Notes under the pieces: generated by a model
What the model was told of the DNA's origin: nothing
Seen by the model: only the letters and a program-made list of their open reading frames with translations
Databases searched by the model: none
In this document: positions 1 through 48,868 of the stretch, one piece after another
How the letters are laid out: each line of letters begins with the position of its first letter
How positions within the stretch are numbered: position 1 is the first letter of the stretch
Program-made: the position numbers and the translations under genes
Virus record (IMG/VR): IMGVR_UViG_2667527965_000003
Coordinates: 1 to 48,868 of that record
Reading direction: 5' to 3' (one strand)
Length of the DNA stretch: 48,868 bases
From: a virus
Taxonomy: Duplodnaviria > Heunggongvirae > Uroviricota > Caudoviricetes

Positions 1-342
1 ATGATGAAAAAAAGTATTCTGGCGTTTCTGTTACTCACCAGTTCTGCAGCGGCGCTGGCTGCACCGCAGGTGATTACCGTCAGCCGTTTTGAAGTGGGTA
101 AAGACAAATGGGCGTTTAATCGCGAAGAGGTGATGCTGACTTGCAGACCGGGTAATGCTTTGTATGTCATTAACCCAAGTACCCTCGTGCAGTATCCTTT
201 AAACGATATCGCACAGAAGGAAGTTGCCAGTGGGAAGACTAAAGCCCAACCCATTTCGGTGATTCAGATTGATGATCCCAACAATCCCGGCGAAAAAATG
301 AGTCTGGCACCGTTTATAGAACGAGCTGAAAAACTCTGTTAA
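1..342 (+). CDS. yebY: YebY-like secreted protein (DUF2511), host gene
   Basis: 113-aa ORF with N-terminal signal peptide ([20 protein letters not shown]); sequence recognised from memory as enterobacterial YebY; followed by hairpin terminator. Confidence 0.75.
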
Positions 343-377
343 TTACCTAAAATAGCCTTTTGATTTCCAATAAAAAA

Positions 378-413
378 ACCGCCTCAGTTCTTTCACCAGA
401 ACGGGCGGTTTTT
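378..413. terminator. Rho-independent terminator downstream of yebY
   Basis: ACCGCC...GGCGGT stem with inner GTTCT/AGAAC pairing followed by TTTT. Confidence 0.5.
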
Positions 414-500
414 AACATTTAAGCTGATGACCACCGCGCTTTTTATTGACCATTTTGCACGCAAACTGGAAAACCTGGCGTCGTCATCTATTCTTAAAGG

Positions 501-603
501 GCAAGGCAACTAAGCCTGCATTAATGCCAACTTTTAGCGCACGGCTCTCTCCCAAGAGCCATTTCCCTGGACCGAATACAGGAATCGTATTCGGTCTCTT
601 TTT
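501..603 (+). ncRNA. sdsR: SdsR (RyeB) small RNA
   Basis: Lies in the yebY-pphA intergenic context; sequence GCAAGGCAACTAAGCCTGCATTAATGCC...CCAAGAGCC... ends in perfect hairpin ACCGAATAC/GTATTCGGT plus T-tract; matches my recollection of E. coli RyeB/SdsR, not checked against a database. Confidence 0.6.
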
Positions 604-605
604 AT
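572..605. repeat. attL: left copy of 34-bp imperfect direct repeat (prophage boundary)
   Basis: CCGAATACAGGAATCGTATTCGGTCTCTTTTTAT here versus CCGTAAACAGGAATCGTGTTCGGTCTCTTTTTAT at 47769-47802; 16 bp TTCGGTCTCTTTTTAT identical; integrase gene immediately adjacent. Confidence 0.65.
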
Positions 606-638
606 GTCTTTGATTTCTATGGGTTTTTTTGGCGTCCT

Positions 639-667
639 CACGAAATCCCACGAAAATTACTCGAAAT
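639..667 (+). promoter_or_regulatory. Putative integrase arm-type binding sites
   Basis: Three direct repeats CACGAAAT / CACGAAAA / CTCGAAAT at 10-11 bp spacing between att core and int; similar CACGAATT / CTCGAATA at 47630-47659 next to attR. Confidence 0.3.
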
Positions 668-680
668 GTCCATATACTGT

Positions 681-1766
681 CTAAACCATAACATACTCTG
701 CACCGCGTGCGTCCAGGTATTTTTTCGTCATTGTTAAATTTTTGTGGCCCAGTAATCGCTGTGCAAAATCCTCGCCACGTTCCTTTTCATAGAGTCTGCT
801 CGCCAAGCTCCTGATCTCATGGTACGGAGGCGGGTTAGGCCCAAATTTTAAAGCAGTCGCATCACGAACGTCGGCAAACGCCTGAGTTAATCCATCAGGG
901 GTAAGAGGCCCCGGCTTTCTGCCGCCGCGCCTGACTGGCGAGTAAAGCATAAAATCTGAAGGATTATTCACCCTGCAGCGCTCGATCACTTCTCCCAGCA
1001 CCAGGCCAACAGCTTCCAGTTTTAAATCGAGTGGGAGCGCCAGCTTGTGCCCGGTCTTTTCCTGAGTAACGAACAACCTGTTTTCTTTTACATCACTGAA
1101 CCGGAAAAGCGAAATATCTTCGCGGCGCTGACCAGACACCAGGGCAAGATCGCACGCATTCGGCAGCCATTCCGAATGAGTGAAAGCCGCCTCCCTGATC
1201 ACAACAAAATGCTCGAGCAGCAAACGCTCACGTTTAACCTTCGGCGTCGGCGTTCGTGTCGGCTCCGCCGGGTTCCTCTCTATATGCCCCTCCACGATTG
1301 CCTCCCTGAATATGTCCAACAGTACCGACCGCAAGCCAGCCGCCATACTCTTCTTGTCGCAGAGGATGTATGACTCCAGGAAGTTCGATATGTCCTTTGT
1401 GCTGACTGACGACAGCGGCGTGCGGCCGAACTCATCATTAATAGTGGCGATCTGATTTCGCCTGACCTTCATCGTGTTTGGCTTCAGCTCTCTTCGCTCC
1501 AGAATTACCTCGTAACGCTCAAGCCACGCCGACACCGTAAAAGTCGGCGCGTCTTTAATGCGGTCCAGAAGTGAGGACGGGAGGTAGTTCTGGTCGATGT
1601 AGTTGTTGGCTTCTATTGCCTGGGCGACGGCGTCTTTTCTGTCGATCCGGCCAAGAGAGATTTCCTGGCCGGTTGTCGGATTTCGCCAGCTGTAAAGCCT
1701 GTCTCTTTTGCGATAGGTCAGGTTACGGGGCAGATTAGCGTCGTAACGAACTGGCCTTTTCGCCAT
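681..1766 (-). CDS. int: Tyrosine site-specific integrase (lambda Int family)
   Basis: 361-aa ORF adjacent to att; C-terminal catalytic motifs (HEIRSL, LLGHKN, TKKYLD tyrosine); overlaps excisionase as in lambda. Confidence 0.85.
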   Translation of the reverse strand: MAKRPVRYDANLPRNLTYRKRDRLYSWRNPTTGQEISLGRIDRKDAVAQAIEANNYIDQNYLPSSLLDRIKDAPTFTVSAWLERYEVILERRELKPNTMKVRRNQIATINDEFGRTPLSSVSTKDISNFLESYILCDKKSMAAGLRSVLLDIFREAIVEGHIERNPAEPTRTPTPKVKRERLLLEHFVVIREAAFTHSEWLPNACDLALVSGQRREDISLFRFSDVKENRLFVTQEKTGHKLALPLDLKLEAVGLVLGEVIERCRVNNPSDFMLYSPVRRGGRKPGPLTPDGLTQAFADVRDATALKFGPNPPPYHEIRSLASRLYEKERGEDFAQRLLGHKNLTMTKKYLDARGAEYVMV

Positions 1767-2007
1767 GAGTCAGTCTCTCCAGTAAGGTGCCGCCAGCTGG
1801 CAGCTTCATGTGTTTTGTCTTGGGGCGCAGATTCTTTTTGCTCGGATCCACATACGTGGCGCCAGGCTCAACCTGATATTCCCTACCGTGCAATTGGGGC
1901 GCAGGATAAATACGCCCCTCTCGTGCCCAGCGGCGAAGAGTGGAAAGGGAAGGCGGCTTTGAGTAAGTCAGGTCTGCCCATTCCTGTAAATTTAGAAGCT
2001 TGGCCAT
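1735..2007 (-). CDS. xis: Excisionase (Xis-like)
   Basis: MAKLLNLQEWADLTYSKPPSLSTLRRWAREGRIYPAP... resembles lambda Xis; GGAGGA RBS before ATG at 2007; overlaps int start. Confidence 0.7.
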   Translation of the reverse strand: MAKLLNLQEWADLTYSKPPSLSTLRRWAREGRIYPAPQLHGREYQVEPGATYVDPSKKNLRPKTKHMKLPAGGTLLERLTHGEKASSLRR

Positions 2008-2071
2008 ACATCCTCCTGCTTCCGACAACTCATTATAAAGTTGCCGGAAAAGTGTTTGTGATATTTCAATA

Positions 2072-2317
2072 TCAGGCGGCATGCCCGGATAAAGATCGCA
2101 GGCGGCGCATGCCCGTCATCGCCGTGGCCACGTAGCTCGCCTTCCGGTTCACCACCTCCACCCAGACCTTCACGCCTTCCACCCGCACCGTGTACGTCTC
2201 CCTCATCTTGCTGCGCCCGTAATCGCCGTAGCGTTCTGCGTGGGCCGCCAGCGCGAGCTCACATGCCTTGCGCGCCAGTGGGGACTGTGTGCTGCGGTTA
2301 ATCAGTTTCATGGCCAC
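2072..2317 (-). CDS. Hypothetical small phage protein
   Basis: 81-aa ORF in the int-proximal early-left operon; no recognisable motif. Confidence 0.4.
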   Translation of the reverse strand: MAMKLINRSTQSPLARKACELALAAHAERYGDYGRSKMRETYTVRVEGVKVWVEVVNRKASYVATAMTGMRRLRSLSGHAA

Positions 2318-2984
2318 CTCCTTCGATACGTTTAAACTCGATCACCCAGACCCACGGGTTAGCGTTCCAATTTTCTTGTCCATAGATTGATTGCCACAGG
2401 TATGCAAAGGCATCAGTCGCGTCAGGTTCTGGATTCGCGCAGCCACATGGCTCCGGCTCTCCACAATTGAGGCAACCACCGTCAATGATCCCTTCCGCTC
2501 GCGCATCTTCCTCACTGATATCGTTCAGCCTTTCAACGCGCACATCGGTAATTTCCAGTAGTATGCGGGACGCCCAGCGAGGCATGTGAATGGATGGACG
2601 CCAACGGCCTTCTTTCGGCCAGTCTTCCGGCGTTGTCGCGCGGTATGCCATATCGTGGCTGTCCTGGTCGATGTTGTAGCGCGCCCAAGTTTCCCGCACC
2701 CAGATGCGATCGCCGACGGCACCGAACGGGCAGGTATATCCTTCATTCTCGTCAGCAACCCCAAATACATCTTTCTTTGCAGGTTGCAGGTAGCCGTTTT
2801 TGTCTACTACACCGGGTGTGTACCAGTGGGCTTTAGAATCCAGATCGAAACCGTTATGTGTTGGGTGGAAGCCATCAGAAGGCTGAATTTTCATAATGCG
2901 CCGCGTCTGCGTCTTCCGGCCGTCGAGAATGGCGCGCACCATCTCACCGTTAAAAATCATCCCGCGTTCTGTAATTTTCGTCAT
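2298..2984 (-). CDS. ASCH-domain protein
   Basis: N-terminal ILDGRKTQTRR and C-terminal VWVIEFKRI resemble the ASCH/YqfB pattern (ILAGRKTITIR ... VIEFK). Confidence 0.5.
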   Translation of the reverse strand: MTKITERGMIFNGEMVRAILDGRKTQTRRIMKIQPSDGFHPTHNGFDLDSKAHWYTPGVVDKNGYLQPAKKDVFGVADENEGYTCPFGAVGDRIWVRETWARYNIDQDSHDMAYRATTPEDWPKEGRWRPSIHMPRWASRILLEITDVRVERLNDISEEDARAEGIIDGGCLNCGEPEPCGCANPEPDATDAFAYLWQSIYGQENWNANPWVWVIEFKRIEGGGHETD

Positions 2985-3018
2985 CTCGTTACCGGGAGGA
3001 CGAACCCTCCCGCCTCCC

Positions 3019-4110
3019 TTAGGCCACGTATTCCGGTTTCATATCTGCCAGGGTGATGCTGAACTTATCGTGCAGCTCGTCGCCCAGGTGACGTTTCGCC
3101 GCCGCCAGCGCGCGCTCGGCTTCTTCGAACCGCTCAGTTGCGCCCGGCTCGCCCGAATTCGGCAGGGAGTTAATCGCCGCCTCGACCCGGTTATACGCAT
3201 CCACCAGGTGGTAACGCTTCACGGCCTTGTTCTTAAGTTCGGTGTACAGCGTAGAACCCAGCGCTGCTTTAGCTGTTTCGATATCAGCACGAACTGCGCT
3301 GGCGCTATCAACATCCTGAGCAGCCTCAATTCGATCCCGGAAATCATCGGCCAGACCATCGATGTTGGCGGCCGATTCCTGCGCGATGTGCGTATGTGTT
3401 ACGGTGTCACCTTTGATATCAGCCAGGCTTACGCGCTGGGCGGGTGCCGGGTTGATCTCCTTCTCGGTGCGCTGCTCGACTTCATCCACACTGTTTACGC
3501 CAAGAATCACGTCAGGGCAGTAGAGGCTAGCCCAGCGTTTAACCCCCAGATAAGCTAGTTGCTGACGCGGATCGCTTGCCCAGAGTGTCGAGTTGCGAAC
3601 CTGAGCTTGAGAAAGCATGAGCACCAGCTCACGTGGTTCATCCTCGCCTTTCATGGTTGCCCACACCCGCACACCTACACCGGCCTCATCCTTTAAATCC
3701 CAGCCTGGCGCGAGGTATTCATTGCCTTTGCTGCTGGTTTTTTTAACAAAGCGTCCAACGATGTTTTCCCAGCTCCCAAACCAGTCATAATGGAGGCGGT
3801 CTTTAGTGGGTGACATTTTGGTGATCACCGCGTTAATCAACTGCGCCTCATAACCTAACGACCCGCTAATAATGTGAGTCTTTTGCGCTACAGCGAAAGG
3901 ATCCATACCCCATCGGGCTGCTTGCATCACTACTGCCATGCAGGCATCCGGCTTGCCGCGAAAGTGGTCAGGCACGAACGCGCCACTGTTAGCCATTACT
4001 ACTGAGAGAGTGCGCAGGCGCTCGAAGAGCTCCCCATTGGTTAAAATGGAGATGTTGTCGATCAGTTGCGTCTTGTTTTCGTTTGTAGAAATTGCGGTAG
4101 ACATGTTCAT
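3019..4110 (-). CDS. recT: RecT-family single-strand annealing protein
   Basis: 363 aa; MAVVMQAARWGMDP segment resembles the RecT core; immediately downstream of a RecE-like exonuclease gene in the same operon. Confidence 0.65.
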   Translation of the reverse strand: MNMSTAISTNENKTQLIDNISILTNGELFERLRTLSVVMANSGAFVPDHFRGKPDACMAVVMQAARWGMDPFAVAQKTHIISGSLGYEAQLINAVITKMSPTKDRLHYDWFGSWENIVGRFVKKTSSKGNEYLAPGWDLKDEAGVGVRVWATMKGEDEPRELVLMLSQAQVRNSTLWASDPRQQLAYLGVKRWASLYCPDVILGVNSVDEVEQRTEKEINPAPAQRVSLADIKGDTVTHTHIAQESAANIDGLADDFRDRIEAAQDVDSASAVRADIETAKAALGSTLYTELKNKAVKRYHLVDAYNRVEAAINSLPNSGEPGATERFEEAERALAAAKRHLGDELHDKFSITLADMKPEYVA

Positions 4111-4116
4111 TTCCCC

Positions 4117-7100
4117 TTATGCCTGAGTACGCAGCGCTTCAAGGCGGCGCAGGTCGAAGTCGTTCAGTTCGTCGGTGTAGTCTTCGGTGATCGGCGCTGG
4201 CCACTCGCCAGTGTCGAACGCGTTAGCGATGCGGTTCATCGTCTGGCGATACTCCAGCATCCCCAGCTCAATCAGTTCTTCGCTGGCCTCAACGATGGCG
4301 ATCCAGTGATAGCCCTCGTCTTTGTTGACGAAAATCCAGAAGAACTGGTCCAGGGCAGCGGTCTGCATGTACATGGCCGCGCTGAGGTGGTAATCGCGGT
4401 CGATGATTTCGCGGTGCAGGCGGGCGCGCAGGCCGGACTGCTTCACGTTCCACATGCTGATGGTTTTCAGGTCGGCACCTACGCGCACCGCCTCGATGTC
4501 GATTTCCAGATCCGGGCGCACGCGGATTTCCAGCCCGGTCTCTTCATCGATACCGAAATAGCTCGTCTCAACAGCGCGATCAGGGTGCAGCAGCAGTTTT
4601 CCGGCGGTCGGGTGCTCATGCAGCGCTTTCTGAATGGCCAGCGCCGTTTCCATCTGCTGGTGGGTCACCAGAATCTTGTCGCCCGGGTTCTCGCGCCATG
4701 CATCCAGCAGTTCGTCAGCGAATACGGCATCCGGCTTAACGGACTTCACTGCCTGGATCATCTCCGCTTTGGTGCCGGACACTTTCAGGGGTGCTGGTTT
4801 CTGCGCTTCCTGCGCCACTAGGTCAGGGTTGATGATCGCCAGCTGCTCCAGCAGCGCGTCACGGCTTCCGCTGGTTTTAACCGGCGCGGGCAGGGTGGCG
4901 TTGTACTCTTTGATGCAGGCCTTCATCGCGACAGCGGTCTGCTTCTGGTCTGCCTCGATACGCTGGAACTCAGCTGGCAGCGTCATATAGCTCTGCGCTG
5001 TTTCTTCCAGGCTCCCGCCCATCGGCACCTGCGCGGGCAGGGTGGCGTTGTACTCTTCAAGCAGCGCTTTAATATCGTCTGCGCTCAGCAGTGCGGGCAG
5101 GCTGGCGTTGTGTTCGTCGATAAAGGCGCGCAGGGTCGCCGCGGTGGTGAAGGCACCTTTCGGGATCATCGGCTCCACGCTGAACTCTTCGTCAAGGTTT
5201 TCCGGCTGCAGCGCCAGCGCATGCACCAGGTTCCCCATATCCAGCACTTTGGAGCCTTCGCGCGGGATGGTCTTGGCGACGTGGCGCGCGTTGAAGTACA
5301 TCAGGCTGACGCGGGCATCTTTCACCTGAGTGCTGCTGATCCCGTTCGCTGCGTGATAAACGTTATTCGGCAGGCCTTCATAGCGGCCCGGTTCGAAGTA
5401 CGCTGGGTATTCCGGGGCGCTGGCGGTTTCCTCCGGCGCTTCGGTGGTTACTTCCGGCGCAGTGGCGTTCGCCAGCTCCGGCGCCGCGGCGGCCAGCACC
5501 TCAGTTGGGTTCAGGGCATCTGTTTGCGTATCAGTTGCATCAGCGCTTTCGCCTGGTTGAACCGGGTTACCAGCTTCTCCTTCCGCCGGGTCAGTCGTTT
5601 CCATCTGCACATCGCTGGTGGTCTCCTCAGTAACCGGTGAGCGGTCATCGTTTTGTGGTTGTTTTTCGTTCATCAGGCCTTCGATGGAGTACATGCCTCC
5701 GCCGAGGTTCGCGACCTGCGGCTGGCTGGCGGCGGTCAGGTCCTCTTTAACCCACTTCGGATCGGCTGGGTCGCTGATGCCTTCCACGAATTCGCCGCGG
5801 TCGGCCGCCAGTTGCCCATCAACAAATTGGCTATCAATTTCAGGTTCAACTGGTGCAGGTAGTGGCAGCAATTCAACGGCAGCATTAAATTCAGCTGTCA
5901 TCGTCCGGTTCACGAACTCCAGATGCGCAGCAGGAGTCAGGTGGATATTCTCTGGCGCGATGCGTACCAGGTTGAAGATGGCCGCGCGGTTAACAGCCAG
6001 AACGCCGGGCTGGTTACGCAGGATTTTGCTCCACGACTTCCACGGCTCTTCTTTATTCGCGACGATATCTTTGGCGCGACGTATTACGCTTGATGAAATG
6101 TCGAAGTGGTGGGTGCAACCCTTGTCCTGCGCGCAGGCGATTTCCAGATCGAGGGTGTCCAGGGTGTGGTGTGCGCCTTCGCCGCGGTCAGTTACATACC
6201 CGCCGTCGGCATTGGTGCCTGCGTCAGTGCGCTGCACCAGGTTAATACGGTTACCGGCGGTCCACTCACGCGTCAGGATGCCGCGGTCAATATATGGTGT
6301 GGCTACCCAGGCCTTTGTGAACTGCAAAAGCAGGCCCAGCTCATGGCGCTTTTCCATGCTAAACACTTTGCGAATGGCGTTCGTGTAGCGCCAAAGGTCT
6401 TTGGTGTCGAAAGCTTTAACTTCCGGGAAATTTTCAGCAGCGAGCAGCAGATCCTGGACATAACCATTGTCGGTATCCATTTCCAGCGCATGCAGCTCTG
6501 CATTTTCGCTACGGGTGATGTGGTGGCGCAGTTCGTCCACCGTCAACTGGGCAAGCAGCTGTTTGCGGAATGGCATTTTGCAGACCGGATAGCGTGTTAA
6601 CCCATCGTCGTTTTTATTTACACGCAGGCCGTTTTCATACCAATGAGTCGGCTCATCCTTGGGTGGAAGCTTGCCGCTCTTCCAGTCTTCAACCAGCTGG
6701 TTGCGGTCATCGGCTTTAATCCAGCCCGACATGAAGGCGGCCAGCATCGCGGGTTCGTGTTCTTTGTCCTGGGGGAAAACGTCTTTGATGGCCTGCACCA
6801 GTTTCCACTCAGCATGCAGACTGAGGTCGCCAATATCCGCAACGTCATTTTTGGCCTGCAGCAGGTTCTGGAAATATGCATTCCCCTCATCGGTGGCCAG
6901 TTCATTGGCAACGATTTGCTGCTCCTGGCTGATCTCCGAAAGGTATTTATCACCCAACAGATGGACGGCGAAGCGGACAGCCGGGGTGCGATTTTCAAGC
7001 AGGGAGGTGTTGCCGGCGTTTGCGGTATCAGTGGCGGTCACCGACGCGTCAGGCAGTACCTCATCGCTGGTAGTCGCCGGGGCGAGGGCGGTCTCATCCT

Positions 7101-7389
7101 GTGGGGCAGTGCCAGGGATCACGTTCCAGGTGCGCTGGTCGTCTGCCAGGGTGTAGCGTTCGCACCAGGTGTAATCGATGGTGCTTTCTTCGGGCAGGTC
7201 ATTGAACACCGGGAAATCGGTGCGGACAGGCTTGGCGTAGTCTTTACCGCGGCCAGTTTCGATGCCAGCTTCTTCCAGCTCAACATCGAGCGTCAGGGCG
7301 GCGCGGGCTTCGCTTTTCGCAGTGAACCAGATCACTGCATCTTGCTTGCCGGATTTCTGAGTGGCCTTAACCACGTAGAAAAATTCCAT
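4117..7389 (-). CDS. recE: RecE-like exonuclease VIII
   Basis: 1090-aa ORF; C-terminal region (GLPNNVYHAANGISSTQVKDARVSLMYF...) resembles the RecE nuclease domain; paired with recT; contains internal repeats. Confidence 0.65.
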   Translation of the reverse strand: MEFFYVVKATQKSGKQDAVIWFTAKSEARAALTLDVELEEAGIETGRGKDYAKPVRTDFPVFNDLPEESTIDYTWCERYTLADDQRTWNVIPGTAPQDETALAPATTSDEVLPDASVTATDTANAGNTSLLENRTPAVRFAVHLLGDKYLSEISQEQQIVANELATDEGNAYFQNLLQAKNDVADIGDLSLHAEWKLVQAIKDVFPQDKEHEPAMLAAFMSGWIKADDRNQLVEDWKSGKLPPKDEPTHWYENGLRVNKNDDGLTRYPVCKMPFRKQLLAQLTVDELRHHITRSENAELHALEMDTDNGYVQDLLLAAENFPEVKAFDTKDLWRYTNAIRKVFSMEKRHELGLLLQFTKAWVATPYIDRGILTREWTAGNRINLVQRTDAGTNADGGYVTDRGEGAHHTLDTLDLEIACAQDKGCTHHFDISSSVIRRAKDIVANKEEPWKSWSKILRNQPGVLAVNRAAIFNLVRIAPENIHLTPAAHLEFVNRTMTAEFNAAVELLPLPAPVEPEIDSQFVDGQLAADRGEFVEGISDPADPKWVKEDLTAASQPQVANLGGGMYSIEGLMNEKQPQNDDRSPVTEETTSDVQMETTDPAEGEAGNPVQPGESADATDTQTDALNPTEVLAAAAPELANATAPEVTTEAPEETASAPEYPAYFEPGRYEGLPNNVYHAANGISSTQVKDARVSLMYFNARHVAKTIPREGSKVLDMGNLVHALALQPENLDEEFSVEPMIPKGAFTTAATLRAFIDEHNASLPALLSADDIKALLEEYNATLPAQVPMGGSLEETAQSYMTLPAEFQRIEADQKQTAVAMKACIKEYNATLPAPVKTSGSRDALLEQLAIINPDLVAQEAQKPAPLKVSGTKAEMIQAVKSVKPDAVFADELLDAWRENPGDKILVTHQQMETALAIQKALHEHPTAGKLLLHPDRAVETSYFGIDEETGLEIRVRPDLEIDIEAVRVGADLKTISMWNVKQSGLRARLHREIIDRDYHLSAAMYMQTAALDQFFWIFVNKDEGYHWIAIVEASEELIELGMLEYRQTMNRIANAFDTGEWPAPITEDYTDELNDFDLRRLEALRTQA

Positions 7390-7528
7390 GTCAGATCCTC
7401 ATTTTTGAATGTAAGATCCCCGGGCCAGAGATAGCGCCCATTGGGTGTGTTTTTGGTTTTAAGTAGTTTTCCGGTGTAACTTTGGTCGGTGGCACCGGAC
7501 GTAGACCCCGCCTTGCGCGGGTTTTACG

Positions 7529-7693
7529 TTAGGCTTCGTGGGCCATCTGGTCGTACGAAGCGCAACGCACAGAACAGTAATCACGTTGTTCGCGCGCCAA
7601 CTGGGCTCCGCGGATGAAGAGCAATTCGTTTTTAACTTCTTTCCCTTGCTCGATAGGTTTGCGGCAGTAAGCGCATTTCTTCGAGTTACACAT
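7529..7693 (-). CDS. Small zinc-finger protein (YdaE-like)
   Basis: 54 aa from internal Met of the 72-aa ORF; CAYC...CSVRC cysteine pairs; GGGGAA RBS upstream of ATG at 7693. Confidence 0.5.
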   Translation of the reverse strand: MCNSKKCAYCRKPIEQGKEVKNELLFIRGAQLAREQRDYCSVRCASYDQMAHEA

Positions 7694-7814
7694 CAGGATT
7701 CCCCTTCTGTGCCAAGAGGTAACAGAGGCGGCGAATAAACGCCCCAAGAGAACTCAGTTTTACGGCCTGCTGCCGTACTGGCTTACGTGCGTAGTCAATC
7801 ATGGTCACCCTCAT
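7686..7814 (-). CDS. Small basic protein, first gene of leftward early operon (possible Kil-like)
   Basis: The track ORF start at 7889 lies inside the OL operator, so an internal Met (7814 or 7802) is more plausible; function guessed only from position. Confidence 0.25.
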   Translation of the reverse strand: MRVTMIDYARKPVRQQAVKLSSLGAFIRRLCYLLAQKGNPDV

Positions 7815-7879
7815 TTGCCCTTGTCGCCAGGCTGGCGGAACGTTTATCGGAGCAACGCAGCGCGTTGTTGATGGGATAA

Positions 7880-7897
7880 GTTTACTCATTACTAAAC
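7880..7897. promoter_or_regulatory. OL-type operator for the CI-like repressor
   Basis: GTTTACTCATTACTAAAC is the reverse complement of the OR site at 8446-8463 with one mismatch; additional TAAAC half-sites follow at 7914-7948. Confidence 0.55.
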
Positions 7898-7992
7898 CAT
7901 TCTGTAAAGTAAATAATAAACAAAATTGTTAAGTTCGTACTAAACGTATGAAGAAGGGGGGATATTTGCGGTCGGAGGGGATCTGTAGGCAT

Positions 7993-8015
7993 AAAAAAAA
8001 CCGCCATGGCGGCGG
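7993..8015 (-). terminator. Rho-independent terminator after the repressor gene
   Basis: On the minus strand a CCGCCATGGCGG palindrome is followed by an 8-nt T-tract, directly downstream of the repressor stop. Confidence 0.55.
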
Positions 8016-8035
8016 TTCAGTTATCAATAAATTGG

Positions 8036-8395
8036 TTACTTATTGCGGGAAGCCAGCAGTTCCTGGAAAAGCTTGTTGTACTTGTCGTGTTTAGCTTTGA
8101 ATTCCTGAAGAACAGCCTTCTTCTCCGAGTCTGGGAAAGCTCGGAAGTGCAAAAGCAGCTCAACCTCGTCAGCAAGAAGAACGGTATCATTGCTGGCCTT
8201 GTCAGGATGCTGCTCATCAGTATCGAGATAGCCCGAGGGCATACCATAGTCGCGCTCAATTCGTCTGGCAGCTCTTTCACCAAAGGAGGCCTTACCATTT
8301 ATCAATTGTGATAAATAGCTCTTCTCTTTTTCTGGTAGCGACTTATCGGCAAACCATGCCTTTAGCTGCTTCCTACGGATATCTGCTGTGCTCAT
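8036..8395 (-). CDS. CI/RacR-like repressor, HTH only, no S24 peptidase domain
   Basis: 119 aa from Met at 8395; N-terminal HTH-like segment (SYLSQLINGKASFGERAARRIERDYGMPSGYLD); divergent to Cro-like gene; too short for a LexA-like C-terminal cleavage domain. Confidence 0.65.
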   Translation of the reverse strand: MSTADIRRKQLKAWFADKSLPEKEKSYLSQLINGKASFGERAARRIERDYGMPSGYLDTDEQHPDKASNDTVLLADEVELLLHFRAFPDSEKKAVLQEFKAKHDKYNKLFQELLASRNK

Positions 8396-8406
8396 CTGCG
8401 TATTTT

Positions 8407-8463
8407 GATTAGTTAATGCTAAACAAGCAAATACTTGACTAAAAGGTTTAGTAATTAGTAAAC
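8407..8463. promoter_or_regulatory. OR operator region between repressor and cro-like gene
   Basis: Near-palindrome GTTTAGTAATTAGTAAAC (8446-8463) plus related GATTAGTTAATGCTAAAC (8407-8424); TTGACT -35-like hexamer at 8435-8440. Confidence 0.5.
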
Positions 8464-8492
8464 TCATCTCACACCTTACCTGGAGCGCATAT

Positions 8493-8753
8493 ATGCAACT
8501 CAAAGATTACTTATCCCAGCAGCGCGGAAACGCCAAATGGTTGGCTAAAAAGCTGGGCATTTCGATGCCGTATCTGTCTCAGATGGCCTCATCCACTTCC
8601 GCAATTTCGCCTGAGAGAGCCATCGAAATTGAGCGATTCACGAATGGAGTCGTTAACCGTGCCGACTGCCTGCCAGAGAAATGGATGCGAATCTGGCCGG
8701 AATACACCCCTGTGAACATGTGTCCTGTAGAGGGCGCCCAAAAGAGGACTTAA
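8493..8753 (+). CDS. Cro-like / YdaS-family HTH regulator
   Basis: 86 aa; ...AKKLGISMPYLSQMASS... resembles Rac YdaS; divergent from repressor across the operator region. Confidence 0.65.
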   Translation: MQLKDYLSQQRGNAKWLAKKLGISMPYLSQMASSTSAISPERAIEIERFTNGVVNRADCLPEKWMRIWPEYTPVNMCPVEGAQKRT

Positions 8754-8755
8754 TA

Positions 8756-9313
8756 ATGCAAACACTTTCTTTTCAACAGAATAACAGAGCGCCAGCAGAG
8801 CGGCTGACATTCCAGTTTCACCATGAAGAAATGTCGAGCCAAAAGGTTGATCACCGCGCCATCTGTTCTGCCGTTCGCGCGTGGGCGGCGGCTGAAGGCC
8901 GTGTCGCGGTCGCATTAATAATCCGGGAAGCGGTTGAAGAGGCTGGCCTGGAGGATATCGATACATCCGTTAATGCCGATGTGTGGAACGTGAAATTGTT
9001 CCGATGGTTAGACCAGCCAGAGAAATCGGCGGTTTACCGGGCGAACGTGGAGCAGCTGGCACCGGTAATCATCTCAGTTCTGCCGCTGGCGTACCGGGAT
9101 CGGGTTGTTAAGCACGATAACTTCGCGCTTCGCATCGCCAAGTCGGTGAAAGAGGATGCAGAGGCCATCCAGGCTGTCGTTCTCAAAGCTCCCAAACAGG
9201 AACGCTGGAAAGAGATCAGCGAAAGCATCGTTGCAAAGTGTCTCCTGGATGGGCCGGATTCAGTCGCGCCAATTATGGCGATGGTTACAACGATGCTAAG
9301 TGGAGCGATCTGA
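8756..9313 (+). CDS. YdaT-like (CII-position) regulatory protein
   Basis: 185 aa from ATG at 8756 with AAGAGGA RBS; segment ...FRWLDQPEKS...APVIISVLPLAYRDRV resembles Rac YdaT; immediately follows the ydaS-like gene. Confidence 0.5.
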   Translation: MQTLSFQQNNRAPAERLTFQFHHEEMSSQKVDHRAICSAVRAWAAAEGRVAVALIIREAVEEAGLEDIDTSVNADVWNVKLFRWLDQPEKSAVYRANVEQLAPVIISVLPLAYRDRVVKHDNFALRIAKSVKEDAEAIQAVVLKAPKQERWKEISESIVAKCLLDGPDSVAPIMAMVTTMLSGAI

Positions 9314-9314
9314 C

Positions 9315-9572
9315 ATGAACCATATCGAGTTCATCGAAAAGCATGTGCGCGAAGAGCTGATCAAACAGGGCTTCACTGTGGCGGTCGCACAGGGGGGGGC
9401 ATTCCAGGCAGTCGACATGTACAAGCGTATGTCTCAGGCCAGTCGTAAGGGGAGAATTTTTGATGATGTGTTACGCCACGCAAAGCTGTGGGCCGAGAAG
9501 CAACAGACGGCGTCCGATAAGTTTGCAGAACGCAGGGTTAAACGGAATGAGCAGCAAGCAGGGTTGTTCTGA
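9315..9572 (+). CDS. Hypothetical protein
   Basis: 85-aa ORF from ATG at 9315, overlapping the preceding stop. Confidence 0.4.
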   Translation: MNHIEFIEKHVREELIKQGFTVAVAQGGAFQAVDMYKRMSQASRKGRIFDDVLRHAKLWAEKQQTASDKFAERRVKRNEQQAGLF

Positions 9573-9646
9573 AATGGTGAAGACCGTTGTGCGTCAACAC
9601 AGCCGGTCTTCGGGTGCAATAACGTCAAGCAATTGCGGAGATAAGT

Positions 9647-10570
9647 ATGTCAAATACCGCTGAAGTTATCAAATTTCCGACTAAAACCGAGCAAGCAGGA
9701 GGTCCCATGGCCGACCTGTCCAACGGGTACACCCGGATCGCAAACGAGATTCAGAAGCTGAAACCGCGCCTGCGCATGTCAGGGCGTGAATGGCAGTGCC
9801 TGGAAGCGGTGATCTGGCTTACCTACGGATGGAACAAGAAACAGGACCGGGTTACCAACACCGTCATCGCCGGGCTCACAGGGCTGGCTGACACGCATGT
9901 TTCTGATGCGATCAGCTCTCTGGCAGAGCGTGGAATTATTTTTAGTCACAAGCAGGGCGTGATGAAAATTGTCGGTATAAATACTGACCTATCAGCCTGG
10001 ATTTTGGACAAACCGAAAACGGGAAAACTCTTCCCGAAAACGGGAAAATCCTTCCCGAAATCGAGAAAAACCTTCCCGGAAACGGTAGCCACCCAAGACT
10101 ATAACAATAACAATATTAAAAGATCATCGTCAGAGAATTCTGGCGAATCCTCCGACGACCGTCTGAAGAAGTTTTTATCAGCTCATCCTGAGGCGGTGAT
10201 TTACACCCCCAACTTCACCAAGTGGGGCACTGCAGCCGACCAGCAGTGCGCTGAGTGGATCCTCGCCCTGCTCGAAAAAGTTAAACCCTTCCCGAAGCAA
10301 CCCGTCATGGCCTCCTGGGCTAACGACGTGCGCCTGATGCGTGAACTGGACGGCCGCAGCCATCGTGAAATTTGCGAGCTATTCCAGTGGGCGAGCAAAG
10401 ACGCGTTCTGGCATACCAACATCCTCTCGCCTGCAAAGCTCCGTGCTAAGTGGGACACGCTGAGCCTTCAGCGCGATTCCGGCCGCCGGAAGAATGTCGC
10501 GAGCGCCCAGGGCATCGACTTCAACAATACAGACTGGATCAACGAGGTGTTCGATGGAAAGACTATCTGA
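9647..10570 (+). CDS. Replication initiator (lambda O-like)
   Basis: 307 aa; N-terminal GYTRIANEIQKLKPRLRMSGREWQCLEAVIWLTYGWNKK resembles phage O N-terminal domain; gene contains tandem iterons plus AT-rich tract. Confidence 0.7.
   Translation: MSNTAEVIKFPTKTEQAGGPMADLSNGYTRIANEIQKLKPRLRMSGREWQCLEAVIWLTYGWNKKQDRVTNTVIAGLTGLADTHVSDAISSLAERGIIFSHKQGVMKIVGINTDLSAWILDKPKTGKLFPKTGKSFPKSRKTFPETVATQDYNNNNIKRSSSENSGESSDDRLKKFLSAHPEAVIYTPNFTKWGTAADQQCAEWILALLEKVKPFPKQPVMASWANDVRLMRELDGRSHREICELFQWASKDAFWHTNILSPAKLRAKWDTLSLQRDSGRRKNVASAQGIDFNNTDWINEVFDGKTI
10013..10130. repeat. Putative origin of replication: 3-4 tandem 21-bp iterons plus AT-rich tract inside the O-like gene
   Basis: CCGAAAACGGGAAAACTCTTC / CCGAAAACGGGAAAATCCTTC / CCGAAATCGAGAAAAACCTTC / degenerate CCGGAAACGGTAGCC, then ACTATAACAATAACAATATTAAAAGA. 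Confidence 0.6.
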
Positions 10571-11243
10571 GCAGCTGGCGAACTGCGATCGCGAAAGCTT
10601 TCGCCGCATCGCCCATAACATGCCTGAAGCCCCGGCAGAACGCCCGCAGGTTGAGCAGACGGCCGAAATCTTCAACTCCCTGTTCAGCGCGCTGCGTGCT
10701 GCATTTCCGGCAGCAATGGCTGCTTTCCGTGAGCAGAGCGAGTTCAACGAACTGCGCCGCCAGTGGGTGATGGCATTTCAGGAGAACGGGATCACCACCA
10801 TGGCACAGGTGGCCGCAGGCATGCGGATTGCCCGCCGCCAGGAGAAGCCATTCCTGCCGTCACCCGGTCAGTTCGTTGCCTGGTGCAAAGAGGGGCGCTG
10901 CCTGCTCGGGTTCAGCGTTGATGACGTGATGACTGAGTACTGGAAATGGCGCCGCCTGGTGTTCCGGTATCCAACCAGCGAACAGTATCCATGGCCAGCG
11001 CCGGTTTTATATCACGTCTGCACTGAGCTGCGTCGGCAAAGTACGGATCGCCAGATGACCGAAAGCGAGATGCGCCAGGCCGCTGGCAAGGTCCTGGCTG
11101 GATGGGAAGAGCGCGTTGCCGCAGGTAAGCCGGTACCGCCGATCCGCCGTGCTATCGCCGCCCCGGCCAAGGCCAGCGGTCCTACGCCAGCAGAAATACT
11201 GATGGCTGAATATAAAAAACGCAAAGCAGCTGGTCTGATTTAA
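10554..11243 (+). CDS. Replication protein P-like (helicase loader)
   Basis: 229 aa from ATG at 10554, overlapping the O stop; position and size match lambda P; weak sequence recollection only. Confidence 0.5.
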   Translation: MERLSEQLANCDRESFRRIAHNMPEAPAERPQVEQTAEIFNSLFSALRAAFPAAMAAFREQSEFNELRRQWVMAFQENGITTMAQVAAGMRIARRQEKPFLPSPGQFVAWCKEGRCLLGFSVDDVMTEYWKWRRLVFRYPTSEQYPWPAPVLYHVCTELRRQSTDRQMTESEMRQAAGKVLAGWEERVAAGKPVPPIRRAIAAPAKASGPTPAEILMAEYKKRKAAGLI

Positions 11244-11255
11244 CAGGAGATCCCC

Positions 11256-11957
11256 ATGGAAACCGTAATTCAAGCACTGAACGTAATGGGCAAAGCCACC
11301 GCGCGCGAGGTAGCAAGCCGTCTGGGTATTGAGCCTGCAACCGCGCTGAACATGCTACGCGAACACGAAGAGTGCGAAGAGGTTACCCAGAGCAATGGTT
11401 ACTGGGTCGTCGGGAAACCTTCGCTCAACCGAACCGCCAGAACCGCAGTCCAGCCGCCGGTGAAAGTGACGGTGAATGATCTGGCCCGGCTGCTGGCAGA
11501 GCATGGACCAAAATCCTCTGCGGAACTGGCCGCGCTGGCGCGGATCGAGTCAAAAAGAGTAGCGCCCATGCTGACGTATCACCTGGAGAAGGGCAAAATC
11601 CTGCGCGAAAAAATTGACGGCAAATTCGTTTACTCCGTCCGTTCTGAGAAGCCTGCAGCTGCGGTGGTAAAAGAACCTGCCATCGAGCAAAAAGAACCTG
11701 TGCCAGCTCCTGCAGCGCCTGCGTTAACCGACGCCGACAAGCCGCTGGAGCAGTTCGTCAGTGAGATCCCCTCGTTCACCGAAGGGCGGTCAGCCGGGCA
11801 GGTAATCCCAACCGTCCGGGTTCTTTCCCGTGAAATTCGCCGCACCAAAAACAAGCTGGCGAGCCTGGAGAAACTGCGCGATGCGGTCCGGGTTGTTGGA
11901 CGCCACAAGAATCTCGTTAACCAACTGGTGAGCGCGGAGGTGGGCAATGGCCAGTAA
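11256..11957 (+). CDS. Hypothetical phage protein
   Basis: 233 aa, Ala/Pro-rich linker; function not recognised. Confidence 0.4.
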   Translation: METVIQALNVMGKATAREVASRLGIEPATALNMLREHEECEEVTQSNGYWVVGKPSLNRTARTAVQPPVKVTVNDLARLLAEHGPKSSAELAALARIESKRVAPMLTYHLEKGKILREKIDGKFVYSVRSEKPAAAVVKEPAIEQKEPVPAPAAPALTDADKPLEQFVSEIPSFTEGRSAGQVIPTVRVLSREIRRTKNKLASLEKLRDAVRVVGRHKNLVNQLVSAEVGNGQ

Positions 11958-12258
11958 CAACCTCTGGACAATCATCCGCGCCATCCAGCACGGCGGCGAG
12001 ATCACCCCGCGTCAGGTTCGCCGGCTGCTCGGCTGCGACAGCAAAAAGGCCTGCCGCCTGCTGGAGCACCTCGTTTCTGCTGGTGCTGTGAAGAATATCG
12101 GCCAGCGCCGCCACCCGGTCTACGTTATGGAGCCAGGCGGGGAAGCGCGTATCAAGCCACTGCCGGTTGCGCGCCATAAACCCAGCATCGCAGACGTATG
12201 CCGCCAGAACTGGCAGGGCTATCAGATCCACAAAATTATCGGGAGTGCACGGGCATGA
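11947..12258 (+). CDS. Hypothetical protein
   Basis: 103-aa ORF overlapping neighbours by a few nt. Confidence 0.4.
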   Translation: MASNNLWTIIRAIQHGGEITPRQVRRLLGCDSKKACRLLEHLVSAGAVKNIGQRRHPVYVMEPGGEARIKPLPVARHKPSIADVCRQNWQGYQIHKIIGSARA

Positions 12259-12713
12259 GTGGTTCACTGAATAACAAAGAGCTGGTGGCCGTTGGTCATC
12301 AGTTCGCGAAAGCGATAAGCAGCGACACGCCGATCATCGATATGGCTAAGATTGTGTCACGCCTGGCAGAACGTCTGGACTGCACCTCCGCGGTGCTGCA
12401 CGAAACGCAGAAGCAGCGGGATGCGCTGGCTGCTGAGAATGCGGACCTGAAACACGCATTGGCTGTAACCCTCGAGCATATATCGGTCACTGATTCAGGG
12501 CAGGCAGGCGTTGCGGCGATGATTATCAATGATGCTATGCACCACAGCGAAACCCCGGCAACCGACGCCTTCCTGGCTGAATTGCGGGCTCAGGGTGTGG
12601 AGATGTTTGGCAAGGATGTGGAGGAGTCAGGCAGCGGTAACAGATTGATGAGAGCAATCGCGCGCCGCGCCCTTAATTTCGCCGCCCAACTTCGCCAGGG
12701 AGACGCCCAATGA
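12255..12713 (+). CDS. Hypothetical protein
   Basis: 152 aa from ATG at 12255 (MSGSLNNKELVA...). Confidence 0.4.
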   Translation: MSGSLNNKELVAVGHQFAKAISSDTPIIDMAKIVSRLAERLDCTSAVLHETQKQRDALAAENADLKHALAVTLEHISVTDSGQAGVAAMIINDAMHHSETPATDAFLAELRAQGVEMFGKDVEESGSGNRLMRAIARRALNFAAQLRQGDAQ

Positions 12714-12994
12714 GCAACGCTATCGACGCGCACCTGACCGATGAGGTAATCAATGCCGCTTTCGAGAATACCAACTTCGGGCGCACTGACTTCCGAACTA
12801 TCCTGGCTGAAACGGTCATGAAACGTGCTGCCGGATATCATTCAGGATGGACTGCAACAACAATCTGCAGTCGCCTTGGGCTGCTTGGCAGGGAAGAGCG
12901 CCCGACAAAGCTGGGTCTAACGTTCGCTTTTCATCACTACTACAAACCATGCGTTCGTGAAGCGCTGATGCCAGTTCAGGAGGCAGCCCAATGA
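12710..12994 (+). CDS. Hypothetical protein
   Basis: 94-aa ORF, stop/start overlap with neighbours. Confidence 0.4.
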   Translation: MSNAIDAHLTDEVINAAFENTNFGRTDFRTILAETVMKRAAGYHSGWTATTICSRLGLLGREERPTKLGLTFAFHHYYKPCVREALMPVQEAAQ

Positions 12995-13548
12995 CAATCA
13001 ACAAACAGGCACTGCGGAGTAAGGCGCGCTCAGCAAGTGCTGGCGAATGGATTAAAGAGTCCGGCGACGGGTGGGAGGCTATCTGCAGCACTAACGACCA
13101 GGCCAACGGTAACTTCATCATCGCGCATTTTGAAGGCCCGGATGCGAAGGCCAACCGTGAGTTTGCGCAGGCTGCCCACCCGGATGTCGTGCTGGCGCTG
13201 CTGGATGAGCTGGAAGCCGCAGAGCGTCGTAATGCTGAGCTTGAAGATCTTCTGGAGGCTGAGGTTCGGTTGTGGACACAACGTTACGACTGCGCAAATA
13301 GCCGCAGAGAAGCCGCAGAGAAGCGCGTGGCTGAACTCTCGGCGAATAACGATTCGGCCGTTAATGCTCTACTTAAAGCGCGGCGCAGAACAGTCACCCT
13401 TCCAACGGGTTATTCAGTTCGGCCTGGGCATCCCATCAACGAAACAGAGCGCAGCGTCATGATCCCAAAAGATGGTGGGGCTTGGCTGTCTCGGTTCGAT
13501 GTTGAGCATGCTCTTCGGGCCGCTGGCATCAGCATCAAGGGGGAGTAG
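12991..13548 (+). CDS. Ead/Ea22-like protein
   Basis: 185 aa with central coiled-coil-like segment (DVVLALLDELEAAERRNAELEDLLEAE); family resemblance from memory only. Confidence 0.4.
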   Translation: MTINKQALRSKARSASAGEWIKESGDGWEAICSTNDQANGNFIIAHFEGPDAKANREFAQAAHPDVVLALLDELEAAERRNAELEDLLEAEVRLWTQRYDCANSRREAAEKRVAELSANNDSAVNALLKARRRTVTLPTGYSVRPGHPINETERSVMIPKDGGAWLSRFDVEHALRAAGISIKGE

Positions 13549-13552
13549 GGAT

Positions 13553-13759
13553 ATGGCTGATAAGTGTAACCGCTGCACAGTCGGCATGATCGGCACTAAA
13601 CCTATCCTGACGGGTGAATGGGCTGCGGCCTCAGCTGACTTTGACCGAGTGATTGCCGACTGGAACGAGCAAACCAAACGTTTTGCCGTTCCGCATCCTG
13701 GTTTCGCCCGTAAGTTCAATTACTGCCCGCACTGCGGGAGTAAGGTTGAAGGAGAGTGA
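13553..13759 (+). CDS. Small zinc-ribbon protein
   Basis: 68 aa from ATG at 13553; CNRC ... CPHC cysteine pairs. Confidence 0.4.
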   Translation: MADKCNRCTVGMIGTKPILTGEWAAASADFDRVIADWNEQTKRFAVPHPGFARKFNYCPHCGSKVEGE

Positions 13760-13761
13760 GC

Positions 13762-14508
13762 ATGGCAGAGCAAACCGTTTTGGATATGTGCTGCGGTTCC
13801 CGCATGTTCTGGTTCGATAAGCAGGATAAGCGCGCCGTATTCAGCGACATCCGCGCTGAGGAGCACACCCTTTGTGATGGACGCCATCTGGTCATCAGTC
13901 CGGATGTGATCGCCGACTTCCGTGCGCTGCCGTTCGCTGACAACACTTTCCCTGTGGTGGTGTTCGACCCGCCACATCTTGAACGTGTTGGTGACGATGC
14001 CTGGATGGGTAAGAAATACGGAAGGCTGAACAAAGATACCTGGCGCGACGACCTGCGCGCCGGGTTCAAAGAGTCGTTTCGCGTATTGCGGCCACACGGC
14101 GTTCTCATCTTCAAATGGAACGAAACGCAGATCCCTGTTAGCCAGGTTCTGGCGCTTACAGACGTTAAGCCAATCATCGGCCAGCGCACTGGAAAGAACG
14201 ACAAAACCCACTGGATTTCTTTCGTCAAAGACGGTGAGCAGCAGCAAAAATCTGACACGCAACTGCGATATGCCACAAAACGGATCGTCGAGCTGGAAAG
14301 CCTGCTGCTGGCGGACGTGACTGAAACCGTATGGCCTGCCGAAGTTGGCATGGTCTACGGCCAGATTGAAAACGCCGGGGATCTCCCGGCGCATCACCAG
14401 CGCCGCCTGAAACATCACATTAATCGAATGTGGCTGGAGAAAATGCCGGTGCCAGCCATCGTAACCGCGGCCCGGTCGCTGGCCGCCGCCATGGAGGAAT
14501 ACGCGTGA
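13762..14508 (+). CDS. Putative DNA amino-methyltransferase (N6-adenine or N4-cytosine)
   Basis: LDMCCGS near N-terminus and VVFDPPHL (DPPH-type motif IV); GGAGAG RBS before ATG at 13762. Confidence 0.55.
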   Translation: MAEQTVLDMCCGSRMFWFDKQDKRAVFSDIRAEEHTLCDGRHLVISPDVIADFRALPFADNTFPVVVFDPPHLERVGDDAWMGKKYGRLNKDTWRDDLRAGFKESFRVLRPHGVLIFKWNETQIPVSQVLALTDVKPIIGQRTGKNDKTHWISFVKDGEQQQKSDTQLRYATKRIVELESLLLADVTETVWPAEVGMVYGQIENAGDLPAHHQRRLKHHINRMWLEKMPVPAIVTAARSLAAAMEEYA

Positions 14509-16382
14509 GAGAAATTATCGTTGATAACTTTGCCGGCGGCGGCGGGGCGAGTACGGGTATCGAGCTGGCGATCGGCCGCAGCGTGGATATTGCCATCAAT
14601 CACGATCCGAACGCCGTGGCGATGCATACCACGAACCACCCGGACACGCTGCACTACTGCGAAAGCGTGTTTGATGTAAATCCCCTGGTGGCGACCGCAG
14701 GCCGCCCGGTGGGGCTGGCGTGGTTCTCCCCGGATTGTCGCCACTTTTCTAAGGCCAAAGGCTCGAAGCCGGTGGAGAAAGAAATCCGCGGTCTGGCGTG
14801 GATCGTCATTCGTTGGGCGCTGGCGGTTCGTCCTCGCGTGATGATGCTCGAGAACGTGGAAGAGTTCAAAACGTGGGGCCCGCTTATCGTATCGGCAGAC
14901 GGCGGACAGCGCCCGGACCCGGCCCGCGCCGGAGAAATCTTTGAGGCGTTCTGCGGCATGCTATCTGGCGGTATTCCTGCCGGGCATCCGGCGCTGGTGG
15001 AATGCTGTGAGTTTCTGGGCATTGCCGCCGATGGCGTGCAGGCGCAGCAGCTGGTGGCCGGACTGGGTTATGCCGTTGATCACCGAGAACTGCGCGCCTG
15101 CGACTTTGGCGCGCCGACCATCCGGAAGCGATTCTTCATGGTAATGCGCTGCGACGGCGTGCCGGTGACCTGGCCAGCGCCGACCCATGGGGATCCGAAA
15201 ACGCCAGCAGTGCAGGGCGGCAAACTGGCGTCATGGCGCACCGCGGCGGAATGTATCGACTGGTCTATCCCGGCGCAGTCCATCTTCGAACGCAAGAAGC
15301 CGCTGGCGGAGAACACGCTTAAGCGTATCGCGCGCGGCATCCAGCGCTTCGTGATTGATTGCGCCTCGCCGTTTATCGTTAAGTGCAACCACACCACGAC
15401 GAAAGGGAAATACGACTGCTTCCGCGGTCAGGCGCTGGCAGAGCCGCTGCAGACCATCACCAAAACGCATGGCTATGCGATCGCCACCCCCGTGATGGCT
15501 CCGCTGTTCGCTGGCACCGGTGGATCTGAATTCCAGATGAGGCCGCGCCCGGTAAACAAACCGTTCTTCACTCTGCTTACGCAGAACCGGACCAATGTCA
15601 TCGCGCCCGTACTGGCCCCATTGATCGCCCGGCAGTTCGGATCCAGCATCGGGCACCGCGCCGACGAACCGAGCGCCACGATCACCGCTGGTGGTGGTGG
15701 GAAATCGCAGCTGGTGTCCACGACAATGATCCAGATGGGTTACGGCGAACGCCCGGGACAGGAACCACGCGTACCGGGCCTGCATAAGCCGCTGGGCACG
15801 GTCGTCGCTGGCGGTGGTAAGTTCGGGTTGGTGGCAGCGAATCTGGTTAAGCACTTCGGCGGGAACTACCAGGGCGCTGGCGTGGCTCTGGACGAACCGG
15901 CACACACGGTCACCACCACGGATCACCATGGTCTGGTCACATCGCACCTGGTGTTGCTGCGCGGTACCTGCCGGGATGGCCGGGTAGTTGATGCGCCAGC
16001 GCCGGGATTAACCGCGGGCGGCCTGCATGTCGGGAACGTTGAGACCAGCCTGGCGACGGATGGCTATGACGAACAGCGCGCGGCGCAGGTGCTGGCGTTT
16101 TTGCGGGAGTATTGCGGGGCGGATTCTGACGGGCTGGTGACTGTTGATGGCGTGGTGTATCGCATAGTGGATATCGGCATGCGCATGCTGCAGCCAGCGG
16201 AACTGTACCGTGCGCAGGGCTTCCCGGAGTGGTACATCATCGACCAAGACTACCGCGGCGTGAAGTACGCGAAGGATAAGCAGGTAGCCCGCTGCGGTAA
16301 CGCCGTGCCGCCGCCATTCGCTGAGGCGCTGGTGCGGTCAAACCTGCCGGAGTTGTGTGACATGCGGGAGCGAGCTGCGTGA
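14505..16382 (+). CDS. DNA cytosine-5 methyltransferase
   Basis: GTG start at 14505 with GGAGGA RBS; motif I FAGGGGAS, catalytic motif IV SPDCRHFS, motif VI MMLENV, motif X RCGNAVPPPFAEAL; long variable region (625 aa). Confidence 0.75.
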   Translation: MREIIVDNFAGGGGASTGIELAIGRSVDIAINHDPNAVAMHTTNHPDTLHYCESVFDVNPLVATAGRPVGLAWFSPDCRHFSKAKGSKPVEKEIRGLAWIVIRWALAVRPRVMMLENVEEFKTWGPLIVSADGGQRPDPARAGEIFEAFCGMLSGGIPAGHPALVECCEFLGIAADGVQAQQLVAGLGYAVDHRELRACDFGAPTIRKRFFMVMRCDGVPVTWPAPTHGDPKTPAVQGGKLASWRTAAECIDWSIPAQSIFERKKPLAENTLKRIARGIQRFVIDCASPFIVKCNHTTTKGKYDCFRGQALAEPLQTITKTHGYAIATPVMAPLFAGTGGSEFQMRPRPVNKPFFTLLTQNRTNVIAPVLAPLIARQFGSSIGHRADEPSATITAGGGGKSQLVSTTMIQMGYGERPGQEPRVPGLHKPLGTVVAGGGKFGLVAANLVKHFGGNYQGAGVALDEPAHTVTTTDHHGLVTSHLVLLRGTCRDGRVVDAPAPGLTAGGLHVGNVETSLATDGYDEQRAAQVLAFLREYCGADSDGLVTVDGVVYRIVDIGMRMLQPAELYRAQGFPEWYIIDQDYRGVKYAKDKQVARCGNAVPPPFAEALVRSNLPELCDMRERAA

Positions 16383-16741
16383 TGATAAAATTAACCAGAG
16401 AGCTTATTGAGGATGCACTCATCAAATGTGAGTCGTGCAAAGACTCGGGGACATTCCCAGTTAGCGTAGAGGTAATTCGGGAGTTGGCGCTTTTAGCGTT
16501 GGCGGACATCGATTCAGACCAAAATGCAACGCTTCAACCTCAGGAAAGTTCTTGTGAGTCTGATTTGTTGCCAGTGGGTTGGGTGGTTGTGCCGGTGGAA
16601 ATGACTCCATCACAAATGAGAGCTATACAGTTAAGATCTGAGGTGGGTGGCTACATTACCTCGAATCTTACAGGTGCCTACTCGCTACTGTCTGAGCTTT
16701 GGGAAGTAGCTCTGGCAGCCGCACCTAAGCGTATGGGGTAG
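16379..16741 (+). CDS. Hypothetical acidic protein
   Basis: 120 aa, D/E-rich; lower GC than the upstream methyltransferase genes; hairpin terminator follows. Confidence 0.4.
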   Translation: MMIKLTRELIEDALIKCESCKDSGTFPVSVEVIRELALLALADIDSDQNATLQPQESSCESDLLPVGWVVVPVEMTPSQMRAIQLRSEVGGYITSNLTGAYSLLSELWEVALAAAPKRMG

Positions 16742-16907
16742 TATGGAAAGGGCTGAAAGAAGTCGGCCCTTTTACCCATGGTGGTAAAAATAGGGATCAT
16801 TTGAAGAAAGTTCAGGATAGTTGGCCTGTGTCAGAGAAACACATTTTAACGACTGCATAATGGGTTAAACCCGGTTATAAATACTTTTTCATTCAAGAAT
16901 TTAAAAA

Positions 16908-17690
16908 ATGAGCACAATAAATAAGCACGGACTTTCGCGTACAATACCTCCGTCCGTAAAACGATTAGTGCGGCAGAGATGTGGATTTGGATGCGTGATC
17001 TGCGGTTTTGGATTTTACGATTATGAGCATTTCGCTCCGGACTTTGCCGATGCCACAGAACACAACCCTGAAGGCATGACGTTATTGTGCTCTCAATGCA
17101 ATCAAAAACGTGCGCGTGGGCGCTTGTCAGCCCATACAGTTGCGGTCGCCAATGCCAACCCGAAGTGCCTGCAGCAAGGCTTCGCCAGTGAAATGTTCGA
17201 TTTTCACAGCGAACCTATCGAAATAAAATTCGCAGGCGTAACTTTTTATGACTGCAAGCATTTAATTGTTGTTAATGATCGCCCAATTTTATCGGTACGG
17301 CCAGCGATTGATGATAAGTCTCCCATTCTGCTTTCAGGCGTTTTTAGTGATCCTGCCGGCAGGGAGACCCTAATTATCAATGAAAATGAATGGTCAGTAG
17401 ATTCCGAATACTGGGATGTTGAGTGTGTAGGGCCAAGGATAATCATTCGAAGTTCACCGGGGCAGATAGTTCTCGTACTAAAAATGAACAGCCCTACAGG
17501 GATTGTAGTTGAACGCTTCGATATGCTTTTTGAGGGCGTCAGGCTAAGAGGGGACGAAGAGGCGCTACAGGTATGTTATGACGGTGAAAACTGGAATGAA
17601 TATGTGTGTCACAGCATAAGACATTGCAATACGGGTATAAATATCATTACGCGACCATGCGCAGCAAATGACCCGGTTTACGCTGCATAA
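16908..17690 (+). CDS. HNH-endonuclease-domain protein with unknown C-terminal domain
   Basis: N-terminal CGFGCVIC ... YEHF ... TEHNPEGMTLLCSQCNQ (Cys pairs with His/Asn typical of HNH); about 160-aa C-terminal region not recognised; low-GC gene. Confidence 0.5.
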   Translation: MSTINKHGLSRTIPPSVKRLVRQRCGFGCVICGFGFYDYEHFAPDFADATEHNPEGMTLLCSQCNQKRARGRLSAHTVAVANANPKCLQQGFASEMFDFHSEPIEIKFAGVTFYDCKHLIVVNDRPILSVRPAIDDKSPILLSGVFSDPAGRETLIINENEWSVDSEYWDVECVGPRIIIRSSPGQIVLVLKMNSPTGIVVERFDMLFEGVRLRGDEEALQVCYDGENWNEYVCHSIRHCNTGINIITRPCAANDPVYAA

Positions 17691-17796
17691 TCGTTAAACA
17701 TGAGCTACCAGAAAACCCTTTTACTTCAGCCTGTCGATTTAGCCAAAAGGCTGCCTACCATACAAGCGATATGGGAATCCCCATATCGACAGCTAG

Positions 17797-17817
17797 GGCC
17801 TCTCCGGAGGCCTTTTT
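17797..17817 (+). terminator. Rho-independent terminator after the HNH-domain gene
   Basis: GGCCTC-TCCG-GAGGCC hairpin followed by TTTTT. Confidence 0.6.
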
Positions 17818-18163
17818 CACGCCCGGTGAATAGGTGATTCGAGCATGATCGATAATACCGATCGATACAAGAATATTGATCTATGAAATCGATTATTAAA
17901 TAGACACAGAACAGCAACAAATTACCGAAGGGCACCCTCTGACGCAGACGAAATACCCTCTGTCGATAGTGACATCTTTGCCATTTATCTGGCGCCAGGC
18001 TTTCCGTACAGATATTTACGGTCGACATTTCTGACGTGAGCCTTTGTTAAAAATAACGATCACTTTTTACACGTAAGTAGCAATAAAATTTATTTAAATC
18101 AATCAGATGAATGGGCTTGCGCAGCCATGTACTTCATGTGCATACTTAAGCCAAACGAATAAA

Positions 18164-18183
18164 TACTGTTTATACATACAGTA
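18164..18183. promoter_or_regulatory. LexA (SOS) box
   Basis: TACTGTTTATACATACAGTA fits CTGT-N8-ACAG with AT-rich spacer (LexA consensus TACTGTATATATATACAGTA). Confidence 0.65.
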
Positions 18184-18201
18184 TTTTGTTGTATGGTTTA
18201 G

Positions 18202-18327
18202 ATGCTACAGAAAAAAATGAATTTTTCTTCCGGCGAACTTATTAGGAAATTTGCGCCATTTGTTATTTTGGCTCTGTGGAGTGGATTTCTCCCCGCCGGG
18301 AGAGCGTATTTGGTGATAGCAAAGTGA
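18202..18327 (+). CDS. Possible small hydrophobic peptide (41 aa), not in the ORF track
   Basis: ATG at 18202, stop at 18325-18327; MLQKKMNFSSGELIRKFAPFVILALWSGFLPAGRAYLVIAK; about 20 bp downstream of the LexA box; translation unproven. Confidence 0.25.
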   Translation: MLQKKMNFSSGELIRKFAPFVILALWSGFLPAGRAYLVIAK

Positions 18328-18336
18328 GGAGGGGAT

Positions 18337-18531
18337 GTGAGCATAGAGGTCGCCGAAGCGATTAAAACAGTCTCGGAGGGCGGTAAGTTCGTCATTACTT
18401 GCAATAATGGGGAAATTACCAGCCTGGAGCGCGTTAGGGACGATCAGCACGTTCTCTCGCTTGCTGAGTTACTCTACCTTCTTCGAGAAGCTGGGTTCCG
18501 CATTGACGGAGCGGATAGCCTACTGCCATAA
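18337..18531 (+). CDS. Hypothetical small protein (64 aa)
   Basis: GTG start with AGGAGG RBS at 18327-18332; downstream of the LexA box. Confidence 0.4.
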   Translation: MSIEVAEAIKTVSEGGKFVITCNNGEITSLERVRDDQHVLSLAELLYLLREAGFRIDGADSLLP

Positions 18532-18588
18532 TCCTCACGTCGCCTGAACAGCGACACGGAGCAGCAAAGCGCCACGGAGAAAGCTCCC

Positions 18589-19188
18589 ATGGCGCAGTTA
18601 CAACTCATCAAGCAGTCCTCAGGAATCCTGATCCCGGCCACGCCGGAGACCAGCGACTTTCTGCAATCAAAAATCAAGCTCGGCGCCGTGCTGGTGGCCG
18701 ACTTCAAACAGGTCCGTAACCCGGCCTTTCATCGTCGCTTCTTCGCTCTGCTGAATCTCGGCTTCGAATACTGGGAGCCAACCGGCGGCGCTATCTCATC
18801 CAACGAACGCAAGCTGGTGACCGGCTATGCGAAGTTTCTGGCATCGTTCGGCGGGAGCGAAACCGCGCTGCTGGATGCTGCTGAGCAGTATCTCGATCAG
18901 GTGGGCAGCCGCCGCATCACCAATGGCATCAGCCTGTGCAAATCCTTCGACGCCTATCGCGCATGGGTGACCATCGAATCCGGCCACTACGACACCATAC
19001 AGCTGCCTGACGGCATCCTCCGGAAGCATCCCCGCAGCATCGCCTTCGCCAATATGGACGAGACCGAGTTTCAGCAGCTCTACAAAGCCGCGCTCGATGT
19101 TCTGTGGCGCTGGATATTGTCGCGCGCATTCAGGGACCAGCGCGAGGCTGAGAACGCCGCCGCGCAGTTGATGAGCTTCGGAGGCTGA
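18589..19188 (+). CDS. DUF1367-like nin-region protein
   Basis: 199 aa; resembles a family commonly found in lambdoid nin regions (from memory). Confidence 0.5.
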   Translation: MAQLQLIKQSSGILIPATPETSDFLQSKIKLGAVLVADFKQVRNPAFHRRFFALLNLGFEYWEPTGGAISSNERKLVTGYAKFLASFGGSETALLDAAEQYLDQVGSRRITNGISLCKSFDAYRAWVTIESGHYDTIQLPDGILRKHPRSIAFANMDETEFQQLYKAALDVLWRWILSRAFRDQREAENAAAQLMSFGG

Positions 19189-19192
19189 CCAG

Positions 19193-19393
19193 ATGGCGAA
19201 ATCATGGTTCCAGCATACCGATTGCACTACGGCGCAGGCCGACGAACTGATGGCTACGTACCGGGCCCGCGGCGTGGCCGTTGAACGGAGCCTCAATCCT
19301 GACTTCATCACCTGGACCGTCAGCGTCCGGCTGCCGGAAGCAAAGCGGCAGGAACGCACGCCGCGTACGTTCCGCCAAAAGGTCTGGGGGTGA
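19193..19393 (+). CDS. Hypothetical small protein
   Basis: 66-aa ORF between DUF1367-like gene and ninG. Confidence 0.35.
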   Translation: MAKSWFQHTDCTTAQADELMATYRARGVAVERSLNPDFITWTVSVRLPEAKRQERTPRTFRQKVWG

Positions 19394-19395
19394 GC

Positions 19396-20001
19396 ATGTC
19401 TAAGAAACCCCGCCGTAAGTGCACAAACCAGAGCTGCCGCGAGTGGTTCCACCCGGTGCGCAACGGCCAGGTGGTCTGCTGCTACGAGTGCGCCACTGCC
19501 GTCGCCAAAGCGCAGACCGCAAAGAACCGGGCCGAGGCTCTGCGTGCTGAGAAGAAACGCCAGCGCGAAGAGGAGAAGGCGCAGCGTGCGCGGCAGGCCG
19601 AACGCCGCCAGGCGGTGAAGCCATTAAGTTACTTTCGCGACCAGGCCCAACAGGCTTTTAACGAGTTCATCCGATACCGGGATCGGCATCAGCCATGCAT
19701 CAGCTGTGGTCGATATCACTACGGTCAGTATCACGCCGGGCATTACCGCACGACTGGTGCCAATCCGGAGCTGCGCTTCAACGAGGACAACTGCCATAAG
19801 CAGTGTTCGGCCTGCAATAACCATCTTTCTGGCAACCTTACCGCCTACCGTCCGGCGTTGATCGCCAAAATCGGACAGGCCCGCTTTGATGCCCTGATGG
19901 GGCCGCACGAATTACCGAAATGGAAGCGCGACGACTACATCAGGATCCGCGACGAGTACCGCGCAAAGCTCAAAAAACTAAAACAGCAGGTGGCTGCATG
20001 A
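19396..20001 (+). CDS. ninG: NinG/Rap-like recombination-associated protein
   Basis: ATG at 19396; multiple Cys pairs (CTNQSC, CCYEC, CISC, CSAC) and basic Lys/Arg-rich stretch typical of NinG. Confidence 0.65.
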   Translation: MSKKPRRKCTNQSCREWFHPVRNGQVVCCYECATAVAKAQTAKNRAEALRAEKKRQREEEKAQRARQAERRQAVKPLSYFRDQAQQAFNEFIRYRDRHQPCISCGRYHYGQYHAGHYRTTGANPELRFNEDNCHKQCSACNNHLSGNLTAYRPALIAKIGQARFDALMGPHELPKWKRDDYIRIRDEYRAKLKKLKQQVAA

Positions 20002-20138
20002 AACCAGAACTAATCGAATCGCTTCGCATGCGCTGGCTGCGCCTTCGCATTTATCGCCGCCCGGGAACGGTGCTGGTGGACTATCGCATCCTTCGTAACT
20101 TTATTCGCATCTACCAGATTGCAGGAGCTGCAGCGTGA
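19998..20138 (+). CDS. Hypothetical small basic protein (46 aa)
   Basis: ATG at 19998 overlapping the ninG stop; ends overlapping the next start; Arg-rich. Confidence 0.3.
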   Translation: MKPELIESLRMRWLRLRIYRRPGTVLVDYRILRNFIRIYQIAGAAA

Positions 20139-20824
20139 ATACTCAATACCTGGAATTTGTACGCCAGCAGCTCATCGTTGCGACTGCTGATCTGAGCGGG
20201 GCGACCAAAGGGCAGTTGATGGCCTGGCTGGAGAACGCCCAGTTCGATACCGGGACATTTAAGCGGAAGAAGCCTAAAGTATGGGACGAAGAAAGCGAGA
20301 AGTGGGTGCCGGTTGATAACCCACCGATCCCCGGCAAACAGTCACACGCAAAGGGCTCACACATTCCTCTGGTTCAGCCGGTCGAATACTCCACCGCGTC
20401 GTGGCGCCGGGCGGTCCTGTCACTGGAGGAACATCAGAAGGCCTGGCTGCTATGGAACTACAGCGAAAACACGCGCTGGGAGAATCAGGTGTCGATCACC
20501 CAGTGGGCATGGGGCGAGTTCAGGGCGCAGCTGGTTGGTAAGAAAGTGGCCGGTAAGACGATGGAGCGGTTGAAGGCATTAATCTGGCTGGCGGCGCAGG
20601 ACGTGAAAGCTGAACTGGCCGGGCGGGAGACTTACCAGAAGCAGGAACTGGCTGAGCTATGCGGTGTGAAGCCGGATAACTGGAGTCATAACTACGCCGA
20701 TTACTGGAATGCCATGTGCGCCATATTTGAGCGACTTGATAGTGATGCTTTACTGCGAGCAGTGAGAACACGATCACAACAAAAATCAGCAAATTCGCAG
20801 CAAGGTATTGCAAAAGTCAATTAA
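20135..20824 (+). CDS. Putative late-gene antiterminator (Q-like)
   Basis: 229 aa; GTG start with AGGAG RBS; positioned after ninG and before the lysis cassette as Q is in lambdoid phages; call is mainly positional. Confidence 0.45.
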   Translation: MNTQYLEFVRQQLIVATADLSGATKGQLMAWLENAQFDTGTFKRKKPKVWDEESEKWVPVDNPPIPGKQSHAKGSHIPLVQPVEYSTASWRRAVLSLEEHQKAWLLWNYSENTRWENQVSITQWAWGEFRAQLVGKKVAGKTMERLKALIWLAAQDVKAELAGRETYQKQELAELCGVKPDNWSHNYADYWNAMCAIFERLDSDALLRAVRTRSQQKSANSQQGIAKVN

Positions 20825-20902
20825 ATAGGCCATATTCACGTCTACTTTGATATGCTGCCTTAACTTTAAGTGGCGGCATTGAAGAAAGAAGAAAAGATTC
20901 CA

Positions 20903-20934
20903 GCCCTGCGGTTAACCCCACGGGGCTTTGTCGT
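20903..20934 (+). terminator. Possible tR'-like terminator downstream of Q-like gene
   Basis: GCCCTG...CGGGGC imperfect hairpin followed by TTTGTCGTTTCT about 80 nt after the Q-like stop. Confidence 0.3.
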
Positions 20935-21392
20935 TTCTGGAGGGCCATAATATGTGACAGCCAAACGGATAGACCGCAGCCAAAAGGCAATGCAGCAGTC
21001 ATGATGCTGCCCTGAGTCGCTATTGAGCGAGCCTGTGTAGTGACGGGTCAAGGTTCATATATCAAAAAAAGCTCCGGTAGAGCAGCGCGAACGCCAGACG
21101 CGCACCGGTTATCAGCGGCGATGATGCGACAGCGACTCAAGGGCATGAGCGTAGCCACTCCGGGAAGTGGCAAAGAGTTTACAGCCCCGCTTTAGCGAGG
21201 CTTTTCGTTTTCAAATGGTCTTACGACACCAATATCTACCAAGTAGGTGTCCGAGCCAGCGCAAACTACGACTGATGAAGCTAAAAGCAGAAACCTAATG
21301 GTCTCGTAGTCCCCCGTGCGCTGGTATGGTGGGGGAGTGAGGTAGATAATTATATTTTTTAAGCGGTAAGCTCATAAGCATGTGGCTTAATC

Positions 21393-21923
21393 CTACTTCA
21401 GCTTAATAGAAAACCCCTCCCTGGGATCTATCATCTTTATTTCGAGCAGCCCGTTTATTTTACTTGTTTTTTCACGATCATCTTTAATATCTATTAACCA
21501 GGCATTAACTGCTGCCATTACGTCTTTGCCAAATTGCTCAACGGAAAGTAACAGCGTACTGTTAAACTGGTTGCAGTGGAATCCGCCCGGACCAGAAGTA
21601 TTCTGAACAAATACAAAATCTCGCAATACATCTCTTGCGTTCTGAGAGGTGATATCACCACTTCCTTCATGTAAATAGGCGCATCGCAACGCATAGAAAT
21701 CGGAACCTGTCAGGAACACACGATCTTCTCTGTTGCCAGCTATGTTACGTGTATACGCATGTTTTAGATATTTGTTATACCAGTGTATGGTTCTTGCCTT
21801 CGAGCCTTTGTTTGGGTCATCTATTTTCCCGCAAATATCAGGAAGAGTCAGGGATATAAACAATACTGAGTACCAATTTTTGGTTTTGATAGACATATCT
21901 AGTGCTTGAATAAAATTATTCAT
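21393..21923 (-). CDS. HEPN-motif protein (candidate abortive-infection or toxin RNase), low-GC moron
   Basis: 176 aa on the strand opposite to flanking late genes; contains RCAYLHEGSG (Rx4H with following Gly); GC visibly lower than backbone. Confidence 0.45.
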   Translation of the reverse strand: MNNFIQALDMSIKTKNWYSVLFISLTLPDICGKIDDPNKGSKARTIHWYNKYLKHAYTRNIAGNREDRVFLTGSDFYALRCAYLHEGSGDITSQNARDVLRDFVFVQNTSGPGGFHCNQFNSTLLLSVEQFGKDVMAAVNAWLIDIKDDREKTSKINGLLEIKMIDPREGFSIKLK

Positions 21924-22141
21924 TTCGGCAACTCCATTTGATTAAATTACTATTTAATACAATCTAATAGAATCCAACTAAAAGTTGGTTCCAGCAACAT
22001 AATTACGTCAACTCTCTGAATTTGATCACCATTCCAGGCCCTGTAGTGGGGCATTTTTCTATTTGAGGCTCCGGGCAACACCCTTAACACGCTTTGTTGT
22101 TAATTCACCACGAGAGCCCGACCTCTACACATGGACCACCT

Positions 22142-22540
22142 ATGTCTGAACCTCTAACCATTGCTGGCGGTGTCACGTCCGCAACTATCGGAGTGACGTT
22201 CGCATCTTTGTTCCCCGAGGCAACGCCCGGCGTAATGCTGTGCGCGCTGGCTGGTGCAGCAATGTACGTTCTGACATCCGATCCACACCAACTGTGGAAG
22301 CAGTTCCTGTTCGCCGTCATCAGCTTTGTCGGCGGGGTTTTCTTCTCGGTGCCGATGGCGAAGATACTGGCCGGGGTGATTAATACCGCCCTTGGCCTGT
22401 TGCAGCCGCCGGTAAGCATCGAGGTATCCCCGAATATCGGCGCACTGGTTTCCGCTTCCATCTCTGTCGCAGTCCTGCTTCGCATCCTCGCCAAATCAAA
22501 ACGGGGGAAGATGCCGGGACTGGAGGAGGAAGGCCAATGA
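22142..22540 (+). CDS. Putative holin
   Basis: 132 aa from ATG at 22142 with several hydrophobic segments; first gene of lysis cassette; start uncertain. Confidence 0.5.
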   Translation: MSEPLTIAGGVTSATIGVTFASLFPEATPGVMLCALAGAAMYVLTSDPHQLWKQFLFAVISFVGGVFFSVPMAKILAGVINTALGLLQPPVSIEVSPNIGALVSASISVAVLLRILAKSKRGKMPGLEEEGQ

Positions 22541-22818
22541 CATGGCAAAACATCATTCTGGATGCAAACGCCATAATCTGTGCCCTGATCGTCGTCAGGC
22601 TGATGTTCTTCAGTAAAAGCGGTAAGCGGCACAGGCCAGGTGTAACGCTGATGGCGTACCTGATGATTCTGGCCGCCGGTTTCACGGCGTTTCGCATTCT
22701 CTACGGTAAATACCTGCAGGTGGATCCGGGAGAGCTGATGCTGAACGTCGCCATATGCGTCGCGGTGTGGCGCTCCCGCGGTAATCTCGCCAAAGTTTTT
22801 CAGAAGGCCGGGCAATGA
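22537..22818 (+). CDS. Putative holin/antiholin-like membrane protein
   Basis: 93 aa with two hydrophobic helices (IICALIVVRLMFF, LMAYLMILAAGFTAF); overlaps neighbours. Confidence 0.5.
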   Translation: MTWQNIILDANAIICALIVVRLMFFSKSGKRHRPGVTLMAYLMILAAGFTAFRILYGKYLQVDPGELMLNVAICVAVWRSRGNLAKVFQKAGQ

Positions 22819-23357
22819 ACAAAGACGACATCTTCAACGCTATCCTCGGCAAAGAGGGCGGTTACGTGAATCACCCTGATGACAAAGGCGGCCCGACGAA
22901 CTGGGGCATTACCCAGGCGACAGCTCGCGCTCATGGCTATACCGGTGATATGCGCAACTTGACCCGCAAGCAGGCTCTGGAAATCCTCGAGGCTGATTAC
23001 TGGTATGGTCCACGCTTCGATCAAGTGGCGGCCGTCTCACCAGTTATAGCTGCAGAACTCTGTGACACCGGCGTGAATATGGGGCCATCCGTACAGGTGA
23101 AATGGTTCCAGCGCTGGCTGAACGTATTCAACAACCAGCAGCAGTTTTATCCCGACCTGATCGCCGACGGCCAGATTGGGCCGCGCAGCATCAGCGCGCT
23201 GAAATCTTTCCTGGCGAAACGCGGTAGTGAAGGGGAGGCCGTATTGCTCCGCGCATTGAACTGCAGCCAGGGTCAGCGTTATCTCGAGCTGGCAGAGCAG
23301 CGCGCGGCTAACGAGTCATTCGCCTATGGCTGGATTCGGGAGCGCGTGACCCTATGA
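22815..23357 (+). CDS. Endolysin, GH108-type lysozyme with peptidoglycan-binding domain
   Basis: N-terminal EGGYVNHPDDKGGPTNWGIT resembles the GH108 motif; C-terminal part resembles a PG-binding domain. Confidence 0.7.
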   Translation: MNKDDIFNAILGKEGGYVNHPDDKGGPTNWGITQATARAHGYTGDMRNLTRKQALEILEADYWYGPRFDQVAAVSPVIAAELCDTGVNMGPSVQVKWFQRWLNVFNNQQQFYPDLIADGQIGPRSISALKSFLAKRGSEGEAVLLRALNCSQGQRYLELAEQRAANESFAYGWIRERVTL

Positions 23358-23626
23358 CCAAACTGAAAGCCATCCTGGCGTTTATCGTCACTGCTGTGCT
23401 GGTGGTGCTGGGCGCTTTTGGCCTGGGCAGCATGCGTGGCCGGGAGAGGGCGGAAGCCAAAGCCGATAAGCAGCGAACCGACGAGAACGCCGCAGCCACC
23501 AAAGCAGCTGCAGAACGCCGCGTTGAAGTAACCAAGGAGGCCAGCAATGTTCACCAGACGGTTAACCATATGCCTGATGACGATGTCGATCGTGAGCTGC
23601 GCACAAACTGGACCCGCAAAGGTTGA
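23354..23626 (+). CDS. i-spanin (Rz-like)
   Basis: 90 aa with N-terminal TM helix then charged coiled-coil; contains embedded o-spanin gene. Confidence 0.6.
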   Translation: MTKLKAILAFIVTAVLVVLGAFGLGSMRGRERAEAKADKQRTDENAAATKAAAERRVEVTKEASNVHQTVNHMPDDDVDRELRTNWTRKG

Positions 23627-23780
23627 GCTCATTGATACTGGCTGCGACTGGGTCAACGTCATTCGCCTCAGTGAGCACGACATCGAAGTGATGGATCGCC
23701 AGACGAAGCGCGACATCCTGGCACATAACAAATCGTGGCAGGCGAACTGCCAGCCAAACAGTGTGATATCCATTAAATAG
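23547..23780 (+). CDS. o-spanin (Rz1-like lipoprotein)
   Basis: AAGGAGG RBS before ATG at 23547; lipobox IVSC; overlaps i-spanin in another frame. Confidence 0.6.
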   Translation: MFTRRLTICLMTMSIVSCAQTGPAKVELIDTGCDWVNVIRLSEHDIEVMDRQTKRDILAHNKSWQANCQPNSVISIK

Positions 23781-23840
23781 CAGGTTGATTTAGGAAAGGT
23801 AAATGGCATAGTAAATCCCATCATTCAATGAGGATTAATT

Positions 23841-24062
23841 ATGACGACCGAAGAGACTAAGCATTATCTTGCACTTGGTGGAGAAATGCATGGGAAAGTC
23901 ATTTCTGACTTAAGCGACGAATATCAACCGCTGGAGCATATGGCAGCTACTGGTAACGGTCCTTTTCGCCATTACCATGTCGCCTGTCATGACACCTATG
24001 ATCGATCTAATACATTACGGGATATTGAGGCTCACGGGTTTAGACCGCATAGGGTTGAGTGA
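23841..24062 (+). CDS. Hypothetical small protein
   Basis: 73-aa ORF after spanins, followed by a strong terminator. Confidence 0.35.
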   Translation: MTTEETKHYLALGGEMHGKVISDLSDEYQPLEHMAATGNGPFRHYHVACHDTYDRSNTLRDIEAHGFRPHRVE

Positions 24063-24092
24063 ATCTCTTGACGTAATAACTAAGAGAATCAA

Positions 24093-24113
24093 GCCGCCTC
24101 CGGGCGGTTTTTT
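24093..24113 (+). terminator. Rho-independent terminator
   Basis: CCGCC-TCCG-GGCGG hairpin followed by TTTTTT. Confidence 0.6.
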
Positions 24114-24187
24114 ATTGCCATCAACATGGGGAAACCTATCGTAATGGCTGCAAAGGTTAAATCGTAGTTAAGCCCTGCAGGGGATAA

Positions 24188-24838
24188 ATGGAGCACTCCA
24201 TGCCGATCGATGACGAGCGCAGGCCATATCCACCGGTTAGCTTCATTAACGCTGAGAACTGGCACCCTTACACCAGACTGATCCCTGCCAGCGAAGTGAA
24301 TGAGTGGGTAAACCGGCAAATCCTCAGTGACGAAGGCAGTATCCACAACCCAGACCATGAGCATCTGATCGATGCGGATCTCTGCTTCATGTGGGCGTCA
24401 GACTCGTTCGCGAAGAAAGGGCGCTTTGTGCTCGGCCAGGCTGAACAGGTAATGCTGCGTGCTGGTGGGTGGCAGAAGGCCCGGATGGAACAGCAGATGC
24501 ATGAATGGTTCGGGCGCGTTCCGAAGTACATCATCACGCTGGCTGCCGATTACTGTTCACAGTGCAGCGACCTCGAGTTCTGCGCGCTGGTTGAACATGA
24601 GCTTTACCACATCGCCCAAGCCACTGATGATTTTGGTGCGCCGAAGTTCAACAAAGAGACCGGCCAGCCAGTGCTTACTCTGCGCGGCCACGACGTCGAA
24701 GAGTTCGTTGGCGTAGTACGCCGGTACGGTGCCAGCAAAGATGTGCAGGAGCTGGTGGACGCGGCCAATGCGCCAGCGGAAGTCGCTCACCTTGATATCG
24801 CCAGATCATGCGGAACGTGCATGCTGAAACTGGCTTAA
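24188..24838 (+). CDS. HExxH-motif protein (putative phage metallopeptidase)
   Basis: 216 aa; HELYH motif (ALVEHELYHIAQ); located just upstream of terminase small subunit. Confidence 0.4.
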   Translation: MEHSMPIDDERRPYPPVSFINAENWHPYTRLIPASEVNEWVNRQILSDEGSIHNPDHEHLIDADLCFMWASDSFAKKGRFVLGQAEQVMLRAGGWQKARMEQQMHEWFGRVPKYIITLAADYCSQCSDLEFCALVEHELYHIAQATDDFGAPKFNKETGQPVLTLRGHDVEEFVGVVRRYGASKDVQELVDAANAPAEVAHLDIARSCGTCMLKLA

Positions 24839-24870
24839 CTTTATGACTGATTATGACAGGCAGGTGATTT

Positions 24871-25350
24871 ATGGCGGCACTGAAAGGTGAGGTCAAAGCC
24901 TTCATCGTTCAGTCTCTTGCCTGCTTTGATACCCCCTCTCAAGTGGTTGAGTCGGTCAAAAAAGAATTTGGCCTGGCGATACCTCGTCAGCAGGTCGAAT
25001 CCCACGACCCGACGAAAGCAAACGGCAAAGGACTGGCGCAAAAATGGGTGGACATGTTCAACGCCACCCGCGAACGCTTCCAGAGTGAAATCTCCGACAT
25101 CCCGATCGCCAATAAGGCGTACCGGCTGCGCGTTCTCGACCGCATGGCTACGCGTGCCGAGGGAATGAAGAACCTCGCGTTAACCGCGGAGATTATCGAG
25201 CAGGCCGCCAAAGAGTGCGGCGACGCTTACACCAACAGGCACAAGTTCGAGCATTCCGGCCCCAATGGTGGCGCTATCCAGACGATCACTATGAGCAAGG
25301 ATGAATATAAGTCAGCACGGCAGGAGATGATGGAGGATGACGACTGCTGA
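24871..25350 (+). CDS. Terminase small subunit
   Basis: 159 aa immediately upstream of and overlapping the large terminase gene; family resemblance from memory. Confidence 0.55.
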   Translation: MAALKGEVKAFIVQSLACFDTPSQVVESVKKEFGLAIPRQQVESHDPTKANGKGLAQKWVDMFNATRERFQSEISDIPIANKAYRLRVLDRMATRAEGMKNLALTAEIIEQAAKECGDAYTNRHKFEHSGPNGGAIQTITMSKDEYKSARQEMMEDDDC

Positions 25351-26809
25351 GCAAAAGACATTTGCCCGTCGGGTAGAGTGTGAAGAGGACGGCCTGTATT
25401 ACGCGCGCTACTTCTTCAAGCAGCGCACCGGCGGCAAGATGATTGTCGCGCCTCACCACAAGGTGATTCAGCAGACGCTGGATCGCGTTATCGATGGTGA
25501 GATTACGCGCCTGATCATCAACGTTCCGCCTGGGTACACGAAGACGGAACTGGCGACCATCAACATGATGGGCCGCGGACTGGCGCTGAACTGCCGGGCC
25601 CGCTTTATGCACCTGTCATATTCGCACAATCTGGCGCTGCTGAACTCCTCCACCGCGCGCGGCATGATTAAGTCCCAGGCCTATCAGTCGATGTGGCCCA
25701 TGTCGCTACGCGATGACGCTGACAGTAAGGCGATGTGGTGGACCGAACATGGTGGCGGCGTTTATGCATCGTCAGCTGCCGGGCAGGTTACCGGCTTTCG
25801 TGCCGGGCATATGGAACCAGGCTGGCAGGGCGCGCTGATTATCGATGACCCGGTTAAGCCGGATGACGCTTATTCAGAGATCGTCCGTGACGGCGTCAAC
25901 AACCGCTTTAACGAGACAATCAAATCACGACTGGCGATCGAGACGACGCCGATGATTGTCATCATGCAGCGCATTCACTACCACGACCTGAGCGGCTACC
26001 TGCTGCGGGGTGGTAGCGGCGAGAAGTGGCACCACCTGAATCTGCCGGTACTCATCAACAACAGTCAGGCATACGCCGACCAGTACCCGGAAAACACCCA
26101 CGCCATCCCGGTTGACCACGGCCTGCCTGATGGCTGGCTATGGCCGTTTAAGCACAACGAGTCGCACCGCGTATCGCTGTTTTCTCACCGGCGCACCGCC
26201 GAAGCCCAGTACATGCAGAACCCGAAACGCTTCAATGCGGAGGGAGCGCTGTGGAACGAGGAGATGATCAGCGCCGCACACGCGATGCGGATCACTCAAG
26301 AGCTTGTCCGTACGGTCGTGGCAATCGACCCGCAGGCCACCAACAGCGAAGCGAGTGACGAATCAGGCATTGCCGTCGCCAGTGCTTACGGAACCGGCGA
26401 CGAGCGGCAGTACAGCCTCGATGCGGATTACAGCGGGAAGTATTCACCAAACGGTTGGGCCACCAAAGCCATTGAAGCCTATGAGCAGCACGAAGCTGAC
26501 GCGATCGTAATCGAAACCAACCAGGGCGGCGATATGGCGGAGGACACGCTGCGCAATGCCGGGTTCAGCGGCCGCATCATCCGCGTGCACGCCAGTAAGG
26601 GTAAATACGCACGTGCAGAGCCCATCTCTGCGCTGTATGCGCAGGGCCGGGTCGCTCACCGTGGCAGCCTCTACGAGATCGAGAATCAGTTTATGGAGTA
26701 CGTGCCATCTACTGCGAAGAAATCACCTGACCGGCTTGATGCCGCGGTATACGCGCTCACCGAACTATCAGAACCACAATCAACCGGCATGTTGGTGCGC
26801 TCGCGCTGA
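25337..26809 (+). CDS. Terminase large subunit
   Basis: 490 aa; position between small terminase and portal; Walker-like and nuclease-region segments not individually verified. Confidence 0.7.
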   Translation: MTTAEQKTFARRVECEEDGLYYARYFFKQRTGGKMIVAPHHKVIQQTLDRVIDGEITRLIINVPPGYTKTELATINMMGRGLALNCRARFMHLSYSHNLALLNSSTARGMIKSQAYQSMWPMSLRDDADSKAMWWTEHGGGVYASSAAGQVTGFRAGHMEPGWQGALIIDDPVKPDDAYSEIVRDGVNNRFNETIKSRLAIETTPMIVIMQRIHYHDLSGYLLRGGSGEKWHHLNLPVLINNSQAYADQYPENTHAIPVDHGLPDGWLWPFKHNESHRVSLFSHRRTAEAQYMQNPKRFNAEGALWNEEMISAAHAMRITQELVRTVVAIDPQATNSEASDESGIAVASAYGTGDERQYSLDADYSGKYSPNGWATKAIEAYEQHEADAIVIETNQGGDMAEDTLRNAGFSGRIIRVHASKGKYARAEPISALYAQGRVAHRGSLYEIENQFMEYVPSTAKKSPDRLDAAVYALTELSEPQSTGMLVRSR

Positions 26810-26820
26810 CGGAGGAGACC

Positions 26821-28272
26821 GTGAACGAAAGCGAAATGAAACAACAACGCGCCGCCAATGCCAGCGTCGAACGCACCCGGATGCGTAACCTGAATTCTCT
26901 GTTTAACGGCACCAGTAACACCAAACGCCAGCGCCTGTATCAGGAGTTTGGGTACCCGCAGGAGCTCTGCTTCGATGACTTCTACCGGGCGTATCGCCGC
27001 AATGCTATAGCTGGTGCCGCAGTGACGCGCATGGTTGACGGTTGCTGGGAAGATTACCCGGAAGTTTACGAAGGCGACCAGACGAAGGATGCCACCCGAC
27101 AGACAGCGTGGGATAAGCGCACCAACAAGCTGCTCAAGCGCTGCTGGAAACAGATTAAGGGCGCTGACAAGCGTAACCTGGTTGGCCGCTACTCTGCGCT
27201 GCTGATTCAAGTCAAGGACAGCAAGCCATGGTCTGAGCCCGTTGATAAGGCGATGGTCGGCAGGCTGCAGGAACGGGCCCTTGTCCGGTTGATTCCTGTA
27301 TGGGAGGCCCAGCTCGACCCGATCAGTTACGACGAGGACCAGAACAGCGAGAACTATGGCGCTGTCAGCATGTACTCGTTTACCGAGATTCCGGTGCAGC
27401 AGCAGCGCAGCGGTCAGCCCGGGCGAATCATCAACGTTCACCCCGATCGCGTCATCATCCTGGCTGAAGGCTCGGATGACGGACGGCTTGATTCCGGCGA
27501 GTCGCTGCTGGAAGAGGGCTTCAACAAACTGCTGGACCTCGAAAAGGTGTCTGGCGGTGCTGCTGAGGGGTTCCTGAAGAACGCCAGCCGGCAGCTCAAC
27601 TTCAACTTCAGCGCCAAGACAAGCTTTACGCAGCTCGCAAGGGCGCTGGGCGTAAGCGAGGCCCAACTCTCTGAGGGAATGGATGAACAGGTTCGCCGCC
27701 TGAATGACAGCACAGACAGCGCCGTCATCATGCAGGAGGGCGATACCAGCGTGCTTTCCGTGGCGGTTGCCGACCCGGAGCCAACCTGGCGGACTGCGCT
27801 CAATGAGTTCTGCGCCACCGTGCCGATCCCTGTGAAAGTGCTGGTGGGCATGCAGACCGGCGAACGGGCCAGCACGGAAGATGCGAAGGACTGGGCCAAA
27901 ACCCGGATGAGCCGACGCAATGGCTTCCTGACCGACGTGATCACTGAGGTGGTCACCCGCTTCTGGACACTTGGCTTTATCCCTCAAGCCAGGGGTGAGG
28001 AAGTCACCGTGGGATGGTCCGATCTACTGGCACCGAGCCAGGCAGAGAAGATAGCCAACATGGATAAGCTGGCTGATGTCGCCGTTAAATCCACGAACGC
28101 GTTTGGCCGCTCAGCCATCACCGAAAACGAGATACGCGCGGCAGGCGAGCTGCAAGCCCTGCCAGAACTTGATGACGAGGTGAAGCCAGATGGCAATAAG
28201 CCAAAGCCTGACCCACTGGCCGACCCAGAATCAGAAGCCGAAGAGTCCGGTAATACCACGGTCGAAGGTTGA
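26821..28272 (+). CDS. Portal protein
   Basis: 483 aa following terminase; GTG start with GGAGGA RBS; acidic C-terminal tail. Confidence 0.6.
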   Translation: MNESEMKQQRAANASVERTRMRNLNSLFNGTSNTKRQRLYQEFGYPQELCFDDFYRAYRRNAIAGAAVTRMVDGCWEDYPEVYEGDQTKDATRQTAWDKRTNKLLKRCWKQIKGADKRNLVGRYSALLIQVKDSKPWSEPVDKAMVGRLQERALVRLIPVWEAQLDPISYDEDQNSENYGAVSMYSFTEIPVQQQRSGQPGRIINVHPDRVIILAEGSDDGRLDSGESLLEEGFNKLLDLEKVSGGAAEGFLKNASRQLNFNFSAKTSFTQLARALGVSEAQLSEGMDEQVRRLNDSTDSAVIMQEGDTSVLSVAVADPEPTWRTALNEFCATVPIPVKVLVGMQTGERASTEDAKDWAKTRMSRRNGFLTDVITEVVTRFWTLGFIPQARGEEVTVGWSDLLAPSQAEKIANMDKLADVAVKSTNAFGRSAITENEIRAAGELQALPELDDEVKPDGNKPKPDPLADPESEAEESGNTTVEG

Positions 28273-28279
28273 CCCCACG

Positions 28280-29197
28280 ATGTCGCGCAAGCCAGTCAGC
28301 AGGATGGAGCGCGATATCGAGGACCGGTATTACGCGATTAAGTCAGCCCTGAAGGCCCTGTTCGACCAGCGTCTGACCGGGCGAGAGCGAGAGGTTAACA
28401 GCCACTGCTGGCACTTCCTGTGTCACGTCAACGGCGAGGATCAGAGGCTCTACCAGGTCAACGCCGGGAAGTTCATCTACGACATGACCCCGCAGGAGCT
28501 GGCAGAGCTGCTCGAGGCGGTGCAGGGCATTCTGGATGACTACCTGCTGGACGGCGGCGAGAACAACCAGTGGGCGATGGATTACGTCGTCGCTGAGACG
28601 CAGCGCGGTACGCTGGAGGCGTTTAATAACCTCTCGCAGCAGTCGCAGGTGTACGCCAGCCAGACGACGTTACAGCAGCTTTTAAGCAGTCCCGGTTATC
28701 AAAACCAGATCGCATCCGCCAGGCTGACAACGTTCAGTGACTGGAAGGCGATCAGCGATGCCGCCCGGGCAGACCTGACAGGCATCATCACCGACGCGGT
28801 GGCGCGCGGGGTTAACCCGAGGGAAACGGCCAGCGTCATCAGTAAGCGTCTTGATGTGAGCATGTCGAAGGCCAAGACCATCGCTCAGACTGAGCAGGTC
28901 GGCGCACTGCGACAGGCACAGTGGAACGAAACTGACTGGGCTGCTGACCGGCTGGGGCTGAATACCGGCCTTCTGTGGCTGTCAGCGCTCAAGCCGACAA
29001 CTCGCCTGTGGCATGCCAGCCGGCACGGCAAGGTCTACACCACCGAAGAGGTGCGAGACTTCTACGCTGAGAACGGCAACCGGTACAACTGCTACTGCAG
29101 CCAGATCCCGGTGCTGCTTAACGACGACGGCAGCATATTCAACGAAGGGCTGGCGGAAAAGCTTGCGAAAGAACGGAAGAACTGGAAAGAAACCTGA
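28280..29197 (+). CDS. Head morphogenesis protein (Mu F-like)
   Basis: ATG at 28280; follows portal as in Mu F/SPP1 gp7-type modules. Confidence 0.5.
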   Translation: MSRKPVSRMERDIEDRYYAIKSALKALFDQRLTGREREVNSHCWHFLCHVNGEDQRLYQVNAGKFIYDMTPQELAELLEAVQGILDDYLLDGGENNQWAMDYVVAETQRGTLEAFNNLSQQSQVYASQTTLQQLLSSPGYQNQIASARLTTFSDWKAISDAARADLTGIITDAVARGVNPRETASVISKRLDVSMSKAKTIAQTEQVGALRQAQWNETDWAADRLGLNTGLLWLSALKPTTRLWHASRHGKVYTTEEVRDFYAENGNRYNCYCSQIPVLLNDDGSIFNEGLAEKLAKERKNWKET

Positions 29198-29244
29198 CCA
29201 AGATGATATAAAAAATCTATCAAAATTAACGTGGTAGATTAGAT

Positions 29245-29760
29245 ATGAGCTCTGTTACGCCAAACGAAGTTGGTTCGTACGTTCTTTCCCTTATTGGGCC
29301 AATTATTATTGGTATTGCGGCGGCAGCATTCACTGCTTATTTCGCGTTACGCCGGTTCTACAGGGAAAAGTGGTGGGAAAAGAAGCATGCAGCCTATGGG
29401 CAACTGATCGATATCCTTATCGATATAAAGTCAATATATGCTATGGCCTCGAATTATCATCAGCGCATCTATGAGGCTGAGCGAAGGTTGGAAGACGTGC
29501 CAGATTACCATTTCGATTGGAGTCGGTTTAACGACCTCCAAAAACAACTAAGAAGGTCATTTATACTGGCTCCCATATCTCTCAGCAGTAACACAGAGAA
29601 TTTATTAGATGAATTATTTTCTTTGGATGCTAGTGCAAAGGAAATGATATATGAAGAGAACTATCCAGCGCAGGCTGCGTATGCAGACATGGCAAATGAT
29701 GTCGAAGGCATCATTAGATTAATAGTTGAAGATGCCAAAACAGAATTGAGCTTCCACTAA
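29245..29760 (+). CDS. Single-pass membrane protein of unknown function (low-GC moron)
   Basis: 171 aa; N-terminal TM helix (VLSLIGPIIIGIAAAAFTAYFAL) then soluble domain; AT-rich gene between head genes; own terminator. Confidence 0.45.
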   Translation: MSSVTPNEVGSYVLSLIGPIIIGIAAAAFTAYFALRRFYREKWWEKKHAAYGQLIDILIDIKSIYAMASNYHQRIYEAERRLEDVPDYHFDWSRFNDLQKQLRRSFILAPISLSSNTENLLDELFSLDASAKEMIYEENYPAQAAYADMANDVEGIIRLIVEDAKTELSFH

Positions 29761-29777
29761 ATAAAAATACCAATTGA

Positions 29778-29797
29778 CCCGCTTCGGCGGGTTTTTT
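29778..29797 (+). terminator. Rho-independent terminator
   Basis: CCCGC-TTCG-GCGGG hairpin plus TTTTTT; same hairpin motif recurs at 37618 and 44627. Confidence 0.65.
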
Positions 29798-29828
29798 ATT
29801 GCCTGAAATTCACCAATGAGGACGCAAC

Positions 29829-31214
29829 GTGAAGCTATCCAGCATCCACGTTAAATCCCTCGCCATCAACGCCTCCAACATCTCAACGACCACCATCAAC
29901 GGCCAGAAACACTACGTCATTCGTGGTGCGGTTCCGATCGTCGATGACATCGTGATGAATGGCGGCCTGTACCCGGCTGAGGAGATTAACAACAGCTACC
30001 AGACGATGGAAGGCAAGCTGATGCCGCTGCCGCACCCGATGGTAGATGGCAAGTATGTCAGCGCCAACGACCCGCGCGCCATCAACGCTTATCACGTTGG
30101 TGCCTGGGCGCAGAACGTCAGCAAATCCGGCGATCAGGTCGTCATGGACGTTTACATCAACCAGGCTGTTGCTGAGACGAAACCTGATGGCAAGCGCCTG
30201 ATTAACCGCCTCGACGAGATGATGGCCGGCACTAATACCGACCCGATTCACCTCTCAACCGGCCTTCTCACCAACAAAGAGAAGAAGTCGGGCGAGTCGA
30301 AGGAGAAGAAGTACACCTGGATCGCCCGCAACATGCAGTTCGACCACATCGCGATCCTGCTCGACGAGCCCGGTGCCGGGACGCCGGAAGAGGGCGTTGG
30401 CATGTTCGTGAACGCTGACGGGCAGGAAGGTGAAGTTGAAACCGCCAGCCTCATCGACGCGGCGAACAGCCTTAAAGACGGACTGCTGAATAAGGTGAAG
30501 TTCTTCCTCACCCACAACTCCGACGCCTCATTCGACGAAATCTACCAGATGCTGCGCGAGGCTATCCGCGCACCGTCCGGCAGTGACGTTTATCGCTATG
30601 TGGTGACCGTCTGGCCGGACAAATTCATCTACGAAGAGGGTTCGAAACTCTTCCAGCAGAAATACCTCATCGATGATAACGCGGTAACGCTGGTCGGTGA
30701 GCCCATCGAAGTCGTGCGCAAACCCACTGAGTACGAGATTAAAACCAACGGAGAGAACGATCCGATGAAAGAACTGATTATCAATGCGCTGCAAGCCGCT
30801 GGTAAGCCGACCGAAGGCAAGTCCGACGCCGAGCTGATGGACGCATACAACCAGCTGGCAGCAGAGAAGGCGGCCGCCAAAACCGAAACGCCTGAAGAGA
30901 AGGCGGCTCGCGAAAAGGCTGAGAAAGAAGAGCGTGAGCGCGCAAATAACCAGGCGGAAGCCCCAGCATGGTTTAAGCCATTCGCCGACGATCTCGCCGC
31001 GGTTAAATCTGGCCTGACCGTTAACGCCGACAAAGAGAAGTCAGAGCAGCGCGCTGCGGTGAAAGCCAAGTTCGGCATGACCGATGTCGCGGTGAATGCG
31101 CTGGACGGCGAGCCGCTGAAAGAGCTGTTTGCTCAGTGCCAGACCTCAACCGGCCTGAATGGTGCATTCCGCCAGGCTACCAATAACCAGTCAGTCAGCG
31201 AAATGCCGGAGTAA
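29829..31214 (+). CDS. Putative scaffolding / prohead core protein
   Basis: 461 aa; GTG start; long Ala/Lys/Glu-rich C-terminal coiled-coil-like region; position before capsid genes. Confidence 0.45.
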   Translation: MKLSSIHVKSLAINASNISTTTINGQKHYVIRGAVPIVDDIVMNGGLYPAEEINNSYQTMEGKLMPLPHPMVDGKYVSANDPRAINAYHVGAWAQNVSKSGDQVVMDVYINQAVAETKPDGKRLINRLDEMMAGTNTDPIHLSTGLLTNKEKKSGESKEKKYTWIARNMQFDHIAILLDEPGAGTPEEGVGMFVNADGQEGEVETASLIDAANSLKDGLLNKVKFFLTHNSDASFDEIYQMLREAIRAPSGSDVYRYVVTVWPDKFIYEEGSKLFQQKYLIDDNAVTLVGEPIEVVRKPTEYEIKTNGENDPMKELIINALQAAGKPTEGKSDAELMDAYNQLAAEKAAAKTETPEEKAAREKAEKEERERANNQAEAPAWFKPFADDLAAVKSGLTVNADKEKSEQRAAVKAKFGMTDVAVNALDGEPLKELFAQCQTSTGLNGAFRQATNNQSVSEMPE

Positions 31215-31217
31215 AAA

Positions 31218-31649
31218 ATGGCTAAAGACGGAAAACACGTAATCCACGCCGGTGGCGTATTCCCTAACCCGCTTCTCAATCGTGAAGGTGCGGCAGCGGC
31301 AGCAACTAAGCCAGGTACCGTTGGTTTCTTCTCTGCCGGTAAATTTACGGCATCAGTAGATGGTGATGAAGAAGCGATTCTTTACGTCGCTGACTTCGAC
31401 TATCTGCGCTGCCAGACGGTTGATGACTCCATCCCAATCAACGAGCTGGTGGTTGCCATCCACCCGATGCAGGGCATGTTCCTGAACGTGCGCGCCGCTG
31501 CCGGCACGTACAAAAAAGGCCAGCCGTTATCCATCGCAAACGGCCAGGTAAAAGCCCACGCTTCTGGCGAGTCCATCCGCGCATATGTCGAAGAAGACAC
31601 GGCGTACACCGTTGCTGCAGGCGATCTGCTGCGCGTCGTTATCAAGTAA
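31218..31649 (+). CDS. Putative head decoration / structural protein
   Basis: 143-aa ORF between scaffold and major capsid genes. Confidence 0.4.
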   Translation: MAKDGKHVIHAGGVFPNPLLNREGAAAAATKPGTVGFFSAGKFTASVDGDEEAILYVADFDYLRCQTVDDSIPINELVVAIHPMQGMFLNVRAAAGTYKKGQPLSIANGQVKAHASGESIRAYVEEDTAYTVAAGDLLRVVIK

Positions 31650-31660
31650 GGAGCACCTGA

Positions 31661-32743
31661 ATGCTTGTATTTTCCCGCTCTATCGGTGAACGCACCGGTA
31701 ACCTCGAAGTCAACCAGGCTCAGTTCCGCGAGCTGGAGATGGCGCGCAACATGAGTGCGCAGTCCGTCGCTGACTTCATTGCCCGTGCCCGCTTCGGTGA
31801 AAACGGACATCTGGACGCAGTGAACGCGGTGGACGACATCCGCCGCATGTACCGCGCGTACGATCAGACCGTTCTGGCGCAGTTCGAACCCAATACCGAG
31901 TTCACTCTGCTCAACGACCTGATGCCGCTGTCCCGCTCAGTTCGCCTGGAAGATTCCGTGTATGAATATGCGCGTACCGGTGGTCGTGGCTGGGCGCACA
32001 CCTCAATGTCCGGCCAGATTGGTGCGGCGCTGGATGCTCGCGCGTACAGCTTTGACGGGACGATGGTGCCGGTGCACGACAGCGGCTTCAAGTTCCACTG
32101 GCGTGACCCGATCTTCAACAAAGGATCTGCACTGGCCTCCCTGTCTGACGCTCAGCGTGGCTCTGTTGATGATGTGCGTCGCAAAATCGTCGACTACATG
32201 TTCAACGGTTTCCGCGACTCAGAAGGTAACTTCGTTACATTCGACGGCAAGACCTGGAAAGGGCTGAAGAATGACGACCGCGTAGCTCAGGTTGACCTCG
32301 GCGCTTCCGGCCTGAACATCAACTTCGCCACCAGTACTGATCCCGAAGCGATGCGTAACGGAGCTATCAAGCTGCGCGATACGCTGAAACTTCAGAACAA
32401 CCAGTACGGCCAGCAGACCTGGTACGTTTCCAGCGAAATCATGTCCAACTGGGAGCAGTACTACGACACGCAGAACAAGACCCGCACGGTGCTGGAAGAG
32501 ATCCTGAAACTGTCTGGTATTTCCGCGGTGAAAGAGGATGCCGAGCTGACCGGAAACCAGATCCTGATTGTTCCGCTGGCGGCGGGTGTTATCGCACCAG
32601 TTGTTGGTCAGGCCGTTGGAACAGTCGCAGATCCACGCCCGTTCTATAACAGCGACTATGTATGGCGTACTTGGGGTGCTGCTGGCCTGATGGTCAAGCA
32701 GGACATCAATCTTAAACACGGCGTTCTGTACGCTCACGGTTAA
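31661..32743 (+). CDS. Major capsid protein
   Basis: 360 aa; AAGGAG RBS; position and size typical of major capsid protein. Confidence 0.6.
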   Translation: MLVFSRSIGERTGNLEVNQAQFRELEMARNMSAQSVADFIARARFGENGHLDAVNAVDDIRRMYRAYDQTVLAQFEPNTEFTLLNDLMPLSRSVRLEDSVYEYARTGGRGWAHTSMSGQIGAALDARAYSFDGTMVPVHDSGFKFHWRDPIFNKGSALASLSDAQRGSVDDVRRKIVDYMFNGFRDSEGNFVTFDGKTWKGLKNDDRVAQVDLGASGLNINFATSTDPEAMRNGAIKLRDTLKLQNNQYGQQTWYVSSEIMSNWEQYYDTQNKTRTVLEEILKLSGISAVKEDAELTGNQILIVPLAAGVIAPVVGQAVGTVADPRPFYNSDYVWRTWGAAGLMVKQDINLKHGVLYAHG

Positions 32744-32752
32744 GGGGGCCTT

Positions 32753-33133
32753 ATGGCACTGGTAGAAATCACAGCAGGTAACGTCTTCGCCGGTGCCAAC
32801 CTCCGCAAACTGGAGGTTGGTGCGGTAGTTGAAGTTGACGATGCGACGGCGGCGCGCTGGAAAGCATCTGGCAAGGCAAAAGACACCGACAAGAAGAAGG
32901 GTGAGAAGCTCTTTGACGAGTCATCCACGGTGGCCTCGCCGCAATCAGGCGATTTGCAGGAACAGCTCGCGGCGGTGACCAAGTCACGCGATGAGGCGAT
33001 GGAGCAGGTATCACAGTTCACCGAGCTGGCGGCGAAAGAGAAGGCAGCTTTCGATGCGCAGCTCGCGGCGGTGACCAAACGCGCTGAAGATGCAGAGGCC
33101 GCACTGGCAGAAGCAATCAAGAAGGCGAAATAA
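32753..33133 (+). CDS. Hypothetical head-associated protein with internal repeat
   Basis: 126 aa; repeated LQEQLAAVTKSRDEA / FDAQLAAVTKRAEDA segments. Confidence 0.4.
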   Translation: MALVEITAGNVFAGANLRKLEVGAVVEVDDATAARWKASGKAKDTDKKKGEKLFDESSTVASPQSGDLQEQLAAVTKSRDEAMEQVSQFTELAAKEKAAFDAQLAAVTKRAEDAEAALAEAIKKAK

Positions 33134-33135
33134 CC

Positions 33136-33516
33136 ATGGCTGACCCAATCACGGCGGCAGACGTGCAGGCGTTCCTCGGTGAATTGGGTTACTCCATCCC
33201 GGGAGCGCTGCTGGAGCCGATCCTCTGCGTGGTGAACAAAATCATCCCGTGTCTCGATGGGGCCGGGTATGACGACTGCACCGCAAAGCTGATCCTGATG
33301 TACGCGGCCGCGCTGATGGCGACGTCCTCCGGCGCGCGACGAATCAAATCGCAGGGTGCGCCGTCTGGCGCGTCACGCTCGTTTGAGTATGGCGACGACA
33401 GTATCACCTGGCTGCGCGACTCACTGGGTCGCCTCGATACCAGTGGCTGTACCGGGGAACTGCCTATCAGCGCCGGTAACAGCGTAGGCATGTTCATGGT
33501 TGTCGGGGGCTGCTGA
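33136..33516 (+). CDS. Putative head-tail connector protein
   Basis: 126-aa ORF in head-tail joining region. Confidence 0.4.
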   Translation: MADPITAADVQAFLGELGYSIPGALLEPILCVVNKIIPCLDGAGYDDCTAKLILMYAAALMATSSGARRIKSQGAPSGASRSFEYGDDSITWLRDSLGRLDTSGCTGELPISAGNSVGMFMVVGGC

Positions 33517-33689
33517 TGACCTGGACACCCGTAAGCGTCCGGCTGCCGCGCTCATTCACCCGCGTCTGGGTGCTGACCGACACCGGGCGGGAGACCACCG
33601 GCTACGTCAAATCGGACGGCGAGTGGTTCATTAACTGCCCGCGTATCCGGGCTACTGGCGCGGTGGTGCTGCGCTGGAAGGAGGACTGA
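33516..33689 (+). CDS. DUF551-like small protein (57 aa), absent from the ORF track
   Basis: ATG at 33516 overlapping upstream stop, stop overlapping next ATG; translated MTWTPVSVRLPRSFTRVWVLTDTGRETTGYVKSDGEWF...; W..VS..LP pattern resembles DUF551. Confidence 0.45.
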   Translation: MTWTPVSVRLPRSFTRVWVLTDTGRETTGYVKSDGEWFINCPRIRATGAVVLRWKED

Positions 33690-34045
33690 TGTCATCAGCT
33701 GCAAACTGGTCCTACACCGCCAAAGCCACTATCTGGCGCAAGGGTGCTGGCGGCAGGGATGAAAACGGTGACCCCATAAACGGCTACGCCGCTCCGGTAG
33801 TTATCATGGTCGATTATGAGGGCGGGCTGTCAAAGCGCATCGGCAACCTGGGCGCTGAAATTGTCGTGAAAAATACCGTCTGGACGGAGTACGCGCTGGC
33901 CGACGCTGGTGATTACCTGCTGATTGGCGTATCGACTGAAGCCGACCCGGTTGCCGCTGGCGCTGACGAGGTTCGGCAGGTCATCCGCTACGCCGACACG
34001 TTCGAGCGTGTAGCGGACGATTATGCAATTTTGACTGGAGTCTGA
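33689..34045 (+). CDS. Hypothetical structural protein
   Basis: 118-aa ORF in head-tail joining cluster. Confidence 0.4.
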   Translation: MSSAANWSYTAKATIWRKGAGGRDENGDPINGYAAPVVIMVDYEGGLSKRIGNLGAEIVVKNTVWTEYALADAGDYLLIGVSTEADPVAAGADEVRQVIRYADTFERVADDYAILTGV

Positions 34046-34046
34046 T

Positions 34047-34415
34047 ATGGCCGGGAAAGTGAGAGGCATCAATCAGGCGAAAGCCAACCTCGACAAGCTC
34101 ATTAGTGACGTGCAGGGCCGCAAGGTTGTCCGGGCCATCCAGTCAGCGCTAATCATCGGTAGCTCCCAAGCAGCGCTTTATACGCCTATCGACACTTCCA
34201 CGCTGCTGAATAGCCAGTTTCGTGAGATGGACGCCAACGGTACGAGGGTTACTGGAAGAGTGGGTTACTCGGCTAATTACGCGGTGTACGTGCATGATCC
34301 AAGCGTGCCGCAGACTTTCCGTCGGTCGACTGCACGAAAAGAGTTCCTGACTAAAGGTTTTGAGGATATGCGCAGTCAGATCGATGCGGTGATTAAGAAG
34401 GAGTTATCCCTGTGA
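34047..34415 (+). CDS. HK97 gp10-like protein
   Basis: 122 aa; segment SSQAALYTPIDTSTLLNS resembles the gp10-family pattern. Confidence 0.5.
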   Translation: MAGKVRGINQAKANLDKLISDVQGRKVVRAIQSALIIGSSQAALYTPIDTSTLLNSQFREMDANGTRVTGRVGYSANYAVYVHDPSVPQTFRRSTARKEFLTKGFEDMRSQIDAVIKKELSL

Positions 34416-34801
34416 CCCCTCCGATGTATAAGCGTTTTCGCAACGTTATCGTTGATGCCGGACTTACTACAGGCTACATCGTTCAGTCTCTTTTGTGGTC
34501 TGATTCCGGGAAACTTGCCGATCGGTTCATTGTGTTCCGCCCAAATGGAGGGACGGCGATAGACCGCGACATGGCGGCTGATTATTACGTCCTTGTTGAC
34601 CTTATCACGGGTAAGTCTCTTGGCGACAAATCAAAAGCTGAGGATGACGTTCAGGCCATCATCGACTATGTGAAAGCCAACCCGATGACAAATCGCTGCC
34701 TTGGGCAAATCTCAAATATGGGCGGCATACCATCTCCTGTAATGACTACCGAAGGGCGCATGGTGTGGCGCCTGCAATTTTCCTGTCTGTTTGGCGGATA
34801 G
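34412..34801 (+). CDS. Putative tail terminator / tail completion protein
   Basis: 129-aa ORF immediately upstream of major tail gene. Confidence 0.4.
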   Translation: MTPPMYKRFRNVIVDAGLTTGYIVQSLLWSDSGKLADRFIVFRPNGGTAIDRDMAADYYVLVDLITGKSLGDKSKAEDDVQAIIDYVKANPMTNRCLGQISNMGGIPSPVMTTEGRMVWRLQFSCLFGG

Positions 34802-34870
34802 CTCAAAATCAACATCACACAAGGTCGCCCGGAGCGGCCTTTTTTATTATCAGAAGTGAGGTAAGCAACG

Positions 34871-35623
34871 ATGCAAGGCTGCTCCAATAACGAACAATTC
34901 ATTGGTCGCGCGAAGACGCTGGAACTGGCGTACGGATGCGCTGACGTGGTACCAGAGGAAGGTGACTGGAAGCTGATGGGCCTTCCAACTTCGGCTACGT
35001 GGGATTTAAGTCCTGAGGCACTTACGTCTGATGCCGATAATGGCGGTTTCAGTTCAAACCTGATCTCCAGCCTCGATCCAACCTATTCGATTGAAGGAGA
35101 GGTGCGTGTTAAGGACCGCACCGACGAATTCGGTGTTCAGCAGTTCGTGAAGTATATCGTTGATGAGGTTCGGGCCCGCCGTCAACCTGGCGTGTGGATG
35201 CGTTTCCATTGGGGCGATTATTATCACATAGGCTACATGGTGCCGTCTGGTGCCAGTGATGGTGGCGGCGTAAAGGAAATTGTCACCTATAGCTTTGAGT
35301 TCAAGCTGGCAGATGGTTCTACTTTCCAGATCACCGAAGCTGACGGCGATATCGCGGTAACAGGCGTGACGGTTACGCCAACCAGCAGTTCTATTGCGGC
35401 CGGTTCAAGCACGACGTTCACCGTGAACATTGCGCCTGTAGATGCTGACAATAAAGTGTTTACTGTCTCGTCATCCGTACCAGCTCGCGCTACGGTGGCT
35501 TTCTCAGGTAATACCGTAACCGTATCTGCCCCTTCCGGGGCCACGGCGGGAACCGCGGTGATTACTGTCACCACTGATGATGGCGCATTCACGGCAACCC
35601 ACACCGTAACTGTCACTGTGTAA
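34871..35623 (+). CDS. Major tail protein with C-terminal Ig-like domain
   Basis: 250 aa; Thr/Val-rich C-terminus (TVTPTSSSIAAGSSTTFTVN...VTVTV) typical of Ig-like tail tube decorations. Confidence 0.6.
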   Translation: MQGCSNNEQFIGRAKTLELAYGCADVVPEEGDWKLMGLPTSATWDLSPEALTSDADNGGFSSNLISSLDPTYSIEGEVRVKDRTDEFGVQQFVKYIVDEVRARRQPGVWMRFHWGDYYHIGYMVPSGASDGGGVKEIVTYSFEFKLADGSTFQITEADGDIAVTGVTVTPTSSSIAAGSSTTFTVNIAPVDADNKVFTVSSSVPARATVAFSGNTVTVSAPSGATAGTAVITVTTDDGAFTATHTVTVTV

Positions 35624-35672
35624 GCAAAACAAAGGGCAGCGATCTGCCCTTGATTTTGCTTATGGGGGAAAG

Positions 35673-36362
35673 ATGACACCAGTTAAAGAGTTTGGAGAAT
35701 GCCTTATTAGTGTCGGTGATAAGGACTACTTTTTCCGTCCGTCACTATTCGCGATGTCCAGAATTGGCGATCCTGTAAACATCGTTCAGACGTTTTACGA
35801 CCTCTGCAATGATGAAGTGGCTACTGTCATCCAGAAGGCTGCTGCATCCTACATTCATTCAGAATATGACCGTCTTCCTGAATATGTAATCAACTACATA
35901 CGGAGCGGGATACTGAGCCGCAAGGCTATCATGGCTGCGCATACAGTGCTGTCTGCGTGCTGCGATGATGACACAGGAAACCTTATTGGCTGGATGCAGC
36001 CAGGAAAAAGCCGGAAGCGTAGCTTTATGTGGCGGCAAGGTGTCATGCCGCCGCAGGATATGGTCATTATTGCTCAAAGTCTCATGATGCACGGCATTAT
36101 CGGCCAAGCTAAGTTACGCAAGCTGCAGCGGCACGAACCGAACGAGCCCACCAATGAGTTCAGGGCATTGGATTACATTATTGCCGCACGCAACCACTTC
36201 AACATCAGCAAAGAAGAAGCTGGACAGCTGACGATGACAGAGTTCCAGATGATGCTTGCCGTGAAATATCCTGAACAGAAGGGATATACCAGGGAAGAAT
36301 ACGATAGTGCGGCAGATGACTACTTTGCGCGACGCAAACGGCGGCAGGCTAAGCAGAAGTAG
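35673..36362 (+). CDS. Putative tail assembly chaperone
   Basis: 229 aa between major tail and tape measure genes; basic C-terminus; positional call. Confidence 0.4.
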   Translation: MTPVKEFGECLISVGDKDYFFRPSLFAMSRIGDPVNIVQTFYDLCNDEVATVIQKAAASYIHSEYDRLPEYVINYIRSGILSRKAIMAAHTVLSACCDDDTGNLIGWMQPGKSRKRSFMWRQGVMPPQDMVIIAQSLMMHGIIGQAKLRKLQRHEPNEPTNEFRALDYIIAARNHFNISKEEAGQLTMTEFQMMLAVKYPEQKGYTREEYDSAADDYFARRKRRQAKQK

Positions 36363-36406
36363 CCCACTCAGGTGGGCTTTAGATCTGTTATCTCGGGGAG
36401 AGGGCG

Positions 36407-36601
36407 GTGAAACCTAAGCAAACATTAACCATTAACAATTTGATACCATTCCCAAGCGAAGCGCCGAGAGAAGAGACCATAGAGTGTAATGATGTTTTTC
36501 TTGATAATTCAATGCTAGAGGAAAAAATTTCTACTCGAATAGGTTTTAGTAGATTGATTTTTGTTAATGAAATCAACTCGATCAATTCCATCTCGGAGTG
36601 A
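36407..36601 (+). CDS. Hypothetical small protein (moron cluster)
   Basis: 64-aa ORF with GTG start in AT-rich region; weak. Confidence 0.25.
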   Translation: MKPKQTLTINNLIPFPSEAPREETIECNDVFLDNSMLEEKISTRIGFSRLIFVNEINSINSISE

Positions 36602-36638
36602 ATTATCATATGCGCATACCTTTCAATAGGATGCGAAA

Positions 36639-37220
36639 ATGATTAACGAATATGATTTCGTGACAGCGGCAGGTCATATAGCTAAACATGAAGCCGGTCA
36701 CTGGCTTGCGGCGTTTAAATTAGGCTGGAACCCAAGAGGTATAGGCTTGAGAGTGCCGTCTCATGCTAAAGATCACATGGGTTATTCAGAAACAAGTCAC
36801 AAAGTCGATTTAAGCAGCATTGAGGATGTCCGGGATTACGCAAGAGGCAGGGTAAAAATTCTCTACAGTGGCGTATATGCAGAGCACTTTGACGGAAAAG
36901 ACTTTGATCACGAATCCATAATGCGTGATATGAAGCGTGGCGGCGGTGCTTATTCTGATTTCTGGAAAGCTGAAGAAATCTACTTCTTTTACTACAACTG
37001 CCTCGACATAAAGGGAACGTGGGAGCAAGAGTTTCAGCCTATTATTTGCGACGTTCAGCTCATGATCGAAATGCATTACGACTTCATCATCTCTGTAGCC
37101 AAATACGTCATGGCAAGGGCAAACTTTGTTGGTCAGAGTATAGAGGTTTCATCCTCCGACCTGATCAGGATATTCAAAAATAGCACCATTAAGCTTCCTG
37201 ATCATGACCCTCTTCGTTGA
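36639..37220 (+). CDS. HExxH-motif protein (candidate zinc metallopeptidase), moron
   Basis: 193 aa; HEAGH near N-terminus (IAKHEAGHWLAAF); low GC; inserted between tail chaperone and tape measure genes. Confidence 0.4.
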   Translation: MINEYDFVTAAGHIAKHEAGHWLAAFKLGWNPRGIGLRVPSHAKDHMGYSETSHKVDLSSIEDVRDYARGRVKILYSGVYAEHFDGKDFDHESIMRDMKRGGGAYSDFWKAEEIYFFYYNCLDIKGTWEQEFQPIICDVQLMIEMHYDFIISVAKYVMARANFVGQSIEVSSSDLIRIFKNSTIKLPDHDPLR

Positions 37221-37325
37221 GTGTGTTCCCGTTTCCGGTCGATTGAGATCAATAAATCAGCGTTTGCCGTTGCGCCTGTGCTATTCCTGGGTAGGATGTT
37301 CATTTTTACCAATGGGGATAGGGAT

Positions 37326-37613
37326 ATGAGAAAGACGATGTTGTTGTTAGCACTAAGTTGCTCATTGTCTGCTGCGCATGCAAACAGCGATATGAGATCA
37401 ACACTTCAAGCTTCTGAGAATGCAATTTGTCAGGATAACGCAAAAAAAGAGCAGTGCATTACAGCGGTTCAGAAGCTCATGTTTGCAGTCAGCAAAGTTA
37501 CTGAGCTTAATGAAAACTGCAAGAAGCCGAATGGCAATGTTGGAATTGAACAGCAATGCCAACAGTCTGAAGAAGCTATAGGCTACATAAATAGCCTGGT
37601 AAATAAACCATAA
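37326..37613 (+). CDS. Secreted Cys-rich small protein, moron
   Basis: 95 aa from ATG at 37326; signal peptide MRKTMLLLALSCSLSAAHA; several Cys; followed by terminator. Confidence 0.45.
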   Translation: MRKTMLLLALSCSLSAAHANSDMRSTLQASENAICQDNAKKEQCITAVQKLMFAVSKVTELNENCKKPNGNVGIEQQCQQSEEAIGYINSLVNKP

Positions 37614-37617
37614 CCAA

Positions 37618-37638
37618 CCCGCTCCGGCGGGTTTTTTT
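37618..37638 (+). terminator. Rho-independent terminator
   Basis: CCCGC-TCCG-GCGGG hairpin plus TTTTTTT. Confidence 0.65.
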
Positions 37639-37654
37639 ATAGCCGGAGATAATA

Positions 37655-40180
37655 ATGGCAGGCGCAGAAAATGCTGGAAGTATCGTTTATGAAGTAAGCG
37701 CCGAAGTAGCGCCTCTATTACAGGGTGGGCGTCAGGTAAACAGGGTTCTTAGCGATATTGAGTCCGCATTAGACGATAACATAAACCAGTTCAAGCGGCT
37801 TGAAACCAGTGTTAGTACCACCGCCCAAGCGGTATCTACTGCAACAAGAAGTATGGGTAATCTTCGCGGCGTTTTTGGGCAGCTTGGGTACCAGGTGCAG
37901 GACATCGCGGTTCAGTTACAAATGGGCCAAAATGCAATGCTTGTGTTCGCACAACAAGGCTCACAGATCGCTTCTATCTTTGGTCCTGGTGGCGCTGTAA
38001 TCGGTGCAATTATTGCCATCTCTGGCGCAATAGCTGGAGCGCTTCTCCCATCCCTTTTTAATTCCAAAGATGCAACACAAGAGCTTGAATCCGCCCAAAA
38101 GGCGCTTTCAGAGACTGTTGTAAAAACCGACTCAGGAGTGAGCGCTCTATCTGAAAAAATACAGCGACTAGCAGCAGTTAGTTCAGATGCTGCAAAGGCA
38201 CAGATAGCCGTAGCCATGACTGATGCGCAACGAGCCATCAGCGCTGCAGGAAGCGTCATCTCTGACCAAATCAATGATTTGGGAACCTGGCGTAACAGCA
38301 TGTCAGCTGCTGAAAGTCAGTTAACCACGCTCGAAGGTAAAGGCGTTGATGTTTCGAAGATGCTAAAAGATCTTGGCGGAAGCTATGAAGGAAATATTGC
38401 TGGCATCAATATTCTGAACAACGTAACCAATTCAATGTCCGAGGCGTTCGGAATAACACAGACTCAGGCTGTTGGCCTGGTAAAAGTATTCCGAGACCTC
38501 CAAAAAGAGCCTACAGCAGAAAACATGCAGGCCGCAGCATCTGCCCTTTCCTCACTCAGTGAGCAAACTGGTTATGCAAACCCCAAGCTTAATGAGTTGA
38601 CCAATGTCGTCAACCAAAACTATGTCTCTGCGGCAAATGCAACAGATGCTATCAACGTTCTTAAAGGCGCTCTTGACAACCTTACCGGCGCAACAGAGTC
38701 ATCCCAGAAGGCATTATCGGGCAATGCGGAGCAATTAAATAAACTGGTTGAGGCTGCAAAAAATGAAGCCGCAACTGTCGGATTTAGTACCCGACAGCGA
38801 GCTAAATATGTGGCTGGTCTTTTAGGGGCAACAGATGCTGAATTGAAGTCTCTTGATGCAAGCTATGACCGAATAGAATCATACGAGAACGAGCAGAAGG
38901 CGCTTAAAGAGCAAGAAGGAGAGCAAAAGAAAGCAGCATCGGAAGCTGAGGCAGCGGCTAAACGGTCAGCCGCTGCGCAGCAACAGGTGGTTAATCAGCT
39001 GGAACAGTTATCAGAAAAATATCAGATAGCCGTTCTTGAACAGCAAGGTATGGGCCGGGAAGCTGCGGTCCTGGCTGCTCAACAGCAAATGGGGGCAGCT
39101 GCCACCAAACAGCAGGTGCAACAGGCGGGAGATCTTGCTGGCAAGTTGTATGATGTTGCCCAAGCCACAAAAGCAGCACAGGAAGCGGAGCAGGCTAGAA
39201 AGCAATCGAGCCAGAACTTCTCCAACCTTCAAGGCCAGGCATCGCCAGTAGCAGCAGTAGATAACCAGTTTCAGCAGCAGATGGATCAGCTCAACCAATA
39301 TGCCATCTACTATCCCCAGAAAATAGCTGAAGTCGAAGCTACACGGGCAGCGATAGAGGATCAGTACCGGCAAAAGAGGGTGGCAGCCATGTGGCAAGAA
39401 TGGCAGCAGCAAAGCACGATAAACGCTCTTGCCGCTTCAGCTGTAGAGTCTTTGCAAAGCGGCGCAACAAATGCCATCACAGGGTTGGTAAACGGCACGC
39501 AAAGTCTTTCCGAGGCGTTTGCTAACCTTGGCACGTCAGTAATTAACGGCATTGTGAGCAGTCTCGTACAGATGGGTACACAGTGGGTTATGTCCGCAGC
39601 GATGGGGCAGGCTGCGCAGACCGGCGCAATAGCGGCGAACCAGGCGGCGGCAACTGCGGCGCTTGCGGCATCCACTTTGGCCGGAACAGCTGCCGCCACG
39701 ACGCTTCTCGCATCGTGGTCTCCCGCTGCGATGGCTGCTAGTATCGCAACATCTGGTGGTGCGGCAACAGCTGGGTTGGCTGGTTATAACGTTGCAATGG
39801 CTGGCTCGAAAATAATGACCGTCGCCGGTGCCCGCGAACATGGCGGCCCGGTATCGGCCAGCTCCATGTATCGTGTGGGCGAGGGTGGTAAACCTGAGAT
39901 TTTCAAAGCCAGCAATGGCAGCCAGTACATGATCCCCGGAGATAACGGTCGCGTCATCAGTAACCGGGATATCGGCGGTGGTGGTGGCGGGTTCAATTAC
40001 AGCCCGACTATCCAGATCAACGGTAATCCGGATGAAAAAACCATAGCTCTGGTAGAGGCGGCCGTGGCTCGCGGTGGTAAGCAGGTATATCAGCAAATAA
40101 GTGGGGATCTTGCCTCAGGGAAAGGAAACGTTTCTAAAGGCCTGCAAAGCGGCTGGACCGCTAAAAGGAGGATTGGTTAA
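37655..40180 (+). CDS. Tail tape measure protein
   Basis: 841 aa; Ala/Gln-rich, hydrophobic Gly-rich segments (GAVIGAIIAISGAIAGA); position before tail tip genes. Confidence 0.75.
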   Translation: MAGAENAGSIVYEVSAEVAPLLQGGRQVNRVLSDIESALDDNINQFKRLETSVSTTAQAVSTATRSMGNLRGVFGQLGYQVQDIAVQLQMGQNAMLVFAQQGSQIASIFGPGGAVIGAIIAISGAIAGALLPSLFNSKDATQELESAQKALSETVVKTDSGVSALSEKIQRLAAVSSDAAKAQIAVAMTDAQRAISAAGSVISDQINDLGTWRNSMSAAESQLTTLEGKGVDVSKMLKDLGGSYEGNIAGINILNNVTNSMSEAFGITQTQAVGLVKVFRDLQKEPTAENMQAAASALSSLSEQTGYANPKLNELTNVVNQNYVSAANATDAINVLKGALDNLTGATESSQKALSGNAEQLNKLVEAAKNEAATVGFSTRQRAKYVAGLLGATDAELKSLDASYDRIESYENEQKALKEQEGEQKKAASEAEAAAKRSAAAQQQVVNQLEQLSEKYQIAVLEQQGMGREAAVLAAQQQMGAAATKQQVQQAGDLAGKLYDVAQATKAAQEAEQARKQSSQNFSNLQGQASPVAAVDNQFQQQMDQLNQYAIYYPQKIAEVEATRAAIEDQYRQKRVAAMWQEWQQQSTINALAASAVESLQSGATNAITGLVNGTQSLSEAFANLGTSVINGIVSSLVQMGTQWVMSAAMGQAAQTGAIAANQAAATAALAASTLAGTAAATTLLASWSPAAMAASIATSGGAATAGLAGYNVAMAGSKIMTVAGAREHGGPVSASSMYRVGEGGKPEIFKASNGSQYMIPGDNGRVISNRDIGGGGGGFNYSPTIQINGNPDEKTIALVEAAVARGGKQVYQQISGDLASGKGNVSKGLQSGWTAKRRIG

Positions 40181-40650
40181 TGGGTAAGCAAACCGACATC
40201 AATTACCCCCACGAGTACCTGCCAATGCCCCAACGCCCCGGGCATGGCTTCACCCCCGTCAGCCCCCTGCAGCGTTCCACCATGACATCCGGCCGCACGC
40301 GCCAGCGTCGCAAATACACCTCTGTACCGACAGCGGCAAGTGTTTCGTGGGTGTTCACTGATGCCCAGGCGCAGCTGTTTGAGGTGTGGTATCGGGATGT
40401 TATTACGGACGGTGCCGCTTGGTTCAACATGCGCATACGCACGCCGCTGGGTGTTGGTGACTACGTGTGCCGGTTTGATGATATTTACGACGGCCCGTTA
40501 CTTTATGCGCTGGGATACTGGAAATTCACGGCAACACTGGAGCTGTGGGAGCGCCCAATTCTGCCGCCTGGCTGGGGTAATTTCCCTGAGTTCATCGTCG
40601 GGCAGAGCATTATTGATTACGCGCTCAACAAGGAGTGGCCGGAAGCATGA
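40180..40650 (+). CDS. Putative distal/minor tail protein
   Basis: 156-aa ORF immediately after tape measure. Confidence 0.4.
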   Translation: MGKQTDINYPHEYLPMPQRPGHGFTPVSPLQRSTMTSGRTRQRRKYTSVPTAASVSWVFTDAQAQLFEVWYRDVITDGAAWFNMRIRTPLGVGDYVCRFDDIYDGPLLYALGYWKFTATLELWERPILPPGWGNFPEFIVGQSIIDYALNKEWPEA

Positions 40651-41135
40651 CAAGCCCAACACTCAACAGGCTGTATGCCAGCGGCGGCAGTGAGATCCTC
40701 TTCAACACGCTGCAGATTACCGTCGGCGGCCAGACTTACTGGCTGGTTGAGAACTTCGAGGATATCACCGCTGTCACGGAAACTGGCGCATCGGTGACGT
40801 TTCAGGCTGCAGCTATGACCGTCGCGCTGCCAGCCAGAAATAAGGATGGCACGCAGGATCTGCAGTTCGTCATCAGCAACATTGACGGCATCGTTTCAAC
40901 TGCAATACGAAACGCCCTGGCAAACCTCGATAGCGGCACGCTGATAATGCGGCAGTACATCTCAACCGATTTCAGTTTCCCTTCGGCTCCGCCCCTGATA
41001 TTCCAGATTAAAGACGGGTACTGGAAAGCGACGGAGGTACAGATCAAAGCCGGTTTCCTGAATATTCTCGACACTGCATGGCCGCGCTACCGTTACACGC
41101 TGCCAAACTTCCCCGGCCTCCGCTACCTCCAGTAG
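40647..41135 (+). CDS. Putative minor tail protein
   Basis: ATG at 40647 with AAGGAG RBS; 162 aa. Confidence 0.4.
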   Translation: MTSPTLNRLYASGGSEILFNTLQITVGGQTYWLVENFEDITAVTETGASVTFQAAAMTVALPARNKDGTQDLQFVISNIDGIVSTAIRNALANLDSGTLIMRQYISTDFSFPSAPPLIFQIKDGYWKATEVQIKAGFLNILDTAWPRYRYTLPNFPGLRYLQ

Positions 41136-41144
41136 GAAAACACC

Positions 41145-41525
41145 ATGTTCAATCCTGATAAATACCGTTCTGTCGAGTGGCAGAAGGGCGGACGCGCTTA
41201 CCCCGCGCTGGACTGTTTTGGCATCGTCAACGAAATCAGGCGCGATCTGGGCCTGGCGCCGTGGCCGGATTTTGCCGGGGTCACGAAGGATGATAACGGC
41301 CTCGACCGGGAGGCGCGCGGGCTCATGGCTGGCCTGACGCGATGTGAACCGGCCCCGGGCGCGGGTATCGCCTGTTATTCCGGCTCTGTGGTGACACACG
41401 TTGCCATCGTGGTCGAGATTGACGGCCAGCTGCGCGCCGCAGAGTGCAATCCCCGCACTAACGTGACCTTTCTGCCGCTGGCGCGGTTTGCGCGCCGCTT
41501 TGTTCGCGTGGAGTATTACCAGTGA
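41145..41525 (+). CDS. Tail-associated NlpC/P60-like protein
   Basis: 126 aa; conserved Cys (ALDCFGIV) and His (VTHVAIVV) spaced as in C40 peptidases. Confidence 0.4.
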   Translation: MFNPDKYRSVEWQKGGRAYPALDCFGIVNEIRRDLGLAPWPDFAGVTKDDNGLDREARGLMAGLTRCEPAPGAGIACYSGSVVTHVAIVVEIDGQLRAAECNPRTNVTFLPLARFARRFVRVEYYQ

Positions 41526-44500
41526 CGATCCGAATCTATCCCTCCCGGCTGCCGGGCGAACCGCTGGAAACGCATCAACATGAAACGGTGACACTTAGCG
41601 CCTGGTTTGCGCAGAACGTGAAGGACTGGGCACCGGATCAGCAGCATCCGGTCGCGGTTGAAATCGACGGCGTTCCCGTCCCGGCGTCAGAGTGGCCACT
41701 GTGCGTTATCAAGCGAGAAACTGACGTCCGGATGTATCCAGTGCCCTACGGCACCGGCGCAGAAATCGCGATCTGGGTTGCCGTCAGCGTAGCGGTCGCC
41801 TCTGCTGCGTACAGCATCTACATGATGAGTACAATGTCACAGGCTGGAGGTGGCGGTGCCCAAGCAGCCAGCGGTGACCAGATTGACCTCAACCCGGCCA
41901 AAGCGAACGCGGCGAAACTGGGCGACCCGATCCGGGAAATCTTCGGAAAATATCGCGTCTGGCCTGATTACGTCGTGCAGCCGGTGAGCCGGTTCGTTAA
42001 CGAGACCAGCATGGAAACCAGCATGTTCCTGTGCGTGGGTGTCGGCGACATGGTGATTAACCAGTCCGATATCCGGATCGGCAATACCCCGATCTCCGCG
42101 TTCGGCACTGACGTCCGTTACACACTTTACCCGCCTGGCTCCACGGTATCCGGCGACACGCGCACTGAAAACTGGTTCAACTCACCAGAGGTCGGCAATA
42201 CCGGCTCCGGTACCGCCGGGCTGGACCTGGGCTCAAGCGGCCCGGAGACGGTCAGTATTATCGCGGATGCGCTGGTCGTGTCCGGAAACTCCATCACGTT
42301 GGTTGATGTATCGTCGTCTGGCGATGAGGAGATCCCGCCGTCGTGGACTGTCGGAACGGTCATCACCGTCTTGGCTCCAAAATCTTACACGGTCGTGTCG
42401 TCTGGCGGTTACAGCGTGATTTATGGCGGGATAGAGGAGCTGGCACCAGTGGTCGGAATGCCGGTATCCCTGAACTATAACGGCAACGACTACGACCTGG
42501 TGATCGCCAGCTATGCCCCGGGCGTTCCGGCGGTGCCGGGGGTAGGAGGTAGCGCCGCCAGAATAACCGCCAGTGCAGCGCCGACGACATACGATTTCAG
42601 TAGTACGCCTGTCACGTTCAGCATCAGCTGGCAGGGCACGACCTACCCGGTATCGCTGGTTACCAATTACGTCACCATGTCGGGGCTGGTTTCCTCGATT
42701 ACCTCCCAGCTCTCAGGTTCCGGACTGGTCGCGCGCGATAACAGCGGACGGCTCGAAATCGGCGAGGTCAGCAGTCCCTATGCTGGCGGATCCATCACCA
42801 ACAGCCCATTACCCGTAGCTGTGTTCGGTGATGCCCCGGTCAATACGGCTGGCGTAAAATCTACGGGCGGCACGGCCGAGGTACGGGCACACATCACCCT
42901 GGCGTACAACAGCGCCACCGGCACGCCGTTTACGGGACTGCCGGAGGGCATTCAGCGGTTTTCTCTGGGGTTGTCCGGCAATCAGTTCCGGATAACTGCT
43001 GTGGATAGCCAGACGGTCACGGTTGAGCGGCTTACAGTCACTACCGGACCGGGCGGTGAGACCATCACCACGCCGGATCCATCGTGGCCTGGCTTCACTG
43101 AGCGTACGCTGCTGGATGCGACCGTGACGGGTGTCAGCGACGATTACGAATGGGTTGGCCCGTTCCTGGCCTGCCCCGACGGTGAGACCCTGGACGCATT
43201 CGAGGTGAACATCAACTTCCAGAGCGGCCTGGTGCGTTACACCGACCAGGGGAATAAGCGTTCCATGCCGGTACGCCTGGTAATCCAGTATCGCAAGGTT
43301 GGCACCACCACCTGGCAGCAGCAGTCTCCGTTCTATTCCCGCAGTACCGAGAACCAGATCGGGTTTACGCATCGCTACAGCGTGTCTCCTGGGCAGTATG
43401 AGATCCGGATGCGCCGCACCGAACCGGTTAAGGGTGGCAGCACTCGCGACCAGGTGTTCTGGCAGGCGCTGCGCTCACGGCTCAGTAAGCGCCCCACGAA
43501 ATACGACGGCGTCACCACCATGGCGCTGACCGTGCGCACAGGGAATCGCCTGGCGGCCATGTCCGATCGCCGGATTAGCGTTACACCAACCCGGATTTAC
43601 AGCGGTGGCAGAACGGCGCGGAGCATCAGCGGGGCGCTTTACCACGTGCTGGAGTCGCTGGGGTTCACGGTCAGCCAGATTGACACGGCGGCGATTGACG
43701 CGCTGGAGCAAACCTACTGGACGCCCCGCGGTGAGAAATTCGACTGGGCGAGCGGTGAGAGCAAGTCTGCGCTCGAGGTGTTGCAGAAAATCACCAACGC
43801 AGGGATGGGATATTTCCTTCTGTCTGACGGGCTGGCGTCTGCCGGCAGGGAAGGCATTAAACCTTGGGTAGGCATGATCACCCCACAGGAAACCACCGAG
43901 GAGATGCAGACCGCGTTTAAGGCCCCATCACAGGACGATTACGACGGCGTGGACGTGACCTATATCAACGGCACCACCTGGGCAGAGGAAACCGTGCAGT
44001 GTCGCCAGCCTGGCAACCCAACACCGCTGAAAATCGAGAGCTACACGCTGGATGGCGTTCTGGACGAGGACCGGGCATACCGCATCGGCATGCGCCGACT
44101 ACTGGGCTACCAGCTGCAGCGCCTGCAGCACACCACCTCAACAGAGATGGATGCACTCTGCTATGAGTTCATGGATCGTATTGTACTGGCTGACGACATC
44201 CCTGGTGGTCAGCAACTGAGTTGCCTAATTACCGATATGACGTATGACAGTAGCAAAATCACCATGACGCTCAGCGAGCCGCCGGACTGGTCGTTCCAAA
44301 GCCCGCGCGTGATTATCCGCCATCAGGATGGCAGGGCATCGCCAATGGTTGTGCCGACACGCATTGACGACTTCACCATCTCGGTGCCGTACAGCGCCGC
44401 GCTGGAGCCTGAATTGTGGGCGATGAACGACGCGTACATTGAGCCGCCGCGCTTGCTGTTCTGCTCATCAGTTCGTGTGCCGTATGACGCACTGGTGGGG

Positions 44501-44605
44501 GAAATATCTCCGGGCAATGACGGAATCAGTCAGGTAACAGCCATCCAGTACCACCCAGGGAAGTACGCCTACGACGACGCCACCTATCCCGGCGACGCCG
44601 CTTAA
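41522..44605 (+). CDS. Tail tip / host-specificity protein (J-like)
   Basis: 1027 aa; GTG start overlapping upstream stop; large size and position after tail assembly genes. Confidence 0.6.
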   Translation: MTIRIYPSRLPGEPLETHQHETVTLSAWFAQNVKDWAPDQQHPVAVEIDGVPVPASEWPLCVIKRETDVRMYPVPYGTGAEIAIWVAVSVAVASAAYSIYMMSTMSQAGGGGAQAASGDQIDLNPAKANAAKLGDPIREIFGKYRVWPDYVVQPVSRFVNETSMETSMFLCVGVGDMVINQSDIRIGNTPISAFGTDVRYTLYPPGSTVSGDTRTENWFNSPEVGNTGSGTAGLDLGSSGPETVSIIADALVVSGNSITLVDVSSSGDEEIPPSWTVGTVITVLAPKSYTVVSSGGYSVIYGGIEELAPVVGMPVSLNYNGNDYDLVIASYAPGVPAVPGVGGSAARITASAAPTTYDFSSTPVTFSISWQGTTYPVSLVTNYVTMSGLVSSITSQLSGSGLVARDNSGRLEIGEVSSPYAGGSITNSPLPVAVFGDAPVNTAGVKSTGGTAEVRAHITLAYNSATGTPFTGLPEGIQRFSLGLSGNQFRITAVDSQTVTVERLTVTTGPGGETITTPDPSWPGFTERTLLDATVTGVSDDYEWVGPFLACPDGETLDAFEVNINFQSGLVRYTDQGNKRSMPVRLVIQYRKVGTTTWQQQSPFYSRSTENQIGFTHRYSVSPGQYEIRMRRTEPVKGGSTRDQVFWQALRSRLSKRPTKYDGVTTMALTVRTGNRLAAMSDRRISVTPTRIYSGGRTARSISGALYHVLESLGFTVSQIDTAAIDALEQTYWTPRGEKFDWASGESKSALEVLQKITNAGMGYFLLSDGLASAGREGIKPWVGMITPQETTEEMQTAFKAPSQDDYDGVDVTYINGTTWAEETVQCRQPGNPTPLKIESYTLDGVLDEDRAYRIGMRRLLGYQLQRLQHTTSTEMDALCYEFMDRIVLADDIPGGQQLSCLITDMTYDSSKITMTLSEPPDWSFQSPRVIIRHQDGRASPMVVPTRIDDFTISVPYSAALEPELWAMNDAYIEPPRLLFCSSVRVPYDALVGEISPGNDGISQVTAIQYHPGKYAYDDATYPGDAA

Positions 44606-44626
44606 CAGCAAATCAAAATTATCTGA

Positions 44627-44647
44627 CCCGCTTCGGCGGGTTTTTTT
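44627..44647 (+). terminator. Rho-independent terminator
   Basis: CCCGC-TTCG-GCGGG hairpin plus TTTTTTT. Confidence 0.65.
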
Positions 44648-44662
44648 ATGCCCGGAGCGAGC

Positions 44663-46591
44663 ATGACGACATACGCCACGAATAACCCGATAGGGTCGAT
44701 GGATCCGAAGGACCTTTTCGATAACTCCCAGAACCTTGATTACGCGCTGAATGACATTACCCGCGCGATCTGGACTGACCGATTCGGCAGAAGCAGGAAA
44801 AGCTACTGGGGGATGGAGCAGGCGTTCTCAGCTCAGTTGCTCAGTCAGCAGGAGCGTTTCAATACTTTCATCCAAAGCTCTGGCTATAAGGTTATTGGTG
44901 AATATACCAGCGGCCCTTTAACAATTACTGACTATAACCAGCTGATTAGGTATCAGGACGCATTCTGGAAACTGACTGCCACAACAGATCTCCCCTATAC
45001 GACCACCGGGAATGATGCTGCGTCATGGGTGAACGACTCCGTGCATTTCTTTAATGTAGGGGATGGGGAACTGCGTCAGGAATTAGCCGCGCCGGGTGGC
45101 GCTGGACTTGTCGGTGGGCTGGTAACACCTGTAACCTGGTCTGGGTTTTCCGGCGGCGCTGACTCTACTGGCATTGCAGCATCTGACGCGGCATTTGCAG
45201 CTGCGAATGCTTCTGGTTCGGGCGTTTTCGTACCCGCCGGCACATACAAAATCTCTGGCAATACGGACATGTCAGCATGTGAGTTGATGTTTGAGAAAGG
45301 TGCCACTATTGACGTGCAGGCGGGTGCAACCCTTACTGTCGGCAGGATCCTGTGTGGGTTACATCATGTTTTCTCAGGCGCTGGCAGCGTAGTTTTCACG
45401 ACCAGCACAATAAAGGCGCACCCGGAGTGGTTTGGTGCGTCACGAAACGTTGATTCCACCGCTGCATTAACTAAATGCCAGAGTGCCTGTTCGCCTAATA
45501 AAATCACCATCGCTCTGGTAGACGAATATCTGATCGACACTCTGGACTGGGACAGGCGCGTCCCTTCAGATGCCAGCCAGCGCTCAGCATTCAAGCCTAT
45601 TCCAGGCGCAACAAAAGGCGTGAAGTTAACGGGTGGTAACTCTGTTGGAAAGTCCTCCTTTCCCGCCATATCTGGGTTTGCTGGATATGGACTGCGCGTT
45701 GTTGGAACCAGTCTGCTCAATCTCTATATCCCTGAAATTCAGCAGTGCGGTGATGCACTCATCCTGGAAACCTCAGGGGCCGACACGACACTACTGAATA
45801 CAGAAATCAGCCTGACATCTATATCTGCGTGTACCAATGCTATCGTCTTTGTTGCAGATGCACTGGCGAACGTGATGCAGGGCAATAAGGTTTACTGTAA
45901 TTTTATTGCGAACTGCGAAAAGGCAGTTCTGTTCCGCGACAATGGTCTGGCCGGGCCGGGGCCGAACTGGGACAGCAACCAGGTAATCACCCAGGCGATA
46001 GACCCTACACCATCAAGAACTTCTGCGGTGATGTTAAAAAACGAATGTTCGTATGCGATAAACAGATTTGTCTTTAGGGTTGAGACCTGGTGCGGTGGGC
46101 TGGCATCAACCGGTAAATTTATCTCCGGCCGGTTTAATGACCTTGATGCTTATATAAACCTGTCCCAGAATCCTGTTGCCGGGATGCTGGCATACATAGG
46201 GGCATCTAACCGGGTAGATTTCAGCTCAGCCAGGGGAAGGAATACCACGCCGGTCACAGCTGTCAACGCATCTAACTCAATGCCATCATTCAACGGTGGG
46301 GTCCCCCTGTTCCATAACGTTGTGAAACTTAAATATATCCCTTCTGTTGACTGGGCAAATAACACTCAAAAGCAGATTTATATTTATCATCAGTTAACGG
46401 ATCAGAACACCAACGCATTTACTGTCCAACCCCCAGACTCGGGTTCGTTAAGGGGTACCACAGTAGATTCCGTAATAGATAACAGCCTCACTGTTCCTTA
46501 TGAGATTGTAATTAACCTGCGAAATGTGTCGGGTACGACTATTCCTGCAGGAACGGAACTCGAATTTAAACTCCGCGTTGGCCTGTATTAA
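44663..46591 (+). CDS. Tail fibre / tailspike protein with divergent C-terminal receptor-binding region
   Basis: ATG at 44663 with GGAG RBS; C-terminal half Gly/Ser/Thr/Asn-rich with lower GC, consistent with a beta-helical receptor-binding or depolymerase-like domain. Confidence 0.55.
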   Translation: MTTYATNNPIGSMDPKDLFDNSQNLDYALNDITRAIWTDRFGRSRKSYWGMEQAFSAQLLSQQERFNTFIQSSGYKVIGEYTSGPLTITDYNQLIRYQDAFWKLTATTDLPYTTTGNDAASWVNDSVHFFNVGDGELRQELAAPGGAGLVGGLVTPVTWSGFSGGADSTGIAASDAAFAAANASGSGVFVPAGTYKISGNTDMSACELMFEKGATIDVQAGATLTVGRILCGLHHVFSGAGSVVFTTSTIKAHPEWFGASRNVDSTAALTKCQSACSPNKITIALVDEYLIDTLDWDRRVPSDASQRSAFKPIPGATKGVKLTGGNSVGKSSFPAISGFAGYGLRVVGTSLLNLYIPEIQQCGDALILETSGADTTLLNTEISLTSISACTNAIVFVADALANVMQGNKVYCNFIANCEKAVLFRDNGLAGPGPNWDSNQVITQAIDPTPSRTSAVMLKNECSYAINRFVFRVETWCGGLASTGKFISGRFNDLDAYINLSQNPVAGMLAYIGASNRVDFSSARGRNTTPVTAVNASNSMPSFNGGVPLFHNVVKLKYIPSVDWANNTQKQIYIYHQLTDQNTNAFTVQPPDSGSLRGTTVDSVIDNSLTVPYEIVINLRNVSGTTIPAGTELEFKLRVGLY

Positions 46592-46657
46592 CCCAGTTAA
46601 AGGCGGCAGCAATGCCGCCATCTTCCGGTAAATCTCAGTAAGAACTACCCTATAAGG

Positions 46658-46957
46658 ATGATAATGAGAGACTTATCTCCGCTAATACATGCGGTTGTTG
46701 CCATTACGGTGCAATTAGCTTTCGGCTGGCTTTCAGGAATGTGGGCTGCTGGCGGCGCGATAAGCTGCATCTGGTTTATCGCTCGTGAGCACACCCAAGC
46801 CGAGTATCGCTGGATCGCGCAGTTCGGCGCAGGGAAGCGCGCCAATATGCCATGGTGGGGCGGTTTCGACTGGCGAGCATGGAATCCGCCCAGCCTCCTA
46901 GACTGGCTTGTTCCGGTACTGGCATGCGCTGTCGTTTATTTCGTATCCACCCTTTAA
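46658..46957 (+). CDS. Small inner-membrane protein of unknown function
   Basis: 99 aa with hydrophobic helices (LIHAVVAITVQLAFGWL; LLDWLVPVLACAVVYFV) and Trp-rich middle; located after tail fibre. Confidence 0.4.
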   Translation: MIMRDLSPLIHAVVAITVQLAFGWLSGMWAAGGAISCIWFIAREHTQAEYRWIAQFGAGKRANMPWWGGFDWRAWNPPSLLDWLVPVLACAVVYFVSTL

Positions 46958-47013
46958 CTACTGTCGGCAGCATTGATAGGCGCCGCCGCATTGATCTGCA
47001 CCTCCTTTAAAAA

Positions 47014-47033
47014 TACTGTATATATAAACAGTA
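47014..47033. promoter_or_regulatory. LexA (SOS) box overlapping a promoter
   Basis: TACTGTATATATAAACAGTA, one mismatch from consensus; TTGATC -35-like hexamer 17 bp upstream; ATG of next gene 19 bp downstream. Confidence 0.7.
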
Positions 47034-47051
47034 AAATAATAAGGAGGGGTT

Positions 47052-47291
47052 ATGCCACGCAGAATCGATATTGAGGGTGCTTTTCACACAGCCATTAAAC
47101 ACGAGTCCAACGGGCGCCGTACGGTGACTACTGAGGACTTCGTGAAGCACCTGGCCCGCGCTAACTGGAACTGGTCGCTTAAAGAGGCGAACGACTGGAT
47201 CGAGAGCCACGTTTCTACCTTTAAGGATGTTTCGACCTGTGAGGGCCAGGCGCGCACCTTCATGCTCTACAACCCGAACGGAGGCCTGTGA
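47052..47291 (+). CDS. DinI-like small protein, SOS-regulated (tentative)
   Basis: 79 aa; AAGGAGGGG RBS; directly downstream of LexA box; N-terminus MPRRIDIEG and ANDWIESH segment loosely resemble DinI (MRIEVTI... / ADDWFVSE). Confidence 0.4.
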   Translation: MPRRIDIEGAFHTAIKHESNGRRTVTTEDFVKHLARANWNWSLKEANDWIESHVSTFKDVSTCEGQARTFMLYNPNGGL

Positions 47292-47292
47292 C

Positions 47293-47610
47293 ATGGGCTT
47301 TCCATCTCCAGCTGCTGATTACGTTTCTCAGCGAATGACCCCGGAGCTCATTTGCGGCGTCAGTATTGATACCCGCATTCTTGAAACATCATCCGGTTTC
47401 GCATTAATCGAACCGGTTACCCGGTTAGTGCAAGGTCAGGTTCTGCTGATTTTGTCCGGCGGCAGGACGCAGTTTGTGAAACTCAGGGGCAGGGCATTAA
47501 TCACTGATGATGGTGAAGCGATCGAGGGGGAGGCGGCGGAGGAAGTTGAGGTTCTGGGGCGAGTGACGTTCTTCATCAACAGTGCGCTGCAGGATGACAG
47601 AATTGTGTGA
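47293..47610 (+). CDS. UmuD'-like (S24-fold) protein starting at the UmuD cleavage-product N-terminus
   Basis: 105 aa; begins MGFPSPAADYVSQR, matching the UmuD' N-terminus GFPSPAADYVEQR; C-terminal region (GQVLLILSGGRTQFVKLRGRALI) aligns loosely with UmuD; no umuC-like gene adjacent. Confidence 0.5.
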   Translation: MGFPSPAADYVSQRMTPELICGVSIDTRILETSSGFALIEPVTRLVQGQVLLILSGGRTQFVKLRGRALITDDGEAIEGEAAEEVEVLGRVTFFINSALQDDRIV

Positions 47611-47629
47611 ATTTGTGGATCGAGGTGCC

Positions 47630-47659
47630 CACGAATTTCACTCGTCGCCCACTCGAATA
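47630..47659 (+). promoter_or_regulatory. Putative integrase arm-type sites near attR
   Basis: CACGAATT and CTCGAATA direct repeats resembling the repeats at 639-667. Confidence 0.25.
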
Positions 47660-47768
47660 ATAAAGTAACGGTTTGATCTTGAAAGAACGCAATGGTAAGT
47701 GTTGTAACGCTTATTTTGGGGTGTTTTCGATGGTAACTGCTTGATAGATAACGAAGAACAGAGCTTGA

Positions 47769-47802
47769 GCCGTAAACAGGAATCGTGTTCGGTCTCTTTT
47801 TA
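47769..47802. repeat. attR: right copy of 34-bp imperfect direct repeat
   Basis: CCGTAAACAGGAATCGTGTTCGGTCTCTTTTTAT; 31/34 identical to 572-605. Confidence 0.65.
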
Positions 47803-47932
47803 TCTGTTAAAAGCCAGAAGCATTTCCTTCGCTGACTTTATAGTCAACCATAACACACACTCTACTGTCTGAGTCCAGCATTTTTTAACATTCTTGTTAA
47901 GATTATGTGATCTTTAGCGCGGGAGGAAAATA

Positions 47933-48592
47933 TTGATGAAACAGCCTGCGCCCGTTTATCAGAGAATTGCGGGTCATCAATGGCGACATATCTGGCTTTC
48001 TGGCGATATACACGGTTGTCTTGAGCAGTTGCGCCGCAAATTATGGCATTGTCGTTTTGATCCGTGGCGAGATTTACTTATCTCAGTGGGAGACGTTATC
48101 GATCGTGGGCCGCAAAGTTTACGTTGTCTGCAGTTACTGGAACAACATTGGGTTCGTGCGGTAAGAGGCAATCATGAACAGATGGCGATGGATGCGCTGG
48201 CATCCCAGCAGATGTCTTTATGGTTGATGAATGGCGGCGACTGTTTTATTGCGCTGGCAGATAATCAACAGAAACAAGCGAAAACGGCGCTGGGGAAATG
48301 TCAGCATTTGCCCTTTATTCTTGAAGTACACAGTCGCACCGGCAAGCATGTTATTGCTCATGCCGATTATCCAGATGATGTTTATGAATGGCAAAAGGAC
48401 GTCGATTTGCATCAGGTCTTGTGGAGCCGCTCGCGATTAAGTGAACGCCAAAAAGTGCAGGGAATTACAGGTGCTGATCATTTCTGGTTTGGTCATACAC
48501 CGTTGCGACATCGCGTGGATATTGGCAACCTGCATTATATTGATACCGGTGCTGTCTTTGGGGGCGAACTGACTCTTGTGCAATTGCAATAA
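47933..48592 (+). CDS. pphA: Serine/threonine protein phosphatase 1 (host gene)
   Basis: 219 aa with metallophosphatase motifs (GDIHGC, GDVIDRG, GNHE); recognised as E. coli-type PphA. Confidence 0.8.
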   Translation: MMKQPAPVYQRIAGHQWRHIWLSGDIHGCLEQLRRKLWHCRFDPWRDLLISVGDVIDRGPQSLRCLQLLEQHWVRAVRGNHEQMAMDALASQQMSLWLMNGGDCFIALADNQQKQAKTALGKCQHLPFILEVHSRTGKHVIAHADYPDDVYEWQKDVDLHQVLWSRSRLSERQKVQGITGADHFWFGHTPLRHRVDIGNLHYIDTGAVFGGELTLVQLQ

Positions 48593-48784
48593 TTAAAAAT
48601 CACCGTACTCCTGTGCAGGTCGCCAGAAACCATCTATAAAATCCTCAATCGGAAAACAACCGCCATGGCGGATCCGTTGATCGCTCATAGAATGAAGACA
48701 CTGCTGTTCCGTGTTGTAGACATCCACAACAATATCTTCACAACCGCCATCCAGGTAGCAAACAAAAAGTACCAGCGCGAACAT
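48593..48784 (-). CDS. yebW: YebW-like small protein (host gene)
   Basis: 63 aa from internal Met (MFALVLFVCYLDGG...) of the 91-aa track ORF; convergent with pphA; identity from memory of gene order and length. Confidence 0.4.
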   Translation of the reverse strand: MFALVLFVCYLDGGCEDIVVDVYNTEQQCLHSMSDQRIRHGGCFPIEDFIDGFWRPAQEYGDF

Positions 48785-48868
48785 TTCATCCCCGAAGTGT
48801 GGTGCCGTACCGTTAAGTTTAGGAGAGATTTTACAACGGGGGAATAACCAGGACAAATAACCCGCCAT

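Follow-up and report, generated by a model that had tools for sequence, protein, structure and literature searches.

A lambdoid prophage at the terminator of the sdsR (ryeB) small-RNA gene of Escherichia coli and its predicted effect on the antisense RNA RyeA

Which gene serves as the attachment site of the prophage described here, and what becomes of the host transcripts on both sides after insertion? The window, that is, the whole stretch of 48,868 nt under study (IMG/VR record IMGVR_UViG_2667527965_000003), ends on both sides in host sequence that is 98–99% E. coli. The first-pass annotation had placed the prophage at the 3' end of the sRNA gene sdsR (ryeB) rather than at a tRNA gene. Among the exceptions to the tRNA rule, the terminator of this gene is well established: in Salmonella Typhimurium DT104, phage PhiW104 reportedly resides at ryeB/ryeA (Balbontin et al. 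2008, J Bacteriol 190:4075). A review places the attachment site of PhiW104 in the last 23 bp of ryeB, internal to ryeA (PMC7380047); a summary of this integration site is also contained in PMC3333887. Furthermore, ryeB is treated as a recognised integration target in comparative work (PMC3603311), and one island carries the name 'Cfr111.52.RyeB' (PMC10111431). Integration into the sdsR/ryeB terminator is already known from Salmonella since 2008, and the window represents a well-resolved example from E. coli. When the literature was searched for an E. coli-specific report of the sdsR site, only Salmonella-centred or generic mentions came up, and neither the exchange mapping nor the phage-borne −10 copy nor the probable int-fossil origin of the ryeA promoter treated below was found stated in the literature searched. 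The account to which our analysis leads, and which as a whole we consider highly probable, is an Int-mediated integration of a lambdoid phage in the sdsR terminator, by which SdsR is rebuilt, ryeA split and a hybrid RyeA probably created, next to a native ryeA promoter that would itself be a fossil of an integrase gene.

The attachment sites and the prophage between them

The following elements define the insertion.

1–342 (+): yebY, host gene upstream of sdsR, matching the annotated yebY of K-12 and other E. coli
501–603 (+): sdsR (ryeB) sRNA gene (Rfam RF00111), the last ~15 nt of which (589–603) are phage-derived in the lysogen
572–605: attL copy of the 34-bp att repeat, comprising the SdsR terminator hairpin with its 11-pair stem and the T-run
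589–47786: prophage DNA, ~47.2 kb, mosaic lambdoid siphovirus; left boundary within 578–589, right boundary within 47775–47786
47293–47610 (+): UmuD'-like gene, last phage gene before attR (phrog_3469, E = 3.4e-43)
47770–47803: attR copy of the att repeat; left part phage (T47773, A47775), host from G 47787 onward
47936–48592 (+): pphA, lambda-PP-like phosphatase, annotated under this name in K-12 and elsewhere, now separated from the promoter of sdsR

The Rfam covariance model sdsR_RyeB (RF00111) matches over its full length, model positions 1–100, at 504–603 of the plus strand with 116.4 bits (gathering threshold 38). The annotated sdsR of K-12 corresponds to 500–603 of the window and differs solely at position 589, and the stretch 456–588, which includes the upstream (promoter) DNA of sdsR, is K-12 base for base. 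The SdsR start lies 1 nt inside the old annotation, with 3' ends at +100 to +102 (PMC6610125). In the window sdsR is located downstream of yebY, the synteny given in PMC3333887. The covariance match and the K-12 alignment thus bear out the earlier assignment of the yebY–pphA sequence to SdsR.

The last 34 bp of sdsR (572–605) recur at 47770–47803, where 31 of 34 positions match; the mismatches are A/T at 575/47773, T/A at 577/47775 and A/G at 589/47787. A second match with at most three mismatches appeared in none of 100 dinucleotide-preserving shuffles. Such a repeat with three mismatches had been noticed before, with right-hand coordinates (47769–47802) that are one base too low. When 1–605 is joined to 47804–end, the yebY-sdsR-pphA locus results; of 5426 complete E. 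coli genomes, 5191 have this sequence in one piece, and in approximately 235 the site is interrupted. On the phage side, attP was reconstructed by joining 47600–47786 to 589–800. This sequence aligns unbroken across the junction with the Flyfo siphovirus Tbat2_3; its core equals that of Salmonella phage ZC-S1_prp and is nearly identical to that of 'Actinobacillus phage vB_Apl-pPE4'. Moreover, 78 out of 80 IMG/VR contigs carrying close relatives of the integrase (87–99% identical) abut the sdsR 3' end, and one further contig is a contiguous attP. A contiguous empty site, an attP spanning the junction and integrase relatives abutting sdsR together confirm insertion at the sdsR/ryeB 3' end and not at a tRNA. 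The comparison with uninterrupted yebY-pphA loci, as proposed in the first-pass annotation, gave a precise empty junction with a single core copy in 96% of E. coli. The reverse reading, an ancestral 47-kb segment whose deletion gave rise to the 'empty' loci, with no site-specific integration, has nothing on its side beyond being formally possible, and we assign it next to no probability. It is already refuted by these empty junctions and by the contiguous attP present in phage genomes; the flanks, furthermore, are 98–99% E. coli, whereas the insert resembles phages of Klebsiella, Cronobacter and Enterobacter.

Judged by its gene content, the prophage is complete, with a full lambdoid gene set encoded. 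It comprises genes for RecT, a RecE-like exonuclease, a C5 methylase, terminase, portal, tape measure and a J-like protein, as well as a repressor-like regulator, CII-like, O-like and Q-like proteins, endolysin, head morphogenesis, capsid, major tail and tail fibre. The phrog_3469 match of the UmuD'-like gene covers residues 23–125 of the ORF 47227–47610; in strain 98232, which carries a decayed 8-kb remnant of the same element, the homologue is annotated as 'DNA polymerase V'. A close relative of the whole prophage was not found in the phage collection, where matches are patchy modules of 75–82% to phages of Klebsiella, Cronobacter, Enterobacter and E. coli.

The recombination module consists, as far as can be read from the sequence, of a lambda-type Int, an Xis and three P' plus two P candidate arm repeats.

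639–667: three tandem candidate arm-type Int sites of the P' arm, CACGAAAT, CACGAAAAT and CTCGAAAT, by sequence reading
681–1766 (−): int, lambda-type tyrosine integrase of 361 aa (PF09003, PF22022, PF00589)
1735–2007 (−): xis, excisionase, overlapping the int start (PF07825, Exc, E = 3.9e-21)
47630–47659: two candidate arm-type sites of the P arm, CACGAATTT and ACTCGAATA, by sequence reading, their position kept in other attP

As previously noted, the integrase ORF (681–1766, minus strand) sits beside the left repeat copy, at a distance of 76 nt. In Pfam its arm-binding domain PF09003 scores 33.2 bits (cut-off 22), the central domain PF22022 34.7 and the catalytic domain PF00589 58. Identity amounts to 40% with HK022 Int and 77% with the Int of Flyfo Tbat2_3. 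The translation holds SGQRRED, EKTGHK, HEIRSLASRLYEK and LLGHKNLTMTKKY, which would line up with lambda Int R212, K235, H308/R311 and H333/Y342. The xis ORF could reach to 2082; the start giving 90 aa was taken from the RefSeq homologue. Strain 98232 has a 273-nt excisionase annotated. The P' candidate sites are repeats of the type C(A/T)CGAAA(A)T, approximately one helical turn apart, and Flyfo Tbat2_3, ZC-S1_prp and pPE4 have the triple repeat at the corresponding position of their attP. Candidate arm repeats on both sides and a dyad core with a 7-nt spacer occupy the same positions in four out of four attP sequences. The last ~34 bp of sdsR have a near-copy in attP, and Int would mediate site-specific recombination into a Rho-independent terminator. 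After excision, attP is predicted to contain TAAACAGGAATCGTA, reading ...GCCGTAAACAGGAATCGTATTCGGTCTCTTTTTATGTC..., and attB to regain a G.

Strand exchange within the terminator hairpin

Two features are needed here.

578–588: exchange interval ACAGGAATCGT with the 7-nt terminator loop AGGAATC at 580–586 (putative overlap), from reciprocal host and phage bases in attL and attR
589 (+): phage-derived A at SdsR position +89, native E. coli G (5348 versus 57 genomes, attP, attL)

The three mismatches between the repeat copies can be assigned to host or phage. The base at 589 is G in 5348 and A in 57 complete E. coli genomes (57/5405, approximately 1%), and an A stands at the equivalent position in four out of four contiguous attP (three phage genomes and the viral contig L022). 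Just left of ACAGG, the attP sequences examined read TAA or AAA, where the host has AAT. In the window, attL has the host bases 575 A and 577 T and the phage base 589 A, and attR the phage bases 47773 and 47775 and the host base 47787. Since host bases stand to the left and a phage base to the right in attL, and attR is reciprocal, the junction sequences place strand exchange within the 11-bp ACAGGAATCGT (578–588). The one-base difference between host and attP acts in this way as an internal marker, which puts the exchange in the region of the terminator loop. All 78 attL junctions of the IMG/VR integrase relatives carry A, and the remnant in strain 98232 has A at attL and G at attR.

A second integrase lineage (vB_Apl-pPE4 type; ZC-S1_prp) has the same core, triple P' repeats and exchange interval. 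It differs in an Int that is only 51% identical and in the attP tail GGTCTTTTTTT, due to which its lysogens gain two SdsR changes. Host and phage bases segregate likewise in this lineage, as seen at the attL of STEC 97-3250 and the attR of SK6988, with an extra marker in the T-run.

The first-pass annotation implied an exchange farther to the right, in the 16-bp TTCGGTCTCTTTTTAT, so that the left hairpin including A589 would be host and the G of the right copy phage. A host origin of A is conceivable because this minority allele occurs at empty sites, namely in E. coli strains 600468, STEC005 and MIN10. However, this reading demands both a host allele of ~1% (57/5405) and an attP with G, while A is present in the four contiguous attP and in the 78 attL junctions; strain 98232 independently has A at attL and G at attR; and the second lineage segregates alike and adds a C/T marker of the T-run on the phage side of attL. 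We therefore consider an exchange in the 16-bp block very improbable. Because A is present at some empty sites, the exchange interval 578–588 rests on the attP evidence and not on the host allele alone.

For the same reason A589 was rejected as a marker of lysogens. The empty A sites do not qualify as scars of precise excision either, since precise excision by Int/Xis would restore G; homologous recombination in the right 16-bp block or plain polymorphism are the only ways left to explain them.

According to the lambda Int model, the 7-nt loop AGGAATC would serve as the overlap region, and the two arms of the stem would supply the inverted core-type Int sites, in the way in which tRNA-targeting integrases use anticodon stem-loops. 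By this analogy we infer the identity of loop and overlap, the exact cleavage positions and the 7-bp length. The exchange mapping supports the idea that what makes tRNA stem-loops suitable as att sites is a structural property which terminator hairpins share.

SdsR, RyeA and pphA in the lysogen

The identity block 578–605 spans the last 26 nt of sdsR, and SdsR stays full length. Integration rebuilds the complete sRNA with its last ~15 nt made of phage DNA and G89A as sole change, by which a G.U wobble becomes an A-U pair without a predicted energy cost. Given this cost-free rebuilding, the sRNA, its sigma-S promoter and its terminator would all survive. The terminator is intact in the attL copy: the stem extends over 569–597 with 11 pairs (569–579 with 587–597) and a 7-nt loop, followed by the T-run. 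Its predicted energy (RNAfold) is −15.8 kcal/mol for A589 and for G589 alike, and the possibility that A589 strengthens the terminator over the native G.U was rejected on these values. A perfect left hairpin and a weaker right one had both been described correctly, the latter reaching −8.9 against −15.8 kcal/mol. The right copy was, however, said to be disrupted by a change from A to G, which inverts the direction: G is native, A589 comes from the phage, and both are predicted to be equally stable. What weakens the right-copy hairpin (−8.9 kcal/mol by RNAfold) are the phage bases 47773 and 47775 in its 5' arm, not the G.

Read-through from sdsR normally drives pphA (PMC6610125). In the lysogen pphA lies 47 kb from the sdsR promoter and would lose this transcription.

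The antisense RNA RyeA is divided between the two ends of the prophage.

370–588 (−): RyeA (SraC) body left at attL, fully complementary to SdsR; native nt ~54–64 to 272 by mapping to K-12
685–693 (−): predicted replacement ryeA promoter, extended −10 TGTTATGGT in the last int codons, identical to the validated native −10
47804–47839 (−): native RyeA 5' end, the first 36 nt with the start at 47839, identical to K-12 and pointing into the right end of the prophage
47847–47855 (−): native ryeA extended −10 TGTTATGGT with the hexamer TATGGT at 47847–47852, located through primer RyeA-p3

In the K-12 annotation ryeA occupies 1923066–1923337 (+), 272 nt, and sdsR 1923104–1923207 (−). As the first-pass annotation had stated, RyeA normally starts beyond the sRNA 3' end, in K-12 38 nt past the annotated end of sdsR, which corresponds to 47839 in the window. 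Rfam reports SraC_RyeA (RF00101) at 607–463 on the minus strand with 177.5 bits, a nominally 'full-length' match that covers only the conserved part overlapping sdsR. The ryeA −10 element was validated by mutation: in primer RyeA-p3 (TGTGTGT-CTCGAG-TGACTATAAAG) the hexamer TATGGT is replaced, and this mutation abolishes RyeA (PMC6610125), from which TATGGT follows as the functional −10. In the window, the native start (47839) and −10 (47847–47852) are not contiguous with the SdsR-complementary body (370–588); the native promoter is 47 kb away from it and antisense to the UmuD'-like gene. From attR, this promoter with the initial 36 nt of RyeA would fire into the right end of the phage, with the body left at attL.

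The claim that RyeA is now 47 kb from its target therefore holds for 47804–47855, where the native promoter and the initial 36 nt are located, but leaves out an identical extended −10 of the phage close to attL. This element is formed by the end of int (...Y-V-M-V-stop), with a predicted start near 677, and a putative TGGAC −35-like element stands at the same spacing as in the validated native promoter. From there a hybrid RyeA would be driven across sdsR. Antisense transcription across sdsR is thus probably replaced and not lost, and a RyeA of ~308 nt, 36 nt longer than the native one, is probably still made. Among 214 core-adjacent regions, 85 have a TGTTATGGT-type −10 at the corresponding offset, with variants in other lineages. 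In most sdsR-adjacent lineages an extended −10 coincides with the int stop codon, reading TGATATAAC or TGGTATAAC in divergent ones; Flyfo and a few other lineages are without a clean extended −10 in these regions. Since the motif overlaps the int coding sequence, constraint on the protein could by itself account for its conservation. A consensus sigma-70 scan of both junctions found no promoter; as it also misses the validated native ryeA promoter, it is uninformative either way.

Antisense control might instead be truly lost. The −10 would then be a by-product of coding sequence, no RyeA would be made over sdsR and SdsR would be de-repressed in exponential phase. The position of the motif inside int codons, the distance of 47 kb to the native promoter and 5' end and the lack of a canonical promoter in the scan speak for such a loss. 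So does PhiW104, for which the review's account gives a modified 5' part and lowered expression of ryeA upon lysogeny and an increase in ryeB (PMC7380047). On the other hand, in this same account ryeA is modified and reduced, not abolished. The 9-bp extended −10 is identical to the validated one and is joined by the TGGAC −35-like element at the same spacing, and an extended −10 recurs at the int stop of divergent lineages with differing C-termini (TGATATAAC, TGGTATAAC). Even read-through from int would yield antisense RNA. We therefore regard a true loss as the less likely outcome, though one to be taken seriously. Under it the native ryeA promoter would merely give a junk transcript into the prophage; SdsR has been described as a toxin when unopposed. 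The hybrid RyeA which we favour fits the published report on PhiW104 that sequence and expression of ryeA are modified upon lysogenisation. It also agrees with the observation that promoters and lengths of SraC vary from genus to genus, SdsR being conserved (PMC3333887).

Related systems and the origin of the ryeA promoter

The element shares with PhiW104, as far as the latter is described in the review, the target gene and its end, the regenerated sRNA and the replaced 5' part of ryeA. There, too, lysogenisation changes ryeA expression, and the ryeB/ryeA locus is presented as a recurrent hot spot of insertion. In the window, likewise, the identity block lies in the ryeB end region, the exchange falls in 578–588 and SdsR has its full length. 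In contrast to the Salmonella case, the lysogen is an E. coli; the native sdsR of this host is one base off attP, and it is this single base by which G89A is left behind and the exchange could be mapped to 11 bp.

Similarity to lambda and HK022 is seen in the arm-binding, central and catalytic domains of Int, in an Exc-family excisionase overlapping int, in the location of int adjoining attP and transcribed towards it, and in the candidate arm-type repeats, tandem ones in P' and a pair in P. In contrast to their gal-bio intergenic attB, the target is an sRNA terminator, and the core is a perfect dyad of 10–11 bp with a 7-nt spacer. As with tRNA- and tmRNA-targeting integrases, insertion restores a structured RNA gene, a copy of whose 3' part is present in the phage, and the crossover probably falls in a loop of 7 nt between the arms of a symmetric stem. 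Here, however, the stem-loop is the terminator of a regulatory sRNA and not an anticodon or T arm. Since the sdsR locus is bidirectional, insertion necessarily rewires the antisense partner as well; what is rewired is a three-part unit of SdsR, antisense RyeA and read-through into pphA.

A scan for the core with one genome per bacterial species yielded at least 120 loci; among those listed, 20 out of 108 sdsR ends are followed directly by an int homologue or a C-terminal remnant, and another 13 matches are of the attR type. The integrase lineage of the window occurs in five of the 5426 complete E. coli genomes and is common in other Enterobacteriaceae. The pPE4-type lineage is present in 228 of 5426, STEC included, and was located at yebY-sdsR in both genomes checked, one of them STEC 97-3250. 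Approximately 4% of complete E. coli genomes, again including STEC, carry a prophage at the sdsR site. These strains probably have in common an altered 5' end and promoter of RyeA, a pphA that is no longer coupled to the sigma-S-dependent promoter of sdsR, and an SdsR changed at one or two bases.

The native ryeA promoter may have a phage history of its own, as one more stretch of the window suggests.

47844–47920 (−): older lambda-type int, 3' end, probably as a fossil; comprises the native promoter of ryeA and the DNA immediately preceding pphA

This stretch aligns locally to 672–746, the 3' end of the phage int, with z = 9.4 against shuffles, and its identity to many phage int 3' ends is 72–76% in constant register. 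An nhmmer profile of phage P'-arms and int 3' ends recovered the exact position and orientation in K-12, yet only with a genome-scaled E of 0.06–0.35. Unambiguous Int C-terminal remnants of 25–74 aa are found at the same position in nine other species, and in a multiple alignment they match the spacers of E. coli, E. ruysiae and E. whittamii block for block. The native spacer of Salmonella diarizonae appears in this alignment as the fossil of the other integrase lineage, the second one described above. We conclude that the native ryeA promoter of Escherichia is probably a decayed int 3' end from an earlier integration at sdsR. The claim is limited to 'probable' because nhmmer is marginal genome-wide and the weight comes from position, orientation, register and intermediate remnants. 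Convergence or chance instead of descent would be in line with the profile E of 0.06–0.35 and with tblastn, which does not flag the E. coli spacer at 1e-5. Against a chance likeness stand the match itself (z = 9.4), which lies just where it was predicted and has the expected orientation and register; the remnants of nine other species that align with the Escherichia spacer; the Salmonella spacer derived from the other lineage; and the neighbourhood, with pphA being lambda-PP-like and yebW annotated in the YdfD/YebW family, both of which fit an old lambdoid remnant. Hence we judge chance or convergence to be unlikely. Descent from int would explain why promoters and lengths of RyeA/SraC are variable between genera despite a conserved SdsR.

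One may go a step further and speculate that RyeA is phage-born and phage-renewed, extended −10 promoters that face outward from the last int codons re-creating the antisense RNA with each integration, and the ryeA promoter of Escherichia and the different one of Salmonella being int fossils. This extension is a tentative one, which we put forward as a possibility and consider somewhat doubtful. If it were true, the 3' UTR of the int mRNA in the lysogen would be RyeA sequence. The abundant SdsR of stationary phase could then pair with it and lead to RNase III cleavage, which would amount to a sib-like retro-regulation of Int and of prophage excision that depends on a host sRNA.

The pPE4-type integrase lineage and SdsR

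The second integrase lineage that targets sdsR is represented by a phage carrying an unexpected host label:

PP818812.1: 'Actinobacillus phage vB_Apl-pPE4', labelled as an Actinobacillus pleuropneumoniae phage

Despite this label, the core of its attP is the enterobacterial sdsR terminator. Furthermore, its int gene together with the P' arm is 95–99.7% identical to prophages of 228 out of 5426 complete E. coli genomes, and prophages of this type were placed at yebY-sdsR in STEC 97-3250 and SK6988. In view of the enterobacterial attP core and these near-identical E. coli prophages, the Actinobacillus host assignment looks doubtful, or else the host range is unusually wide.

Lysogens of the pPE4 type gain two changes in SdsR, G89A and a C to U exchange in the 3' tail (attL of E. 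coli 97-3250 compared to sequence L001). The tail reads GGUCUUUUUUU in this lysogen, replacing GGUCUCUUUUU, and the U-tract is thereby lengthened. The U-tract of SdsR has a role in termination and in Hfq binding.

The phage allele at empty sites and the stranded ryeA promoter

In E. coli 600468, STEC005 and MIN10 the yebY-sdsR-pphA site is empty, yet these strains have the 'phage' A at the position corresponding to 589 of the window. These are three of the five A-allele genomes examined, and the site may be empty in the majority of the 57 A-allele genomes as well. The A at empty sites could be a plain polymorphism, or it could have been left behind when a prophage was lost via homologous recombination within the 16-bp block on the right side of the att repeats. 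Precise excision would restore the G.

At the right prophage end, the stranded native promoter of ryeA, the antisense partner of sdsR (start at 47839, minus strand), is now directed antisense into the final phage gene ahead of attR:

47293–47610, plus strand: UmuD'-like gene (phrog_3469)

No terminator-like site was found between this start and the UmuD'-like gene. In E. coli CUVM53 (NZ_CP116976.1, locus positions 3248–3945), an IS1 has inserted downstream of sdsR, ahead of the point where ryeA starts, and splits the RyeA 5' region; pphA is also frameshifted in this strain.

Probable integrase fossils downstream of sdsR

In the stretch 47844–48592 of the window and in pphA-yebW of K-12, the pphA gene is lambda-phosphatase-like. 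Its K-12 neighbour yebW carries the annotation YdfD/YebW family, YdfD being a protein of the Qin prophage. Together with the int fossil, the probable decayed 3' end of an older lambda-type int, these features suggest that the entire E. coli sdsR-pphA-yebW stretch is a remnant of an old lambdoid prophage. In Salmonella enterica subsp. diarizonae (L186) the native spacer that follows sdsR represents a fossil of the other integrase lineage, the ZC-S1/pPE4 type, and it keeps CGAAAT arm repeats. Relative to the core, its TGATATAAC motif is located about 25 nt farther out than the -10 box of E. coli, in agreement with the published extra length of Salmonella SraC, about 35 nt.

Relatives and further elements of the prophage

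The nearest E. coli relative is an 8-kb remnant in strain 98232 (NZ_CP173446.1, 3652400–3661000), which holds int, xis, an IS1-truncated RecT, the UmuD'-like gene and an IS3, with both attL and attR intact. The sdsR terminator core is also present in a contig assigned to the Gram-positive Vagococcus sp. WN89Y, an assembly likely to contain enterobacterial contamination.

Two sets of repeated elements occur inside the prophage:

10013–10075: a 21-bp repeat in three tandem copies (CCGAAAACGGGAAAACTCTTC and variants of it), within the O-like replication initiator gene (9647–10570)
29761–29808, 37601–37648 and 44610–44657: three related GC-rich hairpins with T-run (ACCCGCTTCGGCGGGTTTTTTAT), between late-gene blocks

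By analogy to lambda, whose origin has iterons, the tandem repeats inside the O-like gene are probably origin iterons. The hairpin elements are probably intrinsic terminators reused in the structural operon.

Follow-up and report, generated by a model that had tools for sequence, protein, structure and literature searches.

Phased direct repeats beside the attachment cores of an Escherichia coli prophage at sdsR are probable arm-type sites of its lambda-family integrase

An Escherichia coli prophage of ~47 kb, inserted in the small-RNA gene sdsR/ryeB at its 3′ end, in the yebY-pphA interval, carries short direct repeats beside both of its attachment (att) cores, which raises the question of what, if anything, recognises them. 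The window, meaning the whole stretch of DNA analysed (48,868 nucleotides), begins within yebY (1-342) and, past the prophage, runs on beyond pphA (47933-48592). An earlier reading of the letters alone (the sequence-only reading) had suggested that five octamers, three between attL and the integrase gene (int) and two left of attR, are arm-type sites of the lambda kind. The comparisons presented here indicate that the repeats are very probably the arm-type binding sites of the prophage's own lambda-family integrase (Int). Arm sites are expected for any integrase of this family, and the basic picture is unchanged. Lambda-type arm sites are already known; what is added here, and is moderately interesting, is a constant core together with arm-site classes that appear to diversify with one hairpin residue of Int.

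The attachment cores and the genes around them are located as follows.

463-607, − strand: SraC/RyeA (Rfam), on the strand opposite SdsR/RyeB
504-603, + strand: sdsR/ryeB small-RNA gene (Rfam RF00111, 116 bits)
578-605, no strand: attL core, a 28-bp block repeated at attR with one mismatch (A589)
581-587, no strand: AGGAATC, candidate 7-bp overlap region, in the SdsR terminator loop
681-1766, − strand: int, lambda-family tyrosine integrase of 361 aa with an N-terminal arm-binding domain (homology, Pfam, predicted fold)
1735-2007, − strand: xis, excisionase of the lambda type by Pfam (PF07825) and by annotation in relatives
47776-47803, no strand: attR core, the 28-bp block repeated at attL, with G47787 opposite A589

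Both att cores beside which the repeats had been placed are thus real. The attL core overlaps the 3′ end of SdsR/RyeB and the 5′ part of SraC/RyeA, and the 3′ terminator hairpin of sdsR, ACCGAATAC-AGGAATC-GTATTCGGT, is the bacterial attachment site. The core sequence begins ACAGGAATCGTATTCGGTCT... and differs from the motif of the arm repeats. The unoccupied site of E. coli ATCC 8739 reads ...ggaccgaatacaggaatcgtGttcggtctctttttatctg and has a G at the mismatch position, so the G in attR is bacterial and A589 in attL is phage-derived, which in turn places strand exchange within 578-588, to the left of 589. AGGAATC lies inside this interval, flanked by the inverted stems ACCGAATAC and GTATTCGGT. 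We infer that AGGAATC is the overlap region, with the crossover in or beside it, and that the stems, being natural inverted repeats, could serve as core-type sites. A consequence of integration is that a G.U pair of the SdsR terminator stem becomes A-U (589/47787; L264), and the 5′ part of RyeA is swapped out as well. Phage attachment at the 3′ end of ryeB has been published: PhiW104 of Salmonella DT104, at the ryeA/ryeB insertion hot spot, uses the last 23 bp of the gene (Balbontin et al. 2008, cited through PMC7380047) and has its target in common with the prophage in the window.

The integrase belongs to the family in which arm sites are found. It aligned to lambda Int over residues 8-358 (1z1b; E = 8e-67), its N-terminus matched the isolated arm-binding domain of lambda Int (1kjk), and Pfam assigned it Arm-DNA-bind_1 (PF09003; 33.2 bits, cutoff 22) as well as central and catalytic domains (PF22022 and PF00589). 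The integrases of lambda, 434 and HK022 share 38-40% identity with it (HK022, 40%). An AlphaFold model of residues 1-75, built from the single sequence and of moderate confidence (mean pLDDT 70; block means of 79-85 over residues 11-50), contained three strands (16-19, 24-28 and 35-39) and one helix (43-59). The eight best PDB matches to the model were all lambda Int chains (1kjk/2wcc among them), the top two being the N-terminal domain alone and in complex with P′2 DNA. As in lambda, the protein would be heterobivalent, with an equivalent N-terminal fold, and a xis gene of the lambda type overlaps the 5′ end of int.

The predicted arm-type sites, all on the + strand, are given below.

639-646, + strand: P′1 site, CACGAAAT (sequence and conserved position)
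649-656, + strand: P′2 site, CACGAAAA (sequence and conserved position)
660-667, + strand: P′3 site, CTCGAAAT (ending 13 bp short of the int stop codon)
47630-47637, + strand: P-arm site a, CACGAATT (146 bp ahead of the core block at attR)
47641-47648, + strand: P-arm site b, CTCGTCGC (degenerate; most relatives have a CGAA site here)
47652-47659, + strand: P-arm site c, CTCGAATA (sequence and conserved position)

All five octamers of the sequence-only reading were found at their places and on one strand. The left-hand repeats, which sit between the attL core (578-605) and the int stop codon (681), had been described as phased at about 10 bp, and the measured spacings of 10 and 11 bp bear this out. 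The right-hand pair is separated by 22 bp; with the degenerate position at 47641, which has an identical degenerate form in two relatives (L165 and L265), it becomes a three-position cluster with 11-bp phasing. Both arms of the window have the motif C-N-CGAA-W (at 639, 649 and 660, and at 47630, 47641 in degenerate form, and 47652). The conserved part of the motif is CGAA(A/T), and the bases 5′ of it are variable.

Within the window the pattern CWCGAAWW is not enriched overall, with 19 matches against 12.7 ± 3.4 expected, a count that was reached in 7 of 100 shuffles. Only two same-strand clusters occur among the 19 matches, each beside an att core. A motif-free scan of the 48.9 kb for three copies with 10-11-bp phasing and at least six of eight columns identical returned two loci, 638/639 and 13293, against a mean of 0.3 in Markov-1 random sequences generated from the window. 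The second locus (13293-13322) consists of CGCAAATA, CGCAGAGA and CGCAGAGA with 10/11-bp spacing. By the chance estimate made within the window, the right-hand pair taken alone was not significant. These statistics are by themselves modest and suggestive; the comparative evidence that follows, rather than the window statistics, is decisive.

Relatives were drawn from E. coli genomes, a phage collection searched with tblastn, a set of one genome per species (Int identity 39-99%) and the viral contigs of IMG/VR; a megablast of the int/attL region against the phage collection returned zero matches. Nearly all relatives are located at the sdsR terminator, and nearly all have, 3′ of int, three repeats sharing TTTCG (CGAAA in the orientation of the window) with 10-11-bp phasing. 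The P′ arms were dereplicated to 32 sequences that differ by at least 20% and come from Int homologues of 39-99% identity. Counted in 10-bp bins after the core, CGAA is present 32, 32 and 31 times in the three that cover +40 to +69 and is absent from every bin outside that range, so that it is kept at 95 of the 96 P′ positions. The P arms are represented by 30 dereplicated sequences left of the core, taken from attR or attP forms. Here the bins spanning −149 to −120 contain CGAA 28, 20 and 22 times and no other bin has it more than three times; the reverse motif TTCG is flat, without a peak. The P-arm sites of the window, including the degenerate middle one, occupy the three conserved positions. 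The comparison of related attP regions that had been proposed as a check on the arm-site reading therefore came out in its favour: the repeats are conserved in number, in phase and in distance from the core, and the DNA surrounding them has diverged.

When the P arm of the window was compared with E. coli genomes by blastn a single relative was found. In E. coli 98232 (NZ_CP173446.1), similarity to the P arm of the window starts exactly at site a. The P arm of E. coli 1506 (L262) is otherwise different, yet it has CCCGAATT, CCCGACGA and CACGAAAC at equal phasing. These two relatives are remnants of 8-10 kb, one of them broken by IS1, and both retain attL, int, xis and attR with the arm sites. 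Several IMG/VR loci (L152/L205, L217/L209, L222 and L225) are tandem prophages at the sdsR site, whose junctions are hybrid: through the core, one phage's P arm is linked to the P′ arm of a second phage that belongs to another arm-site class. Several IMG/VR loci that resemble attP are such junctions and were left out as same-phage P/P′ pairs. The Actinobacillus phage vB_Apl-pPE4 (L003, PP818812; 1140-1240) matches the enterobacterial sdsR terminator exactly in its attP core and has a P′ arm identical to those of Shigella flexneri and E. coli prophages (L047 and L048); the host assignment of this record looks doubtful.

The att regions have further elements around the arm sites.

603-615, − strand: IHF-like site (H′-like), TATGTCTTTGATT, with one mismatch to YAANNNNTTGATW
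668-685, no strand: degenerate core-like repeat, gtccATATaCtGTCTaaa (ATTCGGTCT in relatives)
47666-47678, − strand: IHF-like site beside the P-arm cluster, TAACGGTTTGATC, with one mismatch
47734-47746, − strand: IHF-like site some 45 bp ahead of the core, TAACTGCTTGATA, matching YAANNNNTTGATW without mismatch

Of 47 dereplicated P′ arms, most have a match to the IHF consensus at +0-19 past the core pattern. Sixteen of the 30 dereplicated P arms have, in the 10-bp bin of the site at 47666-47678, a counterpart with no more than one mismatch, and the site at 47734-47746 is likewise matched in 16 of the 30, seven of the matches being perfect. [quoted passage not shown] The segment between the two IHF-like sites of the P arm (47679-47733) contains aatGGTAAGTGTTG, which is related to GTAACGGTTTGA (47665) and GGTAACTGCTTGA (47732), and in several relatives GGTAA is repeated near −110, −80 and −70; these aatGGTAAGTGTTG/GGTAA elements are candidate Xis sites.

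In relatives, a direct repeat of the right half of the core, ATTCGGTCT, lies just outside P′3; in the sense of int it reads TAAAAGACCGAATAT, and it overlaps the int stop. Its ATTCGG is found at a fixed position (+70-79) in 17 of the 32 dereplicated P′ arms (relatives L018-L060). The repeat might be a relic or a further core-type site for Int, and may represent an additional, undescribed element of attP.

The right prophage end also holds the following.

47014-47033: perfect LexA (SOS) box, TACTGTATATATAAACAGTA, preceding a two-gene operon
47052-47291: first gene of the operon, phrog_3893, unknown function
47293-47610: second gene of the operon, phrog_3469, ‘UmuD-like’

Pfam searches with the two right-end open reading frames found no family. 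A second, near-consensus LexA box is present at 18164-18183. The operon with its LexA box may be an SOS-controlled induction or antirepressor module.

The proposal that position and phasing fit lambda-type arm sites was compared with lambda attP as read from NC_001416, and the geometry agrees. Measured from the centre of AGGAATC, the likely overlap, the P′ sites of the window start at 55, 65 and 76 bp, and P′1, P′2 and P′3 of lambda start at 55, 65 and 75 bp from the centre of its overlap; taking AGGAATC as the overlap thus puts the P′ sites at the distances of lambda. Also in common with lambda are three direct P′ sites with 10-11-bp phasing, a putative IHF site between these and the core, and P-arm sites at a distance of about 125-150 bp from the core, adjoined by another putative IHF site. 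In both, the last P′ site abuts the int stop: P′3 of lambda overlaps it, and the last site of the window ends 13 bp before it. For lambda, published distances of the arm sites from the core are about 100 bp and about 50 bp (PMC9791396), and the sites for its bending proteins lie between arm and core (PMC4880445).

There are also differences. The recognition sequence in the window is C-N-CGAA-W, unlike the (C/A)AGTCACTAT of lambda, and the window sites do not match the lambda/HK022 arm consensus (CACGAAAT and similar against AGGTCACTAT and similar in lambda). In lambda the P arm consists of P1, H1 and then an inverted P2, whereas that of the window is a tandem three-position cluster oriented throughout as the P′ sites are. 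Unlike in lambda, attB is the terminator of a small-RNA gene, and many relatives of the window prophage have the extra core-like repeat outside P′3.

Lambda and HK022 have arm-type sites in common and differ in core specificity. The integrases at sdsR resemble that pair in being related proteins with modular recognition of arm and core, and show the reverse pattern: the core is shared, and the arm-site classes diversify together with a hairpin of the N-terminal domain. In the literature that could be searched, no description of these arm sites was found.

The diversification is seen in the two to three bases 5′ of CGAA, which vary between phages and are usually alike in the three P′ sites of one phage. 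Residue 22 of Int is predicted to lie in the turn between strands 1 and 2 (a β-hairpin), where the alignment with lambda Int has the RNNG turn. Sorted by the identity of this residue, the two bases immediately 5′ of CGAA in the P′ sites are as follows, the counts ignoring phylogeny and about 21 proteins lying outside the D/E classes.

Residue 22 R: TC in 21 of 21 P′ sites
Residue 22 Y: CA in 14 of 15 P′ sites
Residue 22 Q and V: AT in 12 of 12 P′ sites
Residue 22 S: TC in 6 of 6 P′ sites
Residue 22 G: CT in 4 of 6 P′ sites
Residue 22 E: CT in 3 of 3 P′ sites
Residue 22 D (the class of the window, 70 proteins): mixed CA, CC and CT (90, 49 and 71 sites)

The site classes are scattered on the tree of the C-terminal part of Int. 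Two relatives (L030 and L032) are 92% identical in the catalytic part and have the hairpins RNRNA and RKGKS, respectively; the P′ sites of the former have GTC three times, against one AAT and two ACT in the latter. Members of the Y class, conversely, are as little as 52% identical in the catalytic part. The P-arm sites obey the rule for residue 22 less strictly than the P′ sites do. One prophage has GTCCGAA in all three P′ sites but CTCGAAAT/CCCGAGAA/TTCGAAAT in the P arm, and this discordance in the variable half implies either that the base 5′ of CGAA is not strictly required or that P sites are bound weakly or cooperatively. The whole octamer, with its 5′ C-N-C, was considered as the recognition unit in both arms and rejected, as the P-arm sites of some phages keep only CGA(A).

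[quoted passage not shown] We tentatively propose that the sdsR-targeting integrases share one core and possess at least five to six arm-site specificities (TTCG followed by TG, AG, GG, GAC, GAA or ATA), which may be set largely by residue 22 (Y, G, D/E, R, S or Q/V). If true, this would keep phages that compete for the same site, or lie there in tandem, from assembling recombination complexes on each other's arms.

The same data bear on whether the repeats bind some protein other than Int, namely the excisionase or a different accessory or host factor. [quoted passage not shown] The motif is present in both arms, however, whereas the Xis sites of lambda are confined to the P arm (PMC4880445). 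Moreover, it is residue 22 of Int that partitions with site class, and the DNA-binding region of Xis does not: this region is identical in L034 and L055, whose sites have CCT three times and TAT three times, respectively, and the Xis variant TLQRWAR is found with four site classes. Binding by Xis or another such protein in place of Int is therefore considered very unlikely.

It could also be argued that no sequence-specific protein is involved and that the repeats are phased A-tracts which bend the arms intrinsically, since each unit has AAA(A/T) and the 10-11-bp phasing is the geometry of static curvature. Bending alone, however, would constrain neither the CG within the invariant CGAA, which is retained at 95/96 positions, nor the flanking bases, which vary in concert and track a residue of Int; this explanation is accordingly judged highly improbable, although curvature could contribute alongside binding by Int. 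That the repeats are a chance similarity in AT-rich intergenic DNA, which the unenriched CWCGAAWW count (19 against 12.7 expected) and the non-significant right-hand pair would allow, is close to inconceivable given that dozens of diverged relatives keep them in position, number and phase and that the locus is one of two found by an unbiased scan for triple repeats against 0.3 expected.

With the repeats read as arm-type sites of Int, the excised attP would begin on its left with three phased C-N-CGAA-W sites (47630, 47641 in degenerate form, and 47652) and an IHF site. About 55 bp that possibly hold Xis sites, a second IHF site and the core would follow, and then a third IHF site, the three phased sites at 639, 649 and 660 and the end of int. 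[quoted passage not shown] IHF, joined by Xis in excision, would bend the arms in such a way that a single Int molecule bridges arm and core, and the complexes assembled in this way would carry out insertion of the phage at the sdsR terminator or its excision. Of this scheme, the sites with their conservation and geometry, the domains of Int, the IHF-consensus matches and the covariation of protein with DNA are observed, whereas binding by Int, the pattern of bridging, the roles of the individual sites in integration as against excision and the exact overlap are inferred.

The arm-site result confirms the boundaries of the prophage and defines a complete, lambda-like attP of about 260 bp, formed by joining 47630-47803 to 606-667. 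The sdsR family offers many natural integrases with one core and one geometry, differing arm sites and an apparent one-residue correlate of the difference, and is convenient for studying how the arm-binding domain, with its three-stranded sheet, reads DNA. The arm-site classes could aid the design of orthogonal integrase/attP pairs, and they bear on how prophages coexist in tandem at the sdsR hot spot.

Follow-up and report, generated by a model that had tools for sequence, protein, structure and literature searches.

A short repressor without a self-cleavage domain, switched off by a LexA-controlled antirepressor, is the probable reading of the locus described here, which lies in a 48,868-nt window (the whole stretch of DNA that was analysed) containing a prophage of ~47 kb. 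We consider it likely that the locus is the immunity (lysis/lysogeny) switch of a lambdoid prophage of the Rac/Gifsy kind, which looks complete, and, jointly with this, that its induction is antirepressor-based: a 64-aa protein encoded ~10 kb away most likely switches off the repressor upon DNA damage. The sequence features, homologies, conservation and co-variation were computed here, and experiments on homologues supply operator binding, the leaderless start, regulation at PL and OL, antirepression by Rem and by GfoA/GftA, and LexA control.

The immunity region and its repressor

The gene order is int-recT-recE...repressor and, divergently, cro-cII-O-P-nin-Q. The repressor gene faces YdaS/Cro- and YdaT/CII-like genes, and RecE/YdaE lie toward PL (Table 1). 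Pfam names the two divergent families YdaS_toxin and YdaT_toxin, and YdaS and YdaT were termed toxins in two 2017 mSphere papers, which would allow the region to be read as a toxin-antitoxin-like module (RacR/YdaS/YdaT) instead of an immunity switch. However, the prophage gene order argues against this, as do experiments on the CP-933P homologues, which identified YdaS and YdaT as Cro and CII analogues and not as a toxin-antitoxin pair (PMC8630535), and we give such a module hardly any credence. The YdaT binding motif TTGATT-N6-AATCAA has no site in the immunity region, its count being no better than chance, and Rfam gave no family match in the immunity region or in the leader that follows the first LexA box; the sole Rfam match in the scan was RyeA/RyeB at 463-607. 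A megablast of positions 7500-9300 against phage and E. coli collections returned fragments only, plus one E. coli locus of 86% identity, and the exact 119-aa repressor is called in three NCBI assemblies.

Table 1. Positions and properties of the predicted features of the switch and of the module at the first LexA box
Feature	Positions	Strand	Details
PL	7879-7908	-	-35 TTTACA, 18-nt spacer, -10 TAAACT; promoter scan; kept in aligned relatives
OL1	7880-7897		18-bp imperfect palindrome; plus-strand GTTTACTCATTACTAAAC, minus-strand reading GTTTAGTAATGAGTAAAC; in PL spacer and -10
OL2	7904-7921		weaker operator-like site, 4 mismatches; overlaps PL -35; 24 bp from OL1
OL3	7928-7945		operator-like site, 5 mismatches; 24 bp past OL2
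Intrinsic terminator	7998-8018	-	9-bp stem, then T run; directly after repressor stop codon
Repressor	8036-8395	-	119 aa; ATG 8395, stop 8036; PaaR2-like HTH, linker, DicA-like helical C-terminus
Putative PRM	8402-8430	-	-35 TTGCTT (8425-8430), 17-nt spacer, -10 CAAAAT (8402-8407); conserved geometry
Second OR operator	8407-8424		5 mismatches; in PRM spacer, adjoins repressor start; minus-strand GTTTAGCATTAACTAATC
PR	8435-8464	+	-35 TTGACT, 18-nt spacer, -10 TAAACT; promoter scan; core CTAAACAAGCAAATACTTGACT identical in CP-933P
OR1	8446-8463		GTTTAGTAATTAGTAAAC; occupies spacer and -10 of PR
Cro analogue (YdaS family)	8493-8753	+	86 aa; Pfam YdaS_toxin E 4.8e-10, HTH_3 E 2e-5
CII analogue (YdaT family)	8756-9313	+	185 aa; Pfam YdaT_toxin E 2.2e-15; PHROG 163 (CII-like activator) E 1e-36
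First LexA box	18164-18183		TACTGTTTATACATACAGTA; precedes 64-aa gene
Candidate antirepressor	18337-18531	+	64 aa; GTG start preceded by GAGGAGGGG; PHROG 340 E 1.5e-13
DUF1367 / irsA homologue	18589-19188		just downstream of 64-aa gene

A first-pass annotation of this DNA had proposed a CI-like prophage repressor of about 119 aa, and this identification is supported by the divergent cro/cII-like genes and by homology to PaaR2, the CI analogue of CP-933P. PaaR2 is a full-length homologue (BLASTP 47% identity over 118 aa, E 2e-39), and three structures of its N-terminal domain (7NKV, 8C3K and 8C3L) were recognised through a fold search, with phmmer matching the repressor to 7NKV at E 2e-23 and Foldseek giving a TM-score of 0.94 (normalised to the solved domain) and 70% identity against 8C3K. 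Judged by its sequence, the repressor is an orthologue-class relative of PaaR2. The description of the protein as "HTH only" was correct insofar as an HTH is present, for which Pfam returns a weak HTH_3 match alone (E 0.14), but it overlooked a helical C-terminal domain: a three-helix DNA-binding domain (residues ~1-58) is followed by a disordered linker (~58-72) and a helical hairpin (~73-117), and the AF2 model is all-helical (3-14, 25-32, 40-49, 75-85 and 89-117; mean pLDDT 78). This C-terminus matches DicA residues 73-131 (E 2.7e-11) and also aligns with GtgR.

The proposed lack of an S24 autocleavage domain was upheld by the Pfam search, in which the repressor had no Peptidase_S24 (PF00717) match; the sequence contains no GDSM motif, and the AF2 model contains no beta-rich C-terminal fold. 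Inactivation might still be proteolytic, by RecA-stimulated cleavage at a cryptic site or by Lon/ClpXP degradation in stress: the ~15-residue linker (58-72), disordered in the model, is possibly accessible to proteases, and the N-terminal domain is common to genuine S24-bearing repressors. Set against this are the absence of any S24 domain, GDSM-type serine motif or beta-rich fold, the description of PaaR2 as having no peptidase motif (PMC8630535), and the demonstration that Gifsy repressors of the same class are uncleaved (PMC3121763), and we rate proteolysis as very improbable.

On a practical level, users should be aware that the repressor reading frame is open upstream to 8503 and that gene callers often annotate a 143-aa form, the start of which lies inside OR1. 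We rejected the longer 143/155-aa reading, as the extension is not conserved in frame among relatives and PaaR2 starts at the equivalent methionine, which was fixed by N-terminal sequencing (PMC8630535); the 143-aa form is thus a recurrent annotation error.

Between 7600 and 8700 the scan identified two sigma-70-like promoters only, PL and PR, each overlapped by one 18-mer. PL would drive the small ORF at 7686-7805, ydaE and recE. The scan backs PR and not PRM, which we place from conserved geometry: both geometry and sequence are kept in 22 diverse loci, with the -10 ending 6 nt before the ATG, and because of this spacing the repressor mRNA is probably leaderless. No Shine-Dalgarno sequence precedes the repressor start, and two loci carry a ~50-nt insertion through which a GGAG is gained there. 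In CP-933P, 5'RACE together with N-terminal sequencing located both the homologous promoter and the leaderless start (PMC8630535). At the other end of the gene, a GC hairpin with a T run stands in the equivalent place in most aligned enterobacterial relatives.

Two 18-mers had been put forward as matching operators flanking the repressor, and direct reading of the sequence confirmed both their positions and the single position at which OL1 and OR1 differ when read in the same orientation. A search of the 48.9 kb allowing up to 3 mismatches found these two places only, with 0 matches in 100 shuffles, and the OL1 half-site equals the GTTTAGTAA consensus of the PaaR2 footprints (PMC8630535). Their assignment as operators is favoured by their overlap with PL and PR and by the presence of operator-like 18-mers at equivalent positions in relatives from Klebsiella, Raoultella, Xenorhabdus, Photorhabdus, Morganella, Yersinia and other genera; OL1 is likewise kept downstream of the repressor gene in relatives. 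The two flanking sites are there, but the set is larger than first proposed. The OL2 pattern GTTTA-n7-aCTTTAC is kept across a 13-locus alignment, in which OL3 is kept in the closer relatives only, and the second OR site shows GTTTA-n4-T-n-ACTAATC in 22/22 aligned loci, its position lying within 3 mismatches of OR1 in many relatives.

LexA boxes and the candidate antirepressor

A repressor of this type had been expected to need an antirepressor, which fits the presence of the first LexA box ahead of a predicted Rem-family gene in the position of gftA. At 86% identity, the DUF1367 gene corresponds to Gifsy-2 STM1020, the irsA gene downstream of gftA, so that the 64-aa gene, between the LexA box and the irsA homologue, occupies the gftA slot, and it begins with GTG as gftA does. 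Most enterobacterial short-repressor relatives carry an equivalent LexA box 4.5-9.8 kb away on the cro side. E. coli Rem also belongs to PHROG 340 (E 1.6e-20), with pairwise identity between it and the 64-aa protein of just 22%. Compared directly with GftA by hhalign, the 64-aa family gives a weak match (E 0.003, probability 10%), so that the route to proven antirepressors runs through Rem, PHROG 340 and gene position. Direct homology between the 64-aa family and a 74-aa family found in other relatives (type B, below) is marginal, and no solved structure matched the 64-aa protein in a sequence search.

Consensus promoter scans at both LexA boxes of the window returned nothing above the tool threshold; our best own reading at the first box, TTTATA-17-TATGGT at 18170-18198, agrees at 8/12 positions and is below that threshold. 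The dinI gene, present in many relatives, is absent here, and a conserved, non-coding-looking leader of ~155 nt stands in its place. A 41-aa hydrophobic ORF at 18202-18327 was considered as an SOS-induced substitute for dinI, but two close relatives (L028 and L031) keep the DNA and break the frame, so we do not count it as a conserved gene. In Gifsy prophages dinI is dispensable for induction (Lemire et al., PMC3121763).

Both LexA boxes had been set in the context of antirepressor-based induction, which plausibly holds for the first box alone. The second is near-consensus (TACTGTATATATAAACAGTA) and is followed by a 79-aa ORF (47052-47291; PHROG 3893) with a strong ribosome-binding site and then by a UmuD'-like gene (47293-47610). 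These features, and the co-transcription of a UmuD'-like gene with a putative antirepressor in type-B relatives, make the 79-aa protein, possibly with the UmuD'-like protein, a conceivable cognate antirepressor. However, in mEp390 and other lambdoid phages, homologues of the 79-aa gene lie together with the adjacent UmuD-like gene beside attP. The repressor of mEp390 carries a LexA-family (S24-type) annotation, and the 79-aa protein resembles neither Rem nor GftA nor the 74-aa family of type B. Since the module also occurs in mEp390, it is not tied to the short-repressor type, and we consider an antirepressor role for its 79-aa protein improbable; plausibly, only the first LexA box is tied to induction of the prophage.

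In the mechanism that we favour, the N-terminal HTH of the repressor would bind 18-bp palindromes with half-site GTTTAGTAA, and its occupation of OR1 over PR and of OL1-OL3 over PL would keep the cro/cII-like, replication and recE-side genes silent, with the weaker second OR site in the PRM spacer allowing repressor autoregulation and the Cro analogue YdaS presumably competing for the same sites. Because the repressor lacks an S24 peptidase domain, DNA damage would have no direct effect on it. Cleavage of LexA would derepress a promoter at the 18164-18183 box, and the 64-aa product then made would act on the repressor, most likely via the DicA-like C-terminal helical domain, to take it off its operators. 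For this locus we infer the binding of the 64-aa protein to the repressor, the contact with the C-terminal domain and the SOS-dependent, cleavage-free induction.

Co-variation of repressor C-termini and small proteins in relatives

The DNA-binding domain and the operators recur in relatives, where the domain is joined either to an S24 peptidase or to a short C-terminal segment. PF00717 is found in relatives of 199-222 aa with the same N-terminal domain (L019, L022, L024, L074 and L099; P0066 and P0075). In a survey of ~100 related loci, we compared the type of small protein with the type of repressor C-terminus. Loci with the C-terminus of the window (type A) had the 64-aa-type small protein in 31/43 cases and the other type in 0/43; a different, 74-aa type accompanied the type-B C-terminus in 22/25 loci, with the window type in 0/25; and neither small-protein type was found in the S24 loci (0/9). 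There were 12 type-A loci without a match, and in at least nine of them the flank is short or ends within ~220 nt of a LexA box. These counts are not independent events, because related loci share ancestry.

The survey bears on whether the switch is wired to the SOS response at all. Flipping might be stochastic or depend on growth phase, driven by the repressor and YdaS competing with each other, as described for CP-933P, with the 64-aa gene serving another role, e.g. one related to RecA or recombination beside the DUF1367/NinB-like gene. CP-933P is bistable and mitomycin C is reportedly without effect on it (PMC8630535), and in the 24 kb around its switch we found no LexA box and, by eye, no obvious Rem-like gene; a PaaR2-type switch can thus exist without SOS coupling. 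The Photorhabdus/Xenorhabdus relatives (n=18) also had no LexA box or small-protein match within 10 kb. In contrast, the small-protein type splits perfectly by repressor C-terminal type and is missing in S24 relatives, the 64-aa family includes Rem, a proven antirepressor whose target has a C-terminus of this kind, and the gene sits in the gftA slot; furthermore, loss of the module is plausible in CP-933P, a decayed cryptic prophage with pseudogenes. We regard a switch without SOS wiring as unlikely, and prefer induction by the LexA-controlled 64-aa protein.

Taken across the relatives, there is perhaps an even chance that domain swapping on one DNA-binding domain and operator set has given rise to at least three induction devices: self-cleavage through S24, a DicA-like C-terminus with a LexA-controlled Rem-family antirepressor (as in the window), and a second short C-terminus with a different, 74-aa protein whose gene is co-transcribed with a UmuD'-like gene. 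If this is true, the short C-terminal domain serves as receptor for the antirepressor, the response to DNA damage differs in manner and in reversibility between phages whose immunity is the same or overlaps, and the missing induction route for PaaR2-type repressors is supplied.

Known switches of this design and what the locus adds

The design itself is already known as the PaaR2/DicA/Gifsy type (PMC8630535, PMC3121763 and PMC10448788). The closest likeness is to CP-933P (Sp12) of E. coli O157:H7, in which footprints, the GTTTAGTAA consensus and PL/OL1-3 have been described for PaaR2 (Jurenas et al. 2021, PMC8630535). Both divergent intergenic regions measure 97 bp (here 8396-8492), and they align without gaps; the promoter core is identical, the half-site and -10-to-ATG geometry are the same, the two YdaS proteins share 53% identity, PL and its OL sites come after the repressor gene, and neither repressor has a peptidase motif. 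In CP-933P, however, paaR2 is followed by paaA2-parE2, whereas the window has a terminator directly after the repressor and no such genes, its ORF list containing no ORF between 8036 and OL; we therefore describe the window as encoding a PaaR2-like repressor and not a PaaR-PaaA-ParE module. CP-933P is also cryptic, whereas the prophage here looks complete, and the LexA-controlled Rem-family gene present here was not noticed near the CP-933P switch.

LexA-controlled antirepressors of short, non-cleavable lambdoid repressors were described for the Salmonella phages Gifsy-1, -2 and -3 in 2011, as GfoA, GftA and GfhA acting with the repressors GfoR, GtgR and GfhR (Lemire, Figueroa-Bossi, Bossi 2011, PMC3121763). 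Shared with Gifsy are a short repressor that lacks a cleavage domain and has a similar motif at its C-terminus, the LexA box in the nin region, the RecE/RecT-type left arm and the small GTG-start gene directly upstream of an irsA homologue. In contrast, the DNA-binding domain and operators are different, dinI heads the Gifsy operon and is missing here, and the small protein belongs to PHROG 340 rather than 4847, its similarity to GftA being marginal. With DicA and Rem of the cryptic prophage Qin (E. coli K-12) the locus shares the type of repressor C-terminal domain and a small protein assigned to PHROG 340, although DicA has a P22 C2-like HTH domain and other operators, and Rem is longer (82-83 aa, with an insertion). 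Rem derepresses the DicA-controlled dicBp 165-fold, and LexA control of rem is not cited in the accessible part of the paper (Ragunathan et al. 2023, PMC10448788).

Repressors of the lambda CI, P22 C2 and LexA type resemble this one in genome position, divergent PRM/PR, promoter-overlapping OL/OR and, probably, a leaderless repressor mRNA, but here there is no S24 or catalytic motif and the C-terminus is a helical hairpin of ~45 residues. Coliphage 186 Tum, N15 AntC and Salmonella SPC32H Rep-Ant follow the same induction logic, a LexA-controlled antirepressor inactivating a non-cleavable repressor (as summarised in PMC3121763); no sequence relationship to them was detected, their repressors differ in fold and oligomeric state, their antirepressors are much larger, and the Rep-Ant complex (PDB 5D50) gave a weak structural match only (E 0.18).

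What is added is a link between PaaR2-type repressors, whose induction route had not been described, and Rem-type antirepressors, in a prophage that appears intact. Among the relatives, one operator-binding domain occurs joined to cleavable or to antirepressor-dependent C-termini, a natural series that makes the part recognised by the antirepressor directly testable. The finding also has a bearing on predicting which prophages react to SOS-inducing antibiotics, as well as on cross-induction among co-resident prophages.

The repressor and its operators

The first-pass annotation described the repressor as a helix-turn-helix protein only, with no room for an S24 autocleavage domain; the latter is right and the former not quite, because of the Pfam result, a DicA-like C-terminus and a helical model. 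The HMM check that it had proposed returned a weak HTH_3 match and no Peptidase_S24 in the 119 residues. Residues 61-119 align to the DicA C-terminus (NCBIfam, E 2.7e-11), and alignment revealed a C-terminal motif common to the repressor, DicA and GtgR of Gifsy-2. An AlphaFold2 model (35 homologues, mean pLDDT 78) has three helices at the N-terminus, followed by disorder at ∼58-72 and then a helical hairpin (75-117); it contains no beta-rich peptidase fold.

Features of the prophage in the window
Feature	Position	Strand	Details
sRNA pair SraC/RyeA and SdsR/RyeB	463-607		convergent
Integrase gene	681-1766		adjoins sRNA pair
PL leader	7838-7873	-	CATCAACAACGCGCTGCGTTGCTCCGATAAACGTTC; hairpin CAACGC-GCT-GCGTTG
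OL1	7880-7897		GTTTACTCATTACTAAAC
PL	7908-7879	-	TTTACA, 18 nt, TAAACT; sigma-70 scan
OL2	7904-7921
OL3	7928-7945
Intrinsic terminator	8018-7998	-	directly 3′ of repressor stop
Repressor ORF	8036-8395	-	ATG 8395; 119 aa
Second OR site	8407-8424
OR1	8446-8463		GTTTAGTAATTAGTAAAC
PR	8435-8464	+	TTGACT, 18 nt, TAAACT; sigma-70 scan
Cro analogue	8493-8753		YdaS family; right of repressor
YdaT/CII-like gene	8756-9313		right of repressor; replication genes follow
First LexA box	18164-18183		TACTGTTTATACATACAGTA
Conserved leader	18184-18336		∼155 nt; GC-rich hairpin 18287-18304
64-aa ORF (candidate antirepressor)	18337-18531		GTG start, strong ribosome-binding site; DUF1367 gene next
Second LexA box	47014-47033		TACTGTATATATAAACAGTA; near-consensus
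79-aa and UmuD′-like ORFs with second LexA box	47014-47610
pphA-like phosphatase gene	47933-48592		prophage border opposite yebY and sRNAs

The claim that matching operators flank the repressor was borne out: both 18-mers lie exactly where they had been placed, differ by one base in the same orientation, are the only places found in the 48.9-kb window with ≤3 mismatches, and had no match at that threshold in 100 dinucleotide-preserving shuffles. A simple sigma-70 scan over 7600-8700 gave two promoter-like sites, PR and PL, with one 18-mer inside each filling the spacer and the -10. The PL leader is near-invariant in relatives, even those with diverged repressors, and similar to the equivalent Gifsy-2 region; it found no Rfam match, and may be an RNA element, nut-like or of another kind. 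The left flank of the repressor holds a small ORF, ydaE and a 1090-aa RecE. The prophage occupies ∼47 kb between yebY with the RyeA/RyeB sRNA pair and the pphA-like gene, a placement that suggests insertion at the ryeA/ryeB locus.

Kinship with PaaR2 and the repressor start

Searches of solved structures, by sequence and by fold, identified the N-terminal domain of PaaR2 (7NKV, 8C3K, 8C3L; 70% identity), the CI analogue of cryptic prophage CP-933P of E. coli O157:H7 and the closest characterised relative of the window repressor (47% identity over the full length, E 2e-39). The Cro analogues are 53% identical, and the repressor/cro intergenic region is 97 bp in both prophages and aligns without gaps around a common core, CTAAACAAGCAAATACTTGACT. 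In CP-933P the PR and PRM starts were mapped by 5′RACE, the intergenic region was covered by EMSA and DNase I footprints, the operators are 18-bp palindromes with half-site consensus GTTTAGTAA, and PL, with OL1-3, is repressed by both PaaR2 and YdaS (Jurenas et al., PMC8630535). The same study found by N-terminal sequencing that paaR2 is translated leaderless, cited an earlier finding that PaaR2 octamerises in solution, and described the protein, which has no peptidase motif, as not reactive to mitomycin C (PMC8630535). This mapping and footprinting places the window operators in an experimentally defined operator family; judged by sequence, the window repressor and its operators are of the PaaR2 family already footprinted in CP-933P. 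Near the switch of CP-933P, a decayed prophage, no LexA box was seen, nor by eye any obvious Rem-like gene, and CP-933P illustrates that SOS coupling is not required for a PaaR2-type switch to persist.

Aligning the upstream regions of 22 diverse loci gave the conserved order OR1, PR -35, TTGCTT, second operator (the second OR site in the window), CAAAAT and the repressor ATG, with 6-7 nt between the last two, while in two Xenorhabdus/Photorhabdus loci a ∼50-nt insertion before the ATG brings a GGAG with it. Together these features support a probably leaderless PRM transcript and a putative autoregulatory role for the second OR site. Automated callers often start the repressor 24 codons early, giving a 143-aa form with its ATG inside OR1 (window 8396-8503; related locus L001, 4222-4653; related proteins P0001-P0007). 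This form is disfavoured because single-base indels break its frame in distant relatives, and the PaaR2 N-terminus has been fixed experimentally. Since an N-terminally extended GfhR* form was seen after induction in Gifsy-3 (Lemire et al., PMC3121763), a minor long form of the window repressor may exist.

Two modules behind LexA boxes

Gifsy repressors remain uncleaved; what inactivates them are small antirepressors, whose LexA-controlled operon (dinI, then a GUG-start small gene, then irsA) follows the replication genes (Lemire et al., PMC3121763). In Gifsy-2 the gene directly after gftA shares 86% identity with the window DUF1367 gene. PHROG 340 takes in both the 64-aa protein (E 1.5e-13) and E. 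coli Rem (E 1.6e-20), the latter reported to derepress the DicA-controlled dicB promoter 165-fold (PMC10448788); GftA, the Gifsy-2 antirepressor, belongs to another PHROG family, and its direct profile comparison with the 64-aa protein was marginal. The window's lineage has no dinI; relatives have the order LexA box, dinI and the small-protein family of the 64-aa protein. A promoter scan found no consensus-grade promoter at the first LexA box, where TTTATA-17-TATGGT reads as a conserved, weak one. A 41-aa hydrophobic ORF in the leader (18202-18327) was rejected as a conserved gene, its frame being broken in close relatives, so that the leader is probably conserved at the RNA or DNA level.

Behind the second LexA box lie a 79-aa ORF (PHROG 3893, function unknown) and a 105-aa UmuD′-like ORF starting MGFPSPAADY, in which no S24 domain was detected; no further prophage gene separates them from the host pphA-like gene. 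In phage mEp390 the same pair adjoins attP and occurs with a repressor annotated as a LexA-family regulator, which argues against a cognate antirepressor and for a predicted SOS-controlled accessory module. Of the two boxes offered as context for induction, only the first is thus plausibly tied to it, through its Rem-family ORF.

Repressor C-termini and small proteins among relatives

Among ∼100 related loci from genome and viral contig collections, nearly all carry OR1-like 18-mers (≤3 mismatches) at equal relative positions, ∼68 bp and ∼29 bp upstream of the repressor start and again 100-700 bp beyond its stop (farther in a few loci). On the PL side a conserved OL2 overlaps the -35 and closer relatives have OL3, the three sites being spaced at 24 bp. 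Across these loci an N-terminal domain (residues 1-58) that is 71-81% identical, with the same operators, is joined to a window-type C-terminus (type A, 116-121 aa in total), a different short one (type B, 128-131 aa), a Photorhabdus/Xenorhabdus variant (121-124 aa; one truncated copy of 107 aa), other short tails (143-161 aa) or a full S24 peptidase domain (199-222 aa; GDSM and PF00717). This variety, S24 included, on one N-terminal domain is the clearest evidence that the window protein would belong to the non-cleaving class.

HMMs of two small-protein families were built and all related loci searched. The Rem-like family occurs in 31 of 43 type A loci (30 with a LexA box) and in none of 25 type B loci, 22 of which have a separate 74-aa family that is absent from all 43 type A loci and usually follows a UmuD′-like gene; neither family occurs in the nine S24 loci. 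Because the related loci share ancestry, these counts do not represent independent events. Of the 12 unmatched type A loci, at least nine have flanks that are truncated or have the box at their edge. The partition is clean, and DicA, despite a different DNA-binding domain, has the same C-terminal type paired with Rem, so that both implicate the C-terminal domain as the likely determinant of antirepressor specificity.

In type B loci L071-L097 (131-aa repressor), a LexA-controlled operon ∼4.5-6.5 kb away on the cro side holds the UmuD′-like gene, in the slot of dinI in Gifsy-type operons, and then the conserved 74-aa protein (MKLNEFA...DGEITDYLV). DinI and UmuD′ both bind RecA filaments. The Xenorhabdus/Photorhabdus loci (L007-L016, L064-L070, L098), with the same DNA-binding domain and operators, have no LexA box and neither small-protein family within 10 kb. 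Three NCBI assemblies (L106-L108) encode the identical 119-aa repressor and the same cro with differing replication modules and with varied cargo on the PL side, where a 97-aa ORF or DUF1482 lies or RecE is joined directly. This shows an immunity cassette apparently mobile as a unit.

The proposal of a non-cleavable repressor needing an antirepressor is supported by the absence of S24, the Rem-family ORF at a LexA box and the co-variation of types. On this sequence evidence, the locus would join a known class, non-cleavable lambdoid repressors under LexA-dependent antirepressors; what is modestly new is that PaaR2-type repressors become linked to antirepressors of the Rem type, along with the domain-swap series seen in the relatives.

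Follow-up and report, generated by a model that had tools for sequence, protein, structure and literature searches.

The stretch of DNA analyzed here (hereafter the window; 48,868 nucleotides) is a complete lambdoid prophage. Two ORFs, for proteins of 120 and 260 aa, were found next to the methyltransferase genes (Table 1), as a preliminary description of this DNA had placed them. The drop in GC content that it reported was also observed, from 0.62–0.64 in the methyltransferase gene to 0.42–0.46 over positions 16501–18500. The 260-aa gene itself had a GC content of 0.461, compared with 0.565 in its 3-kb flanks, and in all 11 of the 11 related loci tested the corresponding gene was lower in GC than its flanks. 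It has the orientation of the early-right operon (replication and nin genes), precedes a tR2-like terminator and is separate from the bona fide NinG of the window (19390–20001). A nucleotide search of this region against 50,697 phage records gave no match, and a search of E. coli genomes returned fragments only. The collections searched did not contain the sequences of the window itself; at the protein level, their best match was 94% identical, and a scan of the genome collection with the single sequence as query returned one locus.

Table 1. Features of the cassette and its borders (positions in the window).
Feature	Positions	Strand	Basis or remark
120-aa ORF	16379–16741	+	119 aa if the ATG at 16382 is the start
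Conserved C-terminal module of the 120-aa gene (3' part)	16569–16741	+	Left border, in some lambdoid prophages, of the mosaic cassette that contains the nuclease gene
Terminator-like hairpin after the 120-aa gene	16747–16773	+	Predicted intrinsic terminator
AT-rich spacer 5' of the nuclease gene	16774–16907		Promoter possible
260-aa ORF	16908–17690	+	HNH domain and all-beta domain
HNH (beta-beta-alpha-metal) nuclease domain, residues 1–85	16908–17162	+	AF2 model, Foldseek and conserved residues
All-beta C-terminal domain, residues ~86–250, with short tail and stop	17163–17690	+	~17 strands, 165 residues
Double-hairpin terminator element, 68 bp	17755–17822	+	Hairpins 17767–17788 and 17795–17814, then U run; right cassette edge

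The AlphaFold (AF2) model of the 260-aa protein (pLDDT 90.7) contains an N-terminal beta-beta-alpha-metal fold. Foldseek matched this domain to HNH proteins with a probability of 0.98–1.0; the closest were CBASS Cap5 and McrA, and the HNH domains of McrA, TagI, ScoMcrA and VcaM4I were all among the best structural matches. The HNH signature noticed earlier, which comprises the motifs CGFGCVIC (residues 25–32), YEHF (39–42), TEHNP (50–54) and CSQCNQ (61–66), is thus borne out by the fold and by invariant residues. H41, H52, C29 and C61 were invariant throughout the family (members at 33–69% identity), and C32, C64 and N65 were conserved in the close subfamily. N65, the last metal ligand, did not vary among 47 close members; in distant members His mostly takes its place, and some of these also lack the second zinc-binding Cys pair. 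The roles of these residues (catalytic His, metal ligand and the CxxC zinc pairs C29/C32 and C61/C64) were assigned by motif alignment and not from model coordinates. A Pfam search, proposed in the preliminary description as a check on the HNH assignment, gave no match for the window protein at E ≤ 0.1, so that the PF01844 cut-off was not reached, but two relatives passed the gathering cut-off of 21.4 (24.9 bits for the protein of locus L103 and 25.0 bits for P0199). Weak matches to HNH PHROGs (E of 0.004–0.06) were also seen. The single sequence matched nothing among PDB sequences, and the sole PDB match of the family profile was the HNH domain of IscB, which was insignificant (E = 0.19). Paralogy with NinG was considered and rejected, the similarity being at the motif level only; the same is true of NinG/Rap and P1 Ref in general, which are HNH nucleases without a beta domain. 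Judged by modelled fold and conserved residues, the 260-aa protein is a stand-alone HNH nuclease, and it would be expected to have nuclease activity.

The remaining ~165 residues had been described as unrecognized, which agrees with our searches: no family model explained them, and fold searches of the PDB gave no confident match to a solved structure outside the HNH domain. We refer to the family of the 260-aa protein as HNH-beta. A profile of the beta domain found 1,471 clusters (50% identity) at E ≤ 1e-3, of which 754 reached E ≤ 1e-10; Klebsiella, Enterobacter, E. coli, Pseudomonas and Burkholderia are among the genera and species represented. In these sequence-profile matches the beta domain almost always began at residue ~85–90, after the HNH domain, so that the two-domain architecture is fixed across the family. 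Two residues of the beta domain, N160 and D170, were invariant, and dN/dS was ~0.1 in both domains (about 0.10 in the beta domain), which is indicative of purifying selection. PHROG 6544 matched the 260-aa protein over its full length (E = 4.3e-101, residues 1–254 against positions 1–247/248); as the function of this PHROG is unknown, the match provides a label for the family but no explanation. Neither NCBIfam (2026) nor PADLOC-DB v2.0.0 (2023; 5,027 models) contained a match for the 260-aa protein. When ten distant members were compared with PADLOC, nothing significant was found on the HNH-beta core; there were sub-threshold matches to the HNH motif (E of 0.003–0.006), plus matches to SEC-C tails. 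No NUMOD, IENR1 or HTH modules were detected with Pfam in the window protein. Literature searches, in which defence catalogues were covered to 2023, found no description of the HNH-beta family. Because the 2023 PADLOC and 2026 NCBIfam releases are blind to this large family, genomes that carry it look blank at this locus.

We then considered the genomic contexts of the family. Neighborhood conservation across related prophages had been suggested as a check. Across 90 loci in 37 clades, we found 38 upstream and 43 downstream gene clusters, all different, and no conserved partner. In lambdoid prophages the nuclease gene always had the replication genes on one side and the nin region on the other, and among related prophages its presence at this one slot was patchy. 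It was also observed in integrase-adjacent islands, in a prophage remnant that has retained it (L019), in a filamentous prophage, where it is antiparallel to both neighbors, and in a chromosomal two-gene islet together with a divergent XRE-type regulator. Gene orientation is cited here only for loci with independently called genes, as spurious reverse-strand ORFs contaminated the ORF-caller statistics. Among Enterobacter loci, ~100 nt 5' of the nuclease gene accompany it even when a different gene lies upstream.

It has been reported that P2 has a defence hotspot, with old and tin among its contents, in the interval that runs from gpA to the portal gene (gpA–gpQ) (Rousset et al.). A relative 69% identical to the window protein (L034) and a clade of relatives at 42% identity (L103–L110) were located in this exact interval of P2-like prophages, the same place as old, tin and the systems reported in that study. 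Genes found beside these relatives included AbiU, a type I-C retron RT-Toprim (E = 3e-223), a PD-T7-4-like gene and PDC-M11A. Similarly, in a Burkholderia locus (L009) the nuclease gene was 1.3 kb from ShosTA. Unlike the cargo of the P2 hotspot, however, the window copy occupies a lambdoid slot, and the family matches no PADLOC v2 model. This slot, which extends from the replication genes to tR2, has variable accessory content and is not a documented defence hotspot; hotspot residence concerns the relatives only. Hotspots carry non-defence cargo as well (Rousset et al.).

These features suggested that the 260-aa gene is a self-contained prophage cargo gene, and we consider it a candidate new single-protein defence nuclease. 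The role most likely for it, which we hold with moderate confidence, is that this single-protein nuclease of a large uncharacterized family protects the lysogen, and thereby the prophage, from other phages or mobile DNA. The preliminary description had mentioned a defence or anti-defence pair as one possibility; defence is the role that the data support best, whereas the two-gene pair was not supported. Counted in favor of defence were the HNH fold, the fixed architecture, purifying selection, the lack of a conserved partner, the many types of element and the location of relatives in defence hotspots. Counted against it were the absence of a match in 5,027 PADLOC models, the non-defence cargo of hotspots, the distant members that miss a Cys pair, and the orientation, promoter and L103–L110 observations given below. 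More tentatively, HNH-beta may be an undescribed and widespread single-protein anti-phage family that moves among prophages (lambdoid, P2-like and filamentous) and chromosomal islands, and in which the novel all-beta domain with the invariant Asn160 and Asp170 is the sensor or targeting module of a Cap5-like HNH effector. The protein resembles Cap5 (HNH-SAVED) of CBASS in that an N-terminal HNH nuclease and a C-terminal domain, regulatory in Cap5, are joined in one polypeptide. In contrast to Cap5, the C-terminal domain of HNH-beta is all-beta and is not SAVED, and no cyclase (CD-NTase) gene was seen among the annotated neighbors of the family loci. In such a system, the Cap5/McrA-like HNH domain would cut DNA, and the beta domain might either hold the nuclease inactive until an infection-specific cue is bound or direct it to foreign DNA, e.g., modified DNA. 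Defence itself, sensing or targeting by the beta domain and expression in the lysogen are all presumed here. If the defence role is true, the bacterial immune repertoire would gain a single-gene nuclease system that is compact (~250 aa) and has a new fold for sensing or targeting, and the ligand of the beta domain would reveal how a nuclease without a partner stays harmless to its own cell.

A different possibility, which we regard as unlikely, is that the protein is a DNA-processing nuclease of the lytic cycle that serves the phage and is expressed by antitermination from the early-right operon. It might act on recombination or replication intermediates, as NinG/Rap and P1 Ref do, or degrade host or competitor DNA. 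The window gene points the same way as the replication and nin genes and precedes the tR2-like terminator, and no sigma-70 consensus promoter was found in the 166-bp spacer before it (the best candidate matched at 8 of 12 positions); it may therefore be expressed only in lytic growth. Besides, the nuclease gene is constant in the P2-like L103–L110 clade and the neighboring cargo is variable, and so the gene could serve the phage itself. However, the window already has its own NinG, which the 260-aa protein resembles in motifs only, and the gene is kept in the prophage remnant and in chromosomal islets that have no phage replication genes. The antiparallel filamentous-phage copy and the patchy distribution among related prophages also argue against a lytic function, as does low GC content, a mark of cargo.

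Type IV modification-dependent restriction is, in our opinion, quite unlikely. The beta domain would read a modified base and the HNH domain would cut, similar to McrA of prophage e14 with the domain order reversed. Like EcoKMcrA, TagI, ScoMcrA and VcaM4I, the 260-aa protein is a solitary HNH nuclease for which no methyltransferase is needed, which suits Type IV logic, and the structural matches of its HNH domain include these enzymes. McrA is also prophage-borne. On the other hand, the domain order is opposite to that of known McrA-type enzymes, and in the fold searches the beta domain resembled none of the known readers of modified bases (SRA, PUA-like and others), although it could be a reader of a novel kind. 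In addition, a methyltransferase was present within 3 kb of the nuclease gene in 23 of 93 loci (16 of 37 clades), and these phage enzymes were of several types (long C5, short C5, D12, MT-A70 and phrog_954), whose type and presence varied even within a single 90%-identity clade. Under a Type IV reading, such nearby methyltransferases would carry a risk of self-restriction.

The preliminary description also mentioned a homing endonuclease. A free-standing HNH homing endonuclease, or a purely selfish gene that spreads by cutting genomes without it and benefits neither host nor phage, would account for the HNH domain, the sporadic occurrence at one slot among related prophages, the low GC content and a cassette with defined edges. 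We found this very unlikely, as the flanks are variable accessory genes and not a conserved target gene, the contexts are many and unrelated, and the homing-associated modules searched for are missing from a protein whose C-terminal domain is all-beta. Strong purifying selection on both domains over long distances, with one architecture across the 1,471 clusters, also speaks against it.

The 120-aa protein had been described as strongly acidic and as a possible DNA mimic or immunity partner of the nuclease. It is only mildly acidic (pI 4.38, 17 D+E versus 9 K+R), and its AF2 model was of low confidence (pLDDT 62), with four helices and a disordered linker at residues 49–61, which does not favor a DNA mimic. 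The probable start codon, ATG 16382, overlaps the stop codon of the methyltransferase gene (TGA 16380–16382), and P0123 begins with MIKL. Apparently, then, the 120-aa gene is translationally coupled to the upstream methyltransferase gene and is not an independent unit. Pfam (including the Ead_Ea22 model), NCBIfam and PADLOC contained nothing for this protein. Only nine homologs were found, which share the C-terminal ~55 aa, and the N-terminal half is unrelated between loci. Over its last 57 aa, the protein shares 63% identity with the C-terminal end of phage Sf6 gp21 (annotated as ead/Ea22-like), which belongs to the early-left operon and is not accompanied by an HNH gene. Similarity to other loci begins within the gene, at 16569 for L011 and at 16589 for L033. 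In 13 of 93 loci, representing at least 8 HNH clades, the C-terminal module preceded the HNH gene by 106–196 bp, with a divergence (38–95%) that roughly parallels that of the HNH gene. It was absent from the other 80, including phage ST846-OXA48phi9.2 (L001), even though the 90%-identity clade of the HNH gene in that phage has other members with the module. An immunity, antitoxin or DNA-mimic partner, or a restriction-modification unit formed with the adjacent methyltransferases, is scarcely credible, because the recurrence of the module and of methyltransferases near the HNH gene is set against the 80 loci without the module, its presence at the end of Sf6 gp21, the unrelated N-terminal halves and the variable methyltransferases; cognate restriction-modification was rejected on the limited linkage and varying types. 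Based on these alignments, the 120-aa protein is a mosaic phage protein with a probable Ead/Ea22-type C-terminal module, unrelated to the nuclease and not a dedicated partner, and the 3' half of its gene is merely the left recombination edge of the cassette. The idea of an acidic partner is retired by this analysis even if the defence role fails.

Each of the two genes had been assigned its own terminator. Both hairpins folded far better than shuffled sequences, with –20.5 kcal/mol (z = –3.7) for a 48-nt stretch that contains the first and –28.7 kcal/mol (z = –5.0) for the double hairpin at 17767–17819. However, the 68-bp element that includes the second was 97% identical in an E. coli prophage (ABWA45) which has no HNH gene, where it is located between the last accessory gene and ninB/YbcN, and this terminator is therefore not specific to the 260-aa gene. 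Its place before the nin genes is that of lambda tR2, and similarity to L033 stops at 17819, at the right edge of the cassette. The right-hand terminator of the cassette is thus the pre-nin terminator common to lambdoid phages, which holds even if the defence reading does not. Rfam gave no match over 15500–19500, indicating that the 650-nt gap 3' of the 260-aa gene contains no known RNA. A 41-aa ORF further downstream (18202–18327), considered as an SOS-induced small toxin, was rejected as a conserved gene, the frame being broken in L032, L027 and L041. The LexA box was retained in the same three loci.

The window consists of a complete lambdoid prophage. Both open reading frames that the preliminary description had placed after the methyltransferases were present, and the lower GC content ascribed to this region was confirmed (0.62–0.64 in the C5 methyltransferase gene, 0.42–0.46 over positions 16501–18500). 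Also, both proposed terminators folded far more strongly than shuffled sequence (z = −3.7 and −5.0). In the 166-bp spacer 5' of the 260-aa gene, scanning for promoters gave no consensus site, and a relaxed scan reached at most 8 of 12 matches.

Features of the prophage around the predicted nuclease gene
Feature	Position	Remarks
Lambdoid prophage gene content		replication genes, Ead/Ea22-like gene, DUF1367, NinG, Q-like antiterminator
Late part		terminase and other ORFs of late-gene size
DNA methyltransferase gene 1	13756-14508	
DNA methyltransferase gene 2	14430-16382	650-aa C5 enzyme
120-aa protein gene	16379-16741	+ strand
260-aa protein gene	16908-17690	+ strand
Double hairpin terminator element	17755-17822	68 bp

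We found that the 260-aa gene belongs to a very large, unnamed family of predicted two-domain nucleases, referred to here as HNH-beta. The protein had no match in Pfam, NCBIfam or PADLOC; PHROG 6544 (function unknown) matched it end to end (E = 4e-101), and HNH PHROGs gave weak matches only. Its alignment-based AlphaFold model was confident (pLDDT 90.7, pTM 0.83), and Foldseek searches supported an HNH domain against the PDB and against viral models, including NinG. Residues invariant in 47 close relatives included C25, C29, C32, E40, H41, H52, C61 and N65, with C64 nearly invariant; H41, H52, C29, C61, N160 and D170 were still invariant across members of 33–69% identity, in which the last HNH motif was mostly canonical CxxCH (residue roles were assigned from alignment, not coordinates). 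Two relatives exceeded the Pfam HNH cut-off, a profile that the window protein by itself fails. The predicted fold, the conserved residues and these relatives together make the HNH assignment of the preliminary description sound. The unrecognized C-terminal domain was likewise borne out: residues ~92–250, modeled as ~17 beta strands, gave nothing above noise in the PDB or BFVD.

A word-indexed search returned 415 clusters at 90% identity. The best 120 listed were 247–317 aa long (mostly 247–272), were mostly named “hypothetical protein” and came from Enterobacteriaceae, Burkholderia, Pseudomonas, Comamonas and others. When a profile of the beta domain only was compared with 1.84 billion representatives, 1,471 proteins were retrieved at E ≤ 1e-3, of which 754 reached E ≤ 1e-10. 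Nearly every full-length match had the domain beginning at residue ~85–90, and so preceded by an HNH domain. Some members had extra C-terminal tails (a SEC-C motif, TPR repeats or a CxxCxxCC domain), and none of 10 distant members showed a significant PADLOC (2023) match on the HNH-beta core. Relative to the E. coli homologue L011, dN/dS was ~0.07 for the HNH domain and 0.10 for the beta domain; in comparisons with every other locus, synonymous sites were saturated, with protein identity still >40%. In each of 11 loci compared, the gene was poorer in GC than its flanks.

Genomic context was surveyed in 93 loci (80 from IMG/VR contigs, the rest from genomes and metagenomes), of which 90 yielded the HNH ORF, representing 37 clades at 90% identity. 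Immediate neighbors in these 90 loci formed 38 upstream and 43 downstream clusters, all different, which indicates that a conserved partner is absent. In lambdoid prophages the slot was invariably flanked by the replication genes and the nin region. The gene also occurred in a filamentous prophage (between integrase and Zot, antiparallel to both), in integrase-adjacent islands of Burkholderia and Pseudomonas, in a two-gene chromosomal islet of Comamonas that included a divergent XRE regulator, in one locus 5 bp downstream of uvrA, and at solitary chromosomal sites. In one prophage remnant (L019) it survives with its ~100-nt upstream region beside the integrase. With such settings outside full lambdoid prophages, we consider it unlikely that the 260-aa protein is a DNA-processing nuclease of the lytic cycle. 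Several neighbors deserve mention in their own right. A DUF3800 protein gene lay directly upstream of a distant, 402-aa family member at a chromosomal locus (L114, 5991–6827). In Enterobacter (L016–L020), a block encoding a 459-aa RES-domain protein and a 476-aa protein without domain match was found ~1–5 kb downstream of the HNH-beta gene, and was shared by full prophages and a prophage remnant; neither protein had a PADLOC match, and they may be further uncharacterized defense or toxin cargo.

With regard to defense, nine loci from two separate clades had the HNH-beta gene in P2-like prophages, in the interval from gpA to the portal gene. The protein of one of them (L034) was 69% identical to that of the window, and its interval had no other convincing ORF; those of L103–L110 were 42% identical. 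It has been reported by Rousset et al. that exactly this interval is a defense hotspot, holding old and tin in P2. Cargo beside HNH-beta in these loci included AbiU, a type I-C retron RT-Toprim (E = 3e-223), a PD-T7-4-like protein and PDC-M11A, and in Burkholderia a ShosTA system was located 1.3 kb from the gene. A recent study of the P4 satellite hotspot reported phage protection by 6 of 8 randomly chosen loci of unknown function. The link is circumstantial, being guilt by location only. Two other sets of genes beside HNH-beta in the P2-like gpA–gpQ hotspot, three genes in L105 (6073–8300; 371, 148 and 221 aa) and a single 216-aa gene in L107 (6420–7070), had no PADLOC match and are possible novel defense systems.

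A solitary, partnerless nuclease must be either specific or held inactive. Cap5 combines an HNH domain with a ligand-sensing domain, and McrA-type enzymes combine a reader domain with an HNH domain in the order opposite to that of HNH-beta. On the basis of these parallels and the lack of a partner, we propose that the beta domain would gate or target the HNH domain, and that the gene would shield the lysogen from other phages or mobile DNA; we give this proposal about an even chance. That the protein is a Type IV modification-dependent enzyme, which would itself be a form of defense, appears rather improbable. A homing or selfish endonuclease, which the preliminary description had also considered, seems doubtful. 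The defense credentials of HNH-beta are plausible, good though circumstantial, and the 260-aa gene is a worthwhile experimental candidate rather than an established defense system. Of the original interpretation, the HNH assignment, the unrecognized domain and a plausible defense role stand, but the two-gene pair does not.

The 120-aa protein had only nine homologues, which shared its C-terminal ~55 residues (the module) and had unrelated N-termini. In 13 of 93 loci, drawn from several clades, the module preceded the HNH gene by 106–196 bp (38–95% identity), so that the linkage is real but partial. The module was missing in the other 80, including phage ST846-OXA48phi9.2, although HNH genes of its 90% clade have it. 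Moreover, phage Sf6 gp21 (Ead/Ea22-like, early-left operon) ends in the same module and is followed by a Lar-like gene, with no HNH gene there. Similarity to other prophages begins within the 120-aa ORF (16569 in L011, 16589 in L033) and in L033 stops at the downstream terminator (17819). The simplest reading of these boundaries is that the module coding sequence provides the left arm of homology for a mosaic cassette, ~16570–17820. The probable start codon of the 120-aa protein, ATG at 16382, overlaps with the stop codon of the methyltransferase gene. The protein is acidic, but at pI 4.38 mildly rather than strongly so, and its model, of low confidence, has four helices and a disordered linker. 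No support was found for a role as immunity partner or DNA mimic.

A DNA methyltransferase was found within 3 kb of HNH-beta in 23 of 93 loci (16 of 37 clades). These enzymes were of five types, in either orientation, and their presence varied inside single clades (for example, 2 of 9, 2 of 8 and 1 of 7 loci), which rules out a cognate restriction-modification pair and fits two kinds of accessory gene in the same variable slots. Pair or restriction-modification readings of the 260-aa gene are highly improbable. The C5 methyltransferase of the window is itself unusually long. Its best Pfam stretch covered only residues 31–147 (profile positions 4–115 of 324), and PHROG DNA-methyltransferase families matched from residues 27–29 on and at 486–649; with its middle poorly matched, it might be a multispecific phage enzyme. 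Homologues of 680–790 aa occur near the HNH-beta gene, on the opposite strand, in IMG/VR prophage contigs L087–L100.

Each of the two genes had been thought to have its own terminator. The hairpins are real, but the double hairpin is not specific to the 260-aa gene: in E. coli ABWA45, whose prophage lacks HNH-beta, a 97% identical element separates the last accessory gene from ninB/YbcN. A second E. coli prophage (L027) matches the window throughout from 17797 on and has other genes upstream. The position of the element is that of lambda tR2, and the element is therefore a shared phage-backbone feature. The nuclease gene fills a variable slot directly upstream of it.

Two observations concern the region beyond this element. 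Perfect LexA-box-like sites (TACTG-N10-CAGTA) occur twice in the window, at 18164–18183 and 47014–47033 (0.66 expected by chance; at least two in 17 of 100 shuffles). The first, between the tR2-like terminator and a 64-aa PHROG 340 gene (18337–18531), is kept in L011, L032, L027 and L041, and the corresponding interval of phage ST846-OXA48phi9.2 holds dinI. A 41-aa ORF just downstream (18202–18327) is broken in L032, L027 and L041 and thus is probably not a gene; possible products of the site are an SOS-induced transcript that reads into the nin region or a short RNA that stops at a hairpin at 18287–18304. In addition, the densest GATC cluster of the window (3 GATC in 32 bp) is located just 3' of the terminator, at 17847–17893, overlapping three of the 20 ATCGAT palindromes in the window. 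The segment containing it (17755–17924) is 89% identical to L011 and the cluster is visually almost unchanged there. A Dam/SeqA-sensitive site or a regulator-binding site is a possible role for the cluster.

Follow-up and report, generated by a model that had tools for sequence, protein, structure and literature searches.

The window (the whole stretch of viral DNA analysed, 48,868 nucleotides) probably carries an SOS module in which LexA controls a small antirepressor of the Rem/GfoA/GftA type, directed against a DicA-like, non-cleavable prophage repressor. This would be a known mechanism, and the window is most likely a dinI-less member of the Gifsy-type circuit. The features that are distinctive in its module are the absence of dinI, a putatively structured leader and a conserved upstream element. 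The gene order identifies the window as a lambdoid prophage of the Gifsy/Rac layout. The minus strand contains an integrase gene, followed by genes for RecT and a 1090-aa RecE-like exonuclease. Beyond the repressor region described below come replication genes and methylases, the module with the gene for the 64-aa candidate antirepressor, NinG and Q, and then the genes for lysis and for the virion.

The LexA box and the sequence upstream of it

The initial annotation had described a near-consensus LexA (SOS) box, TACTGTTTATACATACAGTA, at 18164-18183 (no strand assigned). Its position and quality were borne out by the sequence itself, by shuffling, by PWM scoring and by conservation in relatives. 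Two copies of the CTGT-N8-ACAG core, at 18166 and 47016, are present in the 48.9-kb window, compared with a mean of 0.63 in shuffled sequences. When the 20-nt E. coli consensus TACTGTATATATATACAGTA was used as query and up to three mismatches were allowed, only two matches were obtained in the window, and none in 100 dinucleotide shuffles. The site at 18164-18183 has two mismatches to this consensus, and the other, at 47014-47033, has one. Using a PWM made from 24 E. coli SOS boxes, which yields scores that are only semi-quantitative, the box at 18164-18183 scored 26.8 bits, higher than 22 of the 24 training sites, and no unrelated site in the window exceeded 12.3 bits. From its sequence, the site at 18164-18183 would be expected to bind LexA. 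About 9.7 kb separate it from the repressor gene, which places it outside the immunity region.

The box had originally been placed in a noncoding stretch of 500 bp. No conserved gene was found between 17691 and 18336, so the stretch is indeed noncoding in that sense, but its length is about 646 nt. The left edge of the module is formed by a terminator-like, Rho-independent hairpin on the plus strand at 17796-17817 (GGCCTC-TCCG-GAGGCC followed by TTTTT), detected by RNA folding of 17770-17840 with z = -2.6. Every aligned related locus has its own hairpin and T-run at the same aligned place, despite unrelated upstream genes. The hairpin is located about 345 nt 5′ of the LexA box, and this interval is conserved although the genes upstream of it are unrelated across loci. 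Within it, at 17845-17895 (no strand assigned), conserved non-coding DNA forms an element in which ATCGAT and GATC are frequent. Three ATCGAT and three GATC motifs fall within about 50 nt, making up the densest ATCGAT cluster of the window, and the element is nearly invariant in seven loci with differing upstream genes.

Closer to the box, the block TGTGCATACT (18137-18146, plus strand, 18-27 nt 5′ of the box) did not vary among the aligned leaders, even in the divergent Buttiauxella sequences. It is a possible -35 region. A consensus scan found no sigma-70 promoter with at least 9 of 12 matching positions overlapping the LexA box. The best pair of hexamers found manually at the box, TGCATA-N17-AATACT, matches at 7 of 12 positions, and no promoter was assigned. 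In relatives that contain dinI, a clear TTGAxx ... TATACT promoter overlaps the box. Because no promoter of at least 9/12 was found at the box in the window, the start site and, formally, the direction of the transcript are taken from the homologous loci.

The 64-codon gene and its relatives

A Shine-Dalgarno sequence, GAGGAGGGG (18325-18333, plus strand), was read from the sequence and is invariant in the Enterobacter relatives. It precedes a GTG-initiated ORF of 64 codons on the plus strand (18337-18531), in agreement with the initial annotation of a 64-aa protein with a ribosome binding site. The GTG aligns with an ATG in the Enterobacter relatives. Among 1.8 billion proteins the family comprises 16 representatives at 50% clustering, and by sequence conservation the product of the ORF is a real protein. 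We predict that it is a small antirepressor of the Rem/GfoA type.

To place the protein in a family, we compared it with PHROG profiles and with individual antirepressors. The 64-aa protein matched phrog_340 with E = 1.5e-13, and the same profile was matched by E. coli Rem (E = 4.4e-21) and by gp49 of phage mEp237 (E = 1.4e-20), whereas GftA was assigned to phrog_4847. Profile alignment with hhalign gave a probability of 92% (E = 6e-7) for the 64-aa family against Rem, 72% against gp49 and 33% (E = 4.7e-4) against the GftA family. In BLASTP comparisons, the 64-aa protein and GftA were 26% identical over 42 aa (pairwise E = 8e-6), and nothing was found against Rem, a miss attributable to the 24-residue insertion that Rem, a protein of 83 aa, contains. 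These sequence comparisons give good support for membership of the Rem family. GftA resembles the 64-aa protein only weakly in direct comparison, and a direct relationship between the two proteins is plausible but not proven.

An AF2 model of the 64-aa protein (pLDDT 85) consists of a helix, a beta-hairpin and a helix. The hairpin and the C-terminal helix align with the same elements in an AF2 model of GftA (pLDDT 62), although the N-terminus is predicted to be helical in the window protein and a beta-hairpin in GftA. As the GftA model is of low confidence, this agreement in secondary structure is only suggestive. The model of the 64-aa protein gave no match at E <= 0.001 in BFVD and the PDB, and a PDB sequence search with the family profile found nothing. 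One metagenomic protein of 134 aa (P0033) consists of a unit like the 64-aa protein fused to a unit like gp49. When 50,697 phage records were searched by tblastn with the 64-aa protein, only three Klebsiella phages matched.

The LexA box is present in the related loci from Enterobacter (L003-L008) and Buttiauxella (L009-L011) and in Klebsiella phage 5 LV-2017 (L012), and in these and in the IMG/VR relatives it is invariant or nearly so. Prophages of the Enterobacter cloacae complex and of Buttiauxella have an identical or near-identical box 171-205 nt 5′ of the homologue of the 64-aa gene. A census of IMG/VR yielded 46 loci encoding relatives 38-98% identical to the 64-aa protein. A strong LexA box (21.7-27.6 bits on the same semi-quantitative PWM scale) was found upstream in all 45 loci that could be evaluated, the remaining locus having no upstream sequence. 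Its distance from the 64-aa homologue is 171-191 nt in loci lacking dinI (n = 13) and 369-382 nt in those with dinI in between (n = 32). The next gene is DUF1367 in 43 of the 46 loci, and 43 of the 46 relatives start with GTG. L012 and 32 IMG/VR loci have the homologue exactly in the slot flanked by dinI and DUF1367.

The 64-aa protein is most likely, on these sequence grounds, a small antirepressor. An SOS-induced antirepressor had been one of the suggestions of the initial annotation, and it is supported by the match to phrog_340, by synteny with gftA, by a repressor without S24 and by the presence of the LexA box in 45 of 45 loci.

The order of the genes downstream on the same (plus) strand, previously given as DUF1367, NinG and a Q-like gene, was confirmed. 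After a gap of 57 nt, the 64-aa ORF is followed by a DUF1367/IrsA homologue (18589-19188, plus strand; Pfam DUF1367, E = 4e-95), which would come next in the presumed operon and whose product is 86% identical to STM1020 of Gifsy-2, an irsA homologue. Then come a 66-aa ORF (19193-19393), NinG (19390-20001) and the Q antiterminator (20135-20824), all on the plus strand and all in the same order as in Gifsy-2; NinG and Q were recognised by Pfam and PHROG searches.

The presumed target and comparison with known systems

The presumed target is a short prophage repressor encoded on the minus strand at 8036-8503 (phrog_5736, E = 2.4e-20). Its start is uncertain: translation from the methionine at 8395 would give 119 aa, relatives are called from 8467 (143 aa), and the possible range is 119-155 aa. 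A Pfam search with the threshold relaxed to E = 1 gave no match to Peptidase_S24. Its C-terminal 64 aa align with the C-terminus of E. coli DicA at 38% identity (E = 2e-11). The protein also matches the NCBIfam DicA subfamily with E = 3e-11, although this hit does not reach the curated cut-off, and no likeness to DicA was detected in the N-terminal half. A short protein of this kind, lacking S24 and resembling DicA at its C-terminus, is not a self-cleaving repressor of the CI/LexA type. The repressor gene is divergent from a YdaS/Cro-like gene (8493-8753), which is followed by a YdaT/CII-like gene. Assignment to the RacR type was considered and rejected because no similarity to RacR was found, although the neighbouring genes are YdaS/YdaT-like. 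In the relatives, the repressors found upstream by tblastn were of the window type, of the 215-aa type seen in Buttiauxella L009, or GtgR-like; none of these three types has S24. In some related loci with a full upstream flank, no repressor homologue was matched by tblastn. By analogy with the systems described below, the 64-aa protein would bind the repressor of the window.

Gifsy repressors are short and non-cleavable, and are inactivated by the small antirepressors GfoA, GftA and GfhA (Lemire et al. 2011, PMC3121763). GftA and GfoA are under LexA control, bind their repressors and suffice for induction, and the Gifsy SOS loci are preceded by terminators (PMC3121763). In the Gifsy-2 record the order is terminator, LexA box, dinI, gftA (GTG start, 73 aa), STM1020, a 66-aa ORF, NinG and Q. 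The window resembles Gifsy-1, -2 and -3 of Salmonella in that its LexA box is outside the immunity region with a terminator upstream, and in that a small non-ATG ORF directly precedes irsA/DUF1367, the 66-aa ORF, NinG and Q. The resemblance extends to the short repressor without S24 and to the general layout of int, RecT, RecE, repressor, cro, a cII-like gene and replication genes. The window differs in having no dinI, in place of which there is a leader of 153 nt. The distance from terminator to box also differs, being about 345 nt in the window and about 70 nt in Gifsy-2, and the window has a conserved non-coding element between the two.

Closer counterparts in family terms are gp49 of mEp237, an 82-aa GTG ORF between dinI and DUF1367, and an unannotated homologue in Klebsiella phage 5 LV-2017 (40% identity), also between dinI and DUF1367, with the box 5′ of dinI. 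Both belong to the same family as the 64-aa protein or are homologous to it, and share its slot, its GTG start and the upstream LexA box. In contrast to the window, both phages have retained dinI, which separates the box from the small ORF, and a recognisable -35/-10 pair (TTGAAC or TTGATC ... TATACT) overlaps their box. Tum of coliphage 186 is a protein of 146 aa, fused to a DinI-like half. Neither Tum nor AntC of phage N15 was among the tblastn matches of the 64-aa protein in the 50,697 phage records, a comparison made by database search and not by direct alignment. The likeness lies in the logic, as in both cases LexA represses an antirepressor of a non-cleavable repressor (as summarised in PMC3121763).

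Rem was found by PSI-BLAST starting from GfoA and FsoA, and relieves DicA repression 165-fold (Ragunathan and Vanderpool 2023, PMC10448788). [quoted passage not shown] A Rac variant has its rem gene, annotated "rem: prophage antirepressor", immediately before irsA/DUF1367. The DicA-like C-terminal domain of the partner repressor in the window is a further point of likeness. The two systems differ in the length and insertion of Rem noted above, and in their upstream regions. Rem orthologues follow a hok/mok module, and no LexA box was found within 1.5 kb of the true orthologues (those of Qin, mEp460, the PPompW phages and the Rac variant), whereas the branch containing the window protein is always LexA-boxed. 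Membership of phrog_340 alone therefore does not imply SOS control; by these sequence comparisons, LexA control is a property of the 64-aa branch. The contrast between this branch and the unboxed Rem orthologues makes it more pressing to ask which signal induces Rem of Qin (PMC10448788), and it supplies a simple criterion for recognising SOS-inducible prophages without a CI-type repressor.

In the proposed mechanism, host LexA bound at 18164-18183 would keep a weak rightward promoter shut in the lysogen. DNA damage would lead to RecA-stimulated cleavage of LexA and so free the promoter. A transcript with a structured leader of about 150 nt would then express the 64-aa protein, and probably also DUF1367, NinG and Q. 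The 64-aa antirepressor would bind the DicA-like repressor (8036-8395/8467, minus strand) and strip it from its operators, and removal of the repressor would switch on the early lytic operons. The position of the promoter, the protein-protein interaction and the induction of the prophage are modelled here on the known systems. This would explain how a prophage of the Gifsy/Rac type responds to DNA damage even though its repressor is DicA-like and non-cleavable. The same mechanism would offer a likely function for a widespread family of 57-73-aa phage proteins that are labelled "hypothetical" or left uncalled.

Alternative readings and the leader

Between the LexA box and the 64-codon gene lies a 153-nt leader (5′ UTR; 18184-18336, plus strand) containing a 41-codon ORF (18202-18327). 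The initial annotation read this ORF as a possible hydrophobic peptide and suggested a small membrane toxin. The ORF is present, but it is not a conserved gene, since its frame is broken or shifted in close relatives. As an SOS-induced membrane toxin of the TisB, DinQ or HokE type it would be well placed, starting 18 nt 3′ of the box, and it has a hydrophobic core, FAPFVILALWSGFLPA. Leader ORFs of 41-49 codons were also found in five leader variants, in different frames, compared with only 3-8% of shuffled leaders. However, two single-nucleotide indels relative to the Enterobacter relatives mean that conserved nucleotides are read in different frames, and the Buttiauxella leaders contain yet another ORF, in a different frame again. 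An ATG ORF of at least 25 codons is missing from four leaders (L022, L025, L028 and L053); in L028 the ATG of the 41-codon ORF is ACG, and there is an in-frame TGA in addition. The ORF has no Shine-Dalgarno sequence and no match in Pfam, PHROG or NCBIfam, and an Rfam search of 17600-18650 at E up to 1 gave no match, and no antitoxin RNA among the described families. The nucleotide conservation of the leader is better explained by the RNA helices described below. We consider a toxin extremely improbable, and this part of the earlier interpretation was abandoned.

A route from the SOS response to late-gene expression had also been suggested. The LexA promoter would then mainly transcribe DUF1367, NinG and Q, damage would activate the late-gene regulator directly without passing through the immunity repressor, leaving an accessory role to the 64-aa protein. 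Against this, from general lambdoid biology, Q without replication and early functions would give no productive burst. In its favour, the interval 18531-18589, ahead of DUF1367, NinG and Q, showed no terminator, all the genes are on one strand, and Lemire et al. treated dinI-gftA-irsA as one operon (PMC3121763). Such a route is not needed, however, as the antirepressor alone suffices in Gifsy-2: expression of the small ORF by itself from PBAD is enough to induce the prophage, and removing irsA by non-polar deletion has no effect (PMC3121763). Furthermore, a promoter-like sequence, TTGACG-N18-CATAAT (10/12), is located at 18503-18532, just 5′ of DUF1367, and has the equivalent TTGACT-N18-CATAAT in Gifsy-2. 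It suggests that the DUF1367-NinG-Q genes have a promoter of their own. Transcription of these genes as the main role of the LexA promoter is thus very unlikely. Alternatively, the 64-aa protein might act elsewhere, on the repressors of co-resident prophages or on RecA/LexA, and the prophage might have another inducer, for example a 79-aa protein encoded at 47052-47291. The gene for this protein is preceded by the second LexA box, 47014-47033, which is closer to consensus than the box at 18164-18183 both by consensus matching and by PWM, and Gifsy and Fels antirepressors are able to work in trans on other prophages (PMC3121763). The 79-aa protein matches phrog_3893, of unknown function, and is present in about 40 phage records, but no similarity to the antirepressor family was found. 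Its partner in the second SOS operon is a UmuD′-like gene (phrog_3469), and the pair looks like SOS mutagenesis cargo. The 64-aa family, on the other hand, co-occurs with the same repressor types and fills the exact gftA slot, and we regard action elsewhere as unlikely.

Within the LexA-antirepressor module that we favour, comparative evidence suggests that 18184-18336 is more likely a structured 5′ leader than a conserved peptide gene. RNAalifold analysis of 11 distinct leaders predicted the long-range helices 18225-18235/18294-18304 and 18184-18192/18316-18324. In these helices 96.7% of cells are paired and four pairs have changed on both sides, which was reached in 0 of 500 shuffles; these statistics reflect few independent events, and the sequences used to test the structure were also those from which it had been derived. 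Support for the structure is only comparative; the single-sequence fold of the leader is not unusually stable relative to shuffles (z = 0.32). Two other explanations of the leader were rejected. Coupling of a leader ORF to the start of the antirepressor gene is contradicted by L022, L025, L028 and L053, which lack any such ORF, and a decayed dinI left no remnant detectable by tblastn (E up to 100) or blastn-short.

The dinI-less branch might have a second layer of control that is absent from the Gifsy phages, acting through the structured leader or the ATCGAT/GATC-rich element. We put this forward tentatively and think it rather unlikely. If it were true, antirepressor output would be set by LexA cleavage together with another input, giving a threshold or a delay in induction, and candidates for that input would be the state of Dam methylation or SeqA, an RNA-binding factor, or attenuation. 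The long-range helices of the leader end just 5′ of the Shine-Dalgarno sequence, and the ATCGAT/GATC-rich element is located about 300 nt 5′ of the LexA box.

Leader and start codon of the predicted antirepressor gene

The 64-aa predicted small antirepressor (phrog_340; 18337-18531, plus strand) is preceded by a leader, 18184-18336, that contains two conserved, predicted long-range RNA helices, pairing 18225-18235 with 18294-18304 and 18184-18192 with 18316-18324. Compensatory changes in these helices were found in an Enterobacter leader (L003) and in a further related leader (L025). A local hairpin at 18287-18304 is followed by a short T-rich tail. Because this hairpin shares its 3′ arm with one of the long-range helices, two alternative leader structures are conceivable.

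The gene begins with GTG, as do gftA of Gifsy-2 and mEp237 gp49, and a GTG start was present in 43 of the 46 IMG/VR loci of the family. The start codon is overlapped by a minimal ORF, ATG-TGA (18335-18340, gATGTGAgc). The near-universal GTG start suggests that initiation of antirepressor translation is deliberately weak.

Relatives of the predicted antirepressor and their repressors

In the Buttiauxella loci L009 and L010 the antirepressor is the same as that of Buttiauxella L011, while the repressor differs. The L009/L010 repressor (1260-1907, minus strand) is 215 aa long and consists of an extra N-terminal HTH_3 domain and a region homologous to the whole of the short repressor. Thus one antirepressor pairs with repressors that are just ~35-40% identical, a situation that recalls the cross-reactivity of the Gifsy antirepressors GfoA and GfhA. 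In the metagenomic protein P0033 (134 aa), a unit resembling the 64-aa protein and a unit resembling mEp237 gp49 are fused in tandem. Both units match phrog_340, and the two small-antirepressor sub-types are therefore linked.

True orthologues of Rem, the DicA antirepressor of Qin, were found in Qin, mEp460_ev081, PPompW phages and Rac of E. coli 442/2. All lie behind a type I toxin module, hok/mok (gef), which occupies the place taken by the LexA box, with or without dinI, in the relatives of the window. No LexA box was found within 1.5 kb of these orthologues (L019 4652-5275; L067-L069).

The start of the short repressor of the window is ambiguous. Starting at 8467, as called in relatives, it would leave just 25 bp to the divergent cro-like gene, whereas a start at Met 8395 leaves 97 bp (8396-8492). 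Within this interval lies a near-palindrome, GTTTAGTAATTAGTAAAC, which could be an operator.

Second SOS box and other non-coding sites

A second SOS box, TACTGTATATATAAACAGTA (47014-47033), has one mismatch to the consensus, to which it is closer than the box at 18164-18183, and received the top score in the window with a semi-quantitative PWM built from E. coli SOS boxes. A 79-aa ORF (47052-47291, phrog_3893) starts 18 nt past this box. Its product has homologues in ~40 phage records and is unrelated to the antirepressor family. The region 47014-47610 has the appearance of a mutagenesis cargo operon under SOS control.

A promoter-like site, TTGACG-N18-CATAAT (18503-18532; 10/12 matches, with TG), falls within the 3′-terminal part of the 64-aa gene, a short distance ahead of DUF1367. 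Gifsy-2 carries TTGACT-N18-CATAAT at the same relative position (L001 ~3684-3713), despite its different antirepressor gene. A separate promoter may serve the DUF1367-NinG-Q genes. Gifsy-2 has no counterpart of a conserved non-coding element of the window, ATGATCGATAATACCGATCGATACAAGAATATTGATCTATGAAATCGATTA (17845-17895), which contains three GATC sites and three ATCGAT sites; nowhere else in the window is ATCGAT so densely clustered. This element is immediately preceded by a terminator hairpin and is near-invariant across seven loci with differing upstream genes. It may be a site for protein binding or one sensitive to Dam/SeqA.

Follow-up and report, generated by a model that had tools for sequence, protein, structure and literature searches.

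The window analysed here, that is, the whole stretch of 48,868 nucleotides, carries in its head-gene module a plus-strand open reading frame (ORF) that begins at the first ATG past an in-frame stop and is bordered by a MuF-like minor head gene and a DUF2213 gene (Table 1). In the initial annotation this ORF was described as an AT-rich gene of 171 aa interrupting an otherwise GC-rich run of portal, MuF, and scaffold genes. Both parts of that description hold: the ORF has a GC content of 0.422 and a GC3 of 0.43, well below those of the TerL, portal, MuF, DUF2213, decoration-like, and capsid genes around it (GC 0.55–0.59, GC3 0.58–0.78), and it is inserted exactly between the MuF and DUF2213 genes. 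The same offset recurs in every homologous locus examined, with GC contents of 0.36–0.44 for genes of this family versus 0.48–0.59 for MuF and the flanks.

Profile searches identified the neighbouring genes as TerL (PF17289), portal (PF06381), MuF (PF04233), DUF2213, a 143-aa protein, and a DUF6260 major capsid protein. The DUF2213 gene matched PF09979 (E = 1.5e-4), phrog_760 (E = 1e-184), and, at E = 1e-4, phrog_530, a head maturation protease family. The longest MuF ORF shares 83 nt with the portal gene (28190–28272); gene callers applied to identical DNA chose a later start, giving proteins of 297–305 aa, and the true start is thus probably downstream of 28190.

Table 1. Features at the MuF/DUF2213 junction of the window, in order of position
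Feature	Positions	Strand	Remarks
MuF-like minor head gene	28190–29197	+	left border of cargo site; PF04233 E = 1.3e-10, phrog_758 E = 7e-139
Candidate extended -10 element TGATATAAA	29204–29212	+	41 nt 5' of the ATG
Moron ORF	29245–29760	+	171 aa; member of phrog_17948; under purifying selection
Predicted transmembrane helix	29272–29349	+	residues ~10–35; hydropathy, invariant columns, AlphaFold2 helix
Juxtamembrane motif RRFYREKWWEKK	29350–29385	+	residues 36–47; most conserved part of the family
Predicted cytoplasmic helical domain	29386–29757	+	completes four-helix bundle; middle variable
Intrinsic-terminator-like hairpin and T-run	29776–29799	+	right boundary common to most cargos
Conserved leader TTGCCTGAAATTCACCAATGAGGACGCAAC	29800–29828	+	ribosome-binding site of the next gene (DUF2213)
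DUF2213 prohead protease/scaffold-like gene	29829–31214	+	right border of cargo site

A hypervariable cargo site between MuF and DUF2213

From 534 IMG/VR loci matched by MuF we took 80 whose MuF proteins were 86–96% identical to that of the window; both borders were present in 78. Among these close relatives, the junction varied in length from 17 bp, where it was empty (three loci), to 1451 bp, and the 80 cargo ORFs that it held fell into 33 clusters. A relative of the window gene occupied only one of the 78 junctions. The junction is a hypervariable cargo site, and because it is empty or otherwise filled in phages with such similar head genes, the gene is dispensable for head assembly. Some slots, which correspond to 29198–29828 in the window, carry two cargos in tandem.

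Few of the alternative cargos were recognisable. One encodes an HNH homing endonuclease and another, on the opposite strand, a Rap1a type VI secretion system (T6SS) immunity protein; the remaining cargos had no Pfam or PADLOC match, and no recognisable defence systems were found at the junction. With a homing endonuclease and a T6SS immunity gene among its cargos, the site does not serve phage defence exclusively. Other related phages behaved similarly—in Klebsiella phages the junction is filled by unrelated ORFs (74, 162, and 104 aa), and related prophages of E. coli carry other genes at the same junction, including a Rap1a/Tai immunity protein, or very little.

Despite its rarity among the nearest relatives, the gene recurs at this position over considerable evolutionary distances. 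Using the juxtamembrane motif of the protein (below) as a search pattern for scans of IMG/VR and of genome collections, we recovered 80 loci from IMG/VR, about 65 of which have a relative in exactly the MuF/DUF2213 slot, at identities from 81% down to 32%. The contexts read for three subfamilies (63%, 52%, and 40% identity) were likewise all in this slot. The gene is tied to the MuF/DUF2213 site over long times. Its immediate surroundings are more fluid: an identical 171-aa allele, together with the adjacent MuF gene, was found joined either to Terminase_6C or to Terminase_3 and to different head genes (L205 versus L206–L207). The occurrence of one allele in different terminase and head backgrounds indicates that the cassette is passed on by recombination within a mosaic module; in the three loci just named, the mosaic exchange around it is recent. 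The E. coli of assembly GCA_001419925.1 is one carrier of the identical allele.

Signals flanking the gene

The initial annotation had assigned the gene a terminator of its own, and a hairpin followed by a T-run is indeed present downstream, with the stem-loop GACCCGC-TTCG-GCGGGT. The element is not specific to this gene, however, since most cargos of the site share it. A GC hairpin with at least five T residues ends 114 of 128 distinct junctions, comprising all 61 with the moron gene and 53 of the 67 with other cargo, whereas empty junctions lack it. Because it also closes other cargos, the terminator belongs to the site and not to the moron gene alone. Across distinct loci of homologues, a hairpin and T-run follow the gene in 50 of 53. 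The hairpins of the 114 junctions come in 41 variants, which include fully compensated stems (CCCGC/GCGGG, GGTCGC/GCGGCC, GGCTGC/GCAGCC, and CCCAGC/GCTGGG). Behind the terminator, the leader ATTGCCTGAAATCCACCAATGAGGAC is kept in most of these 114 junctions whatever the cargo. Terminator and leader ATTGCCTGAAATCCACCAATGAGGAC together may serve as the right-hand recombination anchor for cargo exchange.

Upstream of the gene, a promoter-like element is shared by many members of the family. A TGn followed by a hexamer with at least four of six matches to TATAAT lies at positions -42 to -33 in 34 of 50 distinct upstream regions of homologues, and 30 of these 34 hexamers match at five of six positions; shuffled upstream regions gave a mean of 6.7 and a maximum of 15. 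With a stricter -10 pattern the counts were 22 of 50 against 3.3 in shuffles. The hexamer of the window, TATAAA, is without the conserved final T. We found no convincing -35 element upstream of the gene, and a simple consensus scan of the window region returned no plus-strand promoter. The element TGATATAAA fits an extended -10 promoter, whose activity is inferred. As most other cargos have no such element, it travels with the moron gene.

The proposal that this gene is a moron is thereby strongly supported. It is an extra gene between two genes that in some relatives are adjacent, separated only by the empty 17-bp junction, and the same junction is without it in 77 of 78 close relatives; its GC and GC3 are unlike those of its surroundings, in the window and in homologous loci; it is followed by a factor-independent terminator whose stem is maintained by compensated variants across loci; and it is preceded by an extended -10-like element. 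It is a self-contained accessory cassette in a lambdoid siphovirus prophage of E. coli. As a genetic element it is of an ordinary kind, and its product is a member of a large unstudied family.

A large family without a described function

Full-length homologues of the protein form 31 clusters at 90% identity, the named ones all from Enterobacterales and mostly from Enterobacteriaceae; E. coli has a copy with 99% identity. When 1.84 billion representatives were searched with a profile, the family grew to 1022 clusters (50% identity) at E ≤ 1e-3, nearly all of whose matches are 150–200 aa long and aligned end to end. Between alleles with 75–81% protein identity, we counted 0.05–0.14 non-synonymous and 0.59–0.84 synonymous differences per site, and dN/dS was at most 0.07 wherever it could be computed. 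On this comparative sequence evidence, the ORF is a real gene.

The only named family matched was phrog_17948 (PHROGs v4), for which a function annotation is absent. The window protein matched it over residues 17–170 (E = 8.1e-21), as did all 73 of 73 distant relatives (best E = 2.5e-62). Pfam and NCBIfam yielded no meaningful family for the window protein, for 22 close relatives, or for the 73 distant ones. One relative bears the UniRef name DUF4760; this assignment was rejected, as PF15956 matched neither the 22 close relatives (E up to 10) nor the 73 distant ones (E up to 1). A tblastn search of the window protein against 50,697 GenBank phages gave no match, and two temperate phages were recovered only with more distant relatives as queries. 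Comparison with BFVD returned nothing significant, and literature searches by accession, phrog identifier, and DUF name returned nothing relevant on the family. HepS (PMC13043305) is unrelated.

Across homologous loci, median identity to the window was 52% for the moron protein, 50% for portal, 59% for DUF2213, 80% for MuF, and 74% for capsid. These values do not clearly set the gene apart as faster-evolving than its neighbours: portal has a similar median (50%), though MuF reaches 80%.

Predicted architecture and topology

Hydropathy, the structural model, and charge bias agree on the single N-terminal transmembrane helix that had been claimed for the protein. The Kyte-Doolittle profile peaks at 2.22 over residues 13–31, and by the same measure no second segment is sufficiently hydrophobic to span a membrane. 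Within the helix, small residues are conserved (G23, A27, T30, and A31). The juxtamembrane segment that follows has the consensus RFYxEKWWEKK and is almost invariant in the family, with F38, E41, and W44 invariant or nearly so across the 73 distant members, even at 20% identity. The C-terminal helix (DAKxELKF) is conserved as well, and residues 61–105 and 114–156 are variable.

An AlphaFold2 model built with the family alignment (pLDDT 82, pTM 0.69) has one long helix at residues 6–81, against which helices at 92–108, 115–137, and 142–167 pack to form a four-helix bundle. The window protein has no lysine or arginine before the hydrophobic helix and RRFYREKWWEKK directly after it. This asymmetry is general: lysine and arginine are more numerous in the 15 residues behind the helix than in the whole N-terminal tail in all 64 of 64 members (median 5 versus 0). 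By the positive-inside rule, such a bias points to an N-out/C-in orientation and hence to a cytoplasmic bundle. We therefore predict that the protein crosses the inner membrane once, exposing about 10 residues outside the cell and placing a four-helix bundle in the cytoplasm; the RFYxEKWWEKK stretch is predicted to be amphipathic and to lie at the inner leaflet.

Fold matches of the model were generic helical bundles, with Csx28, the accessory membrane pore of Cas13b, at rank 39; Csx28 and the 1TM effectors of CBASS count among the closest known systems. Over residues 38–79 (29356–29481 in the window), the family profile has a weak PDB match to C-heptad-repeat constructs of HIV gp41 (E = 3.6e-4), which probably reflects a resemblance of Trp-rich heptads and not homology.

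Distant relatives occupy varied accessory sites

Outside the MuF/DUF2213 slot, relatives of the gene were found in several unrelated settings. Serratia phage OS31 and Enterobacter phage CobraSix carry a relative in the early-left operon, a short way upstream of xis and int; four viral contigs have one immediately after lysozyme and Rz, ahead of terminase. Two Mu-like prophages of Vreelandella maris QX-1 have a relative between the Mor/GemA region and the endolysin/holin genes; the two prophages carry different alleles of the family at the same position in one genome. On chromosomes of distant bacteria the relative is a lone AT-rich gene. Two of five such distant chromosomal relatives are beside defence-associated genes, one next to an EcoP15I-like type III restriction subunit and the other next to a HerA-type ATPase, and two to three of the five neighbourhoods are metabolic.

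No partner gene is conserved across the contexts of distant relatives. With all relatives in typical accessory sites and no conserved partner, the family is a mobile single-gene module that resides mostly in temperate phages. A further arrangement was seen in a Geopsychrobacteraceae metagenome-assembled genome (OY762430), where a 510-aa ORF is present four times over positions 1226–10800, in alternation with small unrelated cargo genes, among them a distant relative of the window protein. The three DDE-transposase Pfam hits among the scanned neighbours, which were not assigned to individual loci, likely stem from three of the four copies.

Comparison with known exclusion genes and cargo hotspots

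HK97 gp15, an inner-membrane protein, is reportedly produced by the prophage and prevents entry of DNA. The window gene resembles it in being a single small gene among late structural genes, in late-operon orientation and with an inner-membrane product (predicted here), and a terminator is found 3' of gp15 (annotated in NC_002167) as it is behind the window gene. The two differ in that gp15, of 62 aa, is encoded between the genes for tail chaperone and tape measure, whereas the window protein has 171 aa and a cytoplasmic bundle and is encoded in the head module; an hhalign comparison gave a probability of 0.4%, that is, no homology. Nor was homology detected by hhalign to SieA (0.9%) or SieB (0.1%) of P22. 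These two proteins are also prophage-encoded at accessory sites, where they serve to exclude superinfecting phages, and SieA is, at 164 aa, an inner-membrane protein of similar size. Unlike the window gene, sieA is transcribed opposite to the late genes, from a mapped promoter.

The i-spanins (Rz-like proteins) were considered as a further candidate class and rejected, because the family is predicted to be N-out/C-in (64 of 64 members) and not N-in/C-out with a periplasmic coiled coil. We saw no embedded or adjacent ORF for a lipoprotein (o-spanin) at the moron locus, and spanins of the phage group are already encoded close to its lysis genes.

The junction itself invites comparison with the P2/P4 hotspots of antiviral systems, in which unrelated cargo alternates at fixed junctions of similar prophages (Rousset et al. 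2022, PMC9122126). As in those hotspots, many unrelated cargos alternate at a fixed junction between conserved genes. Here, unlike there, the site is in the head module of lambdoid siphoviruses and its cargos are mostly single small ORFs without known function.

A possible role against incoming phages, and alternatives

Exclusion, immunity, and virulence functions are known to be encoded by morons in the structural operons of prophages. Our best guess, offered tentatively and with slightly more doubt than belief, is that the protein is expressed from the prophage and has an anti-phage effect. On this proposal, the gene would be transcribed in the lysogen from its own promoter, and the terminator would keep that transcript out of the head genes and so insulate them, while late antiterminated transcription would read through. 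From its place at the inner membrane, on the cytoplasmic side, the protein would act against incoming phages in one of two ways. It could block DNA entry (superinfection exclusion), or the variable bundle could sense a phage product and cause the membrane helices to assemble into a membrane-damaging complex (abortive infection); the two modes cannot be separated here. Function or oligomerisation would reside in the conserved membrane helix and juxtamembrane motif, with specificity conferred by the variable bundle. A few distant members weakly match the PADLOC models for "1TM effector" and Csx28, which, together with the defence-gene neighbours on two of five distant chromosomes, hints at a defence role. 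In PADLOC-DB v2 the window protein itself matched only PDC-M09A (E = 0.026), and no family was common to more than three of the 73 relatives. Against the proposal count the lack of similarity to SieA, SieB, gp15, and PADLOC families, the generic fold matches, the imperfect -10 hexamer with no -35, the other kinds of cargo at the site, and the metabolic neighbourhoods on distant chromosomes; as the gene is oriented with the late operon, late lytic growth would yield its product too.

The late-operon orientation also suits a different and rather improbable explanation, namely that the protein is a lytic-cycle accessory made mainly from the late transcript and of no service to the lysogen, adjusting processes at the inner membrane while virions are produced, such as lysis timing through holin or antiholin partners or short-term exclusion of secondary infection as by Imm and Sp in T4. 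Several relatives are indeed close to lysis genes—directly after lysozyme and Rz in the four viral contigs, and beside M15 endolysin and 3TM holin genes in the Mu-like prophages—and the window protein has an N-terminal membrane helix followed by a helical domain, a layout common among lysis proteins. Yet the position behind the lysis genes is a classic location for morons in its own right, occupied for example by bor in lambda, and other relatives reside in the early-left operon beside xis and int. The phages in question already have a full lysis cassette upstream of terminase, 77 of the 78 nearest relatives are without the moron gene, and the predicted N-out/C-in topology is the reverse of that of an i-spanin or a T-type holin of T4. 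A lysogenic-conversion factor with no bearing on phages, giving, for example, immunity to membrane toxins (colicin, T6SS, or contact-dependent) or tolerance of envelope stress, is an alternative to which we would assign only a small chance. The gene belongs to a class, the AT-rich morons of prophages, that often encodes host-fitness factors, and other prophages have the Rap1a T6SS immunity gene at the very same site. The one match in this direction within the family, to Colicin_immun (E = 0.0094), is however confined to a single member and falls below threshold; members of the family occur in distant phyla and phage types, and no toxin partner is conserved among them; and its domain is predicted to be cytoplasmic, whereas immunity proteins of the Rap1a type are periplasmic.

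Two other explanations concern the position of the ORF and its reality. Its placement between the portal/MuF and protease/scaffold genes, kept in homologues down to 32% identity, would be expected of a head-assembly factor, such as a membrane anchor that starts portal or prohead assembly in the manner of T4 gp40. This is nearly excluded by the relatives with MuF proteins 86–96% identical whose junctions are empty or hold unrelated genes, and by the distant homologues that lie outside head modules altogether. A chance ORF in an AT-rich spacer, for which only the weak Shine-Dalgarno sequence in the window speaks, is refuted by full-length homologues in more than 1000 clusters, by dN/dS values of at most 0.07 with synonymous sites near saturation, and by the confident AlphaFold2 model.

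Should the moron protein block phages, it would be a compact membrane defence encoded by a single gene, whose sharply delimited motif lends itself to mutagenesis, and dozens of other small cargo genes could be sought at the MuF/protease junction; otherwise it would be one more anonymous prophage membrane protein. The wider proposition—that phrog_17948 is a new, widespread single-gene anti-phage family of temperate phages and the junction, in these lambdoid Enterobacteriaceae prophages, an undescribed, terminator-closed cargo/defence hotspot comparable to those of P2/P4—we consider unlikely, if well short of far-fetched. The family is in any case large, conserved, uncharacterised, and distributed across distant bacterial groups, and the combination of a cargo hotspot with a sharply conserved motif makes it a reasonable experimental target.

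The prophage contains three other islands of low GC (0.41–0.475), at 16800–18600, 21000–22200, and 36000–37800. Their ORFs are at 16908–17690 (plus strand), 21393–21923 (minus strand), and 36639–37613 (plus strand, just before the tape-measure gene), and these islands may be further morons.
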